The position numbers and the translations under genes were made by a program. This document shows, in pieces, positions 1 through 64,000 of a stretch of DNA of 64,000 nucleotides (within the stretch, counting starts at the first letter, position 1; the number at the start of each line of letters is the position of its first letter). Location: positions 5,311 to 69,310 of the forward strand of contig DASUDI010000021.1 of the NCBI GenBank assembly GCA_036275695.1, read 5' to 3'. The notes under the pieces are model-generated. The model ran no database searches, had not been told where the DNA came from, and worked only from the letters and a program-made list of their open reading frames with translations. Source of the DNA: Minisyncoccota bacterium. Its GTDB lineage: Bacteria > Patescibacteriota > Minisyncoccia > Phycocordibacterales > UBA918.

Positions 1-71
1 AGACCACGAAGCAAAGCAGTTCGCTGATTGCGTGGTCGTCCAAATGTTCTGGTTTGTTTGTGGTGTCGCAT
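1..71 (-). CDS. rplQ: 50S ribosomal protein L17, N-terminal fragment running off the window edge
   Basis: The reverse complement of 1..71 translates to MRHHKQTRTFGRPRNQRTALLRGL, a classic L17 N-terminus. The ATG is the reverse complement of 69..71. It sits directly downstream of rpoA, the canonical alpha-operon order. Confidence 0.6.
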   Translation of the reverse strand, partial: MRHHKQTRTFGRPRNQRTALLRG

Positions 72-73
72 AA

Positions 74-1042
74 TTATTCTTTAAATGAAATGTTCATACT
101 TGCAAGAAGTGACTCAATTTCTGCAAGTCCCTTGGGACCCATGCCTTCAAGTTCAAGGATGTCGTCTTTACGCTTCCGGACAAGACCGCCAAGCGTTCGA
201 ATGTTGGCATTTTCAAGCGCATTGAGTGTTCTGTTTGAAAGGTCAAGTGTTTCAATACGTGTTTTGAGTACATCGTTATCAATTGCGTCTTCGCCAGCCA
301 CATGAGTAACGGCTTCTGTTGTAACGGTCTGAGTTTCGGGCTGCTTGTGTGTCTCTTGAAATCCAATGATTGCTTTAAGTTGATGAATCATTATCTCAAT
401 TGAGTTTTCAAGCGCTTCACGTGCTGAGAGTGTACCGTCGGTCTCGACAAACATACGAAGTCGGTTGTAATCAGTACGATCGCCAACGCGCATATTTTCA
501 ACCTCGTAATTTACGCGTCGAATGGGGGTAAATACCGCATCAAGCGCTATGGTTCCAATCTCTACCTTATCTTTCTGATGAACTTCACGAGGTACGTAGC
601 CTAACCCTTGTTCGATAGTACACTCGATTGAGAGTGTTGTCTTGTCAGTTATCTCTGCAATTACTTGTTCAGGATTAAGAATGGTGATTTGGCTTGGGAG
701 TGTAAAGTCAGCAGCGGTAACCACTTTCGGACCCTGTACTTTGAGGTTTATGGTAAGCGCAGTATCGCTATGCATGTGAAGGCGAACGCGCTTAAGATTG
801 AGTAAAAGAGTGATACCGTCCTCTCTGACACCCTTAATGGTAGAAAATTCATGTTCGAGACCATCAATTTTTACTTGAGTTATCGCTGCACCTGGGAGTG
901 AAGAAAGAATAATGCGACGAAGTGAATTGCCTAGCGTGTGTCCATAACCTGGGTAAAGTCCGTCAATTTCAAAGATTCCAGAAAATTCCTCTTCTTTAAT
1001 AACGCGTGGCTTTGATGGTAGTGCTACATTTGTTTCAAGCAT
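74..1042 (-). CDS. rpoA: DNA-directed RNA polymerase subunit alpha
   Basis: ORF 74..1171 (-). Its translation matches RpoA (…LEHEFSTIKGVREDGITLLLNLK…, C-terminal alpha-CTD HhH GMGPKGLAEIE). The 43-codon N-terminal extension overlaps rpsD, so the start is placed at the internal Met (MLETNVALPSKP) at 1042. Confidence 0.9.
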   Translation of the reverse strand: MLETNVALPSKPRVIKEEEFSGIFEIDGLYPGYGHTLGNSLRRIILSSLPGAAITQVKIDGLEHEFSTIKGVREDGITLLLNLKRVRLHMHSDTALTINLKVQGPKVVTAADFTLPSQITILNPEQVIAEITDKTTLSIECTIEQGLGYVPREVHQKDKVEIGTIALDAVFTPIRRVNYEVENMRVGDRTDYNRLRMFVETDGTLSAREALENSIEIMIHQLKAIIGFQETHKQPETQTVTTEAVTHVAGEDAIDNDVLKTRIETLDLSNRTLNALENANIRTLGGLVRKRKDDILELEGMGPKGLAEIESLLASMNISFKE

Positions 1043-1067
1043 AATATGTTTATTATAGTAACTAATA

Positions 1068-1679
1068 TTATCGGCTGTAGTACTCAAGGACTTGCTGTGG
1101 ATCAAATACCGTTGCGGATGGTTCATACAGTGGCTCTGACTTCTTTTCACCAGATAGGTTTTTAATATCAAGTGTGAGCCAATTTGGTGCGGTGTATGTG
1201 GTAAGTGTCTCTTTTAAGGTGGTGAAGAGGGGTGACTCCTTACTCTGTTCACGCACAGACACCACGTCACCAATCTTAACTTTGTGCGAGGGGATATTGA
1301 GCCTTCGGCCATTGAGACAAATGTGGCCATGAGAAACCATCTGACGCGCAAGGCGACGTGTTTTGGCAAGACCAAGGCGATACACGACATTATCAAGACG
1401 TGACTCAAGACGCGCGATAAGTTGGCTAATAGGTTGATGCCCTTGTGCAAATGCATCATGCACGTACCGTGAAAGTTGTTTTTCAGAAATGCCGTACGAG
1501 AAACGCATTTTTTGCTTCTCAATCAACTGTTTCTTGTAATCAGACGCACCACCAGGACGTTTACTTGACTTATTGCGAGCTGAACGTGCCTCAGAAAGCG
1601 CAAATTTTTGTGTTTGCGTTTTTTCAAAAATAGGAGCGCCGAGCCGCTTTGCAATTTTATATTTTGGACCAATGATCAT
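1068..1679 (-). CDS. rpsD: 30S ribosomal protein S4
   Basis: 203 aa. MIIGPKYKIAKRLG… and the S4 domain (…RLDNVVYRLGLAKTRRLARQMVSHGHICLNGRRLNIPSHKV). Confidence 0.9.
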   Translation of the reverse strand: MIIGPKYKIAKRLGAPIFEKTQTQKFALSEARSARNKSSKRPGGASDYKKQLIEKQKMRFSYGISEKQLSRYVHDAFAQGHQPISQLIARLESRLDNVVYRLGLAKTRRLARQMVSHGHICLNGRRLNIPSHKVKIGDVVSVREQSKESPLFTTLKETLTTYTAPNWLTLDIKNLSGEKKSEPLYEPSATVFDPQQVLEYYSR

Positions 1680-1696
1680 ATAAATTTCATTATTTA

Positions 1697-2125
1697 CTAT
1701 ACACGACGTGGCTTTGGAGCACGTGGACCGTTGTGTGGTACAGGTGTCATGTCAGAAATCTTAGTAATAGTAATTCCCTTTCCTGAAAAACCTCGAAGTG
1801 CGGATTCTCGACCAGCGCCAATACCTCGAATGATGACATTTGCATCCTTCATACCCATTTGAAGCGCCTTATCACCGATTATTTCACCCACCTTTGCAGC
1901 AGCGAAGGGTGTGCTCTTTCGTGAACCCTTAAAACCAATTGCTCCACTTGAAGCAGCGATGAGCGTATTACCCTTTGTATCACAAAGTGTAAGTAGTGTG
2001 TTGTTGAATGTTGCGAGGATGTTAAGCGTACCAGCGGCAACTTTCTTTTTTGGAATTCGCGCAAGTGCTTTTGAAGAAGCACTTGCGTCGCCTCCACCTT
2101 TTTTAATAATTCGTTTTTTTCCCAT
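1697..2125 (-). CDS. rpsK: 30S ribosomal protein S11
   Basis: 142 aa. …GTLNILATFNNTLLTLCDTKGNTLIAASSGAIGFKGSRKSTPFAA… is typical S11. Confidence 0.9.
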   Translation of the reverse strand: MGKKRIIKKGGGDASASSKALARIPKKKVAAGTLNILATFNNTLLTLCDTKGNTLIAASSGAIGFKGSRKSTPFAAAKVGEIIGDKALQMGMKDANVIIRGIGAGRESALRGFSGKGITITKISDMTPVPHNGPRAPKPRRV

Positions 2126-2165
2126 ATTTTAAGTACTAAACAATAAAACAAGCGATTCCTAATTT

Positions 2166-2543
2166 CTAGGTCTTCTCTAGTTTTCGACGACCAGATCCCA
2201 TGGTCTTCTTAACGCCTTTAAGTGTGCGCGCGTTTGTTTTGGTGCGCTGACCACGTGCAGGAAGTTTTTTTGCGTGACGACTACCGCGGTACGATTGAAT
2301 ATCCTTAAGTCGCTTGATGTTCGATGATGTTGCGCGTTTTAGGTCACCTTCTATGGTAAATGATTCTACTTTTTCACGAATCGCATTCTCCTCTTCGGTA
2401 GAAAGATCAGTGACTTTTTTTCTAACGTCAATTTTGAGTTCAGAAAGAATTGACTGTGCCCTAGAAAGTCCAACTCCGTATACTGCCGTGAGAGCGTATT
2501 CGAGATGCTTATTTTCTGGGATGGTAATACCTGAAATTCTCAT
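2166..2543 (-). CDS. rpsM: 30S ribosomal protein S13
   Basis: 125 aa. MRISGITIPENKHLEYALTAVYGVGLSRAQ… is the canonical S13 N-terminus. Confidence 0.9.
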   Translation of the reverse strand: MRISGITIPENKHLEYALTAVYGVGLSRAQSILSELKIDVRKKVTDLSTEEENAIREKVESFTIEGDLKRATSSNIKRLKDIQSYRGSRHAKKLPARGQRTKTNARTLKGVKKTMGSGRRKLEKT

Positions 2544-2545
2544 AA

Positions 2546-2662
2546 TTATCCTTGTCGTTGCTTATTGCGAGGTTTCTTCTTATTAATAACATAAATGCGA
2601 CCGCGTCTTCGCACTATCTTGTCGTCGGGACTTATTTTTTTGACTGATGATCGAACTTTCAT
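2546..2662 (-). CDS. rpmJ: 50S ribosomal protein L36
   Basis: This gene is absent from the ORF track (38 aa). The reverse complement of 2546..2662 translates to [38 protein letters not shown]. It lies between infA and rpsM, as expected. Confidence 0.8.
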
Positions 2663-2664
2663 AT

Positions 2665-2886
2665 TTATAAACGTTTAGCTATACGTGCTTTACCGCCGTA
2701 AGGTTCAGGAACCACACCTACTCTATCCCCCACAAGAACGCGTATTTTAAATTTACGCATTTTACCTGCAAGATATGCGAGTGTCGGCTTTTCTTCGCCA
2801 TCGAGTACAACACGAAAAAGCGCATTAGGGAGCGCCTCCTCTACGGTACCATAGACGAGATTATCTTTGTCTGATTTTTCCTGCAT
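2665..2886 (-). CDS. infA: translation initiation factor IF-1
   Basis: …[67 protein letters not shown]. The start is taken at MQEKSDK (2886) rather than the ORF-track Met at 2907. Confidence 0.85.
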
Positions 2887-2897
2887 CAAACGTGAGA

Positions 2898-2926
2898 AGT
2901 GTAACAAATTGTTTTTAAAACGTCAA
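2898..2926 (-). promoter_or_regulatory. possible sigma-70-type promoter for infA-rpmJ-rpsM… (-35 TTGACG, 17-nt spacer, -10 TACACT, read on the minus strand)
   Basis: The reverse complement of 2898..2926 is TTGACGTTTTAAAAACAATTTGTTACACT. It is very close to the infA ATG, so the leader would be short or absent. Confidence 0.3.
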
Positions 2927-2954
2927 GGCAAACTCAGTGGAATATCTATTTTCT

Positions 2955-4277
2955 CTATTGCATCTCTGTGATAACTTCAATTTCTTCTATATCATCAGGG
3001 AATGTGGTAGCCCAAAATGGTCGCACTACGGTATTTGCATTTTCAATTGATTTGTAATTTGAGAGGACTTGCGTTGAGTCAGTCTTGCGCTTCCCGATGA
3101 GGTCATTTTTAAGTTTTTGCTCGTCAAATTGCCAAATGACTTTTGTATTGCCTCTAAGGGTGAAATCGAGAGAATCAAGTGTCGAAATATCGAGTAAAGA
3201 TGTTTGGGGATCAGTGTACGAAAATACTAGAGATTTTGGATCACTGAGTGTGACGGGTTCATTATTATATTCAGGGACACCTAATTCTGCTAGGTACTGT
3301 GAAAACATATTTTCCTTAAATATTGGAGCGTGTAGTGTCGCGGTCTCTTTGATGGTTGCAAGTGTGTCACCATATTCTGTTGCAGGAAGTGAGGTAAAGG
3401 TAAAGGTTATGGCGTCATCATAGAGTAGAAAGCCAGCGGGTACCTTTTCTTTGATCTGAGTTAATAAAATATTACGTAACTCGACATGAAGTTCCTGTTG
3501 TGCAGTTTGAAGGTCTGTTGGATCAATGATGTACCGATCCCCCTCAAAGCCACCTGTAAATGCCGTTGTTGATTCGGCGTAGACGGCGTCAAACTGAGGT
3601 GAACCCTTGAGTCCCGGAACAGTAAAGCGTGTTGGTTGGATGTTGTACTTCTCTCCCACTTGGTCAGCAAAAACATCTACCACAATTTTTCCTGGTATGA
3701 CATCCTCCGCGCTTGCTGATGCGGCGGGCACTTCGATACTTTCTTTGATTCTAAAAATAAGTCCATCGGGTGACTCAAAACGAGTATTCGCAATAAGTTT
3801 CTGTGGTGAGCTATTGGTGTTGTAGACGAATATTTTTCCAGAGGCGGGAACCTTTGCTTCCTCTTTACCTTTTGCTTGCACTTGCTTTTCTGCGGAGGCA
3901 TCAAGAGTTAGTAATTCATAACTTAACTCGCCCGCCATGGGAGTTTTCTTGGCAGATATTTCTGATTGAACCGTAATTTCACGCACTTTTGGTTGTATCG
4001 TGATGGTTGCGCCACCAATAAGAATGTTGAAGAAATACGCTCCACTGATGATTAAAAGAGAAATAAGTGCAGTAAAAAAAGCACGCTTTTTCTTTACCTT
4101 ATTACCGTCAATGATATCTATCGTGTCGATATCAGATACCTGAGAGATTTCGGTAGGTGCTGGTCTTTGAATACGTGGAGAAATATCTGTCCGAGGTTGT
4201 GATGATGGCTGACGTACCTGTGTGGGGCGCTGTTGAGTTGCGGGACGAATATCTTGAAGATTCCATTTCTTTTGCAT
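2955..4277 (-). CDS. hypothetical bitopic membrane protein with a Pro/Gln-rich cytoplasmic N-terminus
   Basis: 440 aa. The N-terminal ~85 aa are P/Q/R-rich, followed by one TM helix (FFTALISLLIISGAYFFNILIGG) and a large extracytoplasmic domain. No family recognised. Confidence 0.5.
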   Translation of the reverse strand: MQKKWNLQDIRPATQQRPTQVRQPSSQPRTDISPRIQRPAPTEISQVSDIDTIDIIDGNKVKKKRAFFTALISLLIISGAYFFNILIGGATITIQPKVREITVQSEISAKKTPMAGELSYELLTLDASAEKQVQAKGKEEAKVPASGKIFVYNTNSSPQKLIANTRFESPDGLIFRIKESIEVPAASASAEDVIPGKIVVDVFADQVGEKYNIQPTRFTVPGLKGSPQFDAVYAESTTAFTGGFEGDRYIIDPTDLQTAQQELHVELRNILLTQIKEKVPAGFLLYDDAITFTFTSLPATEYGDTLATIKETATLHAPIFKENMFSQYLAELGVPEYNNEPVTLSDPKSLVFSYTDPQTSLLDISTLDSLDFTLRGNTKVIWQFDEQKLKNDLIGKRKTDSTQVLSNYKSIENANTVVRPFWATTFPDDIEEIEVITEMQ

Positions 4278-4292
4278 ACGTTTATTATAATA

Positions 4293-5507
4293 CTATTCGG
4301 GGTCATTAATGTCGGTACATCCGTGAAGTTTGTGGAAAAAGCGAGCTCCGAGTGCGAGATACGGATCGGGTGTGGTGCCGGGCATAACCGCGCGCATGGT
4401 TTCTTCGGTGACCGTGTGTATTGTGAAATTTGAAAAATTCATTTCAGATAACGTATCTGAAATGATTGTCTGGCACGCGTTGTAAAAATGAGGGGGAGTG
4501 ATAAGAATGAAATTTTTAGGAAGCACATGCTGCTCCTGCATTGCTTCTAATGCGTCTACAATGTTTTTGCGGTATTCTGCAACTGCGCTACCAAGTGGCG
4601 TCTCATCTGAGCACGTGGTACTTGTGTACTCACTAAATTGACGTTCTAAGTCTGAAATAGGGTTACCACGGGCTCTTGAAACAGCACGAAGTGTGGTGTT
4701 TATTCCCCAAGGAACGTATGAGTTATCGATGAGTAGATTACGTTCCACAAAGCCAAATTCCGTTGCCTCTCCTGTGATGTCAATGATACAGGCGGTGTGA
4801 ACATTGGGAAAAATATCGCGCAAAATACAGTATGTGACAAGCATGGTTGTGTGCGCATTCATGATCGCCTTTGGAAATATTTTTTCATGCGCTTCTTCAG
4901 CAGCATCAAGAAGTTCCTGTGGAATGATGCCAACCACATGAGATAAGGATAAGGTCTTCCCCGTTAGTCCAAATGGTGATGAGACTGCATAGCCATTAAT
5001 AGTGGTATCGACGGTTGCACGTTCGACAATTTGATATGTTTTGTGCTCATCATGTGTCACCGCAACATGTTCGAGGATGTCACGCTCAACGCTATTGACG
5101 AGATCAGTGATGATAGATTTATTTATCTTAAAATCAGTGTCGTTGTTGTATTGGGCACTTCGCGCGATGGTGAGCGCCCATGGTGATGAACAGGTAATAA
5201 ATATCTTTGATATCTCTGCGTGTTCATCGATGTGACGTAGCGCATTCAATCCATCACTGGAAAGCATGAGTGATGCTGAGAGCAATGCCTCACGTACTCT
5301 TCGTGTATCAAGGATATCGCTCATCGTGTAATGTGCTGTTTGCCGAAAAGGTATGCGCTCGGTATACACAATGCGTGGGAGAGGCTTCTGTGGATCAGAA
5401 AGTAGTATTGCAATACCTATTGAGCCTGATGATATATCAATAAGCGCACCATATTGCGCATCATCGTGTTTTTTACCCCAAAAGAGCATAGGCTCATTAT
5501 ACCTCAT
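4293..5507 (-). CDS. hypothetical protein, possibly an ASKHA (actin-like ATPase) fold of the Ppx/GppA, PilM or FtsA type
   Basis: 404 aa. There is an N-terminal phosphate-1-like motif (ALIDISSGSIGIAILL) and a second motif (ACIIDITGEATEFGFV). The family assignment is tentative. Confidence 0.4.
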   Translation of the reverse strand: MRYNEPMLFWGKKHDDAQYGALIDISSGSIGIAILLSDPQKPLPRIVYTERIPFRQTAHYTMSDILDTRRVREALLSASLMLSSDGLNALRHIDEHAEISKIFITCSSPWALTIARSAQYNNDTDFKINKSIITDLVNSVERDILEHVAVTHDEHKTYQIVERATVDTTINGYAVSSPFGLTGKTLSLSHVVGIIPQELLDAAEEAHEKIFPKAIMNAHTTMLVTYCILRDIFPNVHTACIIDITGEATEFGFVERNLLIDNSYVPWGINTTLRAVSRARGNPISDLERQFSEYTSTTCSDETPLGSAVAEYRKNIVDALEAMQEQHVLPKNFILITPPHFYNACQTIISDTLSEMNFSNFTIHTVTEETMRAVMPGTTPDPYLALGARFFHKLHGCTDINDPE

Positions 5508-5559
5508 GCCACGTATGATTTGTATGTATATATGGGAATACGGATGAGTAGCGGCGTGT

Positions 5560-7503
5560 TTATGAAAGCACAGCCTTTATGCGACGAATCCCTCGTGCTG
5601 ACGACTCTTCTTTAATAATTTTGAATGTGCCCGTAATAAGTCCCGTCTCCTCGACATGTGGACCGCCACATAATTCTCGTGAATATACCACACCGTCAGT
5701 GTCAGTAATAGTATACACCTTTACAGTATCTGGATATTTGTCCCAGAAACTTCCCTCAATGCTTGAGTCGTTTTGCGCCTCACTTTTGGGAATGGTTTCA
5801 ATTGATACCCGCGCTTGTTTCTGTATGGCATTATTCACATAGGATTCGACGCGGGTAATGACATCAGGGGCAACTTTATCATCGTGAGTAAAATCAAAAC
5901 GAAGGCGTTCGCTGGTGATATTTGACCCCGCTTGATGTACGTGGCTCCCTAATTCTTTTCGCAATCCCGCAAGAAGGAGGTGTGTCGCAGTATGGTACAT
6001 GACCACTTTTTCTGAGTGATCAGCAAGTCCGCCTTTGAATTTTTGCTCGGAGCCCGCTCTTGATGTCTCTCGGTGTTTTTCCATGAGTGACTTAAATTCG
6101 TCTATGGCAACGGTCATGCCCCGTTCCTTCGCGATTTCAATGGTGAGTTCAACGGGAAAACCGTACGTCGTAAACAAGTTAAATGCATTTTCGCCCGTTA
6201 TAAAACGAGCTTGTTGTACCTCACGCGATGAATCCTTCACTACCACATTTCCTTCACGTTTCACGGGCACAGTAAGCTTGATTGCTATTTTATTAAACTC
6301 TTTGAGTCCGTTTTCAAGTGTTTTTCTGAACTGCGTTTCCTCACCAATGATGCTATCAATAATATCAGACTCACGTTCTGTAAGGGTGGGGTAGTGATTT
6401 TTGTAGTGCGCAATAACCGTGCGCGCGAGCGATGCAAGTTCATGGTGTGGTATGCCAACAATATCTGCGTAGCGTACCGTACGCCGTAGGAGTCTGCGTG
6501 TAAAATATCCCTGATCAGTGTTGCTTGGGTACACTCCATCAGCAATCATAAATACAGCCCCACGAATATGATCAGCAATGATGCGAAATGCCTGTGTGTG
6601 CTCTGAATACTTCTTACCCGTTAATTTTTCGATATGCTCGATGATTGCATAGAGCGTGTCAATCATAAATACGTCAGCATTGTTGTTTGCTGCCGCGGTA
6701 ATGCGCTCCAATCCCCCTCCAAAATCGACATTTTGCTTGGGAAGTTTTGAAAAAGTGCCGTCCGCGTTCTTGATGTATTCAATGAATACATTGTTGCCAA
6801 TTTCGATGAAACGACCACAGTCACAGTTTGGGTGACAATGCTCCCCATAGGCTGTGTCATGCGGTATTCCAAAGTCATAAAACATTTCTGTATCAGGACC
6901 ACCTATTTCACCAACCGGCATGTTGTCGGGTATACCCGCGCGTGACCACCAGTTCTTTTTTGCGTTGTAGTAAAATATGCGTTCACCTTCACGCATGCCT
7001 CGCTTACTCCCCTCTTCCTCGGTGCCAATGTCAGCGGCTATACACGAAATACCACGCTCAGCAAAAAGTTTCTGCCACAATTCAGCCGAAACAGTATCTT
7101 TAGGTACTCCGGTGTGATTGTCGCCAATAAATGCACTTACATAGAGGTTTTGGGGATTAAGTCCAATTTCATCAATGAGAAATTGAAACATCCACGGTAT
7201 TTGTTCCTCCTTAAAGAAGTCACCAAGTGACCAATTTCCAAGCATTTCAAAAAAAGTAGTGTGGCGATTATCCCCAACGTCCTCAATATCTTCTGCACGA
7301 AAACATTTTTGAGAATCAGTGAGTCGTGTACCCATAGGGTGTGTCTCCCCCATGAGAAAAGGCACAAGCGGCTGCATACCACTTCCCGTGAAGAGTGTCG
7401 TAGGGTCATTTTCGGGTACGAGTGAAGATGAGGGAATAATTACGTGTCCCCGCTTCTCCATATACGCAAGAAAGCGGGCGCGAATGTCATGTGCTGATAT
7501 CAT
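5560..7503 (-). CDS. alaS: alanine--tRNA ligase (compact form lacking the C-Ala domain)
   Basis: 647 aa. The class II catalytic core is present (…FTGSGMQPLVPFLMGE…, …FFEMLGNWSLGDFFK…). The editing-domain motifs HTATHLL and CGGPHV are present. The ORF ends shortly after the editing domain. Confidence 0.9.
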   Translation of the reverse strand: MISAHDIRARFLAYMEKRGHVIIPSSSLVPENDPTTLFTGSGMQPLVPFLMGETHPMGTRLTDSQKCFRAEDIEDVGDNRHTTFFEMLGNWSLGDFFKEEQIPWMFQFLIDEIGLNPQNLYVSAFIGDNHTGVPKDTVSAELWQKLFAERGISCIAADIGTEEEGSKRGMREGERIFYYNAKKNWWSRAGIPDNMPVGEIGGPDTEMFYDFGIPHDTAYGEHCHPNCDCGRFIEIGNNVFIEYIKNADGTFSKLPKQNVDFGGGLERITAAANNNADVFMIDTLYAIIEHIEKLTGKKYSEHTQAFRIIADHIRGAVFMIADGVYPSNTDQGYFTRRLLRRTVRYADIVGIPHHELASLARTVIAHYKNHYPTLTERESDIIDSIIGEETQFRKTLENGLKEFNKIAIKLTVPVKREGNVVVKDSSREVQQARFITGENAFNLFTTYGFPVELTIEIAKERGMTVAIDEFKSLMEKHRETSRAGSEQKFKGGLADHSEKVVMYHTATHLLLAGLRKELGSHVHQAGSNITSERLRFDFTHDDKVAPDVITRVESYVNNAIQKQARVSIETIPKSEAQNDSSIEGSFWDKYPDTVKVYTITDTDGVVYSRELCGGPHVEETGLITGTFKIIKEESSARGIRRIKAVLS

Positions 7504-7544
7504 GGTGATAACTATACAAGAAAGAATAATATTTTCTAGGGCTA

Positions 7545-8834
7545 CTACTCAGACACTTCTGCGGTTGGGAAAAGTTTCGCGAGGTCATTTTTAACCGTTA
7601 GAATAGGTCCCGCGCCACATATGATAAGTGCGTCAGGTGAGAGATATGTTTGCAATGCTTTGTGTACCTGCTCACACGTTAAAGCGGTGAGTGAACGCTT
7701 AAACAGTGTAAATGCATCCTCAGAAATACCGGTTTTGTACCGAGTGTGTGCTTCTGCTACTTTCTTTATGAGACTATCTTCAATCAGGGTATACCGTGTA
7801 ACGAGAATTTGTTTAAAACGATTGAGTTCTGCCTCTGTAATACCCTCTGTATGTATGGCGCGTATTTCACGAAGCGTCGAAGTAATGCCACGAATCGTGT
7901 CACGTGGACTAAAAAAGGTCATAATGCGCCATACGCCAGTTTCTTGGCTTGTGAGCGATTCAATACGTGCGTAAATCCCATACGTAAGACCTTCCTTTTC
8001 TCGTACGGTACTCATAAGTCTTCCGGTAAATCCACCGTAGAGTCCCAGTACACTTATGCCAAACAGTAACGCGGGGTAATCGTGATGAGTACGTGTAATG
8101 GGGATTGTGCCACCAATACTAAACTCTATATTTTGCTTACTGGGAACATGGCGGAGTGTGATGTTTGTCTCAGTATGTGACTGTATATCACGTGGTGTAT
8201 ACCATAAAGTATCCCCACTGATTTTTCTCGGGTGAATATGTGTAAGCTTCTTTTGAATTCGTGCGAGAGTTGCACTTTTTCCGCCAGCGGTATAGTGCCA
8301 GGGACAAGAAAGGAGTATCGCGTGCAACGTCCGTATATCTGAAACAGTGACGCGCGAAATTTCTGTAATTAACGCATCAATATCGAAGACAGCCCTTCTA
8401 TCATCAGGAGTAAATGATGCCTGCGCGAATAAGCGGTATGCATGAGATCGCGCGTCCTCTTTCGAGTCAGTGAGTGTGTTTGTGAGTAGTGTTTTAATTC
8501 GTTTCAATTCGTGTTGAGGAAATGTCGGTTCAATAAGCATTGCTTCAATGAGCGCAAGAACTTTCGGTACGGTTGAGTCTGTTGTCTGCATAATTACATC
8601 AATGTACCCAGCATCAAGTGATACTGAAATATCTGCCCCTAAAACTCCAAGTGCGTTTTGAAATTGCTCTCGTGTATGCATGCGGGTTCCAGCAGTAAGC
8701 AGTTCGCAATATACGAGACGACGAGCATGCTCCCGAGCACTATATGGTGTGAATGCGCGTATCGAAAGTATCATTGTGGTGAGATGTTCGTATTCACGGA
8801 CAATGTGTGTGTGGGTGAGTTTCTGTGTTTCCAT
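7545..8834 (-). CDS. M16 family peptidase-like protein (non-catalytic partner, no HxxEH)
   Basis: 429 aa with insulinase-like M16 architecture but no HxxEH zinc motif. It is directly downstream of an active M16 paralogue, the usual active/inactive pair arrangement. Confidence 0.65.
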   Translation of the reverse strand: METQKLTHTHIVREYEHLTTMILSIRAFTPYSAREHARRLVYCELLTAGTRMHTREQFQNALGVLGADISVSLDAGYIDVIMQTTDSTVPKVLALIEAMLIEPTFPQHELKRIKTLLTNTLTDSKEDARSHAYRLFAQASFTPDDRRAVFDIDALITEISRVTVSDIRTLHAILLSCPWHYTAGGKSATLARIQKKLTHIHPRKISGDTLWYTPRDIQSHTETNITLRHVPSKQNIEFSIGGTIPITRTHHDYPALLFGISVLGLYGGFTGRLMSTVREKEGLTYGIYARIESLTSQETGVWRIMTFFSPRDTIRGITSTLREIRAIHTEGITEAELNRFKQILVTRYTLIEDSLIKKVAEAHTRYKTGISEDAFTLFKRSLTALTCEQVHKALQTYLSPDALIICGAGPILTVKNDLAKLFPTAEVSE

Positions 8835-8843
8835 GATTATTGA

Positions 8844-10199
8844 TTATTTTGTAGGAATATTCGTGCCGATAAATGAGCCAATGGTGAGCACATCTTCTGC
8901 GAAGAGTGTTTGAATCCTTGTGAGAATTTCCTTTGCGGTAATGTGTCTGAGTATATCTTCTGTTTCGTAAAAATGTTCCCACGCATCCGCACTCATATAT
9001 TCAACTAATTCTTGCGCGATACCAAGACTGCTCGAGCGAGTGATGTATTCAGCGGTAATACTGCGCGCGATAACTTTTTTGAGGTGTGGCTGTATATCAG
9101 CAATGGTGAGAGTATCCAGAATTTTTCGTATTTTCGCGTAAATTTTTTTGTGATTAGTTTTCTTAGTGAGATGCACGGTAAGCATGCCAACATTCGTATC
9201 ATATGTTGGTTCGAGCATGGTAGAGACTGCTGAGGCAAGTCCTGTATCGACAAGTTTCTTGTGTAAAATACTATCCTCTTCTCCCGCAAGAATGGTCAGC
9301 GCAGTCATAGTTTCAAACCAAGATATGTGGGGAAAGCCGTCGTGTCGAAACGCAAGAGAAAGTATATTCTTTGTAGAATTTCGTTTAATGCTCACGGTAC
9401 GCACACCTTCTTGTTTTGGCTCGTGAATTGAAAGTCTTGATATTGTTTTTGTTGAGGAAGTAAGATGGGCAAAGTGCTCAATGACCACGTGCTTCATAGT
9501 CGATTCAGAAACATCTCCAACAATGATGAGGGTGGCGTTATTGGGGACATAGTATGTATTGTAGAATTGCGTTAACTTTTCACAGGTATACGATTCTATA
9601 TCTTCACGATAACCAATAGTTTCATGTCCATACGGGTGCGTGTGGAGTGCGGTACCAACTATACCCACTGAAAGAGCAAAATCTTCATCACCCGCGTACA
9701 TATCATATTCGCTGAGTACATTTGCTCGCTCTGGAAGAAATTCAGCGTCTGTGAGCACCATGTCTCGCATGCGCTCTGCTTCAATACGAAGCGCTCGACT
9801 AAAATGGTGTTTTGGATATGAAAAATAGTAACAGGTACGATCCTTCCATGTATTTGCGTTAAGTGTGATTCCTGTTTCTCGCTCAAATTGCATTGCGCTC
9901 GAATCTATCCCCGCGTCAATGTCGTGTTTTGTGGGTTTAAAGAGCATATGTTCGAGCATGTGTGCGATTCCGGTTTCACCACGATTTTCATCACGTGAGC
10001 CGACTTTATACATAATATTTGAGGTAATGATACCTGTTTTTGGCATATGCAGAAAAAGTACTTGCAAGCCATTGGTGCTCAATGTGTATAACGAGAGTGA
10101 GCCAACACTTTTTTGTAATGACAATACTGGTTTTTTAGTACGTTTCGGATTGTTCTTTGATGTCATGAATGAAGTTTTTATATTCTGCAAATACAGCAT
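8844..10199 (-). CDS. M16 family zinc metallopeptidase (pitrilysin/insulinase-like, active subunit)
   Basis: 451 aa with the inverted zincin motif GIAHMLEHMLFKPT (HxxEH) and the downstream E of the M16 family (…RETGITLNANT…). Confidence 0.8.
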   Translation of the reverse strand: MLYLQNIKTSFMTSKNNPKRTKKPVLSLQKSVGSLSLYTLSTNGLQVLFLHMPKTGIITSNIMYKVGSRDENRGETGIAHMLEHMLFKPTKHDIDAGIDSSAMQFERETGITLNANTWKDRTCYYFSYPKHHFSRALRIEAERMRDMVLTDAEFLPERANVLSEYDMYAGDEDFALSVGIVGTALHTHPYGHETIGYREDIESYTCEKLTQFYNTYYVPNNATLIIVGDVSESTMKHVVIEHFAHLTSSTKTISRLSIHEPKQEGVRTVSIKRNSTKNILSLAFRHDGFPHISWFETMTALTILAGEEDSILHKKLVDTGLASAVSTMLEPTYDTNVGMLTVHLTKKTNHKKIYAKIRKILDTLTIADIQPHLKKVIARSITAEYITRSSSLGIAQELVEYMSADAWEHFYETEDILRHITAKEILTRIQTLFAEDVLTIGSFIGTNIPTK

Positions 10200-10731
10200 T
10201 AAATTCTGAAAGTATGGGATTTCTCAATCTTCGATTGAGTGCGTTACTTAATTCTTGGTAATAATGAATGCGCTCATCGTGTTGGGTCCCGTACTCTGAT
10301 ATAAACCCAGTGTAGTCATTGATGTACTCTTCAATAATTGAGCGCATAGTATGAATCTTCCCTGCCGCAAGAACCATGAGTGCTTCGTCGGGAGCGATTT
10401 TTAATTGTTTAAAAAATTCCTTGCGCTGCTCATTGCGTCCACGAGTATCATCAGAGGTAAGTGGTGGTTCGGTTATGCTCTCAACGATATGCGTAACAGT
10501 TGGTCCAAAATCATCAGTCATTTCCTCACGTGAGTAATCAGTGTTATGCAATGTTTCGTGCAACAAGGCAGAAACAATTGTGTGCTCATCCTCCGTATAG
10601 TCAGCAATAATCATTGCAGTTGCAAATAGATGCGTGATATATGGATAAGGGACTGAACCCTTGCGCACCTGCCCCGCGTGGAGTACTGATGCAGCCCGAA
10701 TGGCTTGTTCTACTGGGAAAGTGTACCGCAT
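10135..10731 (-). CDS. HD-domain metal-dependent phosphohydrolase
   Basis: H…HD motif (YITHLFATAMIIADYTEDEHTIVSALLHETLHNTDY). The start is taken at MRYTFPVEQ; the ORF-track start at 10815 would overlap the neighbouring gene. Confidence 0.6.
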   Translation of the reverse strand: MRYTFPVEQAIRAASVLHAGQVRKGSVPYPYITHLFATAMIIADYTEDEHTIVSALLHETLHNTDYSREEMTDDFGPTVTHIVESITEPPLTSDDTRGRNEQRKEFFKQLKIAPDEALMVLAAGKIHTMRSIIEEYINDYTGFISEYGTQHDERIHYYQELSNALNRRLRNPILSEFNAVFAEYKNFIHDIKEQSETY

Positions 10732-10732
10732 A

Positions 10733-11017
10733 CTATGTGAGTGTTTTGAAATTTGTCTTTCGCTCTCTTTCAAGGATTCGTTTTTTAACAACTGATCCGC
10801 CCCTATTATACCCACCTAGGGTACCATTTGCACGTATAACACGATGGCATGGGATATTTGGGTTAAAATTCGCGCTCATGATGCGTGCAACCGCACGCGC
10901 CGCGTGAGGATTGCCTGCCAAAATAGAGACCTCTTTATAACTCTTTGTGTGACCTGCGGGGATTGAGGCAACGATTTCGAGCACGTGTGATTTAAAATCA
11001 TTTTTTGCGTTGCGCAT
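10733..11017 (-). CDS. methylated-DNA--protein-cysteine methyltransferase DNA-binding domain protein (Ogt/MGMT family, small)
   Basis: …IPAGHTKSYKEVSILAGNPHAARAVARIMSANFNPNIPCHRVIRANGTLGGY… carries the PCHRV active-site signature of the MGMT C-terminal domain. Start chosen at MRNAKNDF. Confidence 0.65.
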   Translation of the reverse strand: MRNAKNDFKSHVLEIVASIPAGHTKSYKEVSILAGNPHAARAVARIMSANFNPNIPCHRVIRANGTLGGYNRGGSVVKKRILERERKTNFKTLT

Positions 11018-11783
11018 ATATTTTCTGTAACTTTTTACCAGCTGCTTCACGATAGGGACAGAACTCACAGGATTCACCCACTTTAGGAAATATATCACAT
11101 TCAAGGCATGATTTAATATCGCTCAGGGTTTGTTCAATCCATAGATAGTCACCTTCACAGGGGACAAGTGTAGTCTTGAAGTGGAGGGTGTCATCAAATG
11201 AATCATAGTCAGTCCGCGCGTTTGCGTATACAAAATACCCTGTTTTTTCGACATCAAATCCATTTTTCATGAGAAGCCATTGGTACACACCAATCTGCCT
11301 CCTATACTGCTCCTCCCATGATGAATCAGCAAGTGTCTCGATGGATCCCTCCTTTGATGTTGCTTTATAATCAACCACAATGAGTTTGCCCGTGTCATTG
11401 ACCCAAATATCATCAACAGCTCCTGATACTGTGAACCCTGTATTGTCGTGCTTGTGCTCAAGTCCCAAAAAATTATCTCTCCATACCGGTAATTCGGGAT
11501 GTGCAAATGGTCTCGCATGTACACCATATGCTTGCATGATGGGATGTTGTGTCTCGTTTTTACGATGCACATCAAACTCTTTTTTAAACAATTCATCAAC
11601 GGCAACATTTAGGGTAAATGCAGGTCCTCGCGGTCGAGCGGTACCGAGTTTGTTGTCAAGGTAAAAACATCTCGGACATTCAATGTACAAATCTATTTTT
11701 GATCGAGAAAGGCGCCACTTCGGCCCCCCATAATTCCAGTCACTATTTCTGTTTGGATTATATTTTTTAGTAAAAGTTGCCAT
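10998..11783 (-). CDS. Cas4-like/DUF83 PD-(D/E)xK nuclease with a predicted 4Fe-4S cluster (solo, no cas neighbourhood)
   Basis: 261 aa. There is an N-terminal Cys (IECPRCFY) and a RecB-type motif (…LIVVDYKATSK…, D-x-K in DYK). A C-terminal Cys triad is present (CLECD…CEFCPY). This is the Cas4/RecB-nuclease Fe-S arrangement. Confidence 0.55.
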   Translation of the reverse strand: MATFTKKYNPNRNSDWNYGGPKWRLSRSKIDLYIECPRCFYLDNKLGTARPRGPAFTLNVAVDELFKKEFDVHRKNETQHPIMQAYGVHARPFAHPELPVWRDNFLGLEHKHDNTGFTVSGAVDDIWVNDTGKLIVVDYKATSKEGSIETLADSSWEEQYRRQIGVYQWLLMKNGFDVEKTGYFVYANARTDYDSFDDTLHFKTTLVPCEGDYLWIEQTLSDIKSCLECDIFPKVGESCEFCPYREAAGKKLQKIYAQRKK

Positions 11784-11814
11784 TTGTAAATTATACCACG
11801 AAGATATGACTTAC

Positions 11815-11842
11815 AAAAAAATCTCCGTATGGAGATTTTTTT
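11815..11842. terminator. bidirectional rho-independent terminator (A7-ATCTCC-gtat-GGAGAT-T7)
   Basis: A perfect 6-bp GC-containing stem is flanked by an A-run on one side and a T-run on the other. It lies just downstream of the stop of the 11865..12392 (-) gene. Confidence 0.6.
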
Positions 11843-11864
11843 GTGCGCATGATACATCAAATAT

Positions 11865-12392
11865 TTACGTTGCGGAGAAGGTAGTTGCAATTCCTTCAAT
11901 TACCACATCATCGCTGAGGCTGAAAGTCATATCGCCACCATTGGTGAAGAATACAACCTGGTAGCGTGAACCTGCGGTAGTTCCACGAATAAGTTCAATT
12001 GTTGTGGGTGTAAGCCCTGTTGTTGTGTCGAAACGAGCGGCTCCGAGGATATTACCTGCGGTGTCGTCATTAAACTCACGAACAACTACCCAACCCTTTT
12101 CTGTTGGAAGTGAAAGTGATTTAAGCGTAATTACACTACCTGCTGGTTGGTCATCGACAATTACTGAGCCCTCACCGACTTTAACGTTGGTATCACTTTT
12201 TACTGTGTCAGATTTCGCTTCTGGTTCCTGTGTACTCTTCACCTCTTCCGCTGACTGATCATCGCTATTTTCAGGCGCAGTCACATTTTCAGGTGATGAT
12301 GAAAAGACCCATACAAGTAATCCTCCAATGAGAAGACCTGATACAAACGCAACAACTGTCTTTTGACTCTCCTGCTTCTCTACCTCTGTCAT
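11865..12392 (-). CDS. hypothetical membrane-anchored secreted protein
   Basis: 175 aa. N-terminal TM/signal anchor (VVAFVSGLLIGGLLVWVFSS), then an acidic linker and a T/G-rich domain. Confidence 0.5.
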   Translation of the reverse strand: MTEVEKQESQKTVVAFVSGLLIGGLLVWVFSSSPENVTAPENSDDQSAEEVKSTQEPEAKSDTVKSDTNVKVGEGSVIVDDQPAGSVITLKSLSLPTEKGWVVVREFNDDTAGNILGAARFDTTTGLTPTTIELIRGTTAGSRYQVVFFTNGGDMTFSLSDDVVIEGIATTFSAT

Positions 12393-12509
12393 ATGTATGA
12401 AATACTTACCTTATGTGCTTCTTATAACATTTTGATTATATCACGCTAAAATATCCTTAAAATACAGGAACTACATTCGACGAGATATGCGGTTTTGTGT
12501 CAAAAACTA

Positions 12510-13337
12510 TTATTTTGAGCCACAAAGTGCTGATGCTTCACGGAGTACAGCATCAAACTTGGCATTTGACAAATGGAGTGTATGGAGCAGATGTGGTTTC
12601 CGCACAATGTCAGCACAGAGGATGGTCCCCTGTTTCAAAAGTGTTTGTTTTTGGTTATTAGAAATGTGCGTCAAGACCGTAATGGGATATAATCCGCTAC
12701 GTTCAATTTTATCTCTGAGCGAGTTATGTTTAGGGTAATTCCAACTGAGTAGATTGATGCCGGCACACTCAGCATATTTTGTCGCCGCGAGCGTAAACTT
12801 TGTATTGGTGACAACATACAATGAGACAATGCCACACACATCATCCTTACACACTTGCAAGGATTGTAGATCAAGAAAACGAGCGTATGAATACATTGCC
12901 ACTTGAAGATCTGATTTTATGCCCGGTTGCGCGTGATATTTTGCTTCAGCAACGAAACTGTGCTCAGGAGAGTATCCTGCGACGTCAATTTCATGCACCG
13001 CACACTTCCCTTTTATCATGAGTCGCTGTTTCGTCTTGTATCCCTCGGATTGAAATACACGACCAAGATAGTCTTCAAAAGCAAATCCACTTGGTCCCAG
13101 CGCAAAAATTGCACGTCTCATTGAGTATTTGGCCGCAACGGGATCCTCGCTATTTCGTAATAATTCAAATGCCCTTCGATAAATGTGCTGCGTGGTCATA
13201 CCCTCCGTTAATTCAGATTCAATGGTATGAACAATATTTTGAACCTCGCTCTGACTCGCACCCGCACCACGAAGTGAAGAGATTAGTTTTTGTGGTCTAA
13301 AATCTTCAGTATTTCCATCTGCTTTGATTATTTTCAT
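12510..13337 (-). CDS. ATP-cone domain fused to an Mrr-like restriction-endonuclease (PD-(D/E)xK) domain
   Basis: The N-terminus MKIIKADGNTEDFRPQKLISSLRGAGAS… is NrdR-type ATP-cone-like. The downstream part carries …FEDYLGRVFQSEGYKTKQ…VHEIDVAGYSPEHSFVAEAKYH… (E…D…EAK, Mrr_cat-like). Start placed at the internal Met (13337). Confidence 0.55.
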   Translation of the reverse strand: MKIIKADGNTEDFRPQKLISSLRGAGASQSEVQNIVHTIESELTEGMTTQHIYRRAFELLRNSEDPVAAKYSMRRAIFALGPSGFAFEDYLGRVFQSEGYKTKQRLMIKGKCAVHEIDVAGYSPEHSFVAEAKYHAQPGIKSDLQVAMYSYARFLDLQSLQVCKDDVCGIVSLYVVTNTKFTLAATKYAECAGINLLSWNYPKHNSLRDKIERSGLYPITVLTHISNNQKQTLLKQGTILCADIVRKPHLLHTLHLSNAKFDAVLREASALCGSK

Positions 13338-13369
13338 GTTCACACAGTATAGCACGCACAAAGTGGAGG

Positions 13370-14455
13370 TCACATATTCTCAGTTTCAATACTGTCAATT
13401 ATGCCACCACCAATACATTGCGTTTCTTTGTACCAGACACAGGACTGTCCTAGTGAAGGAAGTTCGACATGGTTGTTGGGTAATGTAACCCGAGCGGTGG
13501 TCTCTCCTGTGCGTGTGAGCGTGATAGGAAAAGGCTTTTGTCGGTATCGAAATTGAGCGGTGTATGAATTGGTATCAAGCTCACTAATAAAGTTACATTC
13601 AGTAAGTAGTACTACGGCGCCGTCGCGGAGATGTACCGGCGCAGTTCCTGCGGTAATGGTATTACGTTCTATGTCACGTGAAATGACATAGTGTGCACTT
13701 TCTGAGGCGCTCTGCGCGTGAATCCTAAAACCTTGTCGCTGCCCGAGTGTGTAAAAAAGCGCCCCATCGTGCGTACCTATAACATTTCCCTTTTCATCAA
13801 CCACATCACCAGGTTGCACGTCAATGTAGTGTGAGAGAAAGTCTTTCATATCTATTTCACCCAGAAAGCAAACACCCTGACTGTCTCCCTTTTTGTGAGT
13901 TGCAAGACCTACGTGTTCAGCTTCACTGCGTACATGTTGCTTTACCGTATCACCGACCGGAAAGATCGTACGCTCAAGTTGTCCTTGCGTGAGTGTCCAA
14001 AGAAAATACGACTGATCTTTGTCTGTGTCTACACCACGGTGTAACTGAAAGGCACCCCCGTGTTCGATTACCCGCGCGTAGTGCCCTGTTGCAATTTTTG
14101 TAGCACCATATGAAGACGCAAAATCAAGAAACGTACCGAATTTCACATACTTGTTACACATAACGTCAGGATTAGGTGTCCTACCTTTGCGGTACTCATC
14201 AATCATATACATCGCAACAGCATCGCGATAATTTTCCACGGCGTCACAGGTATAAAATGGAATACCCAGGTGGGCGGCTACACGCATAGCGTCAAGTCGT
14301 TCTGCTTGCCAGGTACAACGAATAAAATCAGGTTGCCACGTCTTTATGAACACACCAATGACATTGTATCCAGCATTGAGAAGTCTTTGTGCTGCCACAC
14401 TTGAATCAACTCCCCCTGAAAGTCCGACACACACCGTATCTTTTGCATTGCTCAT
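13370..14455 (-). CDS. mnmA: tRNA-specific 2-thiouridylase
   Basis: 361 aa. PP-loop VCVGLSGGVDSSVAA, then …QSYFLW…, and the C-terminal MnmA domains. Confidence 0.9.
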   Translation of the reverse strand: MSNAKDTVCVGLSGGVDSSVAAQRLLNAGYNVIGVFIKTWQPDFIRCTWQAERLDAMRVAAHLGIPFYTCDAVENYRDAVAMYMIDEYRKGRTPNPDVMCNKYVKFGTFLDFASSYGATKIATGHYARVIEHGGAFQLHRGVDTDKDQSYFLWTLTQGQLERTIFPVGDTVKQHVRSEAEHVGLATHKKGDSQGVCFLGEIDMKDFLSHYIDVQPGDVVDEKGNVIGTHDGALFYTLGQRQGFRIHAQSASESAHYVISRDIERNTITAGTAPVHLRDGAVVLLTECNFISELDTNSYTAQFRYRQKPFPITLTRTGETTARVTLPNNHVELPSLGQSCVWYKETQCIGGGIIDSIETENM

Positions 14456-14481
14456 GCGCGCATCATAAATGATAAAAAGCC

Positions 14482-15471
14482 TTACTTCAAGTATAATTTT
14501 TTATTACGCACATGTTCTTCAAATGTCTTTGCGTAATAAAAATACCCATCGTCTCCCGTGAGGTAGAAGTAATCATCACTTTTTATGGGATTGAGTGTGG
14601 CGTCAATTGCCATGATACCAGGATTTGCAATGGGTGTGGGTGGAAGTCCTTTGTATAGGTACGTATTGTACGGTGAATCGACCGCAAGATCATCGATGGT
14701 AAGTTCCGCACTTGTCTTTTTGAGAAAGTAGGTAAGTGTCGCGTCAACTTGTAGTGGCATGTTTGCGTTGAGGCGGTTGTGGAGTATTCCCGAGACCCTA
14801 CGCATAGACGTCTCATCATTTGCTTCTCGTTCGAGAATTGACGCAAAGGTGAGCACCTCGTGTGTCGTGAGTCCTGATGATGCGATTTGTTCACGTAGTG
14901 GGATAAGTGCCTCATGCATGGTATCAGTGAGTATTTTCAAGATATCTGTAACGCTCATAGTGTTCGCAATGTAGTATGTGTCTGGAAAGAGATATCCTTC
15001 ATACTCTGCGTGGTCGATTGTATCGAAAGTTCCATGATAGCCTTCTGGAAAATACTTTTGAATGTCTTGCACGCTGAAACCCTCCGGGAGTGTGAGTATG
15101 AGGCTTGGTGTGTAGTACTCGCCCGCTATAAGCGCCCGCGCGACACGATATGATGAAATTGGATGCGTAAAAATATAATTTCCTGCTTGAACATGAATAT
15201 CACGCGCATGTAATCGGAGTTGGAATCTGAGAAGTAGCGGTGAGCGTATAATTTTTTTCTCGGCAAGAATATGAGCAACCTCCCGTTGTGACGCGCCCTC
15301 AGGAATTTCTATGGAAATGTGCGTGGGGAACTCCCGAGGTGATGTATTAGTGCTCCTAAGTATAAGCAAGCATACCGTTATAATGAGTACAAAAAAAAGA
15401 ACACCCGCGAAAATTTTTTTACGTGAGGGAATTTTATGATGCTGTTGCAAAAAATCAGTATGTAACTCCAT
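14482..15471 (-). CDS. mltG: endolytic murein transglycosylase (YceG family)
   Basis: 329 aa. N-terminal TM, then the YceG-like domain (…LLLRFQLRLHARDIHVQAGNYIF…, …YNTYLYKGLPPTPIANPG…). Confidence 0.8.
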   Translation of the reverse strand: MELHTDFLQQHHKIPSRKKIFAGVLFFVLIITVCLLILRSTNTSPREFPTHISIEIPEGASQREVAHILAEKKIIRSPLLLRFQLRLHARDIHVQAGNYIFTHPISSYRVARALIAGEYYTPSLILTLPEGFSVQDIQKYFPEGYHGTFDTIDHAEYEGYLFPDTYYIANTMSVTDILKILTDTMHEALIPLREQIASSGLTTHEVLTFASILEREANDETSMRRVSGILHNRLNANMPLQVDATLTYFLKKTSAELTIDDLAVDSPYNTYLYKGLPPTPIANPGIMAIDATLNPIKSDDYFYLTGDDGYFYYAKTFEEHVRNKKLYLK

Positions 15472-15473
15472 AG

Positions 15474-16793
15474 TTAGCCAACGGGAAGATTTGAGGGTGC
15501 TTCTGATCGTTTTGAAGGAATGCGATTAAGTGTTGGTGTGGTGACTACCTTTCCAGGAAAATGAAAGATGGTTGCAAGCTCTTCGGTAGTAAGTACTTTT
15601 TTGGTGTCTGCTCCACTATAATTTTCGTACGCTCGTCGTTTGTGTCGATCGAGTTCTTCCTCCTTCCATTTTAAGGAATTTCGCTCACCTCTATCTTGCC
15701 ACCACTTCCAATCAACGCCTGAGCGCCACCGCACCCCAATGGCATTACGGTTGAGGTCATCGTATGTGCGCCACATGGTATTCATCGCGCCAATTCTCTC
15801 TCCAGGTTGAAAGTTTTCTTTTTGAGCGAGATAAATACCGCGAATCGCTGTATTGAAAGCTGGCTTCGCAAGACTCCGCTCTATTGCTTTTACGGTGTCA
15901 CGTTCTGTGTCGGTGAGTAACTGCATTGCATTTCCCTTTGTCTCCGCGCCAGCACGCTTGACTGCGTTTTCGATAATTTTTTTAATTTCATCACGCGCGG
16001 GCCCGGTCCAATCAGATGTTTTATGGAGCGATCCTTCTTTAAACGTCATGGCACGATTTGCGTCAATGAGTATCTGAATCCACATGTACTCGCCCTGACC
16101 TATTGATCCAAGGGTCTCAAGGACTGTGGCAATTGGATCAACCTTCTCTTCCTCCTTCGGCATATCCTTGAGTCCGTAATCAATGTATGTCTTGATAGGA
16201 TACGCGTCCGCTTTTTTAAGACCATAATGAAATACCATCATAGAGTATTTTTTAGGATTCCACGGTATCTCTGCGGTATAATCAATATCGAGCTCGTATA
16301 CCTCTATACCAGGATATTGTGCATATAGTTGTGTCTCGATAAGATTTTTAAATTTCTTTTTTGGTGTATTAATATAAAATGAAACTTCACCATGACGCGA
16401 GACTATTTCCAGACCATACGTTGGAGGTTTTTTTCCATCAATATACGTTTCTATATGATTATCAGGACCTGCAGTCTGATGCATTTGAACGAGCACAAGT
16501 TCCATCGCTTCTGGTGATTTAAGAATTTCTTGTGGTAGTCGAATTTCAAGAGTGGTGCGACCTTGCGCCCAGTCAAATTCTTTTCGTACGTAATCAAGCC
16601 ATGCCTCAAAAAAAAGAAAAAAAAGTGTAAAAGGGAGCCATACAGGGGCGGTGGCGACAATAAATCCGAGTGACTCAGTGGGGACATCAATAAAATTTAC
16701 AAATACAAATACCATTAGGAGAATACCAAAAAGCGCAAGTATGTATTTACTGTCTATGCCAAACCCCTCAAAAAATTTTAGAAATGCGTCCAT
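15474..16793 (-). CDS. hypothetical membrane protein (two N-terminal TM helices plus a large soluble domain)
   Basis: 439 aa. No recognisable family. The C-terminal part is Trp/Arg-rich (…RWRSGVDWKWWQDRGERNSLKWKEEELDRHKRR…). Confidence 0.5.
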   Translation of the reverse strand: MDAFLKFFEGFGIDSKYILALFGILLMVFVFVNFIDVPTESLGFIVATAPVWLPFTLFFLFFEAWLDYVRKEFDWAQGRTTLEIRLPQEILKSPEAMELVLVQMHQTAGPDNHIETYIDGKKPPTYGLEIVSRHGEVSFYINTPKKKFKNLIETQLYAQYPGIEVYELDIDYTAEIPWNPKKYSMMVFHYGLKKADAYPIKTYIDYGLKDMPKEEEKVDPIATVLETLGSIGQGEYMWIQILIDANRAMTFKEGSLHKTSDWTGPARDEIKKIIENAVKRAGAETKGNAMQLLTDTERDTVKAIERSLAKPAFNTAIRGIYLAQKENFQPGERIGAMNTMWRTYDDLNRNAIGVRWRSGVDWKWWQDRGERNSLKWKEEELDRHKRRAYENYSGADTKKVLTTEELATIFHFPGKVVTTPTLNRIPSKRSEAPSNLPVG

Positions 16794-16807
16794 GTCTTTA
16801 TTTTACT

Positions 16808-16849
16808 AGAAACCCCCAGAAAAACCGAAGGTTTTTCTGGGGGTTTCTC
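16808..16849. repeat. perfect 19-bp inverted repeat (AGAAACCCCCAGAAAAACC-gaag-GGTTTTTCTGGGGGTTTCT), a strong hairpin and possible intergenic terminator or attenuator
   Basis: Read directly from the sequence. It lies between the stop of 16864..17943 (-) and the start of 15474..16793 (-). Confidence 0.55.
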
Positions 16850-16863
16850 TGATATAGATGCAT

Positions 16864-17943
16864 CTACGCAACAAGGATGTAGTTACCATCTGGTAACCTC
16901 TTAAAGAGAGTTGTGTCTTGAAGGTTTACAATAATAGTGTTGTCCTTAACGTAACGTTCGCGGCGCACTTTATCAATAATCTCCTCACGTGTCAGTGGCC
17001 CATGAGTTTGGAGCACATCGCGAAGTACGTCTTTTACAACTCCCGCAGAGTACCCCCATTCTGTGAGCGCGTATAAACCTCTTCCCACAAGCACAAATCG
17101 CTCATCTTTGATGAGTTCATTATGAGTAGTAGCAACGTGTGCCTTTTTTTCAAAAAGTGATTTGATTGAGTCCGCAACTTCCTTAAAGTGCATGGGTGAA
17201 CCATGACGTTTTACCGCGAGATACGCATAGTCTCTGATACCTTTCGCACGTACATTAGGACTCGATGCGTGACCCCACTCACCAAGCGGATTTTTATCAA
17301 TTTGTTTAGAAATGCTGAGCCATCGCTTAAATATTGCTTCATCGCGATAGCACTCCTCAACCTCTCCAAGCTCGTGCTTCAATCGCGCAATAATCTCTTC
17401 TTCTGTTATGAGGTCATCTTCACTAAGTGAGTCAAAAATATTTTTGAGCGCTTTCTCTACGGTGCCAGAGAGCTTTTGTTCCAAGCACCATCGATAGTTA
17501 AACGAGCTGTCTTCCTTGATGCGACGAAATGGCTCACCAACCATAAGAATGAAAAAAAGATGATTTCGTAGTGAAGAATCTTTCGTAAGTTCGTCAAAAA
17601 GCGCTTTCTCATTTACTACGCCTCCAAGCTGTTGAATTGCGTCCTTGAGTTCCTCAAACGTATGAGTAAACTCGCGGTATACCGATGACTTCTGAATAGA
17701 CTGAATACCGTAATTTTCGATCTGACGCACTCGCTCACGGGTGATGCCATATATCTTTCCAATTGCTTCAAGTGTTTGTGATTCAGAGTTGGCGCCAAGT
17801 CCGTACCTCTTTTCGAGAACATCTCGCGCTCTGTCGGGAAGAACAGAAAGAAGTTTCTTCGTCACCTGTTTTGGTTTGAATGTGATCATAAATTCTTTCA
17901 TCAAAATATCCATCTTTTTATCACAGTATTTTTCTGTCGTCAA
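16864..17943 (-). CDS. sigma-70 region 4 (HTH) domain-containing protein, not a full sigma factor
   Basis: 359 aa. Near the N-terminus …LEAIGKIYGITRERVRQIENYGIQSI… is the sigma-70 r4 HTH signature. The rest of the protein is unassigned. Confidence 0.55.
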   Translation of the reverse strand: MTTEKYCDKKMDILMKEFMITFKPKQVTKKLLSVLPDRARDVLEKRYGLGANSESQTLEAIGKIYGITRERVRQIENYGIQSIQKSSVYREFTHTFEELKDAIQQLGGVVNEKALFDELTKDSSLRNHLFFILMVGEPFRRIKEDSSFNYRWCLEQKLSGTVEKALKNIFDSLSEDDLITEEEIIARLKHELGEVEECYRDEAIFKRWLSISKQIDKNPLGEWGHASSPNVRAKGIRDYAYLAVKRHGSPMHFKEVADSIKSLFEKKAHVATTHNELIKDERFVLVGRGLYALTEWGYSAGVVKDVLRDVLQTHGPLTREEIIDKVRRERYVKDNTIIVNLQDTTLFKRLPDGNYILVA

Positions 17944-17974
17944 GTTTTTAATAACTCAGTCAGATTGTACCAGT

Positions 17975-20362
17975 CTACTGGACAATGATATTGATAATTT
18001 TGTTAGGGACAAAAACTACGCGCCTCACCTCACCGGTAAGGCGAGAATTTAAAAGCGAATCTTGCGTTACTGTGGCAAAAACAACCTCTTCTGGTGCGTC
18101 AGTATCTACCTCAACAGTTCCACGCATTTTACCGTTGATTTGGACACCGATAGTGGTCCTTTTTGTGATGATTTTTGTAACGTCTGCAACTGGTAGTAAT
18201 TCGTTATGAATTGATGTTATATTTCCTTCATTGCTCCACAGTTCCTCTGCTAGGTGAGGGGCAAATGGCGCGAGCATGCGAAGGAATGTTTGATATGAAT
18301 CATGACTTAATCCATGTTGTTCCGCGTGATTTACAAAAATCATAAGTGCACTGATTGCGGTATTAAATTTATAAAGCATGATGTCACTCGTTACCTTCTG
18401 AATTGTTTTTTGAAGCAACTGCGTTGTTTCAGTGTTCTCCTGAGTACTTATTTTGTGTTCATGTAATCCGTTTACACGCTCAAGAAAGCGTCTGATGCCC
18501 GCTATACCACCCACATCCCACGGATAACTTCCTGGCTCCCCGTAGGGACCCATGAACGCAAGAAACATTTTGACCGTATCCGCACCAAGGAGAGTAACCT
18601 GCGCGTCGGGATCGATAACATTTCCTTTTGATTTACTCATTTTATTACCATCAGGACCTAACACAAGACCACGGTTCACGCGCTTGCGGTACGGCTCCGT
18701 TTCAGCAACTAATCCAAGTGAGTAAAGTGCCTTATGCCAAAATCGTGAATACAAAAGGTGCATGGTGGTATGCTCAGATCCACCAAAGTAGACATCAATC
18801 GGTAGCCACGCATCCTGATTTTCTTGTGTGCAGAACGTTTCATTGTTATGGGTGTCAAGATAGCGCAGGTAGTACCACGAAGAATCAACAAAAGTATCCA
18901 TAGTTTCAACCTCAGGCGTCCATCCCTCGCCGAATATGCGTTCAGTGCGTTCCTTTAATTCTGAACTTTTCGCAAGTGGTGGTTCGCCTGTGGGGGTGAA
19001 ATCAACATCAGTGGGCAAATGCCATGGAAGATGCTCGCGAGGAATCGAGTGAGGTACTCCCTCGGGGCTATATACAATGGGTATCGGCACACCCCAATAC
19101 CGTTGGCGACCAATTGACCAGTCGCGAAGACGATAGGTGTTTGTAAGTCTTCCTCCCACGTGCTCAGCTATTGCTTTTTTTGCTTGCTCTGAATGCATGC
19201 CGTCATAGGGGCCTGAATTTTTGAGCACGCCCACACGAGTTGTGGGTAATTCGTCAATAGTTTCAGAGTCAATTACTGAAATGATGTTAATGTTATATTT
19301 TTTAGCAAAAGCGAAATCACGTTCATCGTGCGCAGGGACTGCCATGATGGCACCGGTGCCATATGCTTTAAGTACGTAGTCTGCGATGTATACGGGTATC
19401 GACTCTCCATTTGCGGGGTTTACTGCGGTTATTCCAATGAGACACACTCCTGTCTTTTCTTTTTCATTTTTGGTTCGAGTAACATCATCCTTTGTGGCAG
19501 TCGCGCGTATATACGCATCGACCGCATCCCAGTTTTTAATGCTTGCTTTATGCTTCTGTACAAGGTCATGTTCGGGTGCGAGAACGAGATACGTTGTACC
19601 GTAGAGTGTGTCGGGACGAGTGGTAAATACGGTTACACTGTCTCCTGTAGAAAGTGGAAAATCTATTTCCGCGCCTCTGCTTCTCCCAATCCACTGACGC
19701 TGTGCTTCCTTGATATATTCAGGCCATTCGGTGAGTGTGTCGAGATCATCAATGAGCGCATCAGCAAATTGCGTAATGCGAAGCATCCATTGAGGCATCT
19801 CCTTTCGAATAATTTCATCACCTGAACGTTCACATAACCCATTATGGACTTGTTCGTTGGCAATAACGGTATTGCATCCAGGACACCAATTTACCATTGC
19901 CGTACCCCGATACGCAATGTCATTTTCAAAAAATTGCGTAAACATCCACTGTGTCCATTTATAATACTCTGGATCAGTTGATTGTGTGGTTTTATCCCAT
20001 GAAAATGAGTTACCCATGCTCTCCAACTGTTTAGTCATGTAGGTGATGTTTTCAGTAGTCCATATATCAGGATTCTTACCATGTTTTATCGCTGCGTTTT
20101 CCGCAGGAAGTCCAAACGCGTCAAAGCCAATGGGAAAAAGAACTTGTTTCCCCTTCATGCGTGCAGCGCGCGCATAAATATCTACCACCGCAAACGCATG
20201 CCAGTGACCTATATGAAGATTTCCAGATGGGTATGGCCACTCGACAAGTATATATTCTTTCTCCCTTTTTTTGTCGCGAGTACCAACGTCATAGATTCTT
20301 TGCTCCTTCCATTGTTTCTGCCATTTCTGTTCAATGGAAATGTGGTCGAACTTCTTGTGCAT
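17975..20362 (-). CDS. leuS: leucine--tRNA ligase
   Basis: 795 aa. MHKKFDHISIEQKWQKQW…, the HIGH motif (PYPSGNLHIGHW), and KMSKS (NKMSKSKGNVI). Confidence 0.9.
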   Translation of the reverse strand: MHKKFDHISIEQKWQKQWKEQRIYDVGTRDKKREKEYILVEWPYPSGNLHIGHWHAFAVVDIYARAARMKGKQVLFPIGFDAFGLPAENAAIKHGKNPDIWTTENITYMTKQLESMGNSFSWDKTTQSTDPEYYKWTQWMFTQFFENDIAYRGTAMVNWCPGCNTVIANEQVHNGLCERSGDEIIRKEMPQWMLRITQFADALIDDLDTLTEWPEYIKEAQRQWIGRSRGAEIDFPLSTGDSVTVFTTRPDTLYGTTYLVLAPEHDLVQKHKASIKNWDAVDAYIRATATKDDVTRTKNEKEKTGVCLIGITAVNPANGESIPVYIADYVLKAYGTGAIMAVPAHDERDFAFAKKYNINIISVIDSETIDELPTTRVGVLKNSGPYDGMHSEQAKKAIAEHVGGRLTNTYRLRDWSIGRQRYWGVPIPIVYSPEGVPHSIPREHLPWHLPTDVDFTPTGEPPLAKSSELKERTERIFGEGWTPEVETMDTFVDSSWYYLRYLDTHNNETFCTQENQDAWLPIDVYFGGSEHTTMHLLYSRFWHKALYSLGLVAETEPYRKRVNRGLVLGPDGNKMSKSKGNVIDPDAQVTLLGADTVKMFLAFMGPYGEPGSYPWDVGGIAGIRRFLERVNGLHEHKISTQENTETTQLLQKTIQKVTSDIMLYKFNTAISALMIFVNHAEQHGLSHDSYQTFLRMLAPFAPHLAEELWSNEGNITSIHNELLPVADVTKIITKRTTIGVQINGKMRGTVEVDTDAPEEVVFATVTQDSLLNSRLTGEVRRVVFVPNKIINIIVQ

Positions 20363-20416
20363 ACTAAATAACGCTTAAAATAAAGATAATTTTGTAAAAT
20401 ACTACACTGTAATGAC

Positions 20417-21403
20417 TTATTTTAGAATAGAAGTATCGGTAATTACGCGAGTGTAGCACCAGTCACCACTGCCGTGTTCCCAGGTAATTGGCCTGCTCAG
20501 CGAATCAAGTGGCGTTGAATAGTTTATGTATTCTTCACCAAGTTTTGATGATGTGTAGAATTGAGCGCAAAGTTTATAGGTACTTTCATCTACTACGTCA
20601 TATGTATATGGTGTACGTGTCTTCGGTGCGTGCGGTACTTCGATACCCACAAAAGTCGCTTCTAGATTAGTGGGAAGTGTTTTGTTTGTGTAGTAGTAGA
20701 CTTCTATCTGTGATTGTATAATTATGAGATCTTGCACTTGTTTATCATCGAGCCGCATCTCACGAACTTCCGCAGGTCCTTCCATATTTGTATAGCCGAA
20801 AATAATAGATGCGATAACAAATATCGATGCCATGATGCCATATTTTTGTGAATCACGTTCATGTGTCTGCCAGTATCCGCGCACATCAAAAATGTAGTAG
20901 GTAAATGCACTCCCCACAACCGCGAGAAATACACACGCTTTAAGGATAAAGCGCACAGTGAGTTCACCATTGAGAAAAGTGTTTATAATCATAACAAGAT
21001 CACCAAGCAATACCCCGCCACCAATAAGCAACGATAAGTACATGAGCCAGCGAGTGAGTGAAAGATATGAGCCATCATGTACTCGTCGTGCACGATTTAC
21101 AAGTTTCGTAAGTGAAACATACGTTGGGAAGAAAACTATGAGCATCGCAATAGCAACACGTATATTTGACGCTGCGCTCTCATACTCCCAATAAGCATTT
21201 ACCTCATCTGGGTAGATAATGGTTATAGTGCCCAAAAAGAGCATAATGAGCGCAGTGAGCGACACGTAAAGCGAGATGAGAGCGCCTAACTGGATCGCGA
21301 AGTTCTTTGCATTGTGTTCCATGTATTGTATTGTGCATCCGATACTCATTTTTGTAAACAGACCACTGATGTGTGGCGAGTGTGGTATGATTACGAAAAT
21401 CAT
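20417..21403 (-). CDS. hypothetical polytopic membrane protein
   Basis: 328 aa with about 6 predicted TM helices. No family recognised. Confidence 0.5.
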   Translation of the reverse strand: MIFVIIPHSPHISGLFTKMSIGCTIQYMEHNAKNFAIQLGALISLYVSLTALIMLFLGTITIIYPDEVNAYWEYESAASNIRVAIAMLIVFFPTYVSLTKLVNRARRVHDGSYLSLTRWLMYLSLLIGGGVLLGDLVMIINTFLNGELTVRFILKACVFLAVVGSAFTYYIFDVRGYWQTHERDSQKYGIMASIFVIASIIFGYTNMEGPAEVREMRLDDKQVQDLIIIQSQIEVYYYTNKTLPTNLEATFVGIEVPHAPKTRTPYTYDVVDESTYKLCAQFYTSSKLGEEYINYSTPLDSLSRPITWEHGSGDWCYTRVITDTSILK

Positions 21404-21423
21404 TATTTAATAAATGCATATTC

Positions 21424-21693
21424 ATGAAATCAGATGACCTACAAAAAGCACCAAAGATGTTTTGTGAGAATATTAAGATAGGTTTTACGCCAGAATATTT
21501 TGTACTTGGGCTTAGTTCGGGATCACAAGCAACCATCTATTCACTCACACCTCAACACGCCAAGCGACTCCAACAGTATCTTGCGCACGAGATAGAACAA
21601 TATGAGAAATCACATGATGTCATTAGTGCTGAATGGAACCCGAATATTGTGAGCCCAGTGCAACACATCAAGCCCCCAGGAGATTTAAGTTAG
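21424..21693 (+). CDS. hypothetical small protein
   Basis: 89 aa. One of the few plus-strand ORFs. It is divergent from the neighbouring membrane protein and is followed by a hairpin terminator. Confidence 0.4.
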   Translation: MKSDDLQKAPKMFCENIKIGFTPEYFVLGLSSGSQATIYSLTPQHAKRLQQYLAHEIEQYEKSHDVISAEWNPNIVSPVQHIKPPGDLS

Positions 21694-21700
21694 CTGTATC

Positions 21701-21727
21701 AAAACCCCACGTATGCGTGGAGTTTTG
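21701..21727. terminator. bidirectional hairpin terminator (AAAACCCCACG-tatg-CGTGGAGTTTT)
   Basis: Stem with one mismatch, flanked by A/T runs. It lies between the convergent genes 21424..21693 (+) and dsbB (-). Confidence 0.5.
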
Positions 21728-21728
21728 A

Positions 21729-22274
21729 TTAAGTGGTGGGATGTGTATTAGTTCTTGTTTTCAAAATGTAGGTATACCACACAACGAGAAATGCAAATAG
21801 AATCGCTGCCAAAAGTGGAAAGGTAACAAAACCAAACTCAAACATAAATCGCTTCGCACAATCTCCTCCCGAGCTTGGGCAAGCTATGAATGAAGACCCA
21901 CCCATTTGTATGTAGTGATGATACAGTGATATGACAAGCCCAATCCATGAGAGTACAATTCCATGACGAGGCATGAAGCGCTCCTTAAAATATAGGGCGG
22001 TGAGTACGAGTGGCACTTGTGTCCACAACATCATTCGCTCAAGCCAACAAAATCCGCACGGGACAAGACCAAATACCTCAGAATAGAGGAGCGTAAGAAG
22101 TGTAGCGAAAAACGTAAGAAAAAGTGCCCCATGCATACCTACCTTTTCAATAATCTCGCGAAAATTTTGCTTAGTACGCAAATCAATGAAGAGGAGCACT
22201 CCAAATACCCCTAGTATAAGTGACGTAGTCGCAAGCAGAATGTTTGTCTGCTGGATGAGTTCGATGGTCACCAT
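21729..22274 (-). CDS. dsbB: disulfide bond formation protein B (DsbB/BdbC family)
   Basis: 181 aa, 4 TM. The first-loop CxxC (LVPCGFCWLERM) and second-loop Cys pair (FIACPSSGGDCAKR) are typical of DsbB. Confidence 0.75.
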   Translation of the reverse strand: MVTIELIQQTNILLATTSLILGVFGVLLFIDLRTKQNFREIIEKVGMHGALFLTFFATLLTLLYSEVFGLVPCGFCWLERMMLWTQVPLVLTALYFKERFMPRHGIVLSWIGLVISLYHHYIQMGGSSFIACPSSGGDCAKRFMFEFGFVTFPLLAAILFAFLVVWYTYILKTRTNTHPTT

Positions 22275-22280
22275 ACTGGT

Positions 22281-22706
22281 TTAAGATTGTGGAGGTGTGG
22301 GTATCACGCACCCCGTCTTTTCAGCAAGTTTTTCAAATGTTAATTCCCCATTCTCTCGTGAACCATCAGCAAAAACCCACGTAGGGTACCCCGTAATTTC
22401 CTTATCAATGCAAATTGGTAATTGACCTTTGCCATCTGGCGTTGAACACTCTACGTAGGGTAATTTCTTTGAATTATTAAAAAGTTTCTTTTGCGCCTGG
22501 CAGTGTGGACACCAATATGCTCCGTAGAATGTGGCACCACTATCTCCAATGCACTGCGCGAATGTGTCGTATGGAGTCACTGAATTTGTCGCGGTATCGG
22601 ACTCTTTATTTGAAAGTGTTTTAATGCCAATCACTCCGCCCACTATAAGAATGGCCACGATAATGTATATGTGTGTTGTTTTCATATGCGTAAGTATATC
22701 ATACAC
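22281..22706 (-). CDS. membrane-anchored thioredoxin-fold oxidoreductase with a DsbA-type CPHC active site
   Basis: N-terminal TM (IYIIVAILIVGGVIG), then …GAYWCPHCQAQKKLF… Immediately upstream and co-directional with dsbB, as in BdbC/BdbD-like pairs. Confidence 0.7.
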   Translation of the reverse strand: MYDILTHMKTTHIYIIVAILIVGGVIGIKTLSNKESDTATNSVTPYDTFAQCIGDSGATFYGAYWCPHCQAQKKLFNNSKKLPYVECSTPDGKGQLPICIDKEITGYPTWVFADGSRENGELTFEKLAEKTGCVIPTPPQS

Positions 22707-22730
22707 AATGAATATACAAGTAACACATCA

Positions 22731-24530
22731 CTACCCTCTCCGAGTGCGTGAACGCTCTCCCTCTTTCAAAACCTGTTTACGAAGTCGTACTGACTGTGGC
22801 GTTACTTCAAGATAATCATCGTCACTCATAATTTCAAGTCCGATTTCAATACTTAATGGTCGGTGAGGGGTGAGCATAATGGCGTCATCCGAACCCGATG
22901 CACGAACGTTTGTGAGCTGTTTGCCCTTTGTGGGGTTTACCATCATTTCTTCACCTTTTGAAGTATTGCCAATTATCATGCCTTCGTATACCTCAGCGCC
23001 TGGTCCTACATAGAGTTCACCTCTATCTTGTAGGTTCCATAACGAAAATCCAAGTGCCTTCCCTGATGCCATTGAGACCATTGATCCCGTTTGTCGTTTC
23101 TTTATCTCACCCGCGTATGGCTTAAAGCCAATGACGGTTGAACATAAAATGCCTTCGCCGCGTGTATCAACAATAAATTGATTTTTATACCCAAGAAGTC
23201 CGCGCGTAGGTCCTTCGAGGATAATGCGCACCTGGTCTCCGTGCATAATCATATTGGTCATAATAAACCCTCGTCTACCAAGTTTTTCAATTACCGCACC
23301 TTGATACTCACTCGGTATATCGACAGTCACTTCTTCAAAAGGCTCGTACTTCCCATCTGCGCGCTCCTCAATGATGGCTTGTGGTTGTGAGACTTGCAAT
23401 TCATATCCCTCGCGACGCATGTTTTCAAGAAGAATGGATATATGCATTTCTCCACGTCCATATACTTTAAAAATATCGCCGGTACCAAAATCAACTTTGA
23501 GGCCAACGTTAATTTCTAGCTCCTTTTCAAGTCGCTCGCGTATTTGTCGTGAGGTCACGAACTTTCCTTCTCTCCCTGCGAATGGAGAATTATTGACAAG
23601 AAAATCAAGTGCGATAGTCGGTTGATCGACCGCTATCGCGGGGAGTGGAGTGGCACTCTCGGTGTCAGTGAGAGTCTCGCCAATATATATATCCTCAAAT
23701 CCAGACACGATAACAATATCACCTGCGTAGGCAACGTCAGACTCAACGCGTTCGATACCCTTAAAGGTAAAAAGTTTTGTAACCTTCCCTTTTCGAAATG
23801 AGCCACCATCATGAATGATGAATAGGTTTTGTCCGTTCTTAATTGCGCCCTCATAAATACGTGCGATAGCAAGTCTTCCAAGAAAATTATCATAGCCAAG
23901 ATTAAATACCTGCGCTCGGAGCGGAGATCCTTCTACATAACTCTGTGCGGGTGGTACTTTCTCAAGAATGGTATCAAGAAGTGGCGTGAGATCTTTTCGT
24001 TCATCACTGAGCGCGCGCATCGCGACACCATCACGACCAATAGCGTACACAACAGTAAAGTCCGCCTGCTCATCATTTGCGCCAAGTTCAAGGAAAAGTT
24101 CGAGCACCAATTCTTCAGCGTGAGCGGGGTTTGCTGCGGGTTTATCAATTTTGTTAATTACTACAATTGGTTTAAGGCCGAGTTCGAGTGATTTTTTGAG
24201 TACAAAACGCGTTTGTGGCATCGGACCTTCTTGTGCATCTACGACGAGGAGTACAGAATCTATGGAACGAAGTACACGTTCTACCTCTGAGCCAAAGTCA
24301 GCGTGTCCGGGAGTGTCAACAATATTTATCTTAGTATCTTTATAGGTAATCGAAGTATTTTTCGCGTAAATGGTGATGCCGCGTTCCTTTTCAAGCGCGT
24401 TAGAATCCATAGAGGCAGTTTCATCCGAGAGTGCGCCTGTTTGCTTCATGATTGCATCAGTGAGTGTTGTCTTTCCGTGGTCTACGTGCGCAATGATAGC
24501 GATATTTCGTGTTTCTTGTGTATGTGACAT
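22731..24530 (-). CDS. typA: translational GTPase TypA/BipA
   Basis: 599 aa. …[21 protein letters not shown]…, [13 protein letters not shown]. The length and EF-G-like domain order are typical of BipA. Confidence 0.9.
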
Positions 24531-24641
24531 AAAATAAAAATGCCCGTTTCGGGCTGGAATATGGCTCTATAATACTAATAATACGTATTTTCGTCAAGTT
24601 CAAACTATCGCCTTCTGGTATTGATATGGTAAAATATACTT

Positions 24642-24962
24642 ATGAGCGAAATTCGCGGTGGGACGCATACGACCCTTACTGAAACTTCGGAAGAAGTGGT
24701 TCGCGTACTCACATTAATCCCTGGTGTTACAAAAATAGCGCCCGGAGTTATAAGTTCAGAGCGCTCGAAAGGTGGAAAGCGATATATCACTGCCTCATTT
24801 ACTAATGCTGGCATGGAGTTACTTATTGTGGGTCAGGGAGCCCAAAAAGTCGCAGTGCACTGTAACCCCGACATTGCTCCTTATATTTATGCCACACTTT
24901 CTCAACATAAAGTCCTAAAAAATTATACATTCAGGACTCGCGTACGGCGACCAGGTCTCTGA
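24642..24962 (+). CDS. hypothetical protein
   Basis: 106 aa plus-strand ORF. It is preceded by a TGgTAAAAT extended -10-like sequence at about 24622..24630. Confidence 0.4.
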   Translation: MSEIRGGTHTTLTETSEEVVRVLTLIPGVTKIAPGVISSERSKGGKRYITASFTNAGMELLIVGQGAQKVAVHCNPDIAPYIYATLSQHKVLKNYTFRTRVRRPGL

Positions 24963-25212
24963 TTAGTATTTCCTTCTGTTTCCTCGAAAGTTTTTTAATG
25001 CGAGCTTCTTCTTTTTGCGCCTCACTTCGCGTGAGTGCGTACGATACGTGAAACATTTTTTTGACTCCATGAGTACGTGTGTATTTTGCACTATGCTTGT
25101 CGCTCAGGTGTTCCCTAAAACGTCTTTCAAGGTTGGTGGAAATTCCCGTATAAAGCGTGTCGTCCTTGCATTTAATGATGTATACGTACCACATGCATTG
25201 AGTATACTGCAT
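24931..25212 (-). CDS. GIY-YIG nuclease family protein (UPF0213/YhbQ-like, stand-alone)
   Basis: …YVYIIKCKDDTLYTGISTNLERRFREH… is a GIY-YIG motif with the R and E residues. 93 aa. Confidence 0.65.
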   Translation of the reverse strand: MQYTQCMWYVYIIKCKDDTLYTGISTNLERRFREHLSDKHSAKYTRTHGVKKMFHVSYALTRSEAQKEEARIKKLSRKQKEILIRDLVAVRES

Positions 25213-25255
25213 TTATTTTTCGTACCTGCAATGTAACTGTTTACTGTAAGAGATA

Positions 25256-26356
25256 TTATCCTACCATGAACTCAATCACATCACCGTCATGTACAATATA
25301 CTCCTTGCCCTCGGTGCGTAATTTTCCTTGTTCTCGTGCTTTTGCAAATGAGCCCGCACGCACTAAGTCATCAAAAGTTACAACCTGAGCGCGAATGTAT
25401 CGCGTTTTAAAATCAGTGTGGATTGCAGCTCCCGCCTCAGGACCTGACGCTCCGATAGGAACGGTCCACGCGCGCGTTTCTTTCTCGCCTGTGGTGAAAT
25501 ATGACATGAGACCGAGTCGGTGGTAGCACGCGCGAATGAGCGTATCAATACCCGAGTCTAGCGTCGCGTATTCGCGACGAAACATAACTTTTTCCTCTTC
25601 ATCAAGATCCCTAAGCTCATGCTCCACGCCCGCATCAATAATGACATACTCAGAGTTGGTCTCATCCATGAAATTCATAAGTTCTACCCAACGCTCATCA
25701 TTAGTTTCGTCAAAATTATACGCGCCATGTTTCTTATTGAGTACATAAAGTATTTTTTTCATGGTAAGCAAATGAAGGTGCTTTATACTATTACGCTCAC
25801 TATCTTCAAATTCAAAAGAGCGCGCAAGTCTCCCTGTTTCCAAGTGCCGACCAAGGCGTGTGAGAAGTTCATATTCAGTACTCGCATCCTTGTCGCCGCG
25901 CTTTGCGTCACGCTCCACGTTGATAAGGCGTTTTGAAACCGTTTCCGCGTCCGCCATAATGAGTTCAAGATTAATTACCTCAATGTCTGACATGGGGTCT
26001 ACCGCACCCGAGACGTGTACTACATCTGAGTCCTCAAAAATGCGCACCACTTCTGCAATCATGTCTACTTCACGAATATTTGCAAGAAATTTATTACCAA
26101 GTCCTTCTCCTGCGGATGCACCCTTCACAAGTCCCGCAATATCAACAAATTCAACAATTGCGGGTATGACTTTCTCTGACCCTGAAAGATTTGAAAGTGT
26201 CGCGAGGCGAGGGTCGGGTACCGCAACGATACCGACAGAGGGGTCGATAGTACAAAACGGATAGTTTTCCGCAGGTACTGAGTTTTTAGTAAGCGCATTA
26301 AATAAAGTGCTCTTCCCCACATTTGGGAGACCGACAATTCCGACTGATAGTGACAT
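25256..26356 (-). CDS. ychF: ribosome-binding ATPase YchF (Obg-like)
   Basis: 366 aa. G1 motif GIVGLPNVGKSTLFNALT, then …NYPFCTIDP…, and a C-terminal TGS domain. Confidence 0.9.
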   Translation of the reverse strand: MSLSVGIVGLPNVGKSTLFNALTKNSVPAENYPFCTIDPSVGIVAVPDPRLATLSNLSGSEKVIPAIVEFVDIAGLVKGASAGEGLGNKFLANIREVDMIAEVVRIFEDSDVVHVSGAVDPMSDIEVINLELIMADAETVSKRLINVERDAKRGDKDASTEYELLTRLGRHLETGRLARSFEFEDSERNSIKHLHLLTMKKILYVLNKKHGAYNFDETNDERWVELMNFMDETNSEYVIIDAGVEHELRDLDEEEKVMFRREYATLDSGIDTLIRACYHRLGLMSYFTTGEKETRAWTVPIGASGPEAGAAIHTDFKTRYIRAQVVTFDDLVRAGSFAKAREQGKLRTEGKEYIVHDGDVIEFMVG

Positions 26357-26522
26357 GGTGCTAGACTACCAGAATTTCAAATAAAAATACAGTGTTTAAA
26401 ATAATTCAAAAGTGTGCTCTTTTTTAATCAACCTAAATACAGTGGACTTCAATACAATCGTGTGATAATTTTTTATAAATTTGTACATTCAGTTTGTTCT
26501 TTATAACTAAGTGAGGTATGAC

Positions 26523-27008
26523 ATGGGGTACGCTCCTACACTCGGTGGCCTTTATAAATTACAGGAATTTCTCACCCAACATGGTCACGAAATGCCCATT
26601 TTTTTTATGGACATTGATAACGCCACCGCGGGATATGAATGGTCACTTTCTAGTCAGCGTCAAGGTAGAAAAATTACAATTGAACGCGCAATCAAGAAGT
26701 ACGGTAAAACATCAGCTGTAATGAATGTTAAACTCAGCAGTGAATGCGAGAGGCGTTCCATAATTTTTTCCTCACCCACACATCTATCACTCAACAACCA
26801 CTGCGAACGCGACGTAATTTCACCACGTATGCCATCAGTAGTACTTAGCTATGTGGCACGAGAAAATGAATTTCTCCACTTTGTAAGTGGAAAAGATATT
26901 CACTCAAAAATCATTAATCTCTCGCGATGGGGAAAAGAAGACGTCACGCGAGGCGACCGAATACTCTTTAGTTTGTTTCCGTGGTACTACGCAAAAAAGT
27001 CATTTTAA
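26523..27008 (+). CDS. hypothetical protein
   Basis: The start is taken at ATG 26523 (MGYAPTLGG…), preceded by the SD-like GTGAGGT at 26510..26516. The ORF track begins at GTG 26511. No family recognised. Confidence 0.45.
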   Translation: MGYAPTLGGLYKLQEFLTQHGHEMPIFFMDIDNATAGYEWSLSSQRQGRKITIERAIKKYGKTSAVMNVKLSSECERRSIIFSSPTHLSLNNHCERDVISPRMPSVVLSYVARENEFLHFVSGKDIHSKIINLSRWGKEDVTRGDRILFSLFPWYYAKKSF

Positions 27009-27069
27009 ACGCATAACTACAAGTCCCCCGACAAAATGCCGGGGGACTTAATTTTTAAAATAAATATCG

Positions 27070-27645
27070 CTACATTCCCTTTGTACCTAAGTGATGGACT
27101 TTAACAATCCAGCGATTAAGTATTTTTTCCTCAACACGTTCGGATGGACCGAAAACACTTACATGTGTTTTTATTCCTGCAAAGCCAAGAATGCCATGTG
27201 TAATTTCGTTAGTGAAGTCACCAAATTTCCACCATGTTTTAAATGGTGAGTGCGTTCCAGCGACAACAATTACTCGCGCTGTTTTGCCCTTGAGTCTTTG
27301 AACAAGTTTTTTAGTTTGTTTGTCAAAATTGAATGCGAATCCAGGTAACCACATGCGGTCAAAAAGACCCTTTAAAACTGCGGGCATAGTGCACCACCAG
27401 TTTGGATAGATAAAGACGACATGATCAGCCTGAATAATTTCCTCTTGAAGATGTATGAGGTCTGGTTCGAGTGCTTGTATTTCTCGATATCCCGCGTGAA
27501 GAATTGGATCAAATTTAAGATCACTTATGTTTACTCGTTCAACATCAAAACCGGCGTCTTTCGCGCCACTCACATACGCATCTGCGAGCTTACCCGTAAA
27601 AGAATCGGTGTGAGGATTCCCCAGAAAAACTAGAATTTTTTTCAT
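27070..27645 (-). CDS. NAD(P)H dehydrogenase (quinone)-like flavodoxin-fold oxidoreductase (Flavodoxin_2 / general stress protein 14 family)
   Basis: MKKILVFLGNPHTDSFTGKLADAYVSGAKDAGFDVERVNISDLKFDPIL… matches the MdaB/NQO-like N-terminus. Confidence 0.65.
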   Translation of the reverse strand: MKKILVFLGNPHTDSFTGKLADAYVSGAKDAGFDVERVNISDLKFDPILHAGYREIQALEPDLIHLQEEIIQADHVVFIYPNWWCTMPAVLKGLFDRMWLPGFAFNFDKQTKKLVQRLKGKTARVIVVAGTHSPFKTWWKFGDFTNEITHGILGFAGIKTHVSVFGPSERVEEKILNRWIVKVHHLGTKGM

Positions 27646-27712
27646 AACAATTTACAACATCTTATCATACGTAAGAAACGTAAAAGATGTATTCGTGTGT
27701 ATTGTGGATATA

Positions 27713-28012
27713 TTATCTATGTATCGTGCCATTAGGGTTGAATTGTGTAGCGCTTCGATTTTGCGTTTGTGGCATTTTATCACCCATGAGTGCTTGCAAT
27801 TCTGCTTGATACTTTGGTAACACCTTCATAGCTGCTGCCATTTGATCTTTTCCACCTTTCATTTCTGCCTGAATTTCAAGAGCGATTTTTTCAAATAATT
27901 TTGGATCTTTTTCTACCATAGTCATGATGAGTTCTTGTTGATCCTTTGGCACATCCTTGAGTTGTTTCTCAAGAAGTTTACGCATCATGAAATTTTTTGC
28001 TTTACCTAACAT
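27713..28012 (-). CDS. hypothetical small helical protein
   Basis: 99 aa, Lys/Glu/Met-rich. No family recognised. Confidence 0.4.
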   Translation of the reverse strand: MLGKAKNFMMRKLLEKQLKDVPKDQQELIMTMVEKDPKLFEKIALEIQAEMKGGKDQMAAAMKVLPKYQAELQALMGDKMPQTQNRSATQFNPNGTIHR

Positions 28013-28157
28013 AGATGTAAATTATATCAGAAAGTACGCGGTACACAAAGTACTCGTTATTATGTTTTTGTAGTTATTACGCTCTATCCTGCTTGTGTAT
28101 TTTACAGGTACTTAAAACGTGATATATTTTGTTGGGTTTATTTTAATGGAGGTTCTA

Positions 28158-28379
28158 ATGACTGCGGGGAGTTCCTTGAATTTTAAGCAACGCAAAACCG
28201 TGTGCGACTGCGGTCGTCCACTACGACTTACGAACACTGATGGTGTGTGTGGGGCGTGTGCGTTAAAGAATGGTGCCATTGTGGGCGTACTTGGGCAAGA
28301 TTCGCCTGAAACTCGCTCCTATGGGAAGCCACACTCTGCACGAGCGTGGTATAGCGCAAGGCAAGAGCGAAGTTTGTGA
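28158..28379 (+). CDS. hypothetical small Cys4 (zinc-ribbon-like) protein
   Basis: The start is taken at ATG 28158 (MTAGSSLNF…), preceded by GGAGG at 28148..28152 with a 5-nt spacer. It carries CDC…CGAC. A strong terminator follows. Confidence 0.45.
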   Translation: MTAGSSLNFKQRKTVCDCGRPLRLTNTDGVCGACALKNGAIVGVLGQDSPETRSYGKPHSARAWYSARQERSL

Positions 28380-28384
28380 TAAAA

Positions 28385-28430
28385 ACACCCCCTTACACAA
28401 GGTGACAAGGGGGTGTTTTTTTTATTTTTA
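28385..28430. terminator. bidirectional rho-independent terminator (AAAAACACCCCC…GGGGGTGTTTTTTTTATTTTT)
   Basis: A GC-rich stem is flanked by an A-run and a long T-run. It lies between the convergent plus-strand ORF and atpC. Confidence 0.65.
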
Positions 28431-28434
28431 AAAC

Positions 28435-30100
<1,666 letters not shown>

Positions 30101-30156
30101 TCATAAACGCTGTATGCGACACATCACCTGTGTGGTGTGTCGGAACAGTGTTTATT

Positions 30157-31065
30157 CTATCGCTGCATCGCTTCGATACCTCCCGTAATCTCTGACACCT
30201 CTGCGGTAATCATTGCCTGGCGCTCTTTGTTGTAGAGTAACGTCAGAGAACGCACCATATCTTTTGTTTTATCAGTTGCGTTTTTCATTGCAATCATGCG
30301 CGCTGAATGCTCCGAGGCTTTATTTTCGAGAAGCGCGTGATACACCATAATTTCTACAATAAGTGCAAATATCACATCGAAAAGTGCGGTGGGTGGCTGT
30401 TCAGTAATGTACACAACAGGTGAGGATGGTGACGCATCATTACTATATCTACCTTCTCGTGGAAGAATATCGTGAACCATCCTTCTTACTTCATCAGGCA
30501 CCACAGGAAGAATTTGATGCGTTCGGGGATGCTGTTCAAATGTTGAGATGAAATTTTGGAATACTATGTGTACGGTATGATATGTGTTCGAAGAAAACGC
30601 GTTGAGGATGTGTGTTACGGTTGATTGCACGTCAGTAATCTGTATGTCGTCAGAAATATTGATAAAGTGTCGCGGTACTACATATCCTCGATTTTTGAAG
30701 TACTCGTATCCCTTTTTCCCAAAAGCAACAATTTCAACTTCATTTTTATTGTAGTGCGAGATATGCGACTCAGCCTCCTTGATGACCGCACTATTGAGGT
30801 TTCCCGCGAGCCCCTTATCTGACGTAACAACAATTACACAATGATGCGTTCCCGCACCGGGCGTGAGGAAACTGTGCGACTGTGCGTCATGGCTGCGAGA
30901 AATGTTTTCAAGAATACGAAACGCCGCCTCGGCAAAATGACGTCCTTCAAGCGCTCGTTGCTGACTTTTGCGCATTTTAACCGCAGAAACCGCCTCCATT
31001 GCCTTGGTGACTTTTCCTGTTTTCTGTGTTGCGATTATTTTGTTTTTAACGTGTTTTAGTGCCAT
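30157..31065 (-). CDS. atpG: F0F1 ATP synthase subunit gamma
   Basis: 302 aa. MALKHVKNKIIATQKTGKVTKAMEAVSAVKMRKSQ… and a conserved C-terminus (…ITAEVSEITGGIEAM). Confidence 0.9.
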   Translation of the reverse strand: MALKHVKNKIIATQKTGKVTKAMEAVSAVKMRKSQQRALEGRHFAEAAFRILENISRSHDAQSHSFLTPGAGTHHCVIVVTSDKGLAGNLNSAVIKEAESHISHYNKNEVEIVAFGKKGYEYFKNRGYVVPRHFINISDDIQITDVQSTVTHILNAFSSNTYHTVHIVFQNFISTFEQHPRTHQILPVVPDEVRRMVHDILPREGRYSNDASPSSPVVYITEQPPTALFDVIFALIVEIMVYHALLENKASEHSARMIAMKNATDKTKDMVRSLTLLYNKERQAMITAEVSEITGGIEAMQR

Positions 31066-31073
31066 GGAGCCAG

Positions 31074-32645
31074 TTAGGTGGTGGTTGCGTAATAATGTTG
31101 ATGTGCATTCTTGAAATCAGCAATTGATGTTGTAATGTCAGAAATAAGCGCGTCAGTGAGTTCGCGACCTTTTTCGAGCGTATCAAGAATATGGGTACGA
31201 TCACGCTCAATAAATTCGATAAACATCTCTTCTACTGCACGCACCTTTTCAGGTTGTACGCCATTGAATATGCCGTTATTTGCCGCAAAAATAGCAACAA
31301 CTTGTTTAAAGAATGGCACTGGCTGATTTTGTGGCTGTTTTAATAATTCAACGTACGTGCGTCCTGAATCAATGCGCTTTTTGGTTTCCTCATCAAGATC
31401 AGACGCAAACTGCATGAATGCTTCAAGTTCACGAAACTGCGCTAATTCAAGTCGAATTTTACCTGAAACTTTTTTCATTGCTTTTGTCTGTGCTGATGAT
31501 CCTACGCGTGACACTGAGATACCGACATTGAGCGCGGGTCGGATACCCTTATTAAAGAGGTCAGTTTCTAGGAATATTTGTCCATCAGTAATTGAAATGA
31601 CGTTTGTTGGAATATACGCAGACACATCCCCTTCCTGTGTTTCAATAATAGGAAGTGCGGTAATTGAACCTCCTCCACGTTCTTTTGAAAGTTTTGCTGA
31701 ACGTTCGAGGAGTCGAGAATGAAGATAAAAAATATCACCAGGGTATGCTTCACGACCTGGCGGACGGCGTAAAAGAAGTGACATCTGTCGGTACGCGTTT
31801 GCGTGTTTTGATAAGTCATCAAGTACCACAACAACGTCCTTACCCTGTTGCATGAAGTATTCAGCAATTGCCATACCTGCAAAAGGCGCAAGGAATAAAA
31901 GAGGGGATGCTTCTGATGCTGAGGTGGCAACGATAGTTGTGTACTCCATTGCCCCCGCATCCTCAAGCTTCGCCATAAGTGTTGCGGTTTTAGAACGTTT
32001 TTGTCCTATGGCAACATAAATACATAATGGGCGTTTTTCCTTAGGTTCATATTTTTGATTGATAATCGTATCAATCGCGATAGTCGTCTTGCCTGTACCT
32101 CGGTCACCAATAATAAGCTCTCGCTGTCCCCGTCCGATGGGGATCATTGCATCAATTGCTTTGATACCGGTATGAATGGGCTCATTTACTGATGATCGAT
32201 CCATGACACCATACGCAACCCGTTCGATAGGCATTTCTGCCTGGGTGGCGATTGCACCCTTACCATCAATTGGTTCTCCAAGTGGATTTATGACACGACC
32301 TACTGTTCCCTCTCCGACGGGGATTGAAAGTAGTTTTTTTGTACGATATACGTGCATACCCTCTTTTACACGCCTCGTTTCTCCAAGCACCACAACTTTG
32401 ACGACATCTTCTTCAAGATTAAGAATGAGTCCTACGAGTGCTTGTTTGCTTGAGATAACTTCTTCAAGCGACTTTCCCATTCCATCATCAAATACCACCA
32501 TTTCCATCATCTGTGCCGTCCGCAAACCTGAAATCTCAGCAATACCATCACCCACCGAAATAACCTCTCCAACATCTTCTGGAATAGCGCTAGTTTCCAT
32601 GCGTGCAATTTCGTTCTTTATCGTCTCAATGATTGTTGTGCTCAT
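31074..32645 (-). CDS. atpA: F0F1 ATP synthase subunit alpha
   Basis: The start is taken at [13 protein letters not shown]… (32645). The 41-codon ORF-track extension would overlap atpH. P-loop [18 protein letters not shown]. Confidence 0.95.
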
Positions 32646-32664
32646 AGGTATGTGGTTGCTAAAA

Positions 32665-33042
32665 TTATTGAATAACAGTTTTGTAGAGGTGGATAAGTTT
32701 CTTTTTGAATGATGTATCAATGACGCGATTTTGATACTGTACACGCATACCGCCAATAAGTGACGCATCTACGTCTATATCATAATCCTTTGCACCAAGT
32801 GTTGTTAGTAACTTTGCTATTGAATTTGCTTCAATGTTCTGCGCATCCGCGCGTGCAAGTGTAACATGTGCCTTATTGCTTGATTCTGAATTTTTAATTT
32901 CACACATAAGACCACGTAGTACAGGTATCAGAAGTTTTTCGTGTCCACGAGTGCGCAGAGTGTATGTGAGACCCTCAATAACTGAATCAATAGGTTGCGT
33001 ATTGAGTGCTTCACGTGCTGCTTTGATATATCTATCTTTCAT
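32665..33042 (-). CDS. atpH: F0F1 ATP synthase subunit delta (short OSCP)
   Basis: 125 aa. The C-terminus (…[23 protein letters not shown]…) is delta-like. Its position between atpF and atpA is canonical. Confidence 0.7.
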
Positions 33043-33048
33043 ATATCA

Positions 33049-33498
33049 TTACACATTTTTCTCCCGCAATATTTTTTCTGCCATAAGTATGGCTGTTTTT
33101 ACAATCTCTGCCTCACTCTCTTTCTGTGCGTTTTTTTGAATTTCTCTGCTTCGTGTTTCAGCACCCTCAATGATGAGTTTCGCTTTATGATGTGCTTCGT
33201 CAATGGAGGTTTGTGAGGTAGCTTCCGCGTACTGCTTTGCTCGCACACTAATCGCTTCTGCTTCTTGATGTGCGGTACTAAGTATTTGATTTTTTTGAAT
33301 ATCAGCGCGTGCGAGTGCCTGTTCAGCATTCTTCGCATCTTCGAGACCTTTTTTAATTTTTGCTTCGCGTTCTGAGAGGATTTTTAGAATTGGGTTATAG
33401 AGAAAATACGTTAAAACACTTGCGAGAATTGCAAAGTTAATGATTTGAATAACAATTAATTTTCCGTTTATACCAAATGCATGTAGTATTTCCTCCAT
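33049..33498 (-). CDS. atpF: F0F1 ATP synthase subunit b
   Basis: 149 aa. N-terminal TM helix followed by a long charged coiled coil. Confidence 0.75.
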   Translation of the reverse strand: MEEILHAFGINGKLIVIQIINFAILASVLTYFLYNPILKILSEREAKIKKGLEDAKNAEQALARADIQKNQILSTAHQEAEAISVRAKQYAEATSQTSIDEAHHKAKLIIEGAETRSREIQKNAQKESEAEIVKTAILMAEKILREKNV

Positions 33499-33509
33499 AT
33501 GTTTTCTCT

Positions 33510-33761
<252 letters not shown>

Positions 33762-33834
33762 CTATAATGTTATCTCAAGCATACTGGATAACTGATGAAG
33801 CGCGATACTCACGCACCATCAGTTATCCACTAGA

Positions 33835-34614
33835 CTAATGCGGTTCCGCAATTGCAAGTTTAATAAAAAAGAGCGTCAAAACCGCAAATATGAATGCTTG
33901 TATGAACCCCACAAACATTTCAAACGCGAGGATGGGGACAGGAAGTACAAATGGTACAAAAAACATTGCAATAACGAGTAATGTTTTGCCAGCAAAAATA
34001 TTCCCGAATAAACGAAATGAAAATGACACAAGGCGCGCAAGCTCGCTAAATAACTCAATAATACCAATTAAAAATGCGAGAGGTGATGAGAAGTTGATAA
34101 ATTTTGATCCATACTTAAAAAATCCTAATGAAATAATTCCAATAATTTCAATGGCGAAAAAGGCAACAAGTGCGAAGCTGATGGTGATATTGAGGTCAGT
34201 GTTTGCCGGATGAAGAAAAGGAACAAGTGTCTCTTCTCCATGTACCCCCTTTATAATACCGATAGAATCAACACCAGGAAGGAGTCCAACCCAATTAAGG
34301 GTGAGTACAAACATAAATATTGTCATGAGGAGCGGAAAGTAACTTCGCGCAAGTTTCTTACTTTCAAGAGTATCAGCAACATAATCAAACGCACCACCCA
34401 CAACGATTTCCATTGAAGATTGGAGTTTGCTAGGGGCGAGGCGTATGTTTCGATATATAGCAAATGCAAGTGCGGTAAGTAGACCCATCACAAACCATGA
34501 CATTATAAGCGTGCTTGTGATAGGTACACCAAAAGCGTACCCAAGAATACTGGGAGCAAGGTGAATTTCAATCCCCCCTTCACTTGCCGCAAATGCAGTC
34601 TGTGCTAAAAACAT
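33835..34614 (-). CDS. atpB: F0F1 ATP synthase subunit a
   Basis: 259 aa polytopic. …LSFSFRLFGNIFAGKTLL… contains the essential Arg of subunit a. Confidence 0.85.
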   Translation of the reverse strand: MFLAQTAFAASEGGIEIHLAPSILGYAFGVPITSTLIMSWFVMGLLTALAFAIYRNIRLAPSKLQSSMEIVVGGAFDYVADTLESKKLARSYFPLLMTIFMFVLTLNWVGLLPGVDSIGIIKGVHGEETLVPFLHPANTDLNITISFALVAFFAIEIIGIISLGFFKYGSKFINFSSPLAFLIGIIELFSELARLVSFSFRLFGNIFAGKTLLVIAMFFVPFVLPVPILAFEMFVGFIQAFIFAVLTLFFIKLAIAEPH

Positions 34615-34718
34615 AAATACGCCCGCATTTTAACAAAAAATTTTATAAAAACAAGAAAGATTTGTTTTTGTTCTGTGATTTATCCACAAAATAAAAAATA
34701 TCATATACGCTCGTGATA

Positions 34719-34746
34719 TTGACGCACTGCCGTAAAATGGTAGTAT
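34719..34746 (+). promoter_or_regulatory. sigma-70-like promoter upstream of tRNA-Ala (-35 TTGACG, 16-nt spacer, extended -10 TGgTAGTAT)
   Basis: TTGACG at 34719..34724 and TAGTAT at 34741..34746. The tRNA begins 31 nt downstream of the -10. Confidence 0.4.
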
Positions 34747-34776
34747 ACGTGGGTTCTATCGTATAGAACATACTTC

Positions 34777-34850
34777 GGGCCCGTAGCTCAGTTGGCTAGA
34801 GCGTCTGTTTTGCACTCAGAAGGTCGCTGGTTCAAGTCCAGTCGGGTCCA
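34777..34850 (+). tRNA. tRNA-Ala (anticodon TGC); CCA not encoded
   Basis: Hand-folded. Acceptor GGGCCCG/CGGGTCC. D-arm GCTC-AGTTGGCTA-GAGC. Anticodon stem-loop TCTGT-TTTGCAC-TCAGA (U31·U39 mismatch). T-arm GCTGG-TTCAAGT-CCAGT. Discriminator A. Confidence 0.75.
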
Positions 34851-34851
34851 C

Positions 34852-34889
34852 AAAAAAATCACTCAGTTATCTGACTGAGTGATTTTTTA
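34852..34889 (+). terminator. rho-independent terminator after tRNA-Ala (AAAAAATCACTCAG…CTGAGTGATTTTTT)
   Basis: 14-bp perfect inverted repeat with a trailing T-run. Confidence 0.6.
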
Positions 34890-34969
34890 GTCTCTAATGA
34901 CATAGTGCGCGAATTGCGCATACGTACCAGTGTGAAAAAAATTCTAATCTGATATACTAGCGCGTATCA

Positions 34970-35040
34970 CAGGCTATAGTATACCGGTAGTACGCGTCCA
35001 TGGGGTGGATGTAGACTGGGTTCAATTCCCAGTAGCCTGA
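34970..35040 (+). tRNA. tRNA-Pro (anticodon GGG); CCA not encoded
   Basis: Hand-folded. Acceptor CAGGCTA/TAGCCTG with C1:G72 and an A73 discriminator, the bacterial tRNA-Pro identity set. D-arm GTAT-ACCGGTA-GTAC. Anticodon stem-loop CGTCC-ATGGGGT-GGATG. T-arm CTGGG-TTCAATT-CCCAG. Confidence 0.65.
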
Positions 35041-35056
35041 CACGCACAAATCGCTG

Positions 35057-35350
35057 TCAATGCTTAAAAATTGTTTCAATTTTTAGTGCAAGACGCATGT
35101 CATCTCTTGAAATTTTTTGTGACGTATCTTTTTTTACAATCGTGACAGATACCTGATCGTGTTGTATTTGCACAACTGGGTAGTGCTTGTATATTTCTGC
35201 GTACACCGCGATGCGTGCGACATGCGCAAGCGCGTCGATGTAACTATCAACCACAAACGACTTATTGAGTCTTGAATGAGTCTTATTCAAGACCCAACCA
35301 GATAAAAGTTCTGTGTCAGCGCCCACCTTTTGAGTATTGTGTCTCTTCAT
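35057..35350 (-). CDS. putative pterin-4a-carbinolamine dehydratase (PCD/DCoH-like)
   Basis: 97 aa. …AEIYKHYPVVQIQHDQVSV… resembles the PCD [E]-x3-H-[HY]-P…H-[DE] signature. Weak call. Confidence 0.4.
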   Translation of the reverse strand: MKRHNTQKVGADTELLSGWVLNKTHSRLNKSFVVDSYIDALAHVARIAVYAEIYKHYPVVQIQHDQVSVTIVKKDTSQKISRDDMRLALKIETIFKH

Positions 35351-35362
35351 GGTGTAATAGTA

Positions 35363-36331
35363 TCACGACCTTCGCATCGCATCAGTAATTAAGTGTGTAA
35401 TAAAATCCTGATATTGCGCACCGACTGCGGTGAGTGCTTTTGGAAAAATCGATTTCATAGAAAGTCCTGGTAGCGTATTTACTTCAAGAAAATAAATAGT
35501 ATCGTTTGCAATGATAAAGTCAGAGCGCGAATACTGGGATAAATCTAACGTCTGATGTACGAGCTTTGCAAGACGAATAACCTCGCGTTTTGTCTCGTGA
35601 CTAAATCGTGCGGGACATATCTCCTCAGTCATGCCATCATATTTACTCTGAGTATCAAAAAAATCACCTTTGGGAACAATCTCAACTGGTGGCAGTCCGT
35701 AGAGATTTTCATTGCGAAAACGTTCTATGACTCCACAAGTAACTTCCCTTCCTGGTATTCGTGCCTCCACCATTATTTCGTCATAGCGCGAAAGTGCGTC
35801 TGAAATTGCTTGTGAAAGCATGAGTGGGTTTTTTACCATCATGGTACCCGAGGACGATCCAGAACATGTGGGTTTTATCACATATTGAGGTCCGAACATG
35901 TCGGCTATTTTTTCAGCAATGCGCGCGGTGTCAGCAAGTGAATCTCGAGAAATGTGAAGATGTGGTGCCATAGGAATCCCTGTCTGTTCAAGAAATTTCT
36001 TCGTAGTCACTTTATTCATTGCAACCGCAGAGGAAAATGCCTTACTGCCTGTATAGGGAACACCGTACCTGTCCATAAGTCGTTGCACTACACCATCCTC
36101 TCCATACGTGCCGTGTAGCGCGTTAAAAACGACATCAACAGACTGAAAAATATGTTCTGGGAGCCACACTTTACCATTACAGAGCCACTCACCTTGTCTT
36201 GTGATGATGACGTCAATTGGGTCAAAATGTGTCCTGTCAATAAACTCGAGCACCGTGGCACCCGTCCACAACGACACTTCATATTCATCGCTGAGACCAC
36301 CACGAAGCACTGCAACTCTAATTTTTTGCAT
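35363..36331 (-). CDS. ddl: D-alanine--D-alanine ligase
   Basis: The start is taken at MQKIRVAVLRGGLSDEYEVS… ATP-grasp motifs (…DFIIANDTIYFLEVNTLPGLS…). Confidence 0.85.
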   Translation of the reverse strand: MQKIRVAVLRGGLSDEYEVSLWTGATVLEFIDRTHFDPIDVIITRQGEWLCNGKVWLPEHIFQSVDVVFNALHGTYGEDGVVQRLMDRYGVPYTGSKAFSSAVAMNKVTTKKFLEQTGIPMAPHLHISRDSLADTARIAEKIADMFGPQYVIKPTCSGSSSGTMMVKNPLMLSQAISDALSRYDEIMVEARIPGREVTCGVIERFRNENLYGLPPVEIVPKGDFFDTQSKYDGMTEEICPARFSHETKREVIRLAKLVHQTLDLSQYSRSDFIIANDTIYFLEVNTLPGLSMKSIFPKALTAVGAQYQDFITHLITDAMRRS

Positions 36332-36387
36332 AGTAATATGTATATATAGTGTAACACTCACGTATGCAAGTTACTATGTGCTTATGT

Positions 36388-37617
36388 TTATTTTATGCGA
36401 GCACGTCTTTTCTTCCTGTGCAATGATAAGGCAAAACGATGTGACTCAGCATTTGCGAGGACGATTTGCTGCCGATATTCTTGAATTATTCTTTCATCAC
36501 CGCGTATATCTTTCGGTTTGTGGTGTTCATCTTTGACAACTCCGACGACGGGAATGACAAGTTTATTTTGCTTTAACACTGACTCAGCAATTCGTATCTG
36601 TGCAACCCCGCCATCTACCACAACTAACCCCGGATGCTCCCATTCTGTATGTTTAAAGCGACGCGTGAGTGTTTCTTTTAATGCTTGCGTGTCGTGTGAC
36701 TTCTTGACTGACTGTATGTTGAAGGCGCGATATGCTGATTGCTTGCGTTCGCCCCTATCTACGACCACCATTACTCCCGTCATGTCGTCACCCTGAAGGT
36801 GCGCGACATCAAATGCTTCAATGCGAAAGGATAACGCATCCTTATAGTCACGCAGATCGTCACGGATGAGCGCAATATCTTGAATGTGTCTCAAAGCAAA
36901 AATCCTTCGTTTAAGTTGCTGAGCCTCCTCAAACGCTTCTTTTTTTGCGGCACGCATCATGTTTCGTTCAAGTTCAGTGATAATCTGCTTCTTTTTGCCC
37001 TCAAACAGAAGTCGTATATGACGTATAGTTTGCGCATAGGCTTCACTACTTACATTTTTTGGATACAACCCAATTTGCGTATTGAAATTGAGTTTTCCCT
37101 TGTCGAGTTTCGTGGTGTGTGCTTTCGCTGATACGCTACCATCAAAAAATTGAAAGAGTTTTCGAATAATGCGCATTGCCTCCCTAAATTGCGTACCATT
37201 GGGAAATGGCCCAAATATATGGCTGTATGTGCTATCTGCATCATTGGCAAGATCTTTTCCACGCACAATGAGTACGCGAGGGAATGATTCCTTTGTAATA
37301 ACTACATGGTTGAAACTTTTGTCATCCTTTGTACGTGTGTTGTAGTGTGGCTTGTGTGTGCGTATGAGGTTTGCCTCCATAAGCATTGCTTCAAGGACGG
37401 AGTCGGTTATCTCCCATTCGACAGTACAGGCTTCACGCACCATTTTCTCAATGAGGACACTTCGTTTCTCATGTATCGAGTTGTCAAAGTAACTCCGGAT
37501 ACGTGTTCTGAGTGAAGTCGCTTTGCCAATGTATAAGATTTTTTTTTGAGTATCGAGAAAAAAGTAAACACCAGGGGCATTGGGGATTTTAAGTTTTTGA
37601 AACATTTCAAGATTCAT
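36388..37617 (-). CDS. uvrC: excinuclease ABC subunit C (compact, 409 aa)
   Basis: N-terminal GIY-YIG (…APGVYFFLDTQKKILYIGKATSLRTRIRSYF…). C-terminal UvrC endonuclease domain (…GLVVVDGGVAQIRIAE…). No room for the (HhH)2 tail. Confidence 0.8.
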   Translation of the reverse strand: MNLEMFQKLKIPNAPGVYFFLDTQKKILYIGKATSLRTRIRSYFDNSIHEKRSVLIEKMVREACTVEWEITDSVLEAMLMEANLIRTHKPHYNTRTKDDKSFNHVVITKESFPRVLIVRGKDLANDADSTYSHIFGPFPNGTQFREAMRIIRKLFQFFDGSVSAKAHTTKLDKGKLNFNTQIGLYPKNVSSEAYAQTIRHIRLLFEGKKKQIITELERNMMRAAKKEAFEEAQQLKRRIFALRHIQDIALIRDDLRDYKDALSFRIEAFDVAHLQGDDMTGVMVVVDRGERKQSAYRAFNIQSVKKSHDTQALKETLTRRFKHTEWEHPGLVVVDGGVAQIRIAESVLKQNKLVIPVVGVVKDEHHKPKDIRGDERIIQEYRQQIVLANAESHRFALSLHRKKRRARIK

Positions 37618-37635
37618 ACCACTACTATGGTTACG

Positions 37636-40272
37636 TTACAAAATGTTTTTAAGATATGTTCCTGTATGAGATTTTTGATTATGGGCAACTTCTTCGGGAG
37701 TTCCTTTTGCCACCAATGAGCCGCCACCACTCCCGCCCTCAGGACCAATATCAATGATGTAATCTGCGCACTTTATTAAATCAAGATTATGCTCAATCAC
37801 TATTACCGTGTTTCCCTTTATAACAAGTTCCTGCAATATCTCAATAAGTTTCCGCACATCTTCGTAATGAAGACCGATAGTTGGTTCATCCAGGAGATAT
37901 ATTGTTTTTTGTGTATGTGGTCGATACAATTCGGAAGCGATTTTTACACGCTGCGCCTCGCCCCCAGAGAGAGTTGTGGCGCTTTGTCCAAGCTCTAAAT
38001 ACCCAAGTCCTACATGAAGGAGCGATTGTAAGCGATCATGAATCGCGGGTACATCATTGAAAAATGCACCCGCTTCTTCAATGGTCATGTGAAGCACTTC
38101 ATCAATATTTTTGCCTTTATAATGTACTTCAAGTGTTTCTTTGGTAAACCGTTTGCCGTCACACACATCGCAGGTCACAAATACGGTGGGGAGAAAATGC
38201 ATTTCAACAGCAACTTCACCGTTTCCTTGACATGCTTCACAGCGTCCGCCTTTTACGTTAAATGAAAATCTATTTGGCTTCCAACCTCGCGCGCGTGCCT
38301 CATTTGAATGTGCGAAAAGGTCACGTATATGGGTAAACGCCCCCGTATATGTTGCGGGGTTTGAGCGTGGCGTTCTCCCAATTGGTGATTGATCGATAAG
38401 AATTTCCCTGCCAAGATATTCTGTACCGTTAAATGATGTTGCGTTGTAGGTATGTGGAGTCCTAAATTTTTTATCAAGGCGCGAACGGAGGTTACGATGT
38501 ACAATTTCATACATGAAAGTAGATTTGCCACTCCCTGAAACTCCGGTAATGGCCACGAGCCTTCCGAGAGGAATATCCACATTCATATTTTTAATATTGA
38601 ATGCCTTTCCACCTCTTACTTTGAGTGAGCCTTTTTCGCTATCACGTCTTTTCTTAGGTACCTCAATTTTTTTAGTACCACGTAGGTAATCAAGGGTACA
38701 TGAGCCAGAAGTATTTGAAGGTGCGTCGAGAAGAGGTTTTAGATATCCTGAAACAACCACTTCCCCACCATGTATACCTGCTCCTGGTCCAATATCTACA
38801 ATGTAATCAGATGCGAATATCGTATCTTCATCATGTTCCACAATAATGATACTGTTACCGAGGTCACGAAGTTCGGTGAGTGTTTTAATAAGTCGAGCAT
38901 TATCACGCTGATGTAATCCTATGGTTGGTTCATCAAGGACATACATTGCACCCACAAGCCCTGAACCAAGTTGTGAGGCGAGGCGTATACGCTGCGCCTC
39001 GCCTCCCGAGAGAGTATTTGCTCGCCGATTGAGTGTGAGATACTCAATGCCAACATTTATCATAAAATCAAGTCTCTCAATTATTTCGCGAAGAGCTGGC
39101 CACGCAATTTCCTGATCTTTTTTTGAAAGTTTGAGTGCTGAAACAAATTCTACAGCCTCCGCTATGGTCATATTAGTAAAATCAACAATATTTTTTCCAA
39201 GGTGTTTTGCGTCACCGCCAATATATACGCGAAGCGCTTCTGGTCGAAGACGAGCACCATTGCACGCAGAACAGGTGTCAGTATTAAAAATGCCTGTCGT
39301 GCCAAGTCCGTTACATTCAGAACAAGCACCGTACGGTGAATTAAATGAAAAGAGGCGTGGCTCAACTTCTGGAAACGATGAACCATCAGTTGGGCAAATA
39401 AATTTTGCTGAGAGCATACGTTCATCGCCATCCGGTGTACGCACTTTTACGAGTCCACCCGATTCACGAAGTGCTAATTCTACCGCTTCTGAAAGTCGTT
39501 CTCTTGCATTTTTGGGTGAGTGTTCAAATTCACTCACATATATTTCATCAACAAGCACGTCAATATCATGACGCTTTGTCTTAGTAAGTATAATTTTTTC
39601 ACGAAGTTGCTTTACTTCACCATCGATTCGAATAGTTTCGTATCCCTTAGAAAGCAAATCATACAATAGTTGGTAGTACTCACCTTTTCTACCAACGACA
39701 ACGGGTGAAAAGATTGAGACTCGTGCTGAACTCACTTCAACACCAAGTACATTGGTAACATCGGACTTTAATCGTTTGACTTCCCTATCTTCAATTGATT
39801 TTTGAATAATTCCGAGAATTTCGTCTTGTGATAGTTTCTGAATCGGAATATCAACGTCGAGACAGTATGGCTGACCTATGCGCGCGTATAAAATACGAAG
39901 ATAATCATATATCTCAGTAATTGTCGCAACGGTCGATCGAGGGTTGCGTGACGCTGATTTCTGATCAATTGATATTGCGGGCGAAAGTCCGCGTATCTCA
40001 TCAACATCAGGTTTCTGCATTTGCCGTAGAAACTGACGAGCATACGATGAAAGTGATTCGACATACCGTCGCTGACCTTCGGCAAAGATGGTGTCAAACG
40101 CAAGTGATGATTTGCCACTTCCAGAAAGTCCGGTAAATACCACCATCTTATTTCTTGGAATTTCTAAATCAATATTCTTTAGATTGTGGGTACGGGCTCC
40201 GCGAATCGTAATTTTTTCATCATGTGGACCATCACATGCAGCCTTATTTTTTGAGTCTTTTTTGTGCACCAT
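37636..40272 (-). CDS. uvrA: excinuclease ABC subunit A
   Basis: 878 aa. Two ABC ATPase modules ([15 protein letters not shown]… and [15 protein letters not shown]…), zinc-finger Cys clusters, LSGGEAQR signatures. Confidence 0.9.
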
Positions 40273-40312
40273 GAAGCATAGTATAGCTTAAAACCGCAAT
40301 TTAAGAAACGAG

Positions 40313-41641
40313 CTATTTAGGTAGTGTGACGACAATCTGAGTTCCAACTCCTTTGATGGACTCTACACCAATTGAACCATTCATTAGATCGATAAGTTGT
40401 TTGGTGATCCACATACCAAGTCCCGTACCCACAATTGCATCCACCTCTGTCCTACGAACTCTGAAAAAAGGTGCAAAGAGGTTCTTTTGATTTTCAGCAC
40501 TAATTCCCATTCCAGTATCCTTAACACGTAATTCAATTGATGGCCCGATATCAGAGACTTCAAGGGTAATAATACCCTTGGGTGTGTATTTAATGGCATT
40601 ACTTACAAGATTTGTAAGTGCTTGATGTAGTCGTTTACCATCAATATTAATCATGACATCACCAAAAAGTCCTTCCTTTTTAAGAGTGATGTTTTTTGCC
40701 TCAGCTTGAAATCTCATAATATCAAGTACAGCAGTAATAATAGGTTGAATATTAGTTCGCGTCGGTTGCATTTCAAGTTTGCCGGATTGTATGCGTGCAA
40801 CATCAAGCAAATCACCCACAAGGATCACCAATTGTTCTGACGAACTCTCGATGCGCTCAGCAAACTTTTTCACCTCATCAGTGGCGTCATCTTTTTGTCG
40901 AATCATACTCGCGTAACCACGCATTGAGGTAAGTGGTGCACGCAGCTCATGAGCTATCATATTAGTAAACATGTCTTTTGCGTCACTTGCTTTTTTTGTT
41001 TCCTTATAGAGATATGAGTAATCAATTAAACGAATGTGTCGCATAATTAGTACGAGGATCACAATGAGCATTGCGATAAGCCAATATACAGCCTCTATAA
41101 TTCTATTTGCAAAAAGGGTATCTATGTGACTGAGTGAGGTTTCCGTAAAAATATAGTACACATCACCCACATCAGTCCGTACGAGTCGATAACTCCTCCA
41201 ATAACGTACTCCATTTTCGGCATACGGTGTGATGATACTTTCATCTGGATGTGTGTTCGTAATTCTATAATTTGTGCTTAAAATATCACTTGTATCAGCA
41301 TCCGCATTGTGTACAATGACTTCAACATCAGGAATTCCTTCCTTTGCAACAATGAATCTTCGAATATCTGGATTTAATTTAGTAAGTGTGTCTATCTCTT
41401 GCTTAATAATTTCAGGATCAAAATTAACTGCCTCAACATATGAAGCGAATACATCATGCATGATGCCAATCCTATCCTTCTCTAAGCGCTCTTGATTTTG
41501 TCTGCCAGCGTCAAGGAATTTTTGTCCAGAAATTATGAATGCAACAGGTATCACAACGATGAGAACCATCGTCATTAACACCTGGGGGTGCTTATGGATA
41601 TACGCGTAACTACTTTTTAACGGGGTGATAAAATGCGACAT
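40313..41641 (-). CDS. two-component sensor histidine kinase (no cognate response regulator adjacent)
   Basis: 442 aa. Two TM helices flank a sensor domain of about 150 aa. HisKA H-box IAHELRAPLTSMRGY. HATPase_c N/G boxes (…LVSNAIKYTPKG…, …DTGMGIS…, …GTGLGMWI…). Confidence 0.8.
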   Translation of the reverse strand: MSHFITPLKSSYAYIHKHPQVLMTMVLIVVIPVAFIISGQKFLDAGRQNQERLEKDRIGIMHDVFASYVEAVNFDPEIIKQEIDTLTKLNPDIRRFIVAKEGIPDVEVIVHNADADTSDILSTNYRITNTHPDESIITPYAENGVRYWRSYRLVRTDVGDVYYIFTETSLSHIDTLFANRIIEAVYWLIAMLIVILVLIMRHIRLIDYSYLYKETKKASDAKDMFTNMIAHELRAPLTSMRGYASMIRQKDDATDEVKKFAERIESSSEQLVILVGDLLDVARIQSGKLEMQPTRTNIQPIITAVLDIMRFQAEAKNITLKKEGLFGDVMINIDGKRLHQALTNLVSNAIKYTPKGIITLEVSDIGPSIELRVKDTGMGISAENQKNLFAPFFRVRRTEVDAIVGTGLGMWITKQLIDLMNGSIGVESIKGVGTQIVVTLPK

Positions 41642-44424
41642 TATAGGGTAACGTTGTCAATTGGCTTGGGGAGTTTACGATTTGTCGCATACATGCCGAG
41701 AAGCATGAGAACAAGCCCCAGTGAAACTATTGAAATCGAAGCAATGAGTAAGAGCATATTTCCGGTGAGGAATGATGGCGTGAGTTCGCTAAACGAATCA
41801 TTTACAAATGGATTTGTCTGCGCAAACGCTTCAGCGGTCTTTACAAAAGGAAATGCAGCGCTTTTTGCAACAATGGCGCCAGTATTATCGGTAATACCAA
41901 CATAGATCTCATGATCACCATCTTCTATTTCTTTATCAAAAATATAACTCCAACTTCCTTCCGCGTCAGTTTTAACTGAAACTACTATTGGTGTGCTATA
42001 AATATAGAGATTGATAAAACTATGCGGTAATGCCTTGCCGGTGATAAGCGCTTTTGGAGTACCTGTCGCTGAATCTGGATGTATTGTAGAAATTGACGCA
42101 ATTGAAAGAACATCATCACGAACAATTCCTGATTCTTTTGCGGACTCATACGCAAGTAATGACTCCTGTTCTGGATTGTTTGGGTCATATCCACGCGCAA
42201 TTTCTGCACCATCAGAAAAACCATCAGTATCTGTATCGGCAACAAATGGATTTGTTTTATATAAATTAATTTCATCAAAATCTAGAATACCATCGTTGTC
42301 AGAATCAATATGTGCTCTGTTGGCGAGTCGGTCTGCGATGATGCGCTCATTGTTTTCTGCCGTGTCAAGTACGTTAAAAGTCAATTGAGATACATATGTA
42401 TTGATGGAGTCAATGAGATTCTTATCTAATAAAATCTCTGATAATTTTGAAATTGTGTCAGATTGAAAGGATTCAATTGTACTTTTAAGAGCGCGGGTCG
42501 CGTCAGTGTCATTTGTTCGTATTGCATGAGCGTATTGTGTCACATACTCATTAAGCTTATTTCTATACTCAAGAATTAGATTTTTGACCTCCGTGCTCGT
42601 ATGTGTACCTTCATCTAAGGAACTATTTAATGATTGGGTAAAATCCTCCACAGACTGTATATATGTGACTTTCTTGTCAGACACTGCAACACTCTCAGCA
42701 CCTTCGGCGTCATCTGCATCGTTCGCGGGTGAAACTGATGGTGTACTCTGAGTTGTTTTTGTAAGTTCCGCATCAACTGCTCGGTATTCTTCTATAAGTT
42801 CCTCTTGTTCAGGTGTGTACTCAATTTCAGAAACATTAAATATGCGTATACCGGTTTTATCAGAAGTATATTCTCCATACTCATTCTTAACACGTGCAAA
42901 TAGTATATATTCACCATTTGGTGAATTATTCGTATTCCACGCATATTTCCACGTTGTATCGCTAATTTTAAATGCAGTACCAATAAATATTTCACGTAAT
43001 GAGTTATTGGGTGTGTGATATAACTCAATTTTGCGCGCGAGAGGCGCGAATAACGAAATTTCTACAAAGTTTGAGAGTGGACTTTGCTTTGAAAGTGACA
43101 CACTAACTTGAGGAGTTTTTCCCTCCGTAGCAATAGTGGTTGTGGAAGAAGCAACCACAGCATCTGTAACATTATCTAAAATCTCATCAACGTTGTCTAC
43201 GGTACGAGTCACCTTGTTGCTCTCAATGATATTGTCTTGGTAATACCCTTTTGCGAAAAAGTAATACGTACCGTCATTTAGTGTTTCTGAATTTAATACA
43301 TATCGCCACTCGTCAATACTTTTCTTAATTGCATTACCTATGAGAAATTGCGTACCACTTAATTTATTAAGTGCGTAAATTGTAACCTTAGATGCATCTG
43401 TACTAGATAATAATTTCATAGACACGTCACCGCGTAGTGGAGATGGTTCATCAATGGTGAGACTAACTCGCGTCGATGTAGAAGTGTCGTTATTAGAATC
43501 TGAATCAGAAGGCGCTTGATCAAGAACACTAGCGAGCTCATTGTGAACTGTATACGTCTCGGAAAAACCTTGGTTATATGAACCAAAACTATTAGAAATA
43601 TTTACAGAAATACGATATTCCCCATTAAGGTAGTAATGTGTGTCCCAACTGATTTGCCATTCTAGATCATTTACTTTATGTGCTGTGCCGAGCGGATGAG
43701 TTGTGCTTGTGTCAATGTGCTTAGCATACACGGTAACATTTGTTGCAGAAGGTACCGTAATAATAATGGGTACGATATCATGAAGTGGCACCTGCCCATC
43801 AATTCTAATATTCGCAGAAGGTGTTTCATCAACATCAGTGAGTTCACCCGAATCTTCAGGTGATGACGTTGCTATCAGACTTGCGGTGTTCCTGTATCCA
43901 CGAGCATAATCCTCAATTTCTGAATTGTTATTGATAAAACCAAAGTGGATTGAGGTTAAAAATGCCCCTATGAGTAGGACCACCATCCCCGCGGTGCGGG
44001 AAAACTGTGAAATAGTAATATTCTGAATAACAGGAAATCGAGTGATTGAGGGGATAGAAACCCTAAATTCAGGTCGCTTCATGAGCACCCCTCCTTTCCG
44101 CGACTGACGCTTCTTTTTTGATAATAAGGTGCTGTTATGAAGTTTAGTCTCAACCACTTTCTTCGTGTTATTTGAAATTTTAACAACATGCCTCTTACCT
44201 TCAAGACGTGCGAGTGTTAATTTTTTAGGTAACTCGTTTTGATTAATCTTTGAACGTGAAGTGTGCGTGGGAGTGCGTCTCATTGTTTTTTTGAGACTTT
44301 GTGTCGGTATGACTTTGGAAGTTCGTTTAACTTCTTCACGCGACTTAATGCCGATACGCTTACGTGTCACATGCTTAGCGCTCGCGCTCGAACGAGGGAC
44401 TGCTTTGGGTGCAGGTTTTACCAT
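41641..44424 (-). CDS. hypothetical large cell-surface protein with internal repeats and Asp-rich Ca-binding-like motifs
   Basis: 927 aa. Lys/Arg-rich N-terminal ~115 aa, then a TM/signal anchor (AGMVVLLIGAFLTSIHFGF). Three similar modules (…NGEYRISVNISN…, …DGTYYFFAKGYY…, …NGEYILFARVKN…). DSDNDGILDFDE…DTDTDGFSDGAE (thrombospondin-type-3-like). C-terminal TM anchor plus a basic tail. Confidence 0.55.
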   Translation of the reverse strand: MVKPAPKAVPRSSASAKHVTRKRIGIKSREEVKRTSKVIPTQSLKKTMRRTPTHTSRSKINQNELPKKLTLARLEGKRHVVKISNNTKKVVETKLHNSTLLSKKKRQSRKGGVLMKRPEFRVSIPSITRFPVIQNITISQFSRTAGMVVLLIGAFLTSIHFGFINNNSEIEDYARGYRNTASLIATSSPEDSGELTDVDETPSANIRIDGQVPLHDIVPIIITVPSATNVTVYAKHIDTSTTHPLGTAHKVNDLEWQISWDTHYYLNGEYRISVNISNSFGSYNQGFSETYTVHNELASVLDQAPSDSDSNNDTSTSTRVSLTIDEPSPLRGDVSMKLLSSTDASKVTIYALNKLSGTQFLIGNAIKKSIDEWRYVLNSETLNDGTYYFFAKGYYQDNIIESNKVTRTVDNVDEILDNVTDAVVASSTTTIATEGKTPQVSVSLSKQSPLSNFVEISLFAPLARKIELYHTPNNSLREIFIGTAFKISDTTWKYAWNTNNSPNGEYILFARVKNEYGEYTSDKTGIRIFNVSEIEYTPEQEELIEEYRAVDAELTKTTQSTPSVSPANDADDAEGAESVAVSDKKVTYIQSVEDFTQSLNSSLDEGTHTSTEVKNLILEYRNKLNEYVTQYAHAIRTNDTDATRALKSTIESFQSDTISKLSEILLDKNLIDSINTYVSQLTFNVLDTAENNERIIADRLANRAHIDSDNDGILDFDEINLYKTNPFVADTDTDGFSDGAEIARGYDPNNPEQESLLAYESAKESGIVRDDVLSIASISTIHPDSATGTPKALITGKALPHSFINLYIYSTPIVVSVKTDAEGSWSYIFDKEIEDGDHEIYVGITDNTGAIVAKSAAFPFVKTAEAFAQTNPFVNDSFSELTPSFLTGNMLLLIASISIVSLGLVLMLLGMYATNRKLPKPIDNVTL

Positions 44425-44477
44425 ATGTGTACAGTATAAATCATAATTTTATACGTACGCGCCACACATGTCGATAA

Positions 44478-46523
44478 CTATTTTCTTGCTTTAGTTTTTT
44501 TAGTGATGCCACTCTTTTCCAATCGTTGTATCTCGTCACGTATGAGCGCTGCTGTTTCAAAATCAAGAATTTTAACTGCTTCAGCCATTTGTTGTCGTTT
44601 CTCTCGAATAGTACCTTTTGGGTCATTACGATATTGTTCTAAATCAATGGTAATCAGTGTGTCGAGAGTCTTTTCATGTTCGGACTTGATGTGTTCGGTA
44701 ATATCCTTAATTTCTTTTGAAATTGATTTTGGGGTAATGTTATGTGTCTTATTATGTGCGAGTTGGAGTGTACGCCTACGATCAGTTTCCTCAACTGCGT
44801 ATTTCAGTGAAGGTGTCATCTCATCAGCATAAAGCAACACTCTTCCATGAATATTCCGCGCCGCTCGTCCAATAGTTTGTATAAGCGCGGTCTGTGATCG
44901 CAAAAAACCCTCTTTATCAGCGTCGAGAATAGCGACAAGTGCCACTTCAGGTAAGTCAAGTCCTTCTCGCAGTAAGTTTACCCCCACAAGGCAGTCAAAA
45001 ATGCCTTTTCTAAAATCAGTCAAAATTTGTATTCGTTCGATTGTCTTTACATCACTGTGGACATACTTTGCCGAAACACCACGTTCAGTAAGAAAATCTG
45101 CAAGGTCTTCTGCCATTTGTTTTGTGAGCGTAGTCACCAAAACTCGAGCCCCAGTCTCGATGGTGGAGACTGCTTCGTCAATAAAATCCTTGATCTGTCC
45201 TTGATGTGCACCTCGCTCAGTCACGGGACGAGTTGCAATAATCGGATCAACGAGTCCGGTCGGTCGAATTATCTGTTCCACGAGATTTCCGTGCGGTGGC
45301 GCTGAGTGTTCGTATTCGTATGTGCCTGGCGTTGCGGACGTGTAAATGCATTGTCCGACACTGCGCTCAAATTCTGCGAAATTAAGTGGTCGATTATCAA
45401 GCGCGCTAGGAAGTCGGAACCCGTGTTCTATGAGGGTGAGTTTTCGAGAGCGATCACCCGCATACATACCTCCAATTTGTGGAATGGTAACATGTGACTC
45501 ATCAATAATAGTAAGAAAATCAGGTGTCCCATCAGGAAGGTGCGGAAAATATGAAAGTAATGTGAATGGCGCGTTTCCCTCTTTTCGTCCATCAAAATGT
45601 CGTGAGTAATTTTCAATGCCATTGCAATACCCAACTTCCCTAATGAGTGCTAGATCATGTTCTGTACGACGTTTCAGTCGTTGCATTTCAAGATGTTTTT
45701 CTTCTCTTTTAAATACATCAAGTTGCGTGTGAAGTTCTGCGGTAATATCAGTAATTGCGCGAGCACGTTCGTGTTCAGGTGTTACAAAGTGCTTTGCGGG
45801 AAAAAGGTAAAATACCGAAATACTACCTATAAGGACTCGAGTTAGTGCATCAATTTGTGTAATTTCAGATACCGACATTCCGTCGAAGTGCAGGCGGTAG
45901 ATTACGCGCTCATTAATGGGCATAATCTCAACAAAGTTACCCACCGCGCGGAATTGACCTGGTTTTAAATCTGCGTTCGTGCGTTCAAAATACATCTCAA
46001 CAAGCAAGCGCATAATCCCCGCCCTGTCGGTATTGAAACCTTTCTCAATCTTTTTGTGAACTTTTTCGTATTCAGTGGGTGAGCCGAGTCCGTAGATACA
46101 TGATACGGATGCGACGATGATAACGTCACGCCGTGTTAAAAGTGCTTGTGTTGAGGCATGTCGCAAACGATCAATCTCTTCATTGATCATTGCTTCCTTC
46201 TCTATATACGTGTCACTTCCCGGCATATATGCTTCCGGTTGATAGTAATCATAATAGGAGACAAAATAATGCACCGCGTTATGTGGAAAAAAGTCCTTAT
46301 ATTCTTGCGCAAGCTGAGCTGCGAGTGTCTTATTGTGCGCAATTACGAGTGTTGGTTTCTGTATGCGCGCAATAACATTTGCAGCCGTAAAAGTCTTTCC
46401 CGATCCCGTAACCCCGAGAAGTGTTTGGTGACGGACTCCTCGTTGGATTCCCGCCACCAGTGATTCAATGGCCTTGGGTTGGTCGCCCGCCGGTTGCTTT
46501 TCAGAAGAAAGTTCAAATCGCAT
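44478..46523 (-). CDS. uvrB: excinuclease ABC subunit B
   Basis: 681 aa. …LLGVTGSGKTFTAANVI… helicase motifs and a C-terminal UvrB/UvrC interaction helix. Confidence 0.9.
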   Translation of the reverse strand: MRFELSSEKQPAGDQPKAIESLVAGIQRGVRHQTLLGVTGSGKTFTAANVIARIQKPTLVIAHNKTLAAQLAQEYKDFFPHNAVHYFVSYYDYYQPEAYMPGSDTYIEKEAMINEEIDRLRHASTQALLTRRDVIIVASVSCIYGLGSPTEYEKVHKKIEKGFNTDRAGIMRLLVEMYFERTNADLKPGQFRAVGNFVEIMPINERVIYRLHFDGMSVSEITQIDALTRVLIGSISVFYLFPAKHFVTPEHERARAITDITAELHTQLDVFKREEKHLEMQRLKRRTEHDLALIREVGYCNGIENYSRHFDGRKEGNAPFTLLSYFPHLPDGTPDFLTIIDESHVTIPQIGGMYAGDRSRKLTLIEHGFRLPSALDNRPLNFAEFERSVGQCIYTSATPGTYEYEHSAPPHGNLVEQIIRPTGLVDPIIATRPVTERGAHQGQIKDFIDEAVSTIETGARVLVTTLTKQMAEDLADFLTERGVSAKYVHSDVKTIERIQILTDFRKGIFDCLVGVNLLREGLDLPEVALVAILDADKEGFLRSQTALIQTIGRAARNIHGRVLLYADEMTPSLKYAVEETDRRRTLQLAHNKTHNITPKSISKEIKDITEHIKSEHEKTLDTLITIDLEQYRNDPKGTIREKRQQMAEAVKILDFETAALIRDEIQRLEKSGITKKTKARK

Positions 46524-46571
46524 GTACTGAGTATACGCTAGTGTGAGCGTAAAGAAAAACTCTACGTTTGG

Positions 46572-47780
46572 TTACAATCCAAGCAAAATATTCTCACGCA
46601 ACTGCTTCGTGTGCCGTACGATTACGTATAAATTATGCAGAGATGCGAGATGTGCGCCCAACATTTCATTTGCTCTAAAAAGGTGCGCTAGGTATGCTCT
46701 CGTATAGTGGGTACACACATAGCAATCACACCCCTCATCTGGCTTACCTAAGTCATTTTGATACTGACTATTTCGCAGACTGATGCGAACAATACCTTCG
46801 TGTGTATGTGCGTAAATACTTCCATTGCGGGCGATGCGTGTTGGTGCGACACAGTCAAATGTGTCACAACCCATTTCTACTCCATCACAAATATCGAGCG
46901 GCTCACCGATACCGAGCAAGTGTCGTGGCTTTTCTTCTGGCAACACTTCGTTCACGACACGTAGCGCATCACCAAGATCGTCTTTGGTGAATGAACCACC
47001 AATCCCATATCCATCAAAATCCATGTCACGCAAAGTTCGTGCGCTTTTTTCACGCAGGTCGAGATACCGCCCACCTTGAATGACACCATACAAACCTTGC
47101 GTTTTTCGTGCATCATAATTACGCATGTGAGCTAGAATAGAGCGCTTAGCCCAGCGATGAGTCCGTTCCATTGCTTCTTCCTGATATTGCTTATCAGCGG
47201 TCGGTGACGTGCACTCATCAAAAGCCACTATAATATCCGCTCCAATTGCGTGTTGAATTTCGATTGAACGCTCTGCGGTGAAGCGATGCATTGATCCATC
47301 GATGTGTGAAGTGAACGTAACCCCATCCTCATCTATGACGCATAATTTTCCATGACTCTGCGCTAATTCTTTCGAGTATGGGTGGAGCGCTCCTTCCTCA
47401 GCATCCTCACGCTCATGTTCTGATGTGGCGAACTTTGTGACCCCCTTGCCAAATGCTGCACCCAACGAAAATACCTGAAATCCTCCGGAGTCAGTCATGG
47501 TAGGAGTTTTTATGTTTGAAAATGTATTGAGCCCCCCCGCTTTTTGAATGAGCTCGTGTCCTGGTTGAAGGTAGAGGTGGTAGGTGTTTGCAAGCGTCAC
47601 CTGATTTCCAACATACATTTCCAAATCTTCAGGTTTAAGTGACTTCACTGTACCCTTTGTTCCCACAACCACAAATGCAGGAGTTTCAATTGCTCCATGC
47701 GGTGTATGAATAACACCCGCTCGAGCAAGTGACCCAGGCTTTCGTTTCTGTATTTCAAATGAAATTGGAGACGTCATCAC
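46572..47780 (-). CDS. tgt: queuine tRNA-ribosyltransferase
   Basis: 402 aa. …GVIHTPHGAIETPAFVVVGTKGTVK…, zinc site CxCxxC…H (…DEGCDCYVCTHYTRAYLAHL…). Confidence 0.85.
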   Translation of the reverse strand: MMTSPISFEIQKRKPGSLARAGVIHTPHGAIETPAFVVVGTKGTVKSLKPEDLEMYVGNQVTLANTYHLYLQPGHELIQKAGGLNTFSNIKTPTMTDSGGFQVFSLGAAFGKGVTKFATSEHEREDAEEGALHPYSKELAQSHGKLCVIDEDGVTFTSHIDGSMHRFTAERSIEIQHAIGADIIVAFDECTSPTADKQYQEEAMERTHRWAKRSILAHMRNYDARKTQGLYGVIQGGRYLDLREKSARTLRDMDFDGYGIGGSFTKDDLGDALRVVNEVLPEEKPRHLLGIGEPLDICDGVEMGCDTFDCVAPTRIARNGSIYAHTHEGIVRISLRNSQYQNDLGKPDEGCDCYVCTHYTRAYLAHLFRANEMLGAHLASLHNLYVIVRHTKQLRENILLGL

Positions 47781-48343
47781 TTCTTAATTTCAAGGAGTTC
47801 AACTGCAAAGATAAGTGGTGTATTGGGCGGTATGTTCCCAACCTGACGGTTGCCATACGCCATGTCGCTCGGTATGACGAGAATACGTCGTCCACCCACT
47901 TTCATGCCTATGAGTCCTTCCTCCCAACCTTTAATAACAATTCCCTTCCCTATTGTGAATGTAAATGTTTGACCTCTATCGTATGAGCTATCAAATTTAG
48001 TGCCATCTTGAAGTGTTCCAACATAGTGTACCGTTACCGTATCACCATTTTTCACTGATTCCCCAACCGTCCCTAAATGTGCGTCATTAATAACCAACTT
48101 CACGAGCTCACCGTTTACTGAGTGCGCGTCTTTCAGAATCTGCTCTAGTTCAGTAATCTTTGTGTCGCTGCTTGTGCTTGTATTCTGTGTACCGAGCGCT
48201 ACACTCCCCTCTTGTGTTTCGTTTGGTAGTGCATATCGAGCACCAAGAATATCAGTCTTTGTTTTGAGAATGCTGAGGACACATACCATAATGAGTACGC
48301 TCCCCACAATACCTACTATTTCGAATTTTTTACTTGCTTTCAT
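47777..48343 (-). CDS. FKBP-type peptidyl-prolyl cis-trans isomerase (membrane-anchored)
   Basis: N-terminal TM, then …GDTVTVHYVGTLQDGTKFDSSYDRGQTFTFTIGKGIVIKGWEEGLIGMKVGGRRILVIPSDMAYG…. Confidence 0.8.
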   Translation of the reverse strand: MKASKKFEIVGIVGSVLIMVCVLSILKTKTDILGARYALPNETQEGSVALGTQNTSTSSDTKITELEQILKDAHSVNGELVKLVINDAHLGTVGESVKNGDTVTVHYVGTLQDGTKFDSSYDRGQTFTFTIGKGIVIKGWEEGLIGMKVGGRRILVIPSDMAYGNRQVGNIPPNTPLIFAVELLEIKK

Positions 48344-48401
48344 ACTGTTTCAGATTATGGCAACATGATAACCTCCGTACAAAATACCGCAAGTAGACAC
48401 G

Positions 48402-49538
48402 TCACGGTACATGCGATGTGACGATAGTACCTAAATGCGAATTGACACCAGCATCATTACTTATGGACAAAAATATTCTTTCGAGGAGTCGTGTCTGCCC
48501 ATCAGGAGGCATGAGCCGTGGTTGCGAACGTGTGCTCCTTGATTCAACTCCTACCACTGAAAATGTTGTGGTCGATGCTGATAGGTGCACCGTTAGCATT
48601 GCGCCCTCTTGTACTTCATCACTAAAATACTGATCAAAAACAAAATTGCCAAGTGAGTAAAAAATGGGCACTCCCTTGTACATTCCAACATCCTGTACTA
48701 CATGTGGATGATGACCCACAATAACATCGGCACCTGCATCAATGAGCGCGTGGGCAAATGCCTCTTGTTTAGAACTGTGAGTTAATTCATACTCATTTCC
48801 CCAGTGAACGTACACAAACTGCATGTCAGTCTTCTCCGAAAGTTTCAATAATGCCACTTGCGCACTTTCCTTGGGATATGACCATACTGCATGTATAGGC
48901 AAAATCCCCACGCGGACACCAGTACCAGTTTCAATTATCTGCGCGTCACTGTACAACACACTGGTTGGGTCTCCCACACATACTATATCTGCATCAATAC
49001 ATGAGAGACGCGTAGCGCGCAAACCGTCATCACCGTAATCAAATGAGTGATTGTTAGCGATTGACAGTATATCAAAACCGACGTTTTTCATACCCATGAG
49101 GGTTGTTGCGGGAACTGAAAAACGCATTGTACCAGACGGTGTGGGCACGTGTGTATGAGGTACCGCACTTTCAAAATTTGCAATCGCGTAATCGAATGAA
49201 GTGATGTATTGACGTAGAACACTGAAAGGATACGAAAGTCCATACACTTCGGTCAATTTTTCAACATGTCTACCGAGCATGATGTCGCCAACGAATAAGA
49301 GACGAATATTTGTTTTTTGTTCGGGGGCACTACTTACATCCACATACTGAGCAGACGTTGAAATTGATGCTTCTTGGGTGTGTGTTTTGTACTCAAAACT
49401 ATTCTCATTCAGACGTATGTGTATCACCACAATAAGAATGAATGACACATAAAAAAATATGAATCCGCGAACTGGTTTAAGATGCGTGCTAACCCACTTC
49501 ATTGAGATAGTTTGAACGAGCGTGGTAGAGTTCCACAA
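48402..49538 (-). CDS. CapA/PgsA-family metallophosphoesterase-like protein (poly-gamma-glutamate/capsule synthesis-type)
   Basis: …LLFVGDIMLGRHV…, …ANNHSFDYGDDG…, …VYVHWGNEY… The start is probably an internal Met, since the ORF-track start overlaps the next gene by 50 nt. Confidence 0.65.
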   Translation of the reverse strand: MWNSTTLVQTISMKWVSTHLKPVRGFIFFYVSFILIVVIHIRLNENSFEYKTHTQEASISTSAQYVDVSSAPEQKTNIRLLFVGDIMLGRHVEKLTEVYGLSYPFSVLRQYITSFDYAIANFESAVPHTHVPTPSGTMRFSVPATTLMGMKNVGFDILSIANNHSFDYGDDGLRATRLSCIDADIVCVGDPTSVLYSDAQIIETGTGVRVGILPIHAVWSYPKESAQVALLKLSEKTDMQFVYVHWGNEYELTHSSKQEAFAHALIDAGADVIVGHHPHVVQDVGMYKGVPIFYSLGNFVFDQYFSDEVQEGAMLTVHLSASTTTFSVVGVESRSTRSQPRLMPPDGQTRLLERIFLSISNDAGVNSHLGTIVTSHVP

Positions 49539-50535
49539 TTACAAGGAAAAAACTAAGTATGACAGGACCTAACACGAACCCGAGTGGACCAAACTTTGCG
49601 ATACCACCGAGGACTGCAATGAGAACAAGGAATGGGTGAAGGTTGTTGCCTCGACTCATAAGGTGGGGACCAATCATGTTGTCAATGAGTCCAACAGCGA
49701 GAACACCCCAGAGCGCAAGAAGAAGCGCAGAAAGGTGTGCTCCCGTGACAATGAGGTATACGACTGATGGAACAATGACAATTGCAGTACCGACACCAGG
49801 CACAAGTGCGCCAATAGAAGCTATGGCACCCCAAAGGATTGCTCTCTCAAAACCAAAAATAGTGAGCCCAACGGAAGTCAAAAGACCTTGAATGAGCGAA
49901 ACCGCAACAGAACCAAGTGCTACCGATCGGACTGCGCGTGCCATTCGATTGAGGATGTGCATGTCCTCAGTATCATTGAGCGGACTAAGTCGAATGAGAT
50001 ATTTTGCAAAATAATCGCCATCTTTAAAGAAGTAATACATTCCTATTAGAGCAAGAAAAAACAAAAAAAGTGTTGACGCGGTTCCCGCAAAGAGCACCAC
50101 AAGATGCTCAACAAAAAACTGGGCTGTCTGACGAGCGACATGTGCCATGTCAATTGAAAATCCAGGAATAAATTGACGCGCAAGCAGTTCGACTTGATTG
50201 ACTGTGTGAGTAAATGACGCGCCACCCGAACTGCTGTTAAACAGAGAGTAAATGGCAACCGCTTCTCCCAAAACTAGGTACGAAAGAAGAATAAGGGGTA
50301 TGATAACTACCACAAAAACAACCGCGACTGACATGAGTGAGAGGAGGCTTGGTCGAAGACGCGGAAAACGGTTTTTAAAATAAGTATGAAGTGGGTAGCA
50401 AATAGTCACCACGATTGCCGACAGTGCCAAAGCGCCTAAAAACGGTAGTAAAAGTTGCCATACGAGGTACCCACCCACAAAAAGCAAGACAAAAAAGAAT
50501 AATTCAGTAATGAGACGCTCACGACTTACCATCAT
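49489..50535 (-). CDS. AI-2E family transporter (UPF0118/PerM-like)
   Basis: 348 aa with about 8 TM. It has the characteristic layout, with a conserved Gly-rich C-terminal half (…IGALVPGVGTAIVIVPSVVYL…). Confidence 0.7.
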   Translation of the reverse strand: MMVSRERLITELFFFVLLFVGGYLVWQLLLPFLGALALSAIVVTICYPLHTYFKNRFPRLRPSLLSLMSVAVVFVVVIIPLILLSYLVLGEAVAIYSLFNSSSGGASFTHTVNQVELLARQFIPGFSIDMAHVARQTAQFFVEHLVVLFAGTASTLFLFFLALIGMYYFFKDGDYFAKYLIRLSPLNDTEDMHILNRMARAVRSVALGSVAVSLIQGLLTSVGLTIFGFERAILWGAIASIGALVPGVGTAIVIVPSVVYLIVTGAHLSALLLALWGVLAVGLIDNMIGPHLMSRGNNLHPFLVLIAVLGGIAKFGPLGFVLGPVILSFFLVIVELYHARSNYLNEVG

Positions 50536-50570
50536 ATTTTAATAGTATACTATATATCTATAATCAACAA

Positions 50571-50592
50571 AGGTCAGATATATATCTGACCT
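50571..50592. repeat. 22-nt perfect palindrome AGGTCAGATATATATCTGACCT in a 390-bp intergenic region, candidate operator
   Basis: Read directly. It is centred about 45 nt upstream of the AI-2E transporter start codon. Confidence 0.5.
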
Positions 50593-50923
50593 TGTATGTC
50601 ATGGAATGGGGGTAGGTGCTGGTATCGTAATCTTTGCTGAACGCGCAGTTGCTTCAAGCGCGTTAAATGTGGCTGATATTGCCCTATCTGCTGCATCGAA
50701 ACTCGCACTGAACAGTGACGAAAGATACCAAATGACCAAGATCATTCCTATTGACTTAAACATACATATGTAATTTGCAACTATAACAACACAGGACGAA
50801 TGTGTTGTCTGAATAAAATCAGTAGTCGCGCATATGAAATGATTAAGAACAGTATCCGCATACAGTATAGCATATATGCTATATATGTAAACTACACGGA
50901 GGATGAAGTCATGCGAGATCAGG

Positions 50924-51661
50924 TTAATAAACACACAGTGGCGCCAATCCAAAAAAATGATATATCTGAAAACCAAAGTCACTCATCAATATACTCTGTG
51001 ACGAGAGCAACGATACTCCGAGGACAATAAGGAATACTCCACTGAACTTTGAAAGATATCGTTCATAGCGTGCGTAGCCTGTAAAAGCGTGGACTGACTG
51101 CGCATATAATAAACCTGTCAAAATAAAGGGGACTGCCAAACCCAATGAAAAAGTAAGTAATAATACTCCTCCCTGCATAAGCGTTGCAGACTGTGACGCG
51201 AGGAGAAGGATTGAGGCGAGAATGGGTCCGGCACAGGGAGACCATCCGAGTGCAAATACAACTCCTAGTAACAAAGGGCGAGCAAATCTACCTTTTTCCA
51301 TATGTGGCACGCGAATTCGCTGAAAGGTATTTTTAAGTAGCGGTAGTTCAAAGACTCCAAGTATCGCAAGACCAAACAGTATAATTAACACCGATCCAAC
51401 TTGAGAAAAAATTACTTTGTAATGCTGAGTCCATGATCCAAGATAAGCACTCAATAGACCAAATAGAAAAAAAATAATACTAAAACCAAACGTAAAGGTA
51501 ATGGTACGTATCGTAATCTCACGTCGCTTATTGTGACGCACCGTATCAGGCACCAAGGACGCGAGAAAAGCCGGCACAATGGGAAGTGTGCATGGCGCAA
51601 GAAACATGACGACTCCACCCGCAAACGCACTCACCATGAGTATAAGTGAAAGTTCGTGCAT
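50924..51661 (-). CDS. ccdA: cytochrome c-type biogenesis protein CcdA (DsbD-family transmembrane thiol:disulfide electron transporter)
   Basis: Start taken at MHELSLILMV… Conserved Cys in TM1 (LAPCTLPIVPAF) and TM4 (GWSPCAGPILASI). Confidence 0.75.
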   Translation of the reverse strand: MHELSLILMVSAFAGGVVMFLAPCTLPIVPAFLASLVPDTVRHNKRREITIRTITFTFGFSIIFFLFGLLSAYLGSWTQHYKVIFSQVGSVLIILFGLAILGVFELPLLKNTFQRIRVPHMEKGRFARPLLLGVVFALGWSPCAGPILASILLLASQSATLMQGGVLLLTFSLGLAVPFILTGLLYAQSVHAFTGYARYERYLSKFSGVFLIVLGVSLLSSQSILMSDFGFQIYHFFGLAPLCVY

Positions 51662-51662
51662 A

Positions 51663-52217
51663 CTACTGTGTGAGAGTTTGTAATATACTGGTAAGCTCTG
51701 CTTCGTCGAAAACACCGCGCGCGTGATACACCTTCACGCCATCCTTATCGTACACAAGAGTCTCTGGCATCGCGTAGCCGTTGATTGAAGTATAAAAATG
51801 ATCACTCGGGTCTAAAAGAACGTGAATATCCTCAGATACAGGATACACACTCAGAAATGAACGTACCGTACCGACTTGTTCCATGCGGTTAATGGCGAGA
51901 ACGTATATATCTTGCGCGTACGTGTGTGCCAATCGAGCAAGTATTGGTAGTTCTGTTTGAGAAAATGGTGTCCACGTTGCCCATGAATTAATAATAATAG
52001 GCTTGCCACGAAAATTGTGTAAATTGACGGGATTTCCTGAGAGGTCTGTATACATCTGTCCATCATCTGGCTCAATGACTTTTAGATCATTTTCAAGATC
52101 ACCCAAGTAACCACCTGGTGACACAGACAAAAAGGTAATCATCCCAAGGGCACATACCACAACCATGATGAGAGTAACCTGTTTCCAATATTGCCGCAGA
52201 TGCACTCCCATATACAC
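51663..52217 (-). CDS. TlpA/ResA-like thioredoxin-fold protein lacking the catalytic CxxC (WATWTPF in place of WCxxC)
   Basis: 184 aa. N-terminal TM, then …FRGKPIIINSWATWTPFSQTELPIL…, which aligns to the TlpA active-site region. Both cysteines are absent. Confidence 0.6.
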   Translation of the reverse strand: MYMGVHLRQYWKQVTLIMVVVCALGMITFLSVSPGGYLGDLENDLKVIEPDDGQMYTDLSGNPVNLHNFRGKPIIINSWATWTPFSQTELPILARLAHTYAQDIYVLAINRMEQVGTVRSFLSVYPVSEDIHVLLDPSDHFYTSINGYAMPETLVYDKDGVKVYHARGVFDEAELTSILQTLTQ

Positions 52218-52219
52218 TC

Positions 52220-52702
52220 CTATCCCTTAATGAATAATTCAAAATCCTCAGGAGTCTCACCCTCCATGGGAGGGATAAGATTGAGTTCGACTTCTCTACT
52301 CATAATGAACGCGCGTATTTTTGCTTGCTCACTTGCCTCAAACGACACTAAAAACCTCTGCGGTGTCACTACCTGAGCACATGTTTGTGCGTGATTGACA
52401 ACCTTAAAATCTATCATTACTTGTTCTGGACTCGATTCAAGAATACGCGTATCCCAATTAAGCAAATCACATGGAGTCGGCATTGCTATCTCACCAGCTA
52501 GGGTATGTTTTCCATTAATAAAAAAATGTTTTGCATCAATGCGAATTATATCTCCGTATGGAGAAGTTTCATCAATAACAACAGGAGATGTTTCACTCTT
52601 ATCTTCCTGCATTTCTTGTTTTTTGATGTACGTAAACGTAAACATACCGACGACAATAAGCACTAAAATAGTAGTTGCTATAATTATATTATTTTTACCC
52701 AT
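52220..52702 (-). CDS. hypothetical membrane-anchored protein
   Basis: 160 aa. N-terminal TM, two Cys in the extracytoplasmic domain. It is co-directional with and immediately downstream of the TlpA-like gene. Confidence 0.45.
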   Translation of the reverse strand: MGKNNIIIATTILVLIVVGMFTFTYIKKQEMQEDKSETSPVVIDETSPYGDIIRIDAKHFFINGKHTLAGEIAMPTPCDLLNWDTRILESSPEQVMIDFKVVNHAQTCAQVVTPQRFLVSFEASEQAKIRAFIMSREVELNLIPPMEGETPEDFELFIKG

Positions 52703-52748
52703 ATAACGTTTAACTAGTACTGATAATATTTTTTATTATACCATATAT

Positions 52749-54086
52749 CTACTGAGCACTATTTACGCCTTCAACATACTCCATCCCTTCATCAACGGTG
52801 ATTTGATAGCGGTTATGTTCTTCAGTTGCTTTTGCAATATACATAACGGTGATAATAAAAATTATAATGATGATAAGTAGGGATATGAAAAACTTTTTGT
52901 ACACGCGTACAAAACCTATGATTGTCTCCATAACATCCATTGTCTCGCGAGTCGCGTGCATACGCGCGCGCAAATCAAGTACACCATATCGCAGCGGCGC
53001 GGTGATGTGCGTTTGTGGTACGGAGCGGGTATTGGGTTGTCCTCTCTCCCATAACATACTTCGTGGTGTGGTGTGTAAGTGAACATGACCCTCCTTTGGA
53101 TCTACACCAGCGAGTATGAGCATTCTACGTACATACGCACGCACCATCCACACAAGACTCGAAATAATAAGTGTCAAAATAGACACAACAATAAGCGTCG
53201 CTTTCAGCGGGATAACCCAAAAATATACTGTTGCGGATTCACTCTTTACACCATCAGTCCCGTAGCCAAGGGTAACAATTGCCTTATAGCGACCAATATC
53301 GCTAAGGTTAAAGTCACTACTCCATGTATAATGATATTCACGTATACTTTTCGGCAGTACGTTTCCAAATTGGGTCTGATAATTAACGGGGATCACTCCT
53401 CGTTCGGTACCCCACATATTAGTGATACGTATTTCACCTCGCGGGAGAAGGTGCACGTTGCCTTTATTCTCAAATCGTAGTGAAAATTCTGCCTGTGGTT
53501 TTTCAAGTATGGAATCAGATAGTCGAAATTCACGAATGGAACCTTGCTCGATTACGTCACCTTCGACCCTCAAAAAAAATAATGAGGTGACTGCTTGTGA
53601 TGTCCTGACGAGAGGACCATTTGCAATATTATTTGGTGGTTCGGTACTTATGAGTACTGCTGCATAATGTCCTCCCGGTGACGCATTCTTTGGAATGTCC
53701 ACAATGAACGATATCTCCTGAGTCTGTTCTGGCTGTATCTGGTGTGGCCCAGGGGGAATCTCAACCCACTCCGCAAGTGTTGCGCCATCGGTATCTGGCG
53801 AATCGATAATTTGTGCCTCATCTTTTTTGACGGAAAAAAATTCACCTTGCCCATTTTCGCCCGTTGGTGAAAAATTTACCACTTCTGCATATACCGTCAT
53901 GGGGAATGGGTTGCCGTTTACAACTTTAATAGTACTTTGCCACACATCTCCGGGAAGCGCGGTTATTTGAAAAAGTGGTGGGGTGACACTCAAAATTTGC
54001 GAAGATTGAGCGTTTACCGAAGATGAGCACATGAGCAGAAAAAAAGTGCCAATGATCTGTGTGAATCTAAAAAGTACATTTCTCAT
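52749..54086 (-). CDS. hypothetical cell-surface protein (signal peptide, beta-rich ectodomain, C-terminal TM anchor; DUF916/DUF3324-like organisation)
   Basis: 445 aa. Signal MRNVLFRFTQIIGTFFLLMCSSSVNA. Then …LSVTPPLFQITALPGDVWQSTIKVVNG… C-terminal TM (LKATLIVVSILTLIISSLVWMV) plus a tail. It is a paralogue of the next gene. Confidence 0.5.
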   Translation of the reverse strand: MRNVLFRFTQIIGTFFLLMCSSSVNAQSSQILSVTPPLFQITALPGDVWQSTIKVVNGNPFPMTVYAEVVNFSPTGENGQGEFFSVKKDEAQIIDSPDTDGATLAEWVEIPPGPHQIQPEQTQEISFIVDIPKNASPGGHYAAVLISTEPPNNIANGPLVRTSQAVTSLFFLRVEGDVIEQGSIREFRLSDSILEKPQAEFSLRFENKGNVHLLPRGEIRITNMWGTERGVIPVNYQTQFGNVLPKSIREYHYTWSSDFNLSDIGRYKAIVTLGYGTDGVKSESATVYFWVIPLKATLIVVSILTLIISSLVWMVRAYVRRMLILAGVDPKEGHVHLHTTPRSMLWERGQPNTRSVPQTHITAPLRYGVLDLRARMHATRETMDVMETIIGFVRVYKKFFISLLIIIIIFIITVMYIAKATEEHNRYQITVDEGMEYVEGVNSAQ

Positions 54087-55087
54087 AAGTTGTTACGTGT
54101 TAGATCAATATCATGATGACGTGGGTCGCGTTTCCCTTCACGCACATGAACCATAAGGCGCTCTGAGTCATCCATATCAGTATCATCGAAATAACGTTTA
54201 TGAACATACCACGCGCCAAAAATTACCACAGTAATTAAGCCTGAGAGTAGTATGAGTAAATACTTTATCGGAAAGGCGTAAAAGAAACTTGTGTCTTGGA
54301 CCGTCGCTCGCTGTGTTGAACCGTATTCAACTGATAAAAAAGCCTTGTATTTACCGAAAAGACCGTCACGCGATATCTTGGTTTCGAATACATGCTCACC
54401 ATTGGGAGGAACCTCTACGCGATCCTCATTGACGCGGGCAACCCCCACTTCCTTGCCCTTGCTATCATAAATAATGATTTCTCCTTCAGGAACAAGACTC
54501 TCACTGCTCGGATTGTTAAAGGTGTAGCGGGCTACATTATTAGAATCATTGGTAATGAAGCGATTTACAACAAACCCCGAAAGTTTGAGAAATTCAGTAT
54601 TCTTCTCCTCAATGGTGACATTAATGATCGTTCCTGGTGCCTGACCCTGTGCCACAAGTCGCTCTGCCTCGTCGCGATTATCACCATGACCAAATCCAAT
54701 AAATGCATGATATGTACCTGGTGACGGGGTTGGGTGCACACGGAGTGTAATGGGGATTTTTATTTCATCACCCGGTCGCACGAGGATGCCAAGTCTGCTA
54801 ACTTCAATCCACGACGCAAGTGAGGTGGTACGGTCACTCTCAACTGGTGGCAGGAATTCTTCAATTGTCCCACCATCCTGAATCGAAATGTTGTTGACGG
54901 AGGGATAAAGAGTGGCTGGTTGAGCTCCCGTATTTTTAATAGTAATTTCCTTTTGAATAATATCCCTTCCCTCTGCATCTATATCCATTACCAGTGGCGA
55001 TACCGAAAAGGTGGGCGCCGCGTATGCGACGACAGGTGTCGTGTATAGCGAGAGTGTTATTAAACTTATGATGTAAAAATATCTCAT
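54083..55087 (-). CDS. hypothetical cell-surface protein, paralogue of 52749..54086
   Basis: The start is taken at MRYFYIISLITLSLYTTPVVAYA (signal peptide). Then …FSVSPLVMDIDAEGRDIIQKEITIKNTG… C-terminal TM (IKYLLILLSGLITVVIFGAWYV). Its start abuts the stop of the giant gene. Confidence 0.5.
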   Translation of the reverse strand: MRYFYIISLITLSLYTTPVVAYAAPTFSVSPLVMDIDAEGRDIIQKEITIKNTGAQPATLYPSVNNISIQDGGTIEEFLPPVESDRTTSLASWIEVSRLGILVRPGDEIKIPITLRVHPTPSPGTYHAFIGFGHGDNRDEAERLVAQGQAPGTIINVTIEEKNTEFLKLSGFVVNRFITNDSNNVARYTFNNPSSESLVPEGEIIIYDSKGKEVGVARVNEDRVEVPPNGEHVFETKISRDGLFGKYKAFLSVEYGSTQRATVQDTSFFYAFPIKYLLILLSGLITVVIFGAWYVHKRYFDDTDMDDSERLMVHVREGKRDPRHHDIDLTRNNL

Positions 55088-55088
55088 A

Positions 55089-58000
55089 CTAAAAAACGGG
55101 TACTGAAATGTATCGCATGTGTGCTTCGTATGTTCCCGCATCCTGCATTTGACGTACGAGTAATCTAAATACAACATCAATAAACTCGCCCACCACCGGC
55201 TGTGAACTATACCCCACCTCATCAAGTGTTGTTGTGCTCATACGTGCCCATGTATCGACTGCTGAAAACCGAGTTGAGCCACCATACAGTGTATCATCTG
55301 CAGAGTGGTAACCAAAACAACTGCGAGCACTCGCGTTACACCCTGAAGCCCATGAGGTCGGGGTACCGTTGGTACCTATGACCTGATCGATTTTTTCACC
55401 AAATGATGTGAGCATATCCCCTGAAAGAGTCGTGAAGAGTCGATATCCTGAAGTTCCATTTGTGTCAATGGTGAAACGATGTGCACCTTCAACAAACGTA
55501 TCAACAGGGACTGAACCAAATGGAATTGTGGACGGTGTTGTTGCGATATCAGTAGTGATTCCTTCAATGGTCTGTCCAGAGGATATCCCTGTCATAGTAA
55601 AGACCAGACTTGCGCCCTTGGTCAGAAGACTTGGGTACGTTTCTCCCTGCGCGAGTGGCACGACGCTATTATTAGTCGCGTCATATGCCCTAAAATAATA
55701 CACTCGATTGACGCGTGCGCCACTACTCCTCAATGTAAACGCAAACTCAGTTGCAGCATTTATTTGATGATCAAAGGTGCTTGTAGTGGTGCCACTTTCA
55801 TTATGTGTACCGCATCCGACACCAACTTGTGACACACACGCGCCCACATCAGAAAGTAATTTTGTTTGTATAGACACGTCATCTGCTCCACCCCCGTTCT
55901 CATAGCACCAGTAGGAAAGATTGGTGCATGTACCCATTTCAGATACAAAGGTCGATGTTGCAAATGTAGGTGATTCTGAAAACTGCAGACGAAATCGAAC
56001 ATTAGTCCCCACGGCACCGTTGGATTCTTGGAGCGTAAGACGCAATTGAATAGGATTATTTACATCAATGTCAATGGGAGCCACTGTTTCATTCGCAAGT
56101 GGAGTTGTGGGTGTTTCATTTTCCGCATCATCATACCATCTCCAATTTTTTGATTCTGCACCATATCCCACCGTGCGAATTGTGGGGTAATTATTATACG
56201 CAGTCAGTAGTGTTCCATTTGCTTCAGTCATCCTAAAACAGTATGACGTCCTATCAGCGGCACCATTATTTTGAATTGCCCAGTCATACTCAATATCCTG
56301 ATTGGCATTTGTTTTATATGGTGCGAGCGCGGTATTGTTTTGCTCTTCAAAGGTTCCCGCGACGTCTGAAACAGACAAAAGTAAATCACCACCCGTAGGC
56401 GGGTCTCCTGAAAGTACCGCCCCATCAGTAATCGGAGTTGAGGTACCTCTCCATAATGCGGTAGTACTCCCAATCGCACCCAGATTTTTCCACTCAGTTG
56501 TTTGAATAGCACTACACGTGGTGATTCGTGGTGCGTATTGAAGCTTAAATGCGTCGGTATTCGCAATAAGTGCCGCGGCACTTATTGCGAGTGACATGCG
56601 TAGTCGCAGTGTTCCACCATTAAGTATCGGGGTGTCGAACCCTGTCATCTCCGTATTTTCTCCAAGGTCAGTAGCACCCACTGGCCATGGATCCGTAGGT
56701 TTTAAAGCGTTGTTATTGACATAGAGTCTGTAGTAATTTTGAGATATCTTTCTACGTGCGGTTGGCCACTCAACAACCTCTGTTCTGTAATTTCTTGTGT
56801 CACCCGTATTACTCATCCATATTTCATACTGTGTCGTAGAGATAAGACGAGTCGCAATCATTGGTTCAGGCCACGATGTTCCCGTCCCCGAACTTCTGTT
56901 ATTCATAAAAATTGAAGCGATACCCACGTCATCAAGTGTTTTACCGATATTTATATTTGAAGTAAAGGGAGCCGTACCACCTGACTGCGTGCCATTTGAG
57001 CGGGTGACCACCATCGTGGTGCCCACCGTCTGAAGATTCTCAATAATCCACGCCACTGATACGTGCCCTGTTGGTGTTGTTGCCGCGCCATCTAAAAGAA
57101 ACGACACCTGTCCAACACTTGAAAGCCACACCTCGTGTCCAAAGTTTGCATGCGAATCAAGCCCTGATCCAACACGCTTTTGTGTATGCACAAAAGCTCG
57201 CGTAAGACTTCCGATTGCGGTAATTGATTCAGTTTCAGTACTTCCCGCAGATGAGTAGGTGTGTTCAGCGCGCTGAACTACCCAGTTAGAGCCGGTAAAT
57301 TCTACTACCGCGTAACTTACATACACCGCATCACTCCCCGCTTCACCGCGCGTAAATGTTGCCGTGTCAGCACCCGCGTCCCATGACGCGGTGGAAAGTA
57401 CGGTATTGTAGTCCGCTCGGCCTGAGTCAGGATTGTATTGACCAGTGACGAACACTGCCACATCAGTATCATCAGTGATACCCGCGACAGTATTTGACGT
57501 AAGCGTCGTACCTGTCGTGGTGTACGCGCGCGCTTGCTGCTGTCGCACAATGAATTCATTCTCTCCCCCGGCAGTTCCTTTGTACTCTACAATTTCCCAC
57601 GCAACTCTTGTATCACCCGAAGGAGTACCATTTCTTTGAAAAGTGATACTATTAGTGATATTTGAGGGATTGGTGATATACACCGTAACATCGTTAGCGT
57701 TCTGGTTTCCAGTCGCACCAGAATCTCCTGCGCCCGTACTATGCGTATTGGTAATGCGAATAAATGCCGAGGTCGAGGCACTCGGTGCTACATAGTCAGT
57801 CCCTGCGTTAATGGTAAGTGAGCCACCAGTAATTGTCGAAACACCTCGCTGCACTCGGAAGTCAGTGGGTAATTTAATGGTCACCTCGGGATAGACCGAG
57901 TATGCGGGGAGTGCCGTTCCTGCGTTTGTAAGACGAAAACAATAGGTGGCACCTTCCACTGATGACGCGGTTGCGTTGAGTGAGTACTCGAATTCAACGA

Positions 58001-60560
58001 ATTGAGTTTCTGAGAGAGTAATAGAACCCGTCTGAGATGTTGTTTCTCGCTGTCCTCCATTTGAGGTCACGAAGCTGGCATTTTCGTCATTCATACCTCC
58101 ACTTGATACGGTAATATTTGTGGTGTTATTGCCTTCAACAAGTTGTGACGCGGACATGTCCCACGCACCACCTCCAGTACTCACGTCACTCCACCCTGTT
58201 GCAGCACTACATGTTGAGATTTTTTGCGCAAATTCAAGGCGGTATTGGATACCTTGCGTAGTGGTGCCACCTTCATTTGATACTTGCACACGAAGTCGCT
58301 GTATATCAAGTTGTGCTACTTTGGTAAGTGGCGTATCAGCAGTACCACCCGTAGCCGAAGTCGCGCCAGACTCTGTTCCATCGTTGTTGCGCCAATGATA
58401 GTGTGTTTGCGTAGGTATACTTTTATATAGTCGCGTTACTCCTGGTACAGCAACATTTGTATTAGGTGCCACGTTGGCACCACTTGCATTAATGTGCGTA
58501 TTAGGATTAGTGATTTGTAAATCAAGTGATTGATTATTTGTAGAACTGGCGGTTATATCAAGCATTGTATATATACACGCACTCTGTGTCGAAGAAACGC
58601 TGATTGAGCCGACGAATGTAGATGTTCCTGTGGTCGAAAATCCATCAGTGTCAGTTGTACCATACTGAGATTCAGTCCCTATGTACGACTCACTCGCGCA
58701 ATTATATGGTGCAGAAGTATCATACTCATAGTACAGTTTGATATTATCGAGTCCATATACCACATCAACCGTTCCACTCGCGGTAATGGTTATACCGGAA
58801 ATGGTGTGTGGGCCAGCCGTCTGCGCCTCAATATTAAAACTACCTCCAAGGTATACATTTGAAGTGGTTATATCGATACTTGTGCGCTGTGTTCCAGCAC
58901 TGGTAACCAAGACATCCGCGGTAACAGTTGCTTCTGGGTACACCGAGTAGGTAATCTCTGATGCTGAACCAGCATCAGTAAGCCTAAAACAATAAGTCCC
59001 TCCATCGGTTGCGTTGGTAGTTGGTGAGATTGAATATTCTAATTCCGCAAACTGACTTGATGTAAGCGTGAGTCCACCCACCTGTGATGAAGTGTCCTTC
59101 ACTCCTCCATTAGGAGTGAGAAATGTTGTGTTCTCATTCGTTACTCCTCCCGTTGAAACTACTATATCGGTGGTGTCACTTCCATCGGTAATATTACTTG
59201 AATTAAACATATCCCAATCACCTCCACCCGCACCAACATCAGTCCAGCCGGACGCCGCGGAACACGTAGACACCTTTGATGCGTATTCAATGCGATATTG
59301 TTTTGAGGTCGACGTTTTATTTCCTTCGTTTGATATTTCAAAACGAAGACGTTTTCCCACGAGTTTGCCAATCGCAGAGAGGTGCGTGCTCTCAGTGCCT
59401 CCTGTTGCTGAAGTAGCTCCCGATTCACTTCCGTTATCATTACGCCAATGAAAACGCATTTGTCGCAAATCAACTTTTTGCACCGTACCTGCACCAGAAA
59501 TTGAAAGCGCTGTTGTGGGATCTATGACTGGTGAGCTTGCGGCCACAACATCAATAGACGGATTGGTCATCTGAATATCGATAGTATCACCCGCACCTGC
59601 ACTTGATTGAACATCAGCAACAACATATACGCATAACGCTTTTGTGGTGTTGATATTTATACCTGATGCGGTAAAAACGGATGAGCCGTCAGCACCACTG
59701 AATCCATCCGCATCGGTGGACCCATACTGAGACTCAGTACCCGCATAACTTTCACTTGCGCAGTTATACGGCGATGAGGTATCGTTTTCGTAGAATAATT
59801 TAATATTTTTAAGGTTTGAGGACGCGTCAATAGTACCGTGTTCATATACAGTGATTGAAGTCACATCACGGTTACTCACGGATGAGTTTTCAGTTATTGC
59901 AAAACTCCCACCAAGATGCGCGTTATTCGTTCCCGCATCAATATTTTGCATCGTGCCCTGCGTTGATACAGTGATATTAATTACTGGCGTATAGGTAACA
60001 TACGCGTAGAGTGCGTAGTTGATACAGTTGGTGGCACCTCCCGCACCGGGCTTAGTACAGGTGGTACGAACACGCAACCCGTCAAGATCAGATTGCGTGA
60101 GCGTGAGCCCCGTGAAGTTGACACTTGACCACGTGCTTACGGTACTAATAGTGACATTCTGTGTCGTGCCAATCTGGGTAGTTTCTGCGGCATTCCAAAG
60201 TGAAACCTGGAACTGCATATTTGAACCACCTTCTTTGTGATACAAAAATACGGTCACCGCGGACGCAGTCTGAACATTTGAAATCGTACCCATTTGGTAC
60301 GAATCGAGCTGATTGCGCGTGAATGTAAGATAATCACCTGTTGTACTGGGTGCTGTTGTTGAACTCACACCATCATTAACACAATCATAATTATTCGCAG
60401 TAGCACACGTTGTTCGCGCCCCCTGAGAGGTGTTTCCTGCACCATCAGGGTTTATTTGTTGCCCCAATGCCTCAGTAATAAGTGTATATATAAAAAAACC
60501 ACACAGCACAAATAGAGCAGTTATACCTGCAACGGTGACCATTTCCATGCTCTTACGCAT
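55089..60560 (-). CDS. giant (about 1820-aa) repeat-containing extracellular protein
   Basis: A single uninterrupted ORF. N-terminal signal anchor (MVTVAGITALFVLCGFFIYTLI). Ser/Thr/Gly/Asn-rich. It contains a ~355-aa tandem duplication. A …WR…YCFR[LM]T[DN]AG-type subdomain is repeated at least 4 times. Confidence 0.6.
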   Translation of the reverse strand: MRKSMEMVTVAGITALFVLCGFFIYTLITEALGQQINPDGAGNTSQGARTTCATANNYDCVNDGVSSTTAPSTTGDYLTFTRNQLDSYQMGTISNVQTASAVTVFLYHKEGGSNMQFQVSLWNAAETTQIGTTQNVTISTVSTWSSVNFTGLTLTQSDLDGLRVRTTCTKPGAGGATNCINYALYAYVTYTPVINITVSTQGTMQNIDAGTNNAHLGGSFAITENSSVSNRDVTSITVYEHGTIDASSNLKNIKLFYENDTSSPYNCASESYAGTESQYGSTDADGFSGADGSSVFTASGININTTKALCVYVVADVQSSAGAGDTIDIQMTNPSIDVVAASSPVIDPTTALSISGAGTVQKVDLRQMRFHWRNDNGSESGATSATGGTESTHLSAIGKLVGKRLRFEISNEGNKTSTSKQYRIEYASKVSTCSAASGWTDVGAGGGDWDMFNSSNITDGSDTTDIVVSTGGVTNENTTFLTPNGGVKDTSSQVGGLTLTSSQFAELEYSISPTTNATDGGTYCFRLTDAGSASEITYSVYPEATVTADVLVTSAGTQRTSIDITTSNVYLGGSFNIEAQTAGPHTISGITITASGTVDVVYGLDNIKLYYEYDTSAPYNCASESYIGTESQYGTTDTDGFSTTGTSTFVGSISVSSTQSACIYTMLDITASSTNNQSLDLQITNPNTHINASGANVAPNTNVAVPGVTRLYKSIPTQTHYHWRNNDGTESGATSATGGTADTPLTKVAQLDIQRLRVQVSNEGGTTTQGIQYRLEFAQKISTCSAATGWSDVSTGGGAWDMSASQLVEGNNTTNITVSSGGMNDENASFVTSNGGQRETTSQTGSITLSETQFVEFEYSLNATASSVEGATYCFRLTNAGTALPAYSVYPEVTIKLPTDFRVQRGVSTITGGSLTINAGTDYVAPSASTSAFIRITNTHSTGAGDSGATGNQNANDVTVYITNPSNITNSITFQRNGTPSGDTRVAWEIVEYKGTAGGENEFIVRQQQARAYTTTGTTLTSNTVAGITDDTDVAVFVTGQYNPDSGRADYNTVLSTASWDAGADTATFTRGEAGSDAVYVSYAVVEFTGSNWVVQRAEHTYSSAGSTETESITAIGSLTRAFVHTQKRVGSGLDSHANFGHEVWLSSVGQVSFLLDGAATTPTGHVSVAWIIENLQTVGTTMVVTRSNGTQSGGTAPFTSNINIGKTLDDVGIASIFMNNRSSGTGTSWPEPMIATRLISTTQYEIWMSNTGDTRNYRTEVVEWPTARRKISQNYYRLYVNNNALKPTDPWPVGATDLGENTEMTGFDTPILNGGTLRLRMSLAISAAALIANTDAFKLQYAPRITTCSAIQTTEWKNLGAIGSTTALWRGTSTPITDGAVLSGDPPTGGDLLLSVSDVAGTFEEQNNTALAPYKTNANQDIEYDWAIQNNGAADRTSYCFRMTEANGTLLTAYNNYPTIRTVGYGAESKNWRWYDDAENETPTTPLANETVAPIDIDVNNPIQLRLTLQESNGAVGTNVRFRLQFSESPTFATSTFVSEMGTCTNLSYWCYENGGGADDVSIQTKLLSDVGACVSQVGVGCGTHNESGTTTSTFDHQINAATEFAFTLRSSGARVNRVYYFRAYDATNNSVVPLAQGETYPSLLTKGASLVFTMTGISSGQTIEGITTDIATTPSTIPFGSVPVDTFVEGAHRFTIDTNGTSGYRLFTTLSGDMLTSFGEKIDQVIGTNGTPTSWASGCNASARSCFGYHSADDTLYGGSTRFSAVDTWARMSTTTLDEVGYSSQPVVGEFIDVVFRLLVRQMQDAGTYEAHMRYISVPVF
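57878..59993. repeat. intragenic tandem duplication, two copies of about 1.06 kb, inside the giant surface-protein gene
   Basis: The protein blocks …NNAHLGGSFAITENSS…YCFRLTDAGSASEITYSVYPEATV and …SNVYLGGSFNIEAQTA…YCFRLTNAGTALPAYSVYPEVTI are collinear, about 355 aa apart. Two similar antisense ORFs end about 1.05 kb apart (58398 and 59451). Confidence 0.7.
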
Positions 60561-60622
60561 ACATAAATACCTCCGAATATATCGGATACCTCTATTATGA
60601 AGCAAAACACCAGAAATGCGAC

Positions 60623-62344
60623 CTACTGTTGTGGGTTTGAAGTTGTTGCAGCATCATCTAGCGGTTCAATGTACGGTGTAATGATCAGATCATACGGAGT
60701 ACTTTCATCATGGATAGGTAACGTTGAGGATGACTGGGTAGACATACTAATATCATAGGAAGTATTTTGATACTGACCAACAGTTGTTGTCGCACCCAGA
60801 AGTAGAGATGTGTCATCATCAGTAATGGGAACATACGGAGTAACGACAATATCAGATTCAGATATATCAATATTGCTATCATTTGTTGAATCATCAGGTG
60901 AACCGTCACCCTCTACTGTGGATTGCTTCTCCTTTAATTGTGGCGTCTGAGAGACGAGCGCGCGCTTTTGACCAGTTTGCTCAGGATCAGGGATTTCATC
61001 AGGAAGAGAGACAGGTTTTGCGCCAAGCTCTATATTTTCACCACTACCGAGATCGTAACCACGAATTAACACATCGCCCGACTCTGATTTTGAGTCATAT
61101 ACAAGTACGAAACGGGGATTTTCAATGGTGCCACCGTCATTACCCTCGATTGTCTCAGTGTGCTTTGTGCGAATATCATACACTTTCATTACCCACACAT
61201 CATGCTCGAATGACTGCCACACAACATGGGTACCATTAATTTGTGGGGAAATATCGTGCACTACATTGTCAGTAAGCATATATGGCTCGTCTGTGCCATG
61301 CATCATAAATATCTCCCAATCATTACCTATCCACCCCTGCCAAACAGTTATTTCACCAAAACGTGAGGGGTGCATATTATTATATCTATCGAACGTAATT
61401 TGTTGTTCGTCTGTGTGCTCAATGTCATAAATCATAATTTGGTATCGGCCATCTATAAGTCTATGCCATGTAATAGTATTAGTTGATTCATCAAAATATG
61501 GCGCATCATCATCAAATGTGTTTCGGGTAATCTGTGTAATATCTCCGCCCTTCTCAATGAAGATTTCGAGATCACCATCCTCATCAGGAGCAGAATAAAC
61601 TCTATCCGTATACACAATCTCAGATTCCTCTTTTTGTTTTACACAATAATACGTGCCATCATCCATGGTTGCGCACTCTGATTGAGCAAAAGACAATCTA
61701 TTCTCGTCGTTTGTTACTGTATTAATAAGTGGTTGCGCCGGCTCAGTATATGCAGCAGCATCGGAGACATCAGTGTCACTGTGTACCTCATGTAATGGAG
61801 TCGAGCCCCCCTCGTCAACCACGCTTGAAACTTCTGGAAAAACACTGTCTTCATTTGCTACGAGCGGAGGCGCGTCTCCACTACCATTATTAAAGGATAA
61901 GATATCTTCATTCTCAGAGCTTTGATCTTCACGCGAGTTATCAGAAACACCATGCTCAGGTGATTGATCAAAATTCTCATCTACCTCAATGAGACCAGCG
62001 TGGTTATTGTCTACATTATTATCCGCCTCAGTCATAATTACAGGGACACTATTCTCTGGTTCTAACTGTGAAGTTGTAGTGTCCACATCTACACTCGGCA
62101 CAACTGGTGGTACTGGCGAAGCGTCAAATGTACTTTCCATTTGCTCACCAACATTTGCTTCATGTACGGTTTCCGTATCCGTTGGCGAGGACAGTGTTTC
62201 TAACGCAACTTCATCCGCAAAAACAGGCGCAAGGGGAAGTGCCACAAGAAGTGACATAACAACAAAAGCACACAGTACCCACGCGTAGTAAGTTATGTAA
62301 TGACGTTTACGTATTTGAGTAATGTTATATGTGCTCCACATCAT
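60623..62344 (-). CDS. hypothetical acidic secreted protein with propeller-like W-containing repeats
   Basis: Likely start MMWSTYN… with a signal anchor (YYAWVLCAFVVMSLLVALPLAPVFA). Long D/E/S-rich linker. Repeated …ITWHRLIDGRYQIMIYD… / …ITVWQGWIGNDWEIFMMH… / …VVWQSFEHDVWVMKVYD… units. Confidence 0.5.
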   Translation of the reverse strand: MMWSTYNITQIRKRHYITYYAWVLCAFVVMSLLVALPLAPVFADEVALETLSSPTDTETVHEANVGEQMESTFDASPVPPVVPSVDVDTTTSQLEPENSVPVIMTEADNNVDNNHAGLIEVDENFDQSPEHGVSDNSREDQSSENEDILSFNNGSGDAPPLVANEDSVFPEVSSVVDEGGSTPLHEVHSDTDVSDAAAYTEPAQPLINTVTNDENRLSFAQSECATMDDGTYYCVKQKEESEIVYTDRVYSAPDEDGDLEIFIEKGGDITQITRNTFDDDAPYFDESTNTITWHRLIDGRYQIMIYDIEHTDEQQITFDRYNNMHPSRFGEITVWQGWIGNDWEIFMMHGTDEPYMLTDNVVHDISPQINGTHVVWQSFEHDVWVMKVYDIRTKHTETIEGNDGGTIENPRFVLVYDSKSESGDVLIRGYDLGSGENIELGAKPVSLPDEIPDPEQTGQKRALVSQTPQLKEKQSTVEGDGSPDDSTNDSNIDISESDIVVTPYVPITDDDTSLLLGATTTVGQYQNTSYDISMSTQSSSTLPIHDESTPYDLIITPYIEPLDDAATTSNPQQ

Positions 62345-62437
62345 AGCAAAACATGCGCGCATATTTAACCCAATGCACCCATATTCATCTATAATAGCAA
62401 CTATTTGCAATGATGAGTGACAGTGTTATCAACAGTG

Positions 62438-63181
62438 CTAATGATAAAATGACTCTGCGAGAAGTATTGAAAAATCAATAAATGTCATCCTTCCATCGTT
62501 ATTGAAATCAAAAGTAAATTTGCGCGAAATCCACGCAGCCATAAACTTCGACACATCATCCATATCCACATCATTATCGTTGTCTACATCAGTAACTACG
62601 TTGATTTGTGCCTCCGCGGTAAGCACACCATCTGAACCCGTTATGGCGAGTGAGACAATGCCCACGCCATCATTAGTCGCATTGACTGAGGTGCCATTTC
62701 CATCACCCGCAATGAGTTTGGTACTTTGCAGTATAATGCGTGCATCACCAGATTTGACCGCGTGAGCACGAATTCGCGCGACCTGGTGATTGCCTACAAA
62801 ACCCTTTCTGAAGGTACCGCCCTGCATATAAATTTTTCCATTTTCAGCGTATGGATTTTTATTCCATAAGGATATGACAGAAGTGCCCACATCTATACTA
62901 TCAATAACAAGAAATTCCTCTGGATACGTAAGTATAATATCGACTGCGTTAATGGGGACGTGTGCGGAAATGGTGACGTCTACATAAAATTGCTGATCCT
63001 GAGTCACCTTGTCGTCTGAAACTTGTAAGGAAATATATGAAGAGTTTTGAGTAGTTACTGCCGCGAGACCCGCGAAGATGGTGGTCAAAAATACAAATGA
63101 AAACGCGTATCGAACCGTGGTGTGGTGCTTTGCTTGATAATTGGGATAAAATAATTTAATGAAAAAACGTAACATACACAA
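62438..63181 (-). CDS. cohesin-domain plus C-terminal dockerin-like module protein
   Basis: Cohesin-like beta-sandwich segment (…FYVDVTISAHVPINAVDIILTYPEEFLVIDSIDVG…). Two dockerin-type Ca-binding repeats at the C-terminus (DVDNDNDVDMDDVSKFMAAW and DFNNDGRMTFIDFSILL). Confidence 0.55.
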   Translation of the reverse strand: MCMLRFFIKLFYPNYQAKHHTTVRYAFSFVFLTTIFAGLAAVTTQNSSYISLQVSDDKVTQDQQFYVDVTISAHVPINAVDIILTYPEEFLVIDSIDVGTSVISLWNKNPYAENGKIYMQGGTFRKGFVGNHQVARIRAHAVKSGDARIILQSTKLIAGDGNGTSVNATNDGVGIVSLAITGSDGVLTAEAQINVVTDVDNDNDVDMDDVSKFMAAWISRKFTFDFNNDGRMTFIDFSILLAESFYH

Positions 63182-63841
63182 TTACGGTACCAGCGTAGAC
63201 CTCAACGCGTCAATTTGGTGATTACTTACATCAAGTGACTCACTCACATTCTTTGCGTACGCAACGAGTGAAGCAACTTCTGAACTTTGAGCTGACGCAC
63301 CAGAAATAAGATGGGTGATGATGTCTTGTTGTATATCTGCAAGTTCTACAAGGAGACTGCTCCGCCCTTGTTCAAGGGTAACTAAGTTGGAAAATGCTTC
63401 GCTCACCGCATGATACTCCCCTACGTCTTTGAGTAGCGAGAGAATTGTAATATTTTCTTTAAGACGATCCACCGACTGTTCCAATCGTGTCACCATAAGT
63501 GCCTTTCGCTCACCATAAAAATTACCACAACTTTCAAACAAGCTTTGCATAGTGACCAATTCAGGTTTAGTAAGTGATGCGAGTCGTATAAGATATGACT
63601 CATACTCCTCTCGTCTCCCACAGTCTGCGATAATCTGCTCAGTTACTTCGTCTGCGCCATTTCTATCAGTAATTTCGGCGAGTGCTACCACATCAGCTAC
63701 GTTTTGAGAAATACTGTTTTCCAGGTATGTGACCACATGTTTTTTTTGATACGCACTAAAACCCGCACCGATACAAAGTGCGAGCGCACATATTCCTAAT
63801 GCGCGGGCGACTTTCAGATGTTGCAATAGTGATGCTTTCAT
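63182..63841 (-). CDS. hypothetical membrane-anchored helical protein
   Basis: 219 aa with an N-terminal TM (ALGICALALCIGAGFSAY). The rest is alpha-helical and low-complexity. Confidence 0.45.
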   Translation of the reverse strand: MKASLLQHLKVARALGICALALCIGAGFSAYQKKHVVTYLENSISQNVADVVALAEITDRNGADEVTEQIIADCGRREEYESYLIRLASLTKPELVTMQSLFESCGNFYGERKALMVTRLEQSVDRLKENITILSLLKDVGEYHAVSEAFSNLVTLEQGRSSLLVELADIQQDIITHLISGASAQSSEVASLVAYAKNVSESLDVSNHQIDALRSTLVP

Positions 63842-63850
63842 AAATATATT

Positions 63851-64000
63851 TTACGTGACGATATGTTCAACATCATCAATTTCTTTTGCGATATGTTCTT
63901 GCGCCCTAGTAATATCAGCACGGATTTCGTCTATGAGCGCGGATTCAGACTTAGTCAATTTACCTTTTCGTGAAATTGTGAGCGCCTCTACATTTTTATC
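63851..64000 (-). CDS. C-terminal fragment of an unidentified coiled-coil protein, running off the window
   Basis: The reverse complement gives an open frame …DKNVEALTISRKGKLTKSESALIDEIRADITRAQEHIAKEIDDVEHIVT* with the stop at 63851..63853. It is absent from the ORF track because it is incomplete. Confidence 0.3.
   Translation of the reverse strand, partial: DKNVEALTISRKGKLTKSESALIDEIRADITRAQEHIAKEIDDVEHIVT

Follow-up and report, generated by a model that had tools for sequence, protein, structure and literature searches.

Position and start of the gene

The gene described here lies on the minus strand of the window (the whole 64-kb stretch of DNA that was analyzed) in a block that reads LeuRS, sigma-like gene, DUF8128, YceG, MnmA and then the gene itself. 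An open reading frame is indeed present at 12510..13373 on that strand, as the preliminary description had it; its mechanical start codon is a GTG at 13373 that overlaps the MnmA stop codon. Among the matches listed, however, almost all close homologs are 273–276 aa long with an N-terminus of the form M-K/I-I/V-x-K-A-D-G, so the true start is probably the equivalent Met codon, the ATG at 13337. The coding region would then be 12510..13337 (minus strand, stop codon included) and its product a 275-aa protein; an identical 275-aa protein is present in the database (P0001). A promoter-like site (GTGACC-16-TATACT with an upstream TG; 13346..13373, minus strand) ends 9 nt before this ATG, but it is a consensus match only, and because such sites are no more numerous in the region than expected from shuffled sequence it is weak evidence and we make no claim for it.

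In the window's own clade the neighbors of the gene are MnmA, a small membrane protein, a Cas4-like nuclease and an Ogt-type methyltransferase. The nuclease gene, which the preliminary description called a Cas4-like Fe-S nuclease two genes downstream, is present at 10998..11783 (minus strand) and matches PDDEXK_1 with 47 bits; the PADLOC Cas4 models match it at E ∼1e-11, and the Cas4 model TIGR00372 reaches 32.6 bits, below its cut-off of 65. A tandem-repeat scan of the 64-kb window found no repeat array, and no cas genes were seen among the window ORFs scanned. Since PDDEXK_1 is matched, TIGR00372 is not reached and the repeat scan is empty, this gene is a Cas4/AddB-like stand-alone nuclease outside any CRISPR locus. 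UvrA and UvrB are encoded elsewhere in the window.

Domain architecture of the protein

The N-terminal domain (residues 1–78; 13104..13337, minus strand) has the fold that defines an ATP-cone, a β-hairpin cap over a four-helix bundle, and matches PF03477 with 33.7 bits (gathering score 25.8) over profile positions 1–83 of 88; nearly all homologs among the matches listed carry PF03477 as well. Its cone residues are K5-A6-D7-G8, E11, F13, K17, T49, Y53, Y71 and R74. In 146 family representatives (clustered at 50% identity) K5 is kept without exception (146/146), and G8, E11, F13, K17, T49, Y71 and K/R74 are also conserved. The nucleotide contacts in the Aquifex R1 cone are Lys7, Arg8, Glu13, Lys19 and Lys88 (PMC8772380); by comparison K5, E11, K17 and R74 are kept here, but the equivalent of Arg8 is Ala6, so that the canonical K-R-D-G, with its phosphate-binding Arg, reads K-A-D-G. 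Position 6 is Ala in 81 of the 146 representatives and Ser in 22, whereas Archaeoglobus-type members have Arg there. Genuine cones of NrdR and NrdD reach 74–93 bits, against 33.7 for this one. With the Arg missing from K-A-D-G and so low a score, the ligand of the cone may be something other than ATP or dATP; even so, gating of the protein by an adenine nucleotide is predicted as the somewhat more probable state of affairs.

The cone is joined to the second domain by the invariant linker motif L-G-P-x-G-F-x-F-E (residues 80–88; 13074..13100, minus strand). It runs from the last cone helix to catalytic helix α1; G81, G84, F87 and its terminal residue E88 are each found in 146/146. The second domain is an Mrr-like PD-(D/E)xK nuclease core (residues 85–214; 12696..13085, minus strand) with five catalytic residues, E88, E116, D118, E131 and K133, encoded on the minus strand by 13074–13076, 12990–12992, 12984–12986, 12945–12947 and 12939–12941, respectively. 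All five are 100% invariant in the 146 representatives and likewise in a 69-sequence alignment of CPR and archaeal members, and they align with the AF1548 residues assigned D38/E51/K53. The E…D…EAK motifs pointed out earlier thus correspond to E88, D118 and E131-A132-K133. The Mrr_cat profile (PF04471) itself stays below its gathering score in this protein (17 bits vs. 21, with a short stretch matched), but it is above that score in many homologs, and the archaeal ones carry it in precomputed Pfam lists. An extra loop, C-K-D-D-V-C at residues 163–168, is restricted to the window's clade. The folds nearest to the nuclease domain include the ligand-gated PD-(D/E)xK nucleases Can2, Card1, Cdn1 and NucC. 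Both the domain matches and the complete set of active-site residues agree with the fusion of an ATP-cone to an Mrr-type PD-(D/E)xK endonuclease that had been proposed at first reading, and it is quite likely that the protein is an active nuclease.

A third domain was overlooked in the preliminary description. The C-terminal portion (residues ∼217–275; 12513..12689, minus strand) is helical and helix-hairpin-helix-like (HhH), and residues ∼217–270 match AF1548-like_C (PF22357) with 27.5 bits against 23.9. In fold comparison this domain resembles the Rad51 N-terminal domain; it presumably binds nucleic acid.

The AF1548 family

The protein is almost certainly a three-domain member (cone, Mrr-like nuclease and AF1548-like_C) of the family of Archaeoglobus fulgidus AF1548, which it matches significantly in both sequence and structure over the nuclease and C-terminal domains. 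The family representatives align end to end and are 263–295 aa long, with the same domain order as the 275-aa protein, and the archaeal set carries the combination PF03477+PF04471+PF22357. Its members number in the thousands and come from CPR bacteria, from archaea (DPANN and others) and from Chloroflexota, Bacteroidota and Chlamydiota. Some members are longer (P0384, P0388, P0254, P0260 and others), but a Rosetta-stone fusion check found no informative extra domain in them; the additional length consists of low-complexity N-terminal over-calls or insertions in the α2-β4 loop.

The fusion of ATP-cone and nuclease is already annotated in databases, and AF1548 has been predicted, by bioinformatics only, to be a restriction endonuclease (PMC1821046, PMC1874628); its structure, 1Y88, was filed in the Mrr_cat group by Steczkiewicz et al. 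2012 (PMC3424549). Our literature search found no functional study of the ATP-cone nuclease/AF1548 family, only bioinformatic mentions of the truncated 1Y88. These proteins are thus a known but uncharacterized kind, to which the present gene adds a member. The 1Y88 crystal structure derives from an N-truncated gene call that starts at an internal Val, and for this reason the crystallized fragment has no cone; it also lacks the LGPxGFxFE linker and the equivalent of E88. Conclusions drawn from it are therefore incomplete, since the sensor and one invariant active-site residue are missing.

Gene order and conservation

MnmA occupies the −1 position in 31 of 32 close loci, and the LeuRS-sigma-DUF8128-YceG-MnmA block is retained next to the gene even where the protein itself is only 37–40% identical. 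In the same eight genomes, median identity is 64% for the ATP-cone nuclease, 67.5% for LeuRS, 55% for MnmA and 45% for YceG. Judged from these sequence comparisons the gene evolves as slowly as LeuRS, which is core-gene behavior, and in its CPR (Kaiserbacteria/Paceibacteria-type) host it is best read as a vertically inherited housekeeping gene and not a mobile defense gene.

In other lineages the gene keeps different company. In five of the six Bacteroidota/Chlamydiota-branch loci that were read, a β-CASP nuclease (MBL+Beta-Casp+RMMBL) gene follows; the two genes overlap in three of these five, and in a fourth no more than 11 nt separate them. In the plasmids of Criblamydia and Pontibacter, the genes that come next in the operon encode a thymidine/AMP phosphorylase of archaeal type (TIGR02645, above cut-off) and a ribose-phosphate diphosphokinase. 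In a Bathyarchaeia genome the gene overlaps a bona fide AMP phosphorylase gene (TIGR03327, 617 bits vs. 535), which in turn adjoins that of ribose-1,5-bisphosphate isomerase. At one Korarchaeota locus a Bmp-family protein is encoded two genes away, and by analogy with the NupDABC transporter (PMC12628685) we take it to be a nucleoside-binding protein. An Iainarchaeum locus, in which the gene is convergent with nrdG-nrdD, is a further link to nucleotide metabolism. The partners that truly overlap the gene are catabolic (β-CASP RNase-like nuclease, AMP phosphorylase) or transporters. Many distant loci have thioredoxin, metal or oxidative-stress neighbors instead.

Predicted function

To our knowledge, the understanding of ATP-cones is so far confined to their part as an on/off switch in ribonucleotide reductases and in the repressor NrdR. 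Tentatively, and as a reading that could well be right, we regard the present protein as a housekeeping nuclease that is gated by adenine nucleotides and serves the turnover or salvage of nucleic acid. The cone would read the adenine-nucleotide state, either ATP vs. dATP or energy charge, and would relay it to the nuclease along the invariant LGPxGFxFE linker, which connects directly to the catalytic helix; alternatively or in addition, the signal could pass through nucleotide-dependent oligomerization, as in ribonucleotide reductases and NrdR. Cleavage would thereby be switched on or off, while the HhH domain would grip nucleic acid without sequence specificity. From the operon partners in other lineages, the physiological role would be a controlled breakdown of nucleic acid that supplies nucleotide salvage or catabolism. 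The domains, the intact active site, the deep conservation and the gene contexts are observed; that the cone binds a nucleotide, which way it regulates, whether DNA or RNA is cut and what this does for the cell are what we infer. Of the options in the preliminary description, the third, a regulator of DNA turnover, comes closest to the reading that the evidence favors.

The salvage or turnover role taken by itself is possible but somewhat doubtful. CPR and DPANN organisms are believed to subsist in part by breaking down nucleosides and nucleic acids via the AMP-phosphorylase pathway (PMC7414124, PMC12628685). The link to salvage comes from few loci: roughly two independent cases of adjacency to AMP phosphorylase, and the β-CASP pairing in a single branch. 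Among ∼155 CPR and archaeal loci, AMP phosphorylase stands beside the gene only at the Bathyarchaeia locus and β-CASP at none. A phmmer search with β-CASP, AMP-phosphorylase, PRPP-synthase and R15P-isomerase proteins over 86+80 loci and the window matched only at L006, L087 and L088, and none of these salvage-type genes is present in the 64-kb window.

The neighbors in the window's own clade fit DNA repair at least as well as salvage. It is conceivable, if rather unlikely, that the protein is a structure- or damage-specific DNA-repair or replication-fork nuclease whose cone couples activity to dNTP availability, and that in CPR it works with the neighboring Cas4/AddB-like nuclease and Ogt-type alkyltransferase. 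A nuclease followed by HhH is the arrangement of XPF/Mus81-type enzymes, the fold is close to that of NucS/EndoMS, and the likeness of the C-terminal domain to that of Rad51 points the same way. A PDDEXK_1 nuclease gene lies at +1 to +3 (mostly +2) in 29 of 32 loci of the clade, a DNA_binding_1 gene (MGMT C-terminal domain, PCHR motif) is also found 3′ of the ATP-cone nuclease gene there, and PDDEXK_1 recurs at −2, in a different arrangement, at two distant loci; a 3-methyladenine glycosylase gene lies nearby at the Korarchaeota locus, and the UvrA and UvrB of the window can be counted on the same side. However, outside a single CPR clade the Cas4-like gene is not a conserved neighbor, and none of the 49 distant genome loci shows the linkage to PDDEXK_1 and Ogt, which may therefore reflect nothing more than inherited gene order. 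Across phyla, no partner from recombination or repair turns up repeatedly, and the genes that truly overlap this one are catabolic or transporter genes.

A thiol-redox or metal-stress-controlled nuclease, in which C112 and C191 (codons 13002–13004 and 12765–12767, minus strand) form a redox switch or joint ligands and which responds to oxidative or copper stress, possibly on top of nucleotide sensing, is improbable. Both cysteines are present in 139 of the 146 representatives, both are absent in 7, and none has a single one; the seven without them do not group together as closest relatives, implying that the pair was lost more than once. Thioredoxin reductase is encoded ≤5 genes away at 10 of 49 distant genome loci, in at least four different arrangements, in company that includes thioredoxin, DsbA-like proteins, DoxX and DJ-1; Ni-superoxide dismutase is a neighbor at five loci, and among 75 metagenome loci the gene is next to a CsoR-type repressor at 11, CopA at 6 and Trx/TrxB at 6. 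Against this, the canonical restriction-endonuclease-like topology would be expected to keep C112 and C191 well separated in a single subunit. The stress genes show no translational coupling with the nuclease gene and may cluster for unrelated reasons in small CPR/DPANN genomes, and the window's own clade has no redox gene next to it.

It is very improbable that the protein is an NrdR-like transcription factor, whose cone would sense dATP/ATP, whose nuclease-fold and HhH domains would do no more than bind DNA, and which would repress ribonucleotide reductase or other genes in lineages without NrdR (archaea, CPR). NrdR is reported to be absent from most archaea, where the present family is common; a cone plus a DNA-binding part parallels the NrdR layout, one Iainarchaeum locus has the gene convergent with nrdG-nrdD, and the thioredoxin system, an RNR reductant, is a frequent neighbor. 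But five active-site residues that are 100% invariant would be unexpected in a purely DNA-binding derivative, adjacency to RNR is found at 1 of ∼170 loci, and one Woesearchaeota contig (L074) encodes, 6 kb apart, both a family member and a true NrdR (Zn_ribbon_NrdR plus ATP-cone). A search with the cone HMM of every ORF of 86 loci and the window found other cone proteins only at L071 (NrdD) and L074 (NrdR); the gene is thus neither systematically beside RNR genes nor exclusive of NrdR.

Finally, a defense or abortive-infection effector, an Mrr-type nuclease unleashed when a phage perturbs (d)ATP pools, is extremely improbable, and the gene is very probably not a defense gene at all: the nuclease fold is common to the Mrr, MspJI, AspBHI, Can2, Card1, NucC, Cap4 and Shedu effectors, a sensor plus a nuclease is a layout typical of them, and two homologs (the only two plasmid homologs found) are plasmid-borne, but these two lie in a metabolic operon and not a defense island, no methyltransferase, Mrr_N, CARF or other defense partner is present, and the gene has a position in a housekeeping block that is fixed across deep divergence and conservation at the level of an aminoacyl-tRNA synthetase. 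PADLOC gave no family for the protein or the +1 gene (only its Cas4 models match, to the +2 gene), the NCBIfam defense models do not match the protein, and homologs were found neither in 50,697 phage records nor among 2.9 million viral contigs scanned by pattern; taken together, the searches of PADLOC, phages, viral contigs and BFVD yielded only fold matches at the level of domains. The defense role suggested in the preliminary description was set aside on these grounds.

CPR bacteria and DPANN archaea have no de novo nucleotide synthesis and are believed to use nucleic acids as food, and this family is one of the more conserved in their tiny genomes. If the cone gates cleavage, the family would supply a missing point at which nucleotide or energy status controls the degradation of nucleic acid, as well as a simple natural small-molecule-switched nuclease. 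More speculatively, and rather improbably, AF1548-type proteins could add a third functional class to the two known for ATP-cones, ribonucleotide reductases and NrdR, namely endonucleases gated by energy or dNTP status, possibly with thiol-redox input via the Cys pair, that open a route from nuclease to β-CASP exonuclease to NMP to AMP phosphorylase and the pentose-bisphosphate pathway; CPR, DPANN and some Bacteroidota/Chlamydiota would use it to live on DNA/RNA or, with ATP running low, to recycle RNA of their own. Some hosts of the family are in culture (Archaeoglobus, Ferroglobus, Geoglobus, Pontibacter, Psychroserpens and Chitinophaga), which puts the question within direct reach of experiment.

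Comparison with known systems

NucS/EndoMS, the mismatch-specific PD-(D/E)xK endonuclease of archaea and actinobacteria, has a different N-terminal domain, no ATP-cone and no HhH tail, and its sequence similarity to the present protein is not detectable. Mrr, a type IV methyl-dependent restriction endonuclease, belongs to the same catalytic-domain superfamily, but it has an Mrr_N winged-helix DNA-recognition domain, to which there is no match here, and a sporadic, defense-island distribution, whereas the ATP-cone nuclease gene is a syntenic core gene. In NrdR an N-terminal Zn ribbon (PF22811) precedes a C-terminal cone; here there is no Zn_ribbon_NrdR match, the cone is N-terminal, its partner domain is an intact nuclease, and there is no evidence of operator binding. 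AF1548 itself differs in that the Archaeoglobus cone has K-R-D-G where this protein has K-A-D-G and an extra C-K-D-D-V-C loop. Can2, Card1 and Cdn1 are among the best fold matches to the nuclease domain, although only that domain superposes; their sensor is a CARF domain unrelated to the ATP-cone, and they lie in type III CRISPR defense loci and are activated by cyclic oligoadenylate. Like the present protein, however, they combine an N-terminal sensor of an adenine-nucleotide-derived ligand with a C-terminal restriction-endonuclease-like nuclease, and they offer a working model for how its cleavage might be gated by a ligand.

The X protein: start, domains, and active site

The minus-strand ORF at 12510..13373 opens with a mechanically called GTG codon that overlaps the stop of mnmA, the gene upstream. 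Almost all of the close homologs listed are 273–276 aa long and start at a Met equivalent to the ATG at 13337, and database entry P0001 shows 100% identity across 275 aa; the gene, X hereafter, is therefore taken as 12510..13337 (275 aa), and residues are numbered from this Met. Pfam finds an ATP-cone at residues 1–75 (33.7 bits, curated cut-off 25.8) and an AF1548-like_C domain at about residues 217–270 (27.5 bits, cut-off 23.9), and the middle and C-terminal parts match 1Y88, the crystal structure of Archaeoglobus fulgidus AF1548 (E=1.8e-28). A confident AlphaFold2 model built from a 69-sequence alignment (pLDDT 91.3, pTM 0.86) has as its top structural matches the PD-(D/E)xK nucleases NucS (12.4), AspBHI, FokI, MspJI, and Can2 (10.2), and its C-terminal helices also match helix-hairpin-helix (HhH) modules (Rad51 N-terminal domain, NusA AR2). 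Thus, the fusion of an ATP-cone to an Mrr-type nuclease given in the preliminary description is correct, but the start lies 36 nt further in and a third, HhH-like domain is present; the Mrr assignment is supported by structure and homologs, although X's own score with the Pfam Mrr_cat profile is under threshold (17 bits vs 21).

Conservation was scored in two alignments, one of 146 representatives (one per 50%-identity cluster) and one of 69 sequences from CPR (Patescibacteria-type bacteria) and archaea. The active-site positions E88, E116, D118, E131, and K133 are invariant in both, and G81, G84, F87, G110, R153, D156, and P218 are invariant in the family as well. D118/E131/K133 align with AF1548 D38/E51/K53, the catalytic residues assigned by two bioinformatic papers (PMC1821046, PMC1874628), and 1y88 belongs to the Mrr_cat group of Steczkiewicz et al. 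(PMC3424549). The catalytic triad is thus not substituted, and X has the appearance of a working nuclease. Within the cone, K5 never varies, and G8, F13, K17, T49, Y71, and K/R74 almost never do. Nucleotide contacts in the Aquifex R1 cone are Lys7, Arg8, Glu13, Lys19, and Lys88 (PMC8772380); X has the Lys, Glu, and Lys equivalents, and in place of Arg8 it has Ala6 (most members have Ala or Ser there), whereas Archaeoglobus-type members keep the Arg in a canonical K-R-D-G. Because these residues are conserved, the cone is presumably functional.

Two cysteines, Cys112 (13002..13004; in the β1-β2 turn, four residues N-terminal of E116) and Cys191 (12765..12767; at the end of helix α3), covary perfectly: 139 of the 146 representatives have both, seven have neither, and none has a single one. 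The nearest relative of each Cys-less sequence has both, so the pair was lost jointly several times. By canonical fold topology the two should lie apart within the monomer, and they could pair across subunits, form a ligand site together, or act as a redox switch; the last is worth testing because thioredoxin-system genes often adjoin X.

The AF1548 family

A search with the AF1548 fragment recovered the genuine Archaeoglobus product (database entry P0121), which is 265 aa long, 99% identical to the fragment, and carries an ATP-cone at its N-terminus; PF03477, PF04471, and PF22357 occur together in nearly all archaeal relatives. In alignment with P0121, the 1Y88 protein begins at an internal Val mistaken for the start. 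The crystallized AF1548 thus comes from a gene call cut short at the N-terminus: the natural protein is about 265 aa, and its cone, its invariant LGPxGFxFE linker, and its counterpart of E88 are all missing from the structure.

Among 1.84 billion cluster representatives, an exhaustive HMMER search gave 412 at E<=1e-30, almost all 263–295 aa long and aligned end to end; word-indexed searches gave 2,763 relatives for X and more than 6,551 for the Criblamydia member, and 348 GTDB species genomes match a single peptide pattern of the family. Hosts include many Patescibacteria/CPR classes and Anaerolineae; Archaeoglobi, Hadarchaeota, Bathyarchaeia, Korarchaeota, Thermofilaceae, Altiarchaeota, Aenigmatarchaeota, Iainarchaeota, Woesearchaeota, and Nanoarchaeota; and a large Bacteroidota/Chlamydiota branch with cultured Pontibacter, Psychroserpens, Chitinophaga, and Criblamydia. 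Databases call these proteins "ATP cone domain-containing protein," "restriction endonuclease," or "Holliday junction resolvase," and JGI uses [quoted passage not shown] so the cone-nuclease fusion is already annotated. A literature search aimed at the family found neither experiments on it nor a computational study devoted to it; X is a further member of a known, annotated family, and databases already contain the fusion.

Gene neighborhoods and possible roles of X

The genes adjacent to X differ by lineage, and most of this adjacency is probably inherited gene order. Three themes recur: nucleic-acid catabolism and salvage; thiol, metal, and oxidative stress; and abutting ion transporters. 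In the Bacteroidota/Chlamydiota branch a β-CASP metallo-β-lactamase nuclease (Lactamase_B+Beta-Casp+RMMBL; closest to the NCBIfam models Cas14 and aCPSF1, neither above cut-off) follows X in five of six loci read, overlapping it in three and lying <=11 nt away in a fourth; the Psychroserpens copy was located by tblastn. L172, L174, and L175 share this pair with the Criblamydia plasmid NZ_LK031773 (L087 8001-12608) and the Pontibacter plasmid NZ_CP021236 (L088 1972-6597), and on these two plasmids the operon, whose genes overlap or are closely spaced, continues with an archaeal-type thymidine/AMP phosphorylase (TIGR02645, above cut-off) and a ribose-phosphate diphosphokinase. The clusters embedding the module also carry P-type ATPases together with Usp, MgtC, PFK, 2-hydroxyacid dehydrogenase, DeoC, phosphoketolase, acetate kinase, and glycogen phosphorylase, which look like an energy-starvation gene set; the module itself has the look of a starvation or nucleic-acid-catabolism operon not described before. 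A Bathyarchaeia genome has X overlapping the end of a gene for a bona fide AMP phosphorylase (TIGR03327, 617 bits vs 535), which follows one for ribose-1,5-bisphosphate isomerase. Both enzymes are part of the archaeal pathway that degrades nucleosides and NMPs (pentose bisphosphate pathway). That pathway has also been assigned to CPR and DPANN (small-genome archaeal) organisms believed to feed on nucleic acids (PMC7414124, PMC12628685). In one Iainarchaeum locus, X and nrdG-nrdD are convergent, and one Korarchaeota locus has nearby a Bmp-family protein, taken to be nucleoside-binding on the model of the NupDABC transporter. The role that we favor, tentatively, is a regulated turnover of nucleic acids whose products enter nucleotide salvage or catabolism.

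Thioredoxin reductase lies within five genes of X in 10 of the 49 distant genome loci and is arranged in at least four different ways, with companions such as thioredoxin, DsbA-like proteins, DoxX, DJ-1, glutamate dehydrogenase, and GH15. In five CPR contigs (L056, at 10867-11594; L059, L066, L069, and L075) Ni-superoxide dismutase and an S26-type maturation peptidase are directly downstream; some of these contigs are labeled "Gammaproteobacteria" and are probably mislabeled bins. Next to X among the 75 metagenome loci are a CsoR-type repressor (11), CopA (6), and Trx/TrxB (6), and abutting ion transporters include CorA (Ferroglobus), MscS (an A. fulgidus-type contig), and MgtC (a second CPR lineage). 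A redox input could be layered on a turnover or repair role. A Woesearchaeota contig (L074 16702-17145, minus strand) encodes a canonical NrdR (Zn_ribbon_NrdR plus ATP-cone) 6 kb from its X homolog, although NrdR is usually described as absent in archaea.

Downstream of X, the window's own clade has a Cas4/AddB-like PDDEXK_1 nuclease and a short Ogt-type protein, a pair that hints at DNA repair; the window's genes described next are all on the minus strand. Directly downstream (11865..12392) is a 175-aa protein that has a hydrophobic N-terminal segment, matches no family of Pfam, NCBIfam, or PADLOC, and has a promoter-like TGaTATAAT upstream of its gene; this small membrane protein keeps its +1 position in 28 of the 32 close loci (X >=50% identical), and in a second CPR lineage MgtC, at +1 or +2, replaces it. 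Of the 32 loci, 29 have a PDDEXK_1 nuclease at +1 to +3, mostly +2. In the window this is a stand-alone Cas4/AddB-like nuclease (10998..11783), 69% identical across genomes and found at -2 of X in two distant loci. Its description as a Cas4-like Fe-S nuclease fits the PDDEXK_1 match (47 bits), PADLOC Cas4 models (~1e-11), and Cys motifs compatible with an Fe-S cluster (C-P-R-C near the N-terminus, C-L-E-C...C-E-F-C near the C-terminus), but it scores under the TIGR00372 cut-off, and no repeat array was found in the window. Overlapping its 3' end is an ORF (10733..11104) for a short Ogt/MGMT-type protein with only the C-terminal DNA_binding_1 domain (88.8 bits) and a PCHR acceptor-cysteine motif; its homologs are 90 aa long, so the true start is probably further in. 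An HD_4 protein with only the RelA/SpoT-type HD hydrolase domain (10135..10815, 52.7 bits) is kept in the same block of related genomes. With the Cas4/AddB-like and Ogt-type genes in its favor, a repair or fork-processing nuclease ranks second, as a rather doubtful possibility. An NrdR-like regulator that has no catalytic role is unlikely for a family with an invariant active site.

The window is ordinary CPR chromosomal DNA, with genes for LeuRS, AlaRS, BipA, F-type ATP synthase (α and β subunits, 31074..32768 and 28685..30061), and, on the minus strand, UvrA and UvrB (37636..40272 and 44478..46523), between which lie a histidine kinase (40313..41641) and a 927-aa protein in which only Big_13/TSP3 repeats were recognized (41641..44424). 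This repeat protein and three large minus-strand ORFs without a Pfam family at E<=1e-5 (55089..60605, 60623..62410, and 52749..54086; 1838, 595, and 445 aa) are probably CPR surface proteins. MnmA is at -1 of X in 31 of the 32 close loci. The block of LeuRS, a sigma-like Sigma70_r4/HARE-HTH protein (16864..17943, minus strand), DUF8128 (15474..16793, minus strand), YceG, and MnmA is kept across deeply diverged Parcubacteria, and persists with X in metagenome loci whose X is 37–40% identical to that of the window. The sigma-like protein is the best conserved of the block (median identity 75%). Among the eight genomes with the whole block, X (median 64%) resembles LeuRS (67.5%) and exceeds MnmA (55%) and YceG (45%). 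PADLOC and NCBIfam models do not match X, no homolog was found in 50,697 phage records or, by a pattern-based scan, in 2.9 million viral contigs, and a BFVD search gave only single-domain fold matches. Because of these negative searches, its fixed block position, and its LeuRS-like conservation, X is by its behavior a vertically inherited housekeeping gene, and the suggestion that it is a defense or abortive-infection effector is very improbable.

Proposed mechanism and comparison with known systems

For the mechanism of X, as for its role, we infer beyond domains, residues, conservation, and context: it would be an active, metal-dependent nuclease whose HhH tail binds nucleic acid irrespective of sequence and whose ATP-cone tunes activity to adenine-nucleotide status. 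The signal might pass through the invariant LGPxGFxFE segment, which leads from the last cone helix straight into the catalytic helix bearing E88. Alternatively, or in addition, nucleotide could drive oligomerization, as cones do in RNRs and NrdR; this route would suit X because the PD-(D/E)xK fold usually requires a dimer to cut duplexes.

The analysis adds to the existing annotations that the family's only structure is of a truncated product, that it has a strictly covarying cysteine pair, that it is a slow-evolving CPR/DPANN core gene and not a defense gene, and that other phyla place it in overlapping operons with a β-CASP nuclease and AMP-phosphorylase-type enzymes. A cone-controlled nuclease should interest specialists in ATP-cones and CPR metabolism, and cultured hosts make testing feasible. 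Can2, Card1, Cdn1, and NucC are ligand-gated PD-(D/E)xK nucleases, and this nuclease fold is thus readily controlled by a ligand.

Follow-up and report, generated by a model that had tools for sequence, protein, structure and literature searches.

An old surface-protein and sensor-kinase gene pair between uvrB and uvrA, read as a candidate envelope-sensing unit

Between the repair genes uvrB and uvrA, the window (the whole stretch of DNA analysed, 64 kb in length) encodes a surface protein of 927 aa with two anchors (SURF) and a HisKA/HATPase_c sensor histidine kinase of 442 aa (HK), and this placement of the module is an old arrangement common to every relative examined. The pair is best read as an envelope-sensing module akin to WalK, in which the accessory protein is co-translated. 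It is on balance probable that SURF-HK constitutes a dedicated envelope- or surface-sensing unit and that its position beside uvrB and uvrA is historical, not a functional part of NER.

At the level of gene layout, the minus strand carries five ORFs, uvrC, uvrA, HK, SURF and uvrB, arranged head to tail, and the genes and coordinates given by the initial annotation were all confirmed. The upstream flank of SURF-HK is uvrB (44478..46523; 681 aa; NCBIfam NF003673, 945 bits), with the Pfam domains ResIII, UvrB_inter, Helicase_C, UvrB and UVR, and the downstream flank is uvrA (37636..40272; 878 aa; NF001503, 1243 bits). Next to it stands a short form of uvrC (36388..37617; 409 aa) that carries the Pfam domains GIY-YIG, UVR and UvrC_RNaseH_dom and scores 269 bits against TIGR00194, under the cut-off of 285. 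SURF (41641..44424) belongs to an uncharacterised family, and the ATG of HK (40313..41641) overlaps the SURF stop. No DNA-repair domain was found in either protein with Pfam or NCBIfam. The co-directional cluster that had been singled out is true but not special: of the window's 51 main ORFs counted as genes, almost all are on the minus strand. Gene packing is tight throughout. The host is a Paceibacterota bacterium with a tiny genome.

Every orthologous locus examined, 19 complete and 4 partial, shows the order uvrB-[REC]-SURF-HK-uvrA, in which REC is a stand-alone receiver gene present in many relatives, and this order holds down to 35-39% HK identity. None of these 23 loci departs from the placement of SURF-HK between uvrB and uvrA, whereas the adjacency of uvrA and uvrC, which are linked in function, and that of TGT and uvrB is interrupted in many of them. 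This suggests a constancy beyond that expected from neutral synteny, and it leaves room for a tie to NER. Nevertheless, unrelated flanking genes, among them those for an AI-2E transporter, PGA_cap, FKBP, TGT, Ddl and PCD, are also syntenic, and therefore the conserved position alone does not demand a functional link. In a distant locus (L057; HK 31% identical) a SURF-like gene and HK are followed by an AmiA-like peptidoglycan amidase with no uvr genes, and the pair is kept although all other neighbours differ. Among unrelated HK loci, a uvr gene lies within 10 kb in 1 of 63. The module had been described as atypical and as inserted in this genome; its presence between uvrB and uvrA throughout the clade means instead that any insertion was ancient, and orthologous relatives keep the pair at this same locus, not at unrelated ones. 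In Bacillus subtilis, the uvrBA operon has uvrB upstream of uvrA, with both genes read in one direction. The order and orientation here are the same as in that operon of B. subtilis and other bacteria, and uvrBA is likely to be, by this analogy, the ancestral state into which SURF-HK was placed; the differences are the 4.2 kb of signalling genes that now separate the two genes and the -10-like box that each uvr gene possesses.

Promoter elements, predicted from sequence hexamers alone, divide the cluster further. TATACT boxes stand on the minus strand 6 nt before the uvrB ATG (46530..46535), 8 nt before the SURF ATG (44433..44438; a candidate leaderless-type promoter for SURF-HK) and 7 nt before the uvrA ATG (40280..40285), the last inside the 40-nt HK-uvrA spacer, and a second consensus match, TCGACA-17-TAAAAT, lies upstream of SURF (44474-44446, minus strand). 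Such -10-like boxes precede 13 of the 51 window genes as compared with 3.5% of all ATG triplets (P=1.5e-8), which makes the pattern a genuine property of this genome. In orthologous loci, SURF is preceded by TATAAT or TATACT at a distance of 4-10 nt in 12 of 16 cases and of 3-12 nt in all 16, REC has a -10-like box in 5 of 6 loci and HK in 0 of 16. The SURF stop and the HK start, which share 1 nt here (TAATG at 41641), overlap or are at most a few bases apart in 16/16 loci and in L057. SURF and HK are predicted to form one unit with its own candidate promoter because of this stop/start overlap, the lack of a box at HK and the conserved box at SURF. In most relatives, namely in 15 of the 17 HK-uvrA spacers listed, uvrA has TATAAT or TATACT some 30-55 nt before its ATG and a leader hairpin after this box, and the hairpin is private to uvrA, not shared with any other gene of the cluster. 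With its own -10 box and a structured leader in most relatives, uvrA would be separately transcribed. The proposed co-transcription with the NER genes is therefore not supported, since uvrA and uvrB have -10 boxes of their own; likewise, the abutment of genes on which it had been based is real at 41641 and confined to the SURF-HK pair. No terminator-like site was detected at any gene junction in the cluster, so that read-through from uvrB into SURF-HK-uvrA is possible.

HK is the complete HisKA/HATPase_c kinase with a sensor domain that had been anticipated. Its extracytoplasmic sensor (residues 41-183; 41093..41521, minus strand, like all HK and SURF features below) has, between two TM helices, a single Cache/PDC fold that most resembles that of WalK. 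It is followed by HisKA/DHp (residues 222-287; 40781..40978; Pfam 1.9e-17) and by the HATPase_c catalytic domain (residues 334-441; 40319..40642; Pfam 8.5e-25). The predicted phospho-acceptor His231 (40949-40951), within the H-box HELRAPLT, is invariant in 25 orthologues, as are N344/N348, D375-x-G377-x-G379 and G407-x-G409 (N, G1 and G2 boxes) among orthologues. An H-box DHp together with an N/G1/F/G2-box catalytic domain places HK in class I (HisKA). Neither HAMP nor PAS was found with Pfam between TM2 and DHp, where the gap to HisKA is only ~20 residues. Orthologues fall in more than 120 clusters at 53-76% identity. The conserved HK start is that which overlaps the end of SURF, and residues 6-22 align with relatives; the public gene call starts later and gives 420 aa. 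In the HK tree, the window's clade, which is devoid of REC, stands apart from a mostly REC-bearing clade, each being internally coherent.

A receiver domain was not detected in the 64-kb window by tblastn with five canonical receivers (best E 0.3), nor did four locus-specific receivers from relatives match it at E<=1; in other loci, the same queries recovered all receivers at E<1e-9. The lack of a response regulator near HK was thus borne out. However, its description as an orphan does not hold as an intrinsic property, given that many relatives encode the stand-alone REC between uvrB and SURF, beside the latter; in the window's clade REC is absent from this locus. The REC family is tied to this locus in 9/9 contexts. 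It has ~120 aa, an acidic pocket (D9, D10), a phospho-acceptor D52, S82 and K104, and no output domain. Since there is no DNA-binding output domain, the output would be exerted via protein contacts or relay. The DHp docking positions H+7, H+11 and H+12 of HK are identical in REC-bearing and REC-less clades.

WalK, of the WalK/WalR (YycG/YycF) system of Bacillota, ranks third among NCBIfam models for the HK core (1.9e-48) and resembles HK in having two TM helices that flank an extracytoplasmic Cache/PAS-like domain. YycH and YycI modulate WalK (PMC7355866), and, like SURF-HK, that system includes, within one unit, the gene of an extracytoplasmic accessory protein with a membrane anchor. The cell-wall theme of WalRK is matched by the peptidoglycan amidase beside the pair in L057. 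For 4ywz only the coordinates were used; the paper describing it is flagged as retracted (PMC4802049). HK was rejected as a WalK orthologue, as it scores 165.5 bits against NF033092, for which the cut-off is 725, and the kinase core alone is matched; unlike WalK, it has neither HAMP nor cytoplasmic PAS, and the sensor sequences are 12% identical. In relatives the partner consists of a receiver alone, unlike the OmpR-type regulator WalR. In contrast to YycH/YycI, SURF is encoded upstream, has 927 aa and two anchors and carries Ig and TSP3 domains, and no relationship between them was detected with Pfam, NCBIfam or PDB chains at E<=0.01. In Actinobacteria, MtrA/MtrB/LpqB likewise form a conserved clade-wide cluster, made up of a regulator, a sensor kinase and LpqB, an extracytoplasmic partner and putative modulator of the kinase MtrB. 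The HK core matches the MtrB model (7.9e-35) with 121 bits, far under the cut-off of 450; the gene order differs, LpqB is a lipoprotein, MtrA is a DNA-binding regulator, and SURF, as opposed to LpqB, matched no Pfam or NCBIfam family besides its Ig and TSP3 domains. The REC of relatives is similar to CheY, DivK and Spo0F in being stand-alone, ~120 aa long and without output domain, but no chemotaxis, cell-cycle or phosphorelay partners are encoded nearby, and the window has no receiver.

SURF has two Pfam matches, TSP3_bac (2.5e-8, 34 bits, cut-off 25) and Big_13 (1e-8, 36 bits, cut-off 27), which place it among bacterial TSP3-repeat / Big_13 Ig-like surface proteins. Its relatives comprise 939 clusters at 50% identity (E<=1e-30), and no PDB sequence relative was found at E<=0.01. 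In the alignment of 13 orthologues (A2), which are 25-39% identical overall, TSP3_bac is present in 11/13, Big_13 in 13/13 and Big_7 in 8/13. The full AlphaFold model is poor (pLDDT 43). The protein begins with a disordered Lys/Arg-rich tail (residues 1-140; 44005..44424; 38 K+R, 6 D+E) that AlphaFold predicts as coil. The identity of this tail is merely 14.5%, yet in 13/13 orthologues the frame before TM1 is open for 90-145 codons with a net charge of +15 to +32, in 6 of them without an internal Met. The preservation of this composition in all orthologues indicates that the tail is translated; the extension that had been proposed is consequently real and conserved, with a length of ~140 aa up to TM1 and not 115. 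It is predicted to be cytoplasmic by the positive-inside rule and, as a guess, may bind a polyanion such as DNA, RNA or acidic lipid.

TM1 (residues 141-165; 43930..44004), recognised by hydropathy and as a helix in the AlphaFold model, is preceded by a conserved juxtamembrane motif (L)SPFRFP, and G146 and G153 are invariant in A2. Three Big_7-like Ig modules with Ser/Thr-rich linkers follow (residues 201-530; 42835..43824), each with a W..W.T...(P)NG.Y signature and beta-sandwich secondary structure (~205-293, 321-409 and 441-528; AlphaFold block-mean pLDDT ~53-78). They support the three Ig-like modules first noted, to which Big_13 has to be added as a fourth. A helical region of ~170 aa (residues 531-700; 42325..42834; long AlphaFold helices at 609-706) leads to two bacterial thrombospondin type-3 repeats (residues 701-752; 42169..42324; Pfam TSP3_bac), in which D707, D709, D711, D715, D717 and E718, and D730, D732, D734, D738 and E741, are invariant, and which are putative Ca2+ sites. 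The Big_13 Ig-like domain (residues 777-866; 41827..42096) is the best-conserved part of SURF, and TM2 (residues 885-913; 41686..41772), found by hydropathy and in the AlphaFold model, is followed by a short basic C-tail. Both anchors, like the domains, agree with the earlier description. Conservation peaks at Big_13 (67% over residues 791-866), TSP3 (54%) and TM2 (50%), and is 14-36% elsewhere, with 25-36% for the Big_7-like modules and 20% for the helical region; this membrane-proximal part is as strongly conserved as the HK sensor. P-S-[LF] is conserved before TM2 and G-L-H at its end. A sortase-anchored or C-terminally sorted protein was considered and rejected: the N-terminus is a basic tail plus TM and not a signal peptide, LPXTG is absent and no NCBIfam sorting-signal model was matched.

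According to the favoured reading, SURF-HK would be transcribed from its own promoter just upstream of SURF, the mRNA probably having no leader or a very short one, and the TAATG overlap could couple HK translation to SURF termination, allowing side-by-side assembly in the membrane. SURF would cross the membrane twice, exposing ~720 residues outside the cell, where the distal Ig-like modules evolve fast and the strongly conserved TSP3/Big_13/TM2 block is, judging from the conservation pattern, the likely contact for HK, at its Cache sensor and TM helices. Such a contact would recall the modulation of WalK by YycH/YycI and the partnership of LpqB with MtrB. A surface signal (wall state, Ca2+ or host-cell contact) may then alter HK autophosphorylation at His231, and the phosphate would pass to a stand-alone receiver lacking a DNA-binding domain that acts by protein-protein contact. 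In the window's clade, this receiver partner would be either encoded elsewhere or replaced.

A functional coupling to NER has also been considered, by which REC-SURF-HK would sense a cue and tune UvrA/UvrB activity or expression, its position being selected. In its variants the cue would be light/oxidative damage, host contact or DNA uptake and the receiver would bind a Uvr protein; alternatively, the basic SURF tail would bring DNA to the membrane. The invariant placement in the 23 loci, stabler than uvrA-uvrC adjacency, the scarcity of uvr genes near unrelated HK loci and the absence of terminator-like sites at the junctions are consistent with such a coupling, as are a REC that, without DNA-binding output, must act on protein, and the histone-H1-like Lys-rich composition of the tail in every orthologue. 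However, a conserved -10 element precedes each of SURF, REC, uvrA and uvrB, the uvrA leader hairpin is private, L057 holds SURF-HK beside a cell-wall amidase with no uvr genes, the whole region is syntenic with unrelated housekeeping genes included, and no precedent is known to us or was found in the literature. We consequently judge this coupling unlikely.

We give slightly less credence to SURF being an adhesin or S-layer-like host-attachment protein unrelated to HK, the two genes being adjacent through genome compactness. Big_7, Big_13 and TSP3 are indeed adhesin-type domains, the distal modules evolve fast and packing is tight everywhere in the window, but the overlap or near-abutment and the absent HK promoter are conserved in 16/16 loci, the pair survives in L057 with all other neighbours changed, and membrane-proximal SURF equals the HK sensor in its degree of conservation. 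Finally, a recent insertion into the uvrBA operon of this genome, by a genomic island or horizontal transfer, is highly improbable. It would agree with a slight GC dip (0.38-0.40 across SURF and HK, 0.41-0.46 in the flanks) and with the plausibility of an ancestral uvrBA pair. Against it, the borders of SURF-HK lack mobile-element genes, repeats or tRNA, the clades of the HK tree are internally coherent, and the same arrangement occurs in every relative while SURF is only 25-39% identical, so that any insertion predates the clade.

The uvr genes of the window lie in a compact cluster on the minus strand (36388-46523), in which five head-to-tail ORFs are assigned by Pfam and NCBIfam. The gene uvrC (36388-37617, minus strand; 409 aa) carries GIY-YIG, UVR and RNaseH-like domains and reaches 269 bits with TIGR00194, whose cut-off is 285, and uvrA (37636-40272, minus strand; 878 aa) matches NF001503 with 1243 bits. 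Between them and uvrB (681 aa, 945 bits in NCBIfam) are placed a 442-aa sensor histidine kinase (HK; 40313-41641, minus strand), with HisKA at residues 222-287 and HATPase_c at residues 334-441, and a 927-aa surface protein with two membrane anchors (SURF; 41641-44424, minus strand), in which two bacterial TSP3 repeats and a Big_13 Ig-like domain are recognized. The start of HK and the stop of SURF have one base in common (TAATG), and the remaining spacers measure 53 nt between uvrB and SURF, 40 nt between HK and uvrA (40273-40312) and 18 nt between uvrA and uvrC. When the 64-kb window was searched by tblastn, neither five canonical receiver domains nor four locus-specific ones detected a receiver; the same queries detect every receiver in the other loci. 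Both this arrangement of five genes and the lack of a response regulator within at least 20 kb of the kinase had been described in the initial annotation and are confirmed by the ORFs, the domain assignments and tblastn. The common orientation of the genes is uninformative here, because, of the 51 main ORFs in the window that were counted as genes, almost all are on the minus strand. The UvrC protein is of a short form that ends past the RNaseH-like domain and lacks the C-terminal helix-hairpin-helix region; since the UvrC of relatives measures 404-411 aa, this is a feature of the clade and not a truncation. UvrA is also shorter than its model (~940 aa), the NCBIfam alignment places its residue 330 opposite model position 405, and no Pfam match to UvrA_DNA-bind, the insertion domain, was obtained at E<=0.01, which suggests that this domain is reduced.

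The position of the pair inside the uvr cluster is not a peculiarity of one genome, as had been supposed at first, but an order maintained throughout a clade. A word-indexed search with SURF returned an exact copy, annotated in NCBI from a Candidatus Paceibacterota MAG, and a single non-identical match (39% identity), whose contig reads uvrB-SURF-HK-uvrA-uvrC. HK has more than 120 orthologous clusters with 53-76% full-length identity, the sensor domain being conserved as well, and a scan with the kinase alignment over one genome per species yielded 17 orthologous loci. By tblastn mapping and contig look-ups, the order in every locus is TGT ... uvrB-[REC]-SURF-HK-uvrA ... uvrC ... Ddl, where REC stands for a stand-alone receiver gene. 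The full span from uvrB to uvrA is present in 19 loci, and four partial contigs agree with it, the most divergent kinases being 35-39% identical; these loci include genomes labelled as Kaiserbacteria and Nomurabacteria as well as the closed 1.05-Mb genome CP064968.1. Among unrelated kinase loci from the same one-genome-per-species scan, a uvr gene is found within 10 kb in only 1 of 63. Other junctions of the cluster are often broken: TGT-uvrB is interrupted by HD_4 or a Y1 transposase, and at the uvrA-uvrC junction gaps of 0.4-2.2 kb appear in some loci and uvrC is absent from others, while the uvrB-[REC]-SURF-HK-uvrA core is interrupted once only, by a 117-aa ORF between HK and uvrA (L090:6754-7107). 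In one REC-bearing locus SURF is split by a frameshift (L010:7188-10001) and a 5' fragment of uvrB is duplicated (L010:4147-4254). The position of the module inside the uvr cluster is ancient, and a recent insertion or horizontal transfer is effectively excluded by this conservation, although the initial annotation speaks of the two genes as inserted. A clear departure from the uvr context is seen only in the distant relative L057, whose kinase is 31% identical and where no uvr genes are present. In this locus (L057:271-4443) a 601-aa SURF-like protein with Big_7, TSP3 and Big_13 domains overlaps the start of a Cache kinase, and downstream of both lies the gene of an AmiA-like peptidoglycan amidase (N-acetylmuramoyl-L-alanine amidase). 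The opposite strand of this locus encodes a second kinase, two receivers and the Fpg DNA glycosylase.

Regarding the partner of the kinase, the orphan status proposed initially holds within the window and fails for many relatives, which encode a receiver at the same locus. In L010, L013, L014 and L016, a receiver-only gene of 119-122 aa lies between uvrB and SURF; its product has the acidic pocket, D52, S82 and K104 and carries no output domain. Searching with REC sequences leads to a large family of ~120-aa proteins, from which five relatives were chosen blind to context, four of them on long contigs and the fifth (P0190) a longer variant, of 137 aa, from a contig of 25 kb. Each of the five was found in the uvrB-REC-SURF-HK-uvrA context, which ties the family to the locus, and one of these loci contains two tandem receiver genes (L089:2137-2883). 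The clade of the window (the window, L001, L006-L009, L011, L019 and L088) has no receiver at the locus or within 10 kb, and L017 and L020 likewise lack one. In a neighbour-joining tree of the kinases this REC-less clade is sister to a REC-bearing one. Work on EnvZ/OmpR established that DHp positions H+7, H+11 and H+12 usually set partner specificity. The identity of these three positions in the REC-bearing and REC-less clades suggests that kinases devoid of a neighbouring receiver may still dock the same kind of protein.

Co-transcription of the pair with the repair genes had also been put forward. A generic scan for sigma-70 promoters and terminators showed no enrichment over shuffled sequences, and a position-specific test of -10 boxes beside start codons was used in its place. 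A TATAAT-like hexamer is found 5-9 nt before the start codon in 13 of the 51 genes, the background over all ATG triplets being 3.5% (P=1.5e-8); examples lie at 4284-4289, 7511-7516, 11790-11795, 40280-40285, 44433-44438, 46530-46535 and 50544-50549. Within the cluster of the window, TATACT precedes the ATG of uvrB by 6 nt, that of SURF by 8 nt and that of uvrA by 7 nt, and HK has none. Across the relatives the box precedes SURF in 12 of 16 loci (in all 16 when distances of 3-12 nt are admitted), REC in five of six and HK in none of 16. In most relatives the uvrA hexamer lies ~30-55 nt upstream of the ATG and is followed by a structured leader; with this shift in distance the hexamer behaves as a promoter element and not as a signal for ribosome binding. 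Upstream of the window genes, Shine-Dalgarno-like motifs are not readily seen. Taken from sequence, this pattern suggests that leaderless or near-leaderless transcription may be widespread in this genome, a subject on which a literature search for Patescibacteria returned nothing relevant. It also points to uvrB, REC where present, SURF-HK and uvrA(-uvrC) as probable separate units, several of them leaderless or nearly so. No terminators were found between the cluster genes, so that read-through from one unit to the next is possible. The interpretation given in the initial annotation is partly supported; the feature is read here as a clade-wide, uncharacterized surface-sensing module with a predicted promoter of its own. 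The structured uvrA leader of most relatives consists of the -10 box, 12-17 nt, a 7-bp stem closed by a 6-nt CNCCAW loop, and 8-15 nt before the ATG (L006:11359-11384, L019:11366-11391, L088:11418-11443 and 12 further loci). In the alignment of this hairpin 99% of cells pair, compensatory double changes occur in 7 of 7 pairs, and the observed value was reached by none of 500 shuffles. A covariance model built from it matches solely upstream of uvrA. The hairpin was found neither in the window nor before other genes (the window and L001 are without it), and it has no match in Rfam. It represents a candidate new cis-regulatory RNA of uvrA.

At the protein level, HK is a typical HisKA-class kinase. 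It comprises a first transmembrane segment (~21-39), an extracytoplasmic domain (41-183), a second transmembrane segment (~181-200), a linker of ~20 residues, the DHp and the catalytic domain. Public gene calls begin the kinase 22 codons downstream, giving 420 aa (the omitted stretch is 41576-41641, minus strand, in the window and L002:8569-8634 in a relative); relatives conserve the upstream start, which gives 442 aa and overlaps the stop of SURF. A model of the sensor domain built from 24 orthologues (pLDDT 89, pTM 0.82) shows a long helix, a helix, two strands, a helix, three strands and a helix, and the top structural match of this domain is the extracellular domain of Staphylococcus aureus WalK (PDB 4ywz). 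The paper describing 4ywz (PMC4802049) is flagged as retracted; the coordinates alone were relied on, its functional claims being unusable. According to the model, HK and WalK would be alike at the level of the sensor. Beyond the sensor they differ: the WalK model gives HK a score of 165 against a cut-off of 725, and HK has no HAMP or PAS domain (Pfam), no OmpR-type partner and no YycH/YycI.

The layout of SURF was deduced from a 13-member alignment, hydropathy and the secondary structure of a full-length model made from two sequences, which was otherwise poor (pLDDT 43). The protein begins with a disordered Lys/Arg-rich tail (~140 aa in the window and 90-145 aa in relatives, with a net charge of +15 to +32), followed by a conserved (L)SPFRFP motif and the first anchor. 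Three Big_7-like Ig modules with the signature W..W.T...PNG.Y come next, joined by Ser/Thr-rich linkers, then a helical region, the two TSP3 repeats, whose Asp ladders are invariant, a neck with the conserved sequence YESPKE.G.VR.D, Big_13, the second anchor and a short basic tail. Compared with the SURF of the window, orthologues are most alike in Big_13 (67% identity), TSP3 (54%), the second anchor (50%) and the neck (41%); the distal Ig modules (25-36%), the helical region (20%) and the N-terminal tail (14.5%) are less conserved. The frame of this tail is open in every orthologue, six of which lack any internal Met, and the -10 box precedes the upstream ATG; on these grounds the tail proposed initially is taken as translated, and the alternative start at MKRPEFRV was rejected. 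An exhaustive search recovered 939 clusters (50% identity) at E<=1e-30, and most of the best 150 are full-length (~800-1050 aa), the fewer shorter ones being probably truncated. A conserved P-S-[LF] occurs shortly before the second anchor and G-L-H at its cytoplasmic end (41686-41790, minus strand; SURF ~879-913). Neither matched a known sorting signal, and a sortase-type C-terminal anchor was rejected for want of a motif or model match. Public data annotate SURF only as "Ig-like domain-containing protein", a sequence search of its profile found no PDB chain, and beyond its Ig and TSP3 domains it is in no characterized family.

It is considered fairly probable that SURF acts as an accessory co-sensor of HK. 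This reading is favoured by the conserved overlap or near-abutment of the two genes, by their single predicted promoter, by the fact that L057 has kept them together, and by a constraint on SURF that is strongest close to the membrane. Contact with the environment or with a host cell would then probably be made by the outer Ig modules, which are variable, and output would pass through a stand-alone receiver, hence through protein contacts. A theme of the cell envelope is hinted at by the WalK-like sensor and by the amidase gene beside the pair in L057. The same four observations speak against the idea that SURF is an adhesin unrelated to the kinase beside it, which is judged quite unlikely. 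A real functional link of the module to excision repair draws on a placement between uvrB and uvrA that is steadier than the neighbouring junctions; with the pair also standing in L057, where uvr genes are missing, it is regarded as unlikely. More specifically, the placement might be selected because REC phosphorylated by HK acts on UvrA/UvrB, or because the Lys-rich cytoplasmic tail of SURF anchors DNA to the membrane near the Uvr proteins; in either case excision repair would be tuned by envelope damage or by contact with a surface or a host. This is deemed very improbable. On present evidence the module is not to be read as a repair function, and SURF as co-sensor of HK is the reading retained here. 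A lead towards heliorhodopsin and light sensing (PMC8612252) was dropped, uvr genes not being mentioned there.

Kinases assisted by accessory membrane proteins are known elsewhere; LpqB plays such a role for MtrB. The combination found here is a new variation on this theme: a receiver-only protein, a surface protein with two anchors, Ig/TSP3 domains and a polybasic tail, and a kinase reduced to a minimal Cache type, all set between uvrB and uvrA. No description of a kinase-uvr cluster in CPR/Paceibacteria was found in the literature. For WalK, the part of an accessory protein is played by YycH and YycI (PMC7355866). Bacteria of the candidate phyla radiation, Paceibacterota among them, have no cultured models; their genomes are very small and encode few regulators, and the module is among the few signalling systems they have kept. 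Should SURF prove to be the co-sensor of a WalK-like kinase, the two proteins would be a promising candidate for the lineage's main sensor of its envelope or of host contact. The fixed position of the module between uvrB and uvrA also offers a handy genomic landmark for the clade. At a distance of 10 kb from the cluster, an 1838-aa ORF with a TTG start (55089-60605, minus strand) may encode another large surface protein.

What the first reader, a model, noticed from the sequence alone, without database searches (positions are those of the whole stretch)
50924..52702. CcdA paired with a TlpA-like thioredoxin that has lost both active-site cysteines
CcdA normally delivers electrons to a CxxC TlpA/ResA-type thioredoxin, for example for cytochrome c maturation. 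Here the downstream-aligned partner keeps the fold signature around the active site (…INSWATWTPFSQTELP…) but has WATWTPF instead of WCxxC. The only cysteine is in the TM helix. No cytochrome c maturation genes are visible. The protein is either a redox-dead pseudo-thioredoxin (a chaperone or substrate-binding role), or CcdA's real partner is the Cys-containing 160-aa protein at 52220..52702, which has 2 Cys in its ectodomain.
Basis: seen in the sequence. Interest (0 to 1): 0.55.

Follow-up and report, generated by a model that had tools for sequence, protein, structure and literature searches.

The report
Cysteine-less thioredoxin partner, three-cysteine CcdA
In this candidate-phyla-radiation bacterium, a membrane electron transporter (CcdA) sits next to a thioredoxin-like partner that has lost both catalytic cysteines, and in this lineage CcdA itself always carries an extra cysteine on its outward-facing tail, which suggests a rewired way of sending reducing power out of the cell.

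Summary
51663-52211(-) encodes a membrane-anchored TlpA/ResA-family protein whose CxxC is T-P-F-S. Aligned to B. subtilis ResA, the Thr and Ser fall exactly on the two cysteines. 50924-51661(-) encodes an intact CcdA, and 52220-52702(-) a 160-aa protein with two invariant cysteines.

The loss is not an error. The Cys-less state holds from 99% down to about 30% identity. Of the 150 best family representatives, 78 are Cys-less (mostly SPxS), 69 are CxxC and none has a single cysteine. All other family signature residues are retained.

Across 80 Patescibacteria genome loci, 39 of 41 Cys-less genes have no CcdA next to them, against 13 of 40 CxxC genes. The window belongs to the exception: a CcdA subclade (about 38 clusters) with a third invariant cysteine three to four residues from the C-terminus, predicted to face outward. 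All 12 complete loci of this subclade, plus the window, pair it with a Cys-less TlpA-like gene. No CcdA next to a CxxC partner has it.

The window holds no c-type cytochrome or maturation genes, but it does hold a DsbB plus CPHC thioredoxin-like oxidising pair at 21.7-22.7 kb.

Best reading: a conserved pseudo-thioredoxin plus a three-cysteine CcdA relay. The relay is inferred, not shown. It is a new variant of a known kind.

The parts
50924..51661 (-). CcdA (245 aa). A six-helix DsbD-beta-type electron transporter with the two canonical cysteines, C24 (51590-51592) and C143 (51233-51235).
   Evidence: Pfam DsbD_TM 9e-22. The AF2 model (pLDDT 74.6) has 5VKV CcdA as its best PDB match, with TM-score 0.62/0.67. 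C24 and C143 are invariant in 90 homologues.
50933..50935 (-). Codon of the third cysteine of CcdA (C243, ...GLAPLCVY-COOH), on the C-terminal tail predicted to face outward.
   Evidence: C243 is invariant in 34 subclade members; elsewhere the position is L, F or Y. Positive-inside counts put the N-terminus and the tail outside, with 0 K/R in residues 220-245. In 12 of 12 complete loci plus the window, it sits beside a Cys-less TlpA-like gene.
51663..52211 (-). Cys-less TlpA/ResA-like pseudo-thioredoxin (182 aa from the ATG). It has an N-terminal membrane anchor and an ectodomain with a thioredoxin fold.
   Evidence: Pfam Redoxin 3e-12, NCBIfam ResA 1e-13, PDB ResA 7e-17. It is conserved in more than 50 loci.
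51960..51983 (-). Former active site, W79-A-T-W-T83-P-F-S86, in place of W-C-x-x-C.
   Evidence: DNA read directly: tgg gca acg tgg aca cca ttt tct. Residue-by-residue alignment to ResA C74/C77.
52220..52702 (-). p160: a membrane-anchored all-beta ectodomain protein of no known family, with invariant C78 (52469-52471) and C108 (52379-52381).
   Evidence: 628 homologue clusters, no Pfam or NCBIfam match. Both cysteines are invariant. AF2 pLDDT is 86.5, with one transmembrane helix and seven strands. No significant fold match.
50599..50766 (-). Conserved 55-aa small membrane protein gene between CcdA and the AI-2E transporter gene. It appears to have its own promoter and terminator and is probably not part of the redox module.
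   Evidence: Homologous small ORFs occur in 53 loci, with or without CcdA. Promoter-like site at 50891-50864 and terminator at 50593-50570.
52749..60605 (-). Upstream conserved surface-protein genes: a giant 1838-aa protein (55089-60605), p380 (54083-55225) and its paralogue p445 (52749-54086). This block always precedes p160 and the TlpA-like gene.
   Evidence: Synteny across about 55 loci. No Pfam families were found, apart from a faint WxLIP_PGBD hit for p445.
21729..22706 (-). Separate oxidising pair: a membrane-anchored thioredoxin-like protein with a CPHC motif (22281-22706) and DsbB (21729-22274).
   Evidence: Pfam DsbB 1.3e-10 and Thioredoxin 0.0025. The sequences show FYGAYWCPHCQ...GYPTW in the first protein and PCGFCW / ACPSSGGDC in the second.

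Best explanation
What is shown. The TlpA/ResA-like gene encodes a genuine, long-conserved thioredoxin-fold protein that cannot carry out thiol-disulfide exchange, because Cys-x-x-Cys has become Thr-Pro-Phe-Ser. It keeps every other residue that defines its Patescibacteria family. The adjacent CcdA is intact and under purifying selection. It belongs to a subclade that carries a third invariant cysteine, three to four residues from the C-terminus, on a tail predicted to lie outside the membrane. This three-cysteine form is found only next to Cys-less TlpA-like genes.

What is inferred. Cytoplasmic thioredoxin reduces the C24/C143 pair inside the membrane, as in every CcdA. In place of a partner CxxC, CcdA's own tail cysteine C243 acts as the exit point. 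It attacks a substrate disulfide (or a sulfenylated or thiolated cysteine). The mixed disulfide is passed to C143 and resolved by C24. This resembles the recycling cysteines on the C-terminal tails of MsrA and 2-Cys peroxiredoxins.

The Cys-less thioredoxin fold is retained as a non-catalytic docking or specificity subunit. It either holds the CcdA tail in its former active-site groove or holds the substrate. Its groove is preserved, and it is kept even in relatives that later lost CcdA, so it must also have a CcdA-independent binding role. That role is probably linked to the p160 and surface-protein genes it always follows.

The pathway has nothing to do with cytochrome c. It would counterbalance the DsbB-based oxidising system encoded in the same window.
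For: Cysteine positions substituted, fold retained.

The Cys-less state is conserved and selected:
- All but one of 19 homologues, from 99% to 30% identity, are Cys-less.
- 41 of 81 genes in 80 genome loci are Cys-less.
- Of the 150 best representatives of 50% clusters, 78 are Cys-less, 69 are CxxC and none has a single cysteine.
- The signature residues W79, A80, W82, P84, INRxE, D136, D139 and MPET are invariant, and identical in the CxxC, Cys-less-with-CcdA and Cys-less-without-CcdA groups.
- Its divergence is similar to that of the neighbouring CapA gene.

CcdA is intact and selected:
- C24 and C143 are invariant.
- Identity among subclade members is 45-66%, like p160 and p445.
- The predicted fold matches solved CcdA 5VKV.

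Third cysteine:
- It is invariant in 34 subclade sequences and absent in the 55 other CcdAs aligned, where the column is L, F or Y.
- Nine further positions are class-specific, including A144 next to C143.
- The tail is predicted to lie outside.

Association:
- 12 of 12 complete tail-Cys loci (L081-L086, L088, L106, L165-L168) plus the window lie directly downstream of a Cys-less TlpA-like gene.
- None of the 43 CcdAs beside a CxxC TlpA has the tail cysteine.
- The two Cys-less loci whose CcdA lacks the tail cysteine (L062, L070) both have a DsbA-like CxxC gene immediately upstream.
- In L167 the downstream genes differ, but p160, the TlpA-like gene and CcdA stay together.

Tight gene spacing. 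No cytochrome c system. Oxidising pair in the window.
Against: - The tail cysteine arose once. The perfect association is therefore a single evolutionary event plus retention, not many independent replicates.
Proximity of C243 to C24/C143 or to the TlpA-like groove is untested. The tail has only moderate model confidence (pLDDT 57-67).
- A lone cysteine could instead bind metal, regulate the protein, or be a protected client residue.
- Relatives inside the same TlpA-like clade (L001-L008) have lost CcdA at this locus but keep the Cys-less protein unchanged. The pseudo-thioredoxin therefore does not need CcdA, and CcdA is dispensable in some lineages.
- Only 64 kb of the genome is visible. A conventional CxxC partner could be encoded elsewhere.
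Confidence: 0.4

Rival explanations
1. The two genes are functionally uncoupled. The Cys-less TlpA-like protein is a purely structural or chaperone component of the conserved surface-protein module (giant protein, p380, p445, p160). CcdA delivers electrons to a conventional CxxC protein encoded elsewhere. That could be the CPHC thioredoxin-like protein at 22281-22706 (acting as an isomerase) or a gene outside the window. The tail cysteine would then have an unrelated role.
For: The Cys-less protein is kept unchanged in 39 loci without an adjacent CcdA. It always follows p160 directly. An exported CxxC thioredoxin-like protein does exist in the window. Only 64 kb of the genome is visible.
Against: The three-cysteine CcdA is always immediately downstream of the Cys-less gene with 1-7 bases between them, even where the downstream context is rearranged. 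The CPHC protein is adjacent to DsbB and is of the type fused to VKOR oxidases (the latter from own knowledge), which suggests it is an oxidant and not a CcdA client. This model gives no reason for the gain of an invariant cysteine exactly in the lineage whose neighbour lacks cysteines.
Confidence: 0.3
2. The 160-aa protein is the redox acceptor. It would act as a free-standing counterpart of the immunoglobulin-like alpha domain of DsbD or ScsB. Its C78/C108 pair would be reduced by CcdA, directly or through the tail cysteine, and would then reduce substrates. The Cys-less thioredoxin fold would act as a scaffold between them.
Confidence: 0.12
3. This is a pathway in decay. After the TlpA-like protein lost its cysteines, CcdA became useless and is simply on its way out. 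The window would be a lineage where CcdA has not yet been deleted.
For: 39 of 41 Cys-less loci have no adjacent CcdA. Close relatives L001-L008 have cleanly lost it.
Against: The CcdA subclade spans about 38 clusters at 42-98% identity, with 38 invariant columns including all three cysteines, and no disrupted copies were seen. Its conservation equals that of its neighbours. A new invariant cysteine was gained, which does not fit drift.
Confidence: 0.08
4. Artefact: a sequencing or assembly error, or a frameshift, removed a CxxC that is really present.
For: None found.
Against: The ORF is intact. The Thr codon ACA is more than one base change away from either cysteine codon (the Ser codon TCT is one change from TGT). 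Independent assemblies at 99%, 53% and lower identity carry the same motif.
Confidence: 0.01

Closest known systems
Bacillus subtilis CcdA-ResA (and CcdA-StoA) extracytoplasmic reducing pathways
   Same: A six-helix CcdA is encoded with a membrane-anchored TlpA/ResA-type thioredoxin-fold protein. The best PDB sequence matches are ResA structures. The counterparts of ResA Glu80 and the cis-proline are conserved.
   Different: The partner has no CxxC (TPFS). There are no resBC/ccsBA genes or CxxCH proteins in the window. CcdA has a third, extracytoplasmic cysteine.
Streptococcus CcdA-Etrx-MsrAB2 / SdbB pathways (PMC3914529, PMC7034828)
   Same: These show that CcdA plus TlpA-like pairs serve purposes other than cytochrome c maturation in bacteria without an outer membrane. 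PDB hits include the pneumococcal Etrx proteins (2yp6, 4hqs).
   Different: There the thioredoxin-like lipoproteins keep their CxxC and reduce MsrAB. No Msr gene is in this locus, and the partner is Cys-less.
DsbD / ScsB three-domain reductases and the proposed split alpha-gamma-beta precursors (Cho et al. 2012, PMC3322552)
   Same: The component logic is the same: a membrane beta domain (CcdA), a thioredoxin-like gamma module (the TlpA-like protein), and a beta-sandwich protein with two cysteines (p160) encoded together. The paper explicitly proposes CcdA to thioredoxin-like protein to free alpha domain.
   Different: The gamma equivalent is redox-dead. p160 shows no detectable homology to DsbD-alpha or ScsB-alpha. 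CcdA has six helices, not eight, and carries its extra cysteine on a short tail rather than in a domain.
Redox-inactive thioredoxin-fold modules: PDI b/b' domains and ERp29 (own knowledge); E. coli CnoX/YbbN with SQHC (PMC10998233)
   Same: A thioredoxin fold is retained without a CxxC and used for binding substrates or partners rather than for catalysis.
   Different: Those are soluble cytoplasmic or ER proteins of other subfamilies. This one is an extracytoplasmic TlpA-type protein that is still encoded with its former electron donor.
Chlamydomonas CCS4, an accessory protein with no redox motif that stabilises CCDA (bioRxiv 10.1101/2022.10.14.512171)
   Same: A small membrane-anchored protein without redox-active cysteines that is nevertheless needed for a CcdA-dependent reducing pathway, by stabilising CCDA.
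   Different: CCS4 is not a thioredoxin-fold protein, and its pathway serves cytochrome f maturation. The analogy is functional only and is untested here.
Recycling cysteines on flexible C-terminal tails (E. coli MsrA; typical 2-Cys peroxiredoxins) - own knowledge
   Same: A cysteine near the C-terminus shuttles a disulfide between a buried catalytic site and an external partner.
   Different: This has not been described for the DsbD/CcdA superfamily. Here it is inferred from conservation and topology only.

Membership tests
TlpA/ResA/CcmG-type extracytoplasmic thiol-disulfide oxidoreductases (Pfam Redoxin PF08534 / AhpC-TSA PF00578) | Sequence and fold match to the family | tested here: met
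   Redoxin 46.9 bits (cut-off 26.6), AhpC-TSA 44 bits (cut-off 26). ResA, TlpA and DsbE NCBIfam models hit below their equivalog cut-offs. PDB ResA 7e-17 over 142 positions.
TlpA/ResA/CcmG-type extracytoplasmic thiol-disulfide oxidoreductases | W-C-x-x-C redox-active dithiol at the N-terminus of helix 1 | tested here: not met
   The motif is W-T-P-F-S. T83 and S86 align to ResA C74 and C77. The only cysteine is in the membrane anchor.
TlpA/ResA/CcmG-type extracytoplasmic thiol-disulfide oxidoreductases | cis-proline loop and buried acidic residue near the active site | tested here: met
   M-P151-E-T aligns to ResA P-L-P-T-T. E113 aligns to ResA E80. Both are invariant in the family.
TlpA/ResA/CcmG-type extracytoplasmic thiol-disulfide oxidoreductases | Exported or membrane-anchored, and encoded with a CcdA/DsbD electron donor | tested here: met
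   N-terminal K/R-rich segment followed by a hydrophobic helix. The CcdA gene starts one base after its stop codon.
CcdA (DsbD-beta-only transmembrane electron transporters, PF02683) | Family HMM match and six-helix fold | tested here: met
   DsbD_TM 77.8 bits (cut-off 27.1). The AF2 model has six transmembrane helices. Foldseek top hit is 5VKV CcdA, prob 1.00, TM-score 0.62/0.67.
CcdA (DsbD-beta-only transmembrane electron transporters, PF02683) | One conserved cysteine in TM1 and one in TM4, each in a P-C motif | tested here: met
   A-P-C24-T-L-P and S-P-C143-A-G-P, invariant in 90 homologues.
CcdA (DsbD-beta-only transmembrane electron transporters, PF02683) | Hands electrons to an exported CxxC thioredoxin-like partner | not testable with these tools
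   The adjacent partner has no cysteines. No other TlpA-like or DsbA-like gene lies in the window by tblastn. The rest of the genome is not available.
System II cytochrome c maturation (ResABC / CcsBA with CcdA) | ResB/CcsB and ResC/CcsA genes, and CxxCH apocytochromes | tested here: not met
   No CxxCH occurs in any of 60 plausible genes. No ResB or CcsA family was found in the Pfam scans of 37 of those genes; the remaining short or soluble ORFs were not scanned. This applies to the window only.
DsbD-alpha / ScsB-alpha immunoglobulin-like redox domains (considered for p160) | Sequence homology to the alpha-domain families | tested here: not met
   No Pfam or NCBIfam hit. The profile search against PDB sequences finds neither protein at E up to 10.
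DsbD-alpha / ScsB-alpha immunoglobulin-like redox domains (considered for p160) | Beta-sandwich fold similar to the solved alpha domains, with a redox-active cysteine pair | tested here: inconclusive

The most novel reading that the evidence does not exclude
A previously undescribed architecture of the DsbD/CcdA superfamily. The catalytic thiol has moved from the thioredoxin-like partner onto the transporter itself, as a three-cysteine CcdA with an extracytoplasmic C-terminal relay cysteine. The partner survives as a Cys-less thioredoxin-fold docking subunit. Together they form a composite or 'split' active site that reduces surface proteins of an ultra-small episymbiotic bacterium lacking cytochromes.
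Probability: 0.25. Interest if true: 0.75.

Novelty: new variant of a known kind. Interest (0 to 1): 0.58.

Why it matters
CcdA/DsbD systems are the textbook route for sending reducing power across the bacterial membrane. Every described case ends in a CxxC thioredoxin-fold acceptor.

This lineage has kept the transporter and the thioredoxin fold but removed the acceptor's cysteines and added one to the transporter. If the tail cysteine is a relay, it shows that the exit step can be built in a different way. It would also give a natural example of a thioredoxin fold converted into a non-catalytic specificity subunit.

The work also defines a large family of SxxS/TxxS TlpA-like pseudo-oxidoreductases: at least 78 clusters at 50% identity. 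They sit in a conserved surface-protein locus of Paceibacteria-type Patescibacteria, organisms whose envelope biology is almost unknown and which live attached to host cells.

The complete absence of single-cysteine intermediates is a clean evolutionary observation about selection against trapping mixed disulfides.

Practically, current annotation ('TlpA disulfide reductase family protein', 'cytochrome c-type biogenesis protein') is misleading for these genes.

Tried and rejected
- Sequencing error or frameshift: rejected. The ORF is intact, the codons were read directly, and independent assemblies carry the same motif.
- Cytochrome c maturation role: rejected for the window. There is no CxxCH and no ResB, CcsA or Ccm gene.
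- A second TlpA-like or DsbA-like gene in the window, as found in fuller versions of the locus (L015, L024, L042, L062, L070): tblastn found none. The only other exported thioredoxin-like protein is the DsbB-linked CPHC protein.
- p160 as a DsbD-alpha or ScsB-alpha homologue: there is no sequence support, and structural scores are at noise level.
- Residues of the Cys-less protein that differ between genomes with and without the three-cysteine CcdA: none were apparent.
- The conserved 55-aa ORF after CcdA as part of the module: it occurs in 53 loci regardless of CcdA and has its own promoter-like site and terminator, so it probably belongs with the AI-2E gene.
- Methionine at the first active-site position as a metal ligand paired with the P-M-C tail: rejected, because that position varies (M, T, I, S) within the subclade.
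- Things that could not be done. The afdb50 fold library was not available. Model coordinates cannot be read, so no Cys-Cys distances were measured. No complex prediction was possible.
- Literature: six searches found nothing on Cys-less TlpA-like proteins or three-cysteine CcdA in the candidate phyla radiation. The library does not hold most subscription journals.
Full report
**1. What is in the sequence**

The finding covers three tightly packed genes on the minus strand.

- **p160 (52220-52702).** It has an N-terminal membrane helix and two cysteines, C78 and C108, in its ectodomain.
- **TlpA-like gene.** The ORF runs 51663-52217. The real start is almost certainly ATG 52211. It lies six bases after an AGGAG that overlaps the p160 stop codon, and it gives 182 aa, the length of the 99%-identical P0001.
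- **CcdA.** The ORF runs 50924-51715. The real start is ATG 51661, one base after the TlpA-like stop codon. This gives 245 aa, the length of the 98%-identical P0020.

No terminator-like site with a strong stem separates the three genes. The first strong terminator lies after a small downstream ORF.

**2. Checking the observation**

The middle protein matches Pfam Redoxin (3e-12) and AhpC-TSA (2.6e-11), both above their gathering scores. It also matches the NCBIfam ResA, TlpA and DsbE models.

A profile of the protein and its homologues finds B. subtilis ResA structures at 7e-17. In the printed alignment, NsWAtWtPfsqteLp lies on NFWGTWCPHCKKEFP. Thr83 (ACA) and Ser86 (TCT) therefore occupy exactly the two cysteine positions. 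Glu113 lies on ResA Glu80, and Pro151 on the cis-proline. The only cysteine, C22, is in the membrane anchor.

CcdA matches DsbD_TM at 9e-22 and keeps both canonical cysteines (APC24TLP, SPC143AGP). Its AF2 model (pLDDT 74.6) has six transmembrane helices. Its only significant PDB match is the solved CcdA structure 5VKV, with TM-score 0.62/0.67.

**3. Not an error, and not a one-off**

Eighteen of 19 sequence homologues, from 99% down to 30% identity, lack both cysteines. Only P0013 has CPQC.

A scan of species-representative genomes returned 80 loci, all from Patescibacteria-type MAGs labelled Kaiserbacteria, Paceibacterota, Nomurabacteria and so on. Of the 81 TlpA-like genes in them, 41 are Cys-less and 40 are CxxC.

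An exhaustive profile search of 1.84 billion cluster representatives found 375 family members at E below 1e-30. Of the best 150:
- 78 are Cys-less. The first position is Ser in 66. The last is Ser in 67, Thr in 6 and Ala in 5.
- 69 are CxxC.
- None retains a single cysteine.

The rest of the family signature is invariant: W-A-[ST]-W-x-P, INRxE, D..D.[FY]Y, GG[YF][AS]MPET.[FV]Y and H.RG. It is the same in CxxC members, in Cys-less members with CcdA and in Cys-less members without CcdA.

The protein diverges at about the same rate as the neighbouring CapA gene. This is the pattern of a pseudo-enzyme whose binding surface is still used. It is not the pattern of a decaying gene.

**4. Genomic context**

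The locus lies in a strongly conserved block: giant surface protein, p380, p445, p160, TlpA-like, [CcdA], 55-aa ORF, AI-2E transporter, CapA, FKBP, tgt.

Fuller versions of the locus (L015, L024, L042) carry additional genes. Between p160 and a CPFC TlpA-like gene they have a gene of about 343 aa of unknown function and a DsbA-like CxxC gene. These are followed by CcdA and a glutamate dehydrogenase gene.

The state of the active site tracks CcdA:
- 39 of 41 Cys-less genes have no CcdA beside them.
- 27 of 40 CxxC genes do have one.

The two Cys-less exceptions among the genome loci, L062 and L070, both have the DsbA-like CxxC gene immediately upstream.

In the window, tblastn finds no DsbA-like gene and no second TlpA-like gene anywhere in the 64 kb.

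**5. The new element: a third cysteine in CcdA**

Homologues of the window's CcdA fall into two classes.

- About 38 clusters, at 42-98% identity to the window, end in ...WGFALYSFFGY[VT]PMC[TS]Y[YF]. The cysteine, C243 in the window (codon 50933-50935), is invariant in the 34 sequences aligned.
- All other CcdAs listed, including every one next to a CPFC TlpA-like gene, end in ...YGYx[IL]FxFxGxxxL[FL]x[YH]L. They have Leu, Phe or Tyr in that column.

Nine further positions are class-specific, including Ala144 next to C143.

Positive-inside counts put the K/R-rich loops on the cytoplasmic side: 37-52, 102-128 and 190-205. The N-terminus and the K/R-free tail (220-245) come out on the outside.

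Context was recovered for 12 complete three-cysteine CcdA genes: L081-L086, L088, L106 and L165-L168. Each lies directly downstream of a Cys-less TlpA-like gene ([M/T/I]PFS), which is itself directly downstream of p160 wherever the contig reaches that far. Three more pairs are implied by shared contig lengths. There are no exceptions.

In L167 the downstream genes are different, but p160, the TlpA-like gene and CcdA stay together.

On a neighbour-joining tree of the TlpA-like proteins, the three-cysteine CcdA maps to the base of the [T/M/I/S]PFS clade. It was secondarily lost in L001-L008.

**6. What it is not**

No plausible gene in the window contains CxxCH. Pfam scans of 37 of the 60 plausible genes found no ResB, CcsA or Ccm family. 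The rest of the window is housekeeping: RNA polymerase alpha, tRNA synthetases, F-type ATPase, UvrABC, Ddl and others. This fits a small candidate-phyla-radiation genome. The pair is therefore not a cytochrome c maturation module.

- a membrane-anchored thioredoxin-like protein with FYGAYWCPHCQ...GYPTW (22281-22706);
- a DsbB homologue (21729-22274, Pfam 1.3e-10).

**7. p160**

p160 has 628 homologue clusters and no Pfam, NCBIfam or PDB sequence match. C78 and C108 and their flanking residues are invariant.

AF2 gives a confident model (pLDDT 86.5) of a membrane helix plus a seven-strand beta sandwich. The two cysteines lie in the beta2-beta3 and beta4-beta5 loops.

The cysteine pair is present in every locus, with or without CcdA. 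A structural disulfide made by the DsbB system is the simplest reading. A role as an electron acceptor is possible but unsupported.

**8. Most likely mechanism**

*Shown:*
- a redox-dead but conserved thioredoxin fold;
- an intact, conserved CcdA;
- a third invariant cysteine on the tail predicted to lie outside;
- a strict association of that cysteine with Cys-less partners;
- tight gene spacing;
- no other CxxC gene in the locus.

*Inferred:* electrons go from cytoplasmic thioredoxin to C24/C143, as in all CcdAs (established for the family; reviewed in PMC3322552 and PMC7329351). They then go to C243, which acts as the exit thiol. The Cys-less thioredoxin fold serves as a docking or specificity subunit.

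There are precedents for each part:
- tail recycling cysteines in MsrA and 2-Cys peroxiredoxins (own knowledge);
- non-catalytic thioredoxin folds such as PDI b' (own knowledge) and CnoX with SQHC (PMC10998233);
- a cysteine-free accessory protein, CCS4, that stabilises plastid CCDA (bioRxiv 10.1101/2022.10.14.512171).

I put 0.4 on this composite model. About 0.9 applies to the pseudo-thioredoxin part and about 0.3-0.4 to the relay part.

The main rival, at 0.3, is that the two proteins are functionally uncoupled and CcdA serves a partner encoded outside the window. The p160-acceptor model gets 0.12, pure decay 0.08 and artefact 0.01.

**9. Caveats**

- The tail cysteine arose once. The association is a single event plus long retention, not many independent replicates.
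- No complex model or Cys-Cys distance could be computed.
- Whole genomes could not be surveyed for other partners.
- The neighbour-joining trees are rough.
- The taxonomic labels of several MAGs ('Saccharibacteria', 'Gammaproteobacteria') are as deposited and look unreliable.

**10. Novelty and verdict**

Six literature searches found no description of Cys-less TlpA-like proteins or of a three-cysteine CcdA. The library does not hold most subscription journals.

The components belong to known families. The TlpA-like protein fails the defining CxxC test, so it should not be filed as an oxidoreductase.

The arrangement is a new variant of the CcdA-thioredoxin-like reducing pathway. Interest is moderate to fairly high for specialists in envelope redox biology and in the candidate phyla radiation.

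Noticed in passing
window 21729-22706 (-): A DsbB homologue (21729-22274; cysteine pairs PCGFCW and ACPSSGGDC) lies directly after a 141-aa membrane-anchored thioredoxin-like protein with FYGAYWCPHCQ...GYPTW. That is the module type fused to cyanobacterial VKOR (own knowledge). This is an oxidative disulfide-forming pair in a candidate-phyla-radiation genome with no visible quinone or respiratory genes in the window. A Flavodoxin_2/FMN-reductase gene lies at 27070-27645.
   Followed up: partly
window 50599-50766 (-): A 55-aa small membrane protein (MFKSIGMILVIWYLSSLFSASFDAADRAISATFNALEATA...) with no Pfam family. Homologous small ORFs sit just upstream of the AI-2E transporter gene in 53 of the fetched loci, independent of CcdA. 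It has its own promoter-like site and a strong terminator at 50570-50593.
   Followed up: partly
window 50866-50883: A perfect 18-bp palindrome, TATAGCATATATGCTATA, lies between the CcdA stop codon and the 55-aa ORF. It overlaps the -10 element of the promoter-like site at 50891-50864 and may be an operator.
   Followed up: no
window 52749-60605 (-): A conserved surface-protein block: a giant 1838-aa protein with 22 cysteines and internal repeats, then two paralogous proteins of about 330-445 aa (p380 and p445, about 25% identical). Each of these has a signal peptide and a C-terminal membrane segment. None matches a known family, apart from a faint WxLIP_PGBD hit for p445. Some p445 orthologues (L015, L024, L042, L062) carry an extra C-terminal domain.
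   Followed up: partly
L015 4285-8521; L042 4176-8551; L024 5287-7263: Fuller versions of the redox module in related genomes: a protein of about 343-372 aa with a conserved YCPLCGTG motif, a DsbA-like CxxC protein (about 220 aa), a CPFC TlpA-like protein and CcdA, followed in L015 and L042 by glutamate dehydrogenase. This looks like the ancestral arrangement from which the window's locus was reduced.
   Followed up: partly
L009, L059, L065, L068, L076, L079, L080, L050, L067, L069: A third state of the family: TlpA-like genes in the surface-protein locus that keep a CxxC with a different dipeptide (CPQC, CPSC or CPAC) but have no adjacent CcdA. Two CPAC members nest among Cys-less sequences on the tree, which suggests that the cysteines were lost more than once.
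   Followed up: no
L061 1227-1784; L064 4763-5335: Some loci carry a second TlpA-like gene immediately downstream of CcdA (for example CPNC in L064). CcdA can therefore be flanked by two thioredoxin-like partners in relatives.
   Followed up: no
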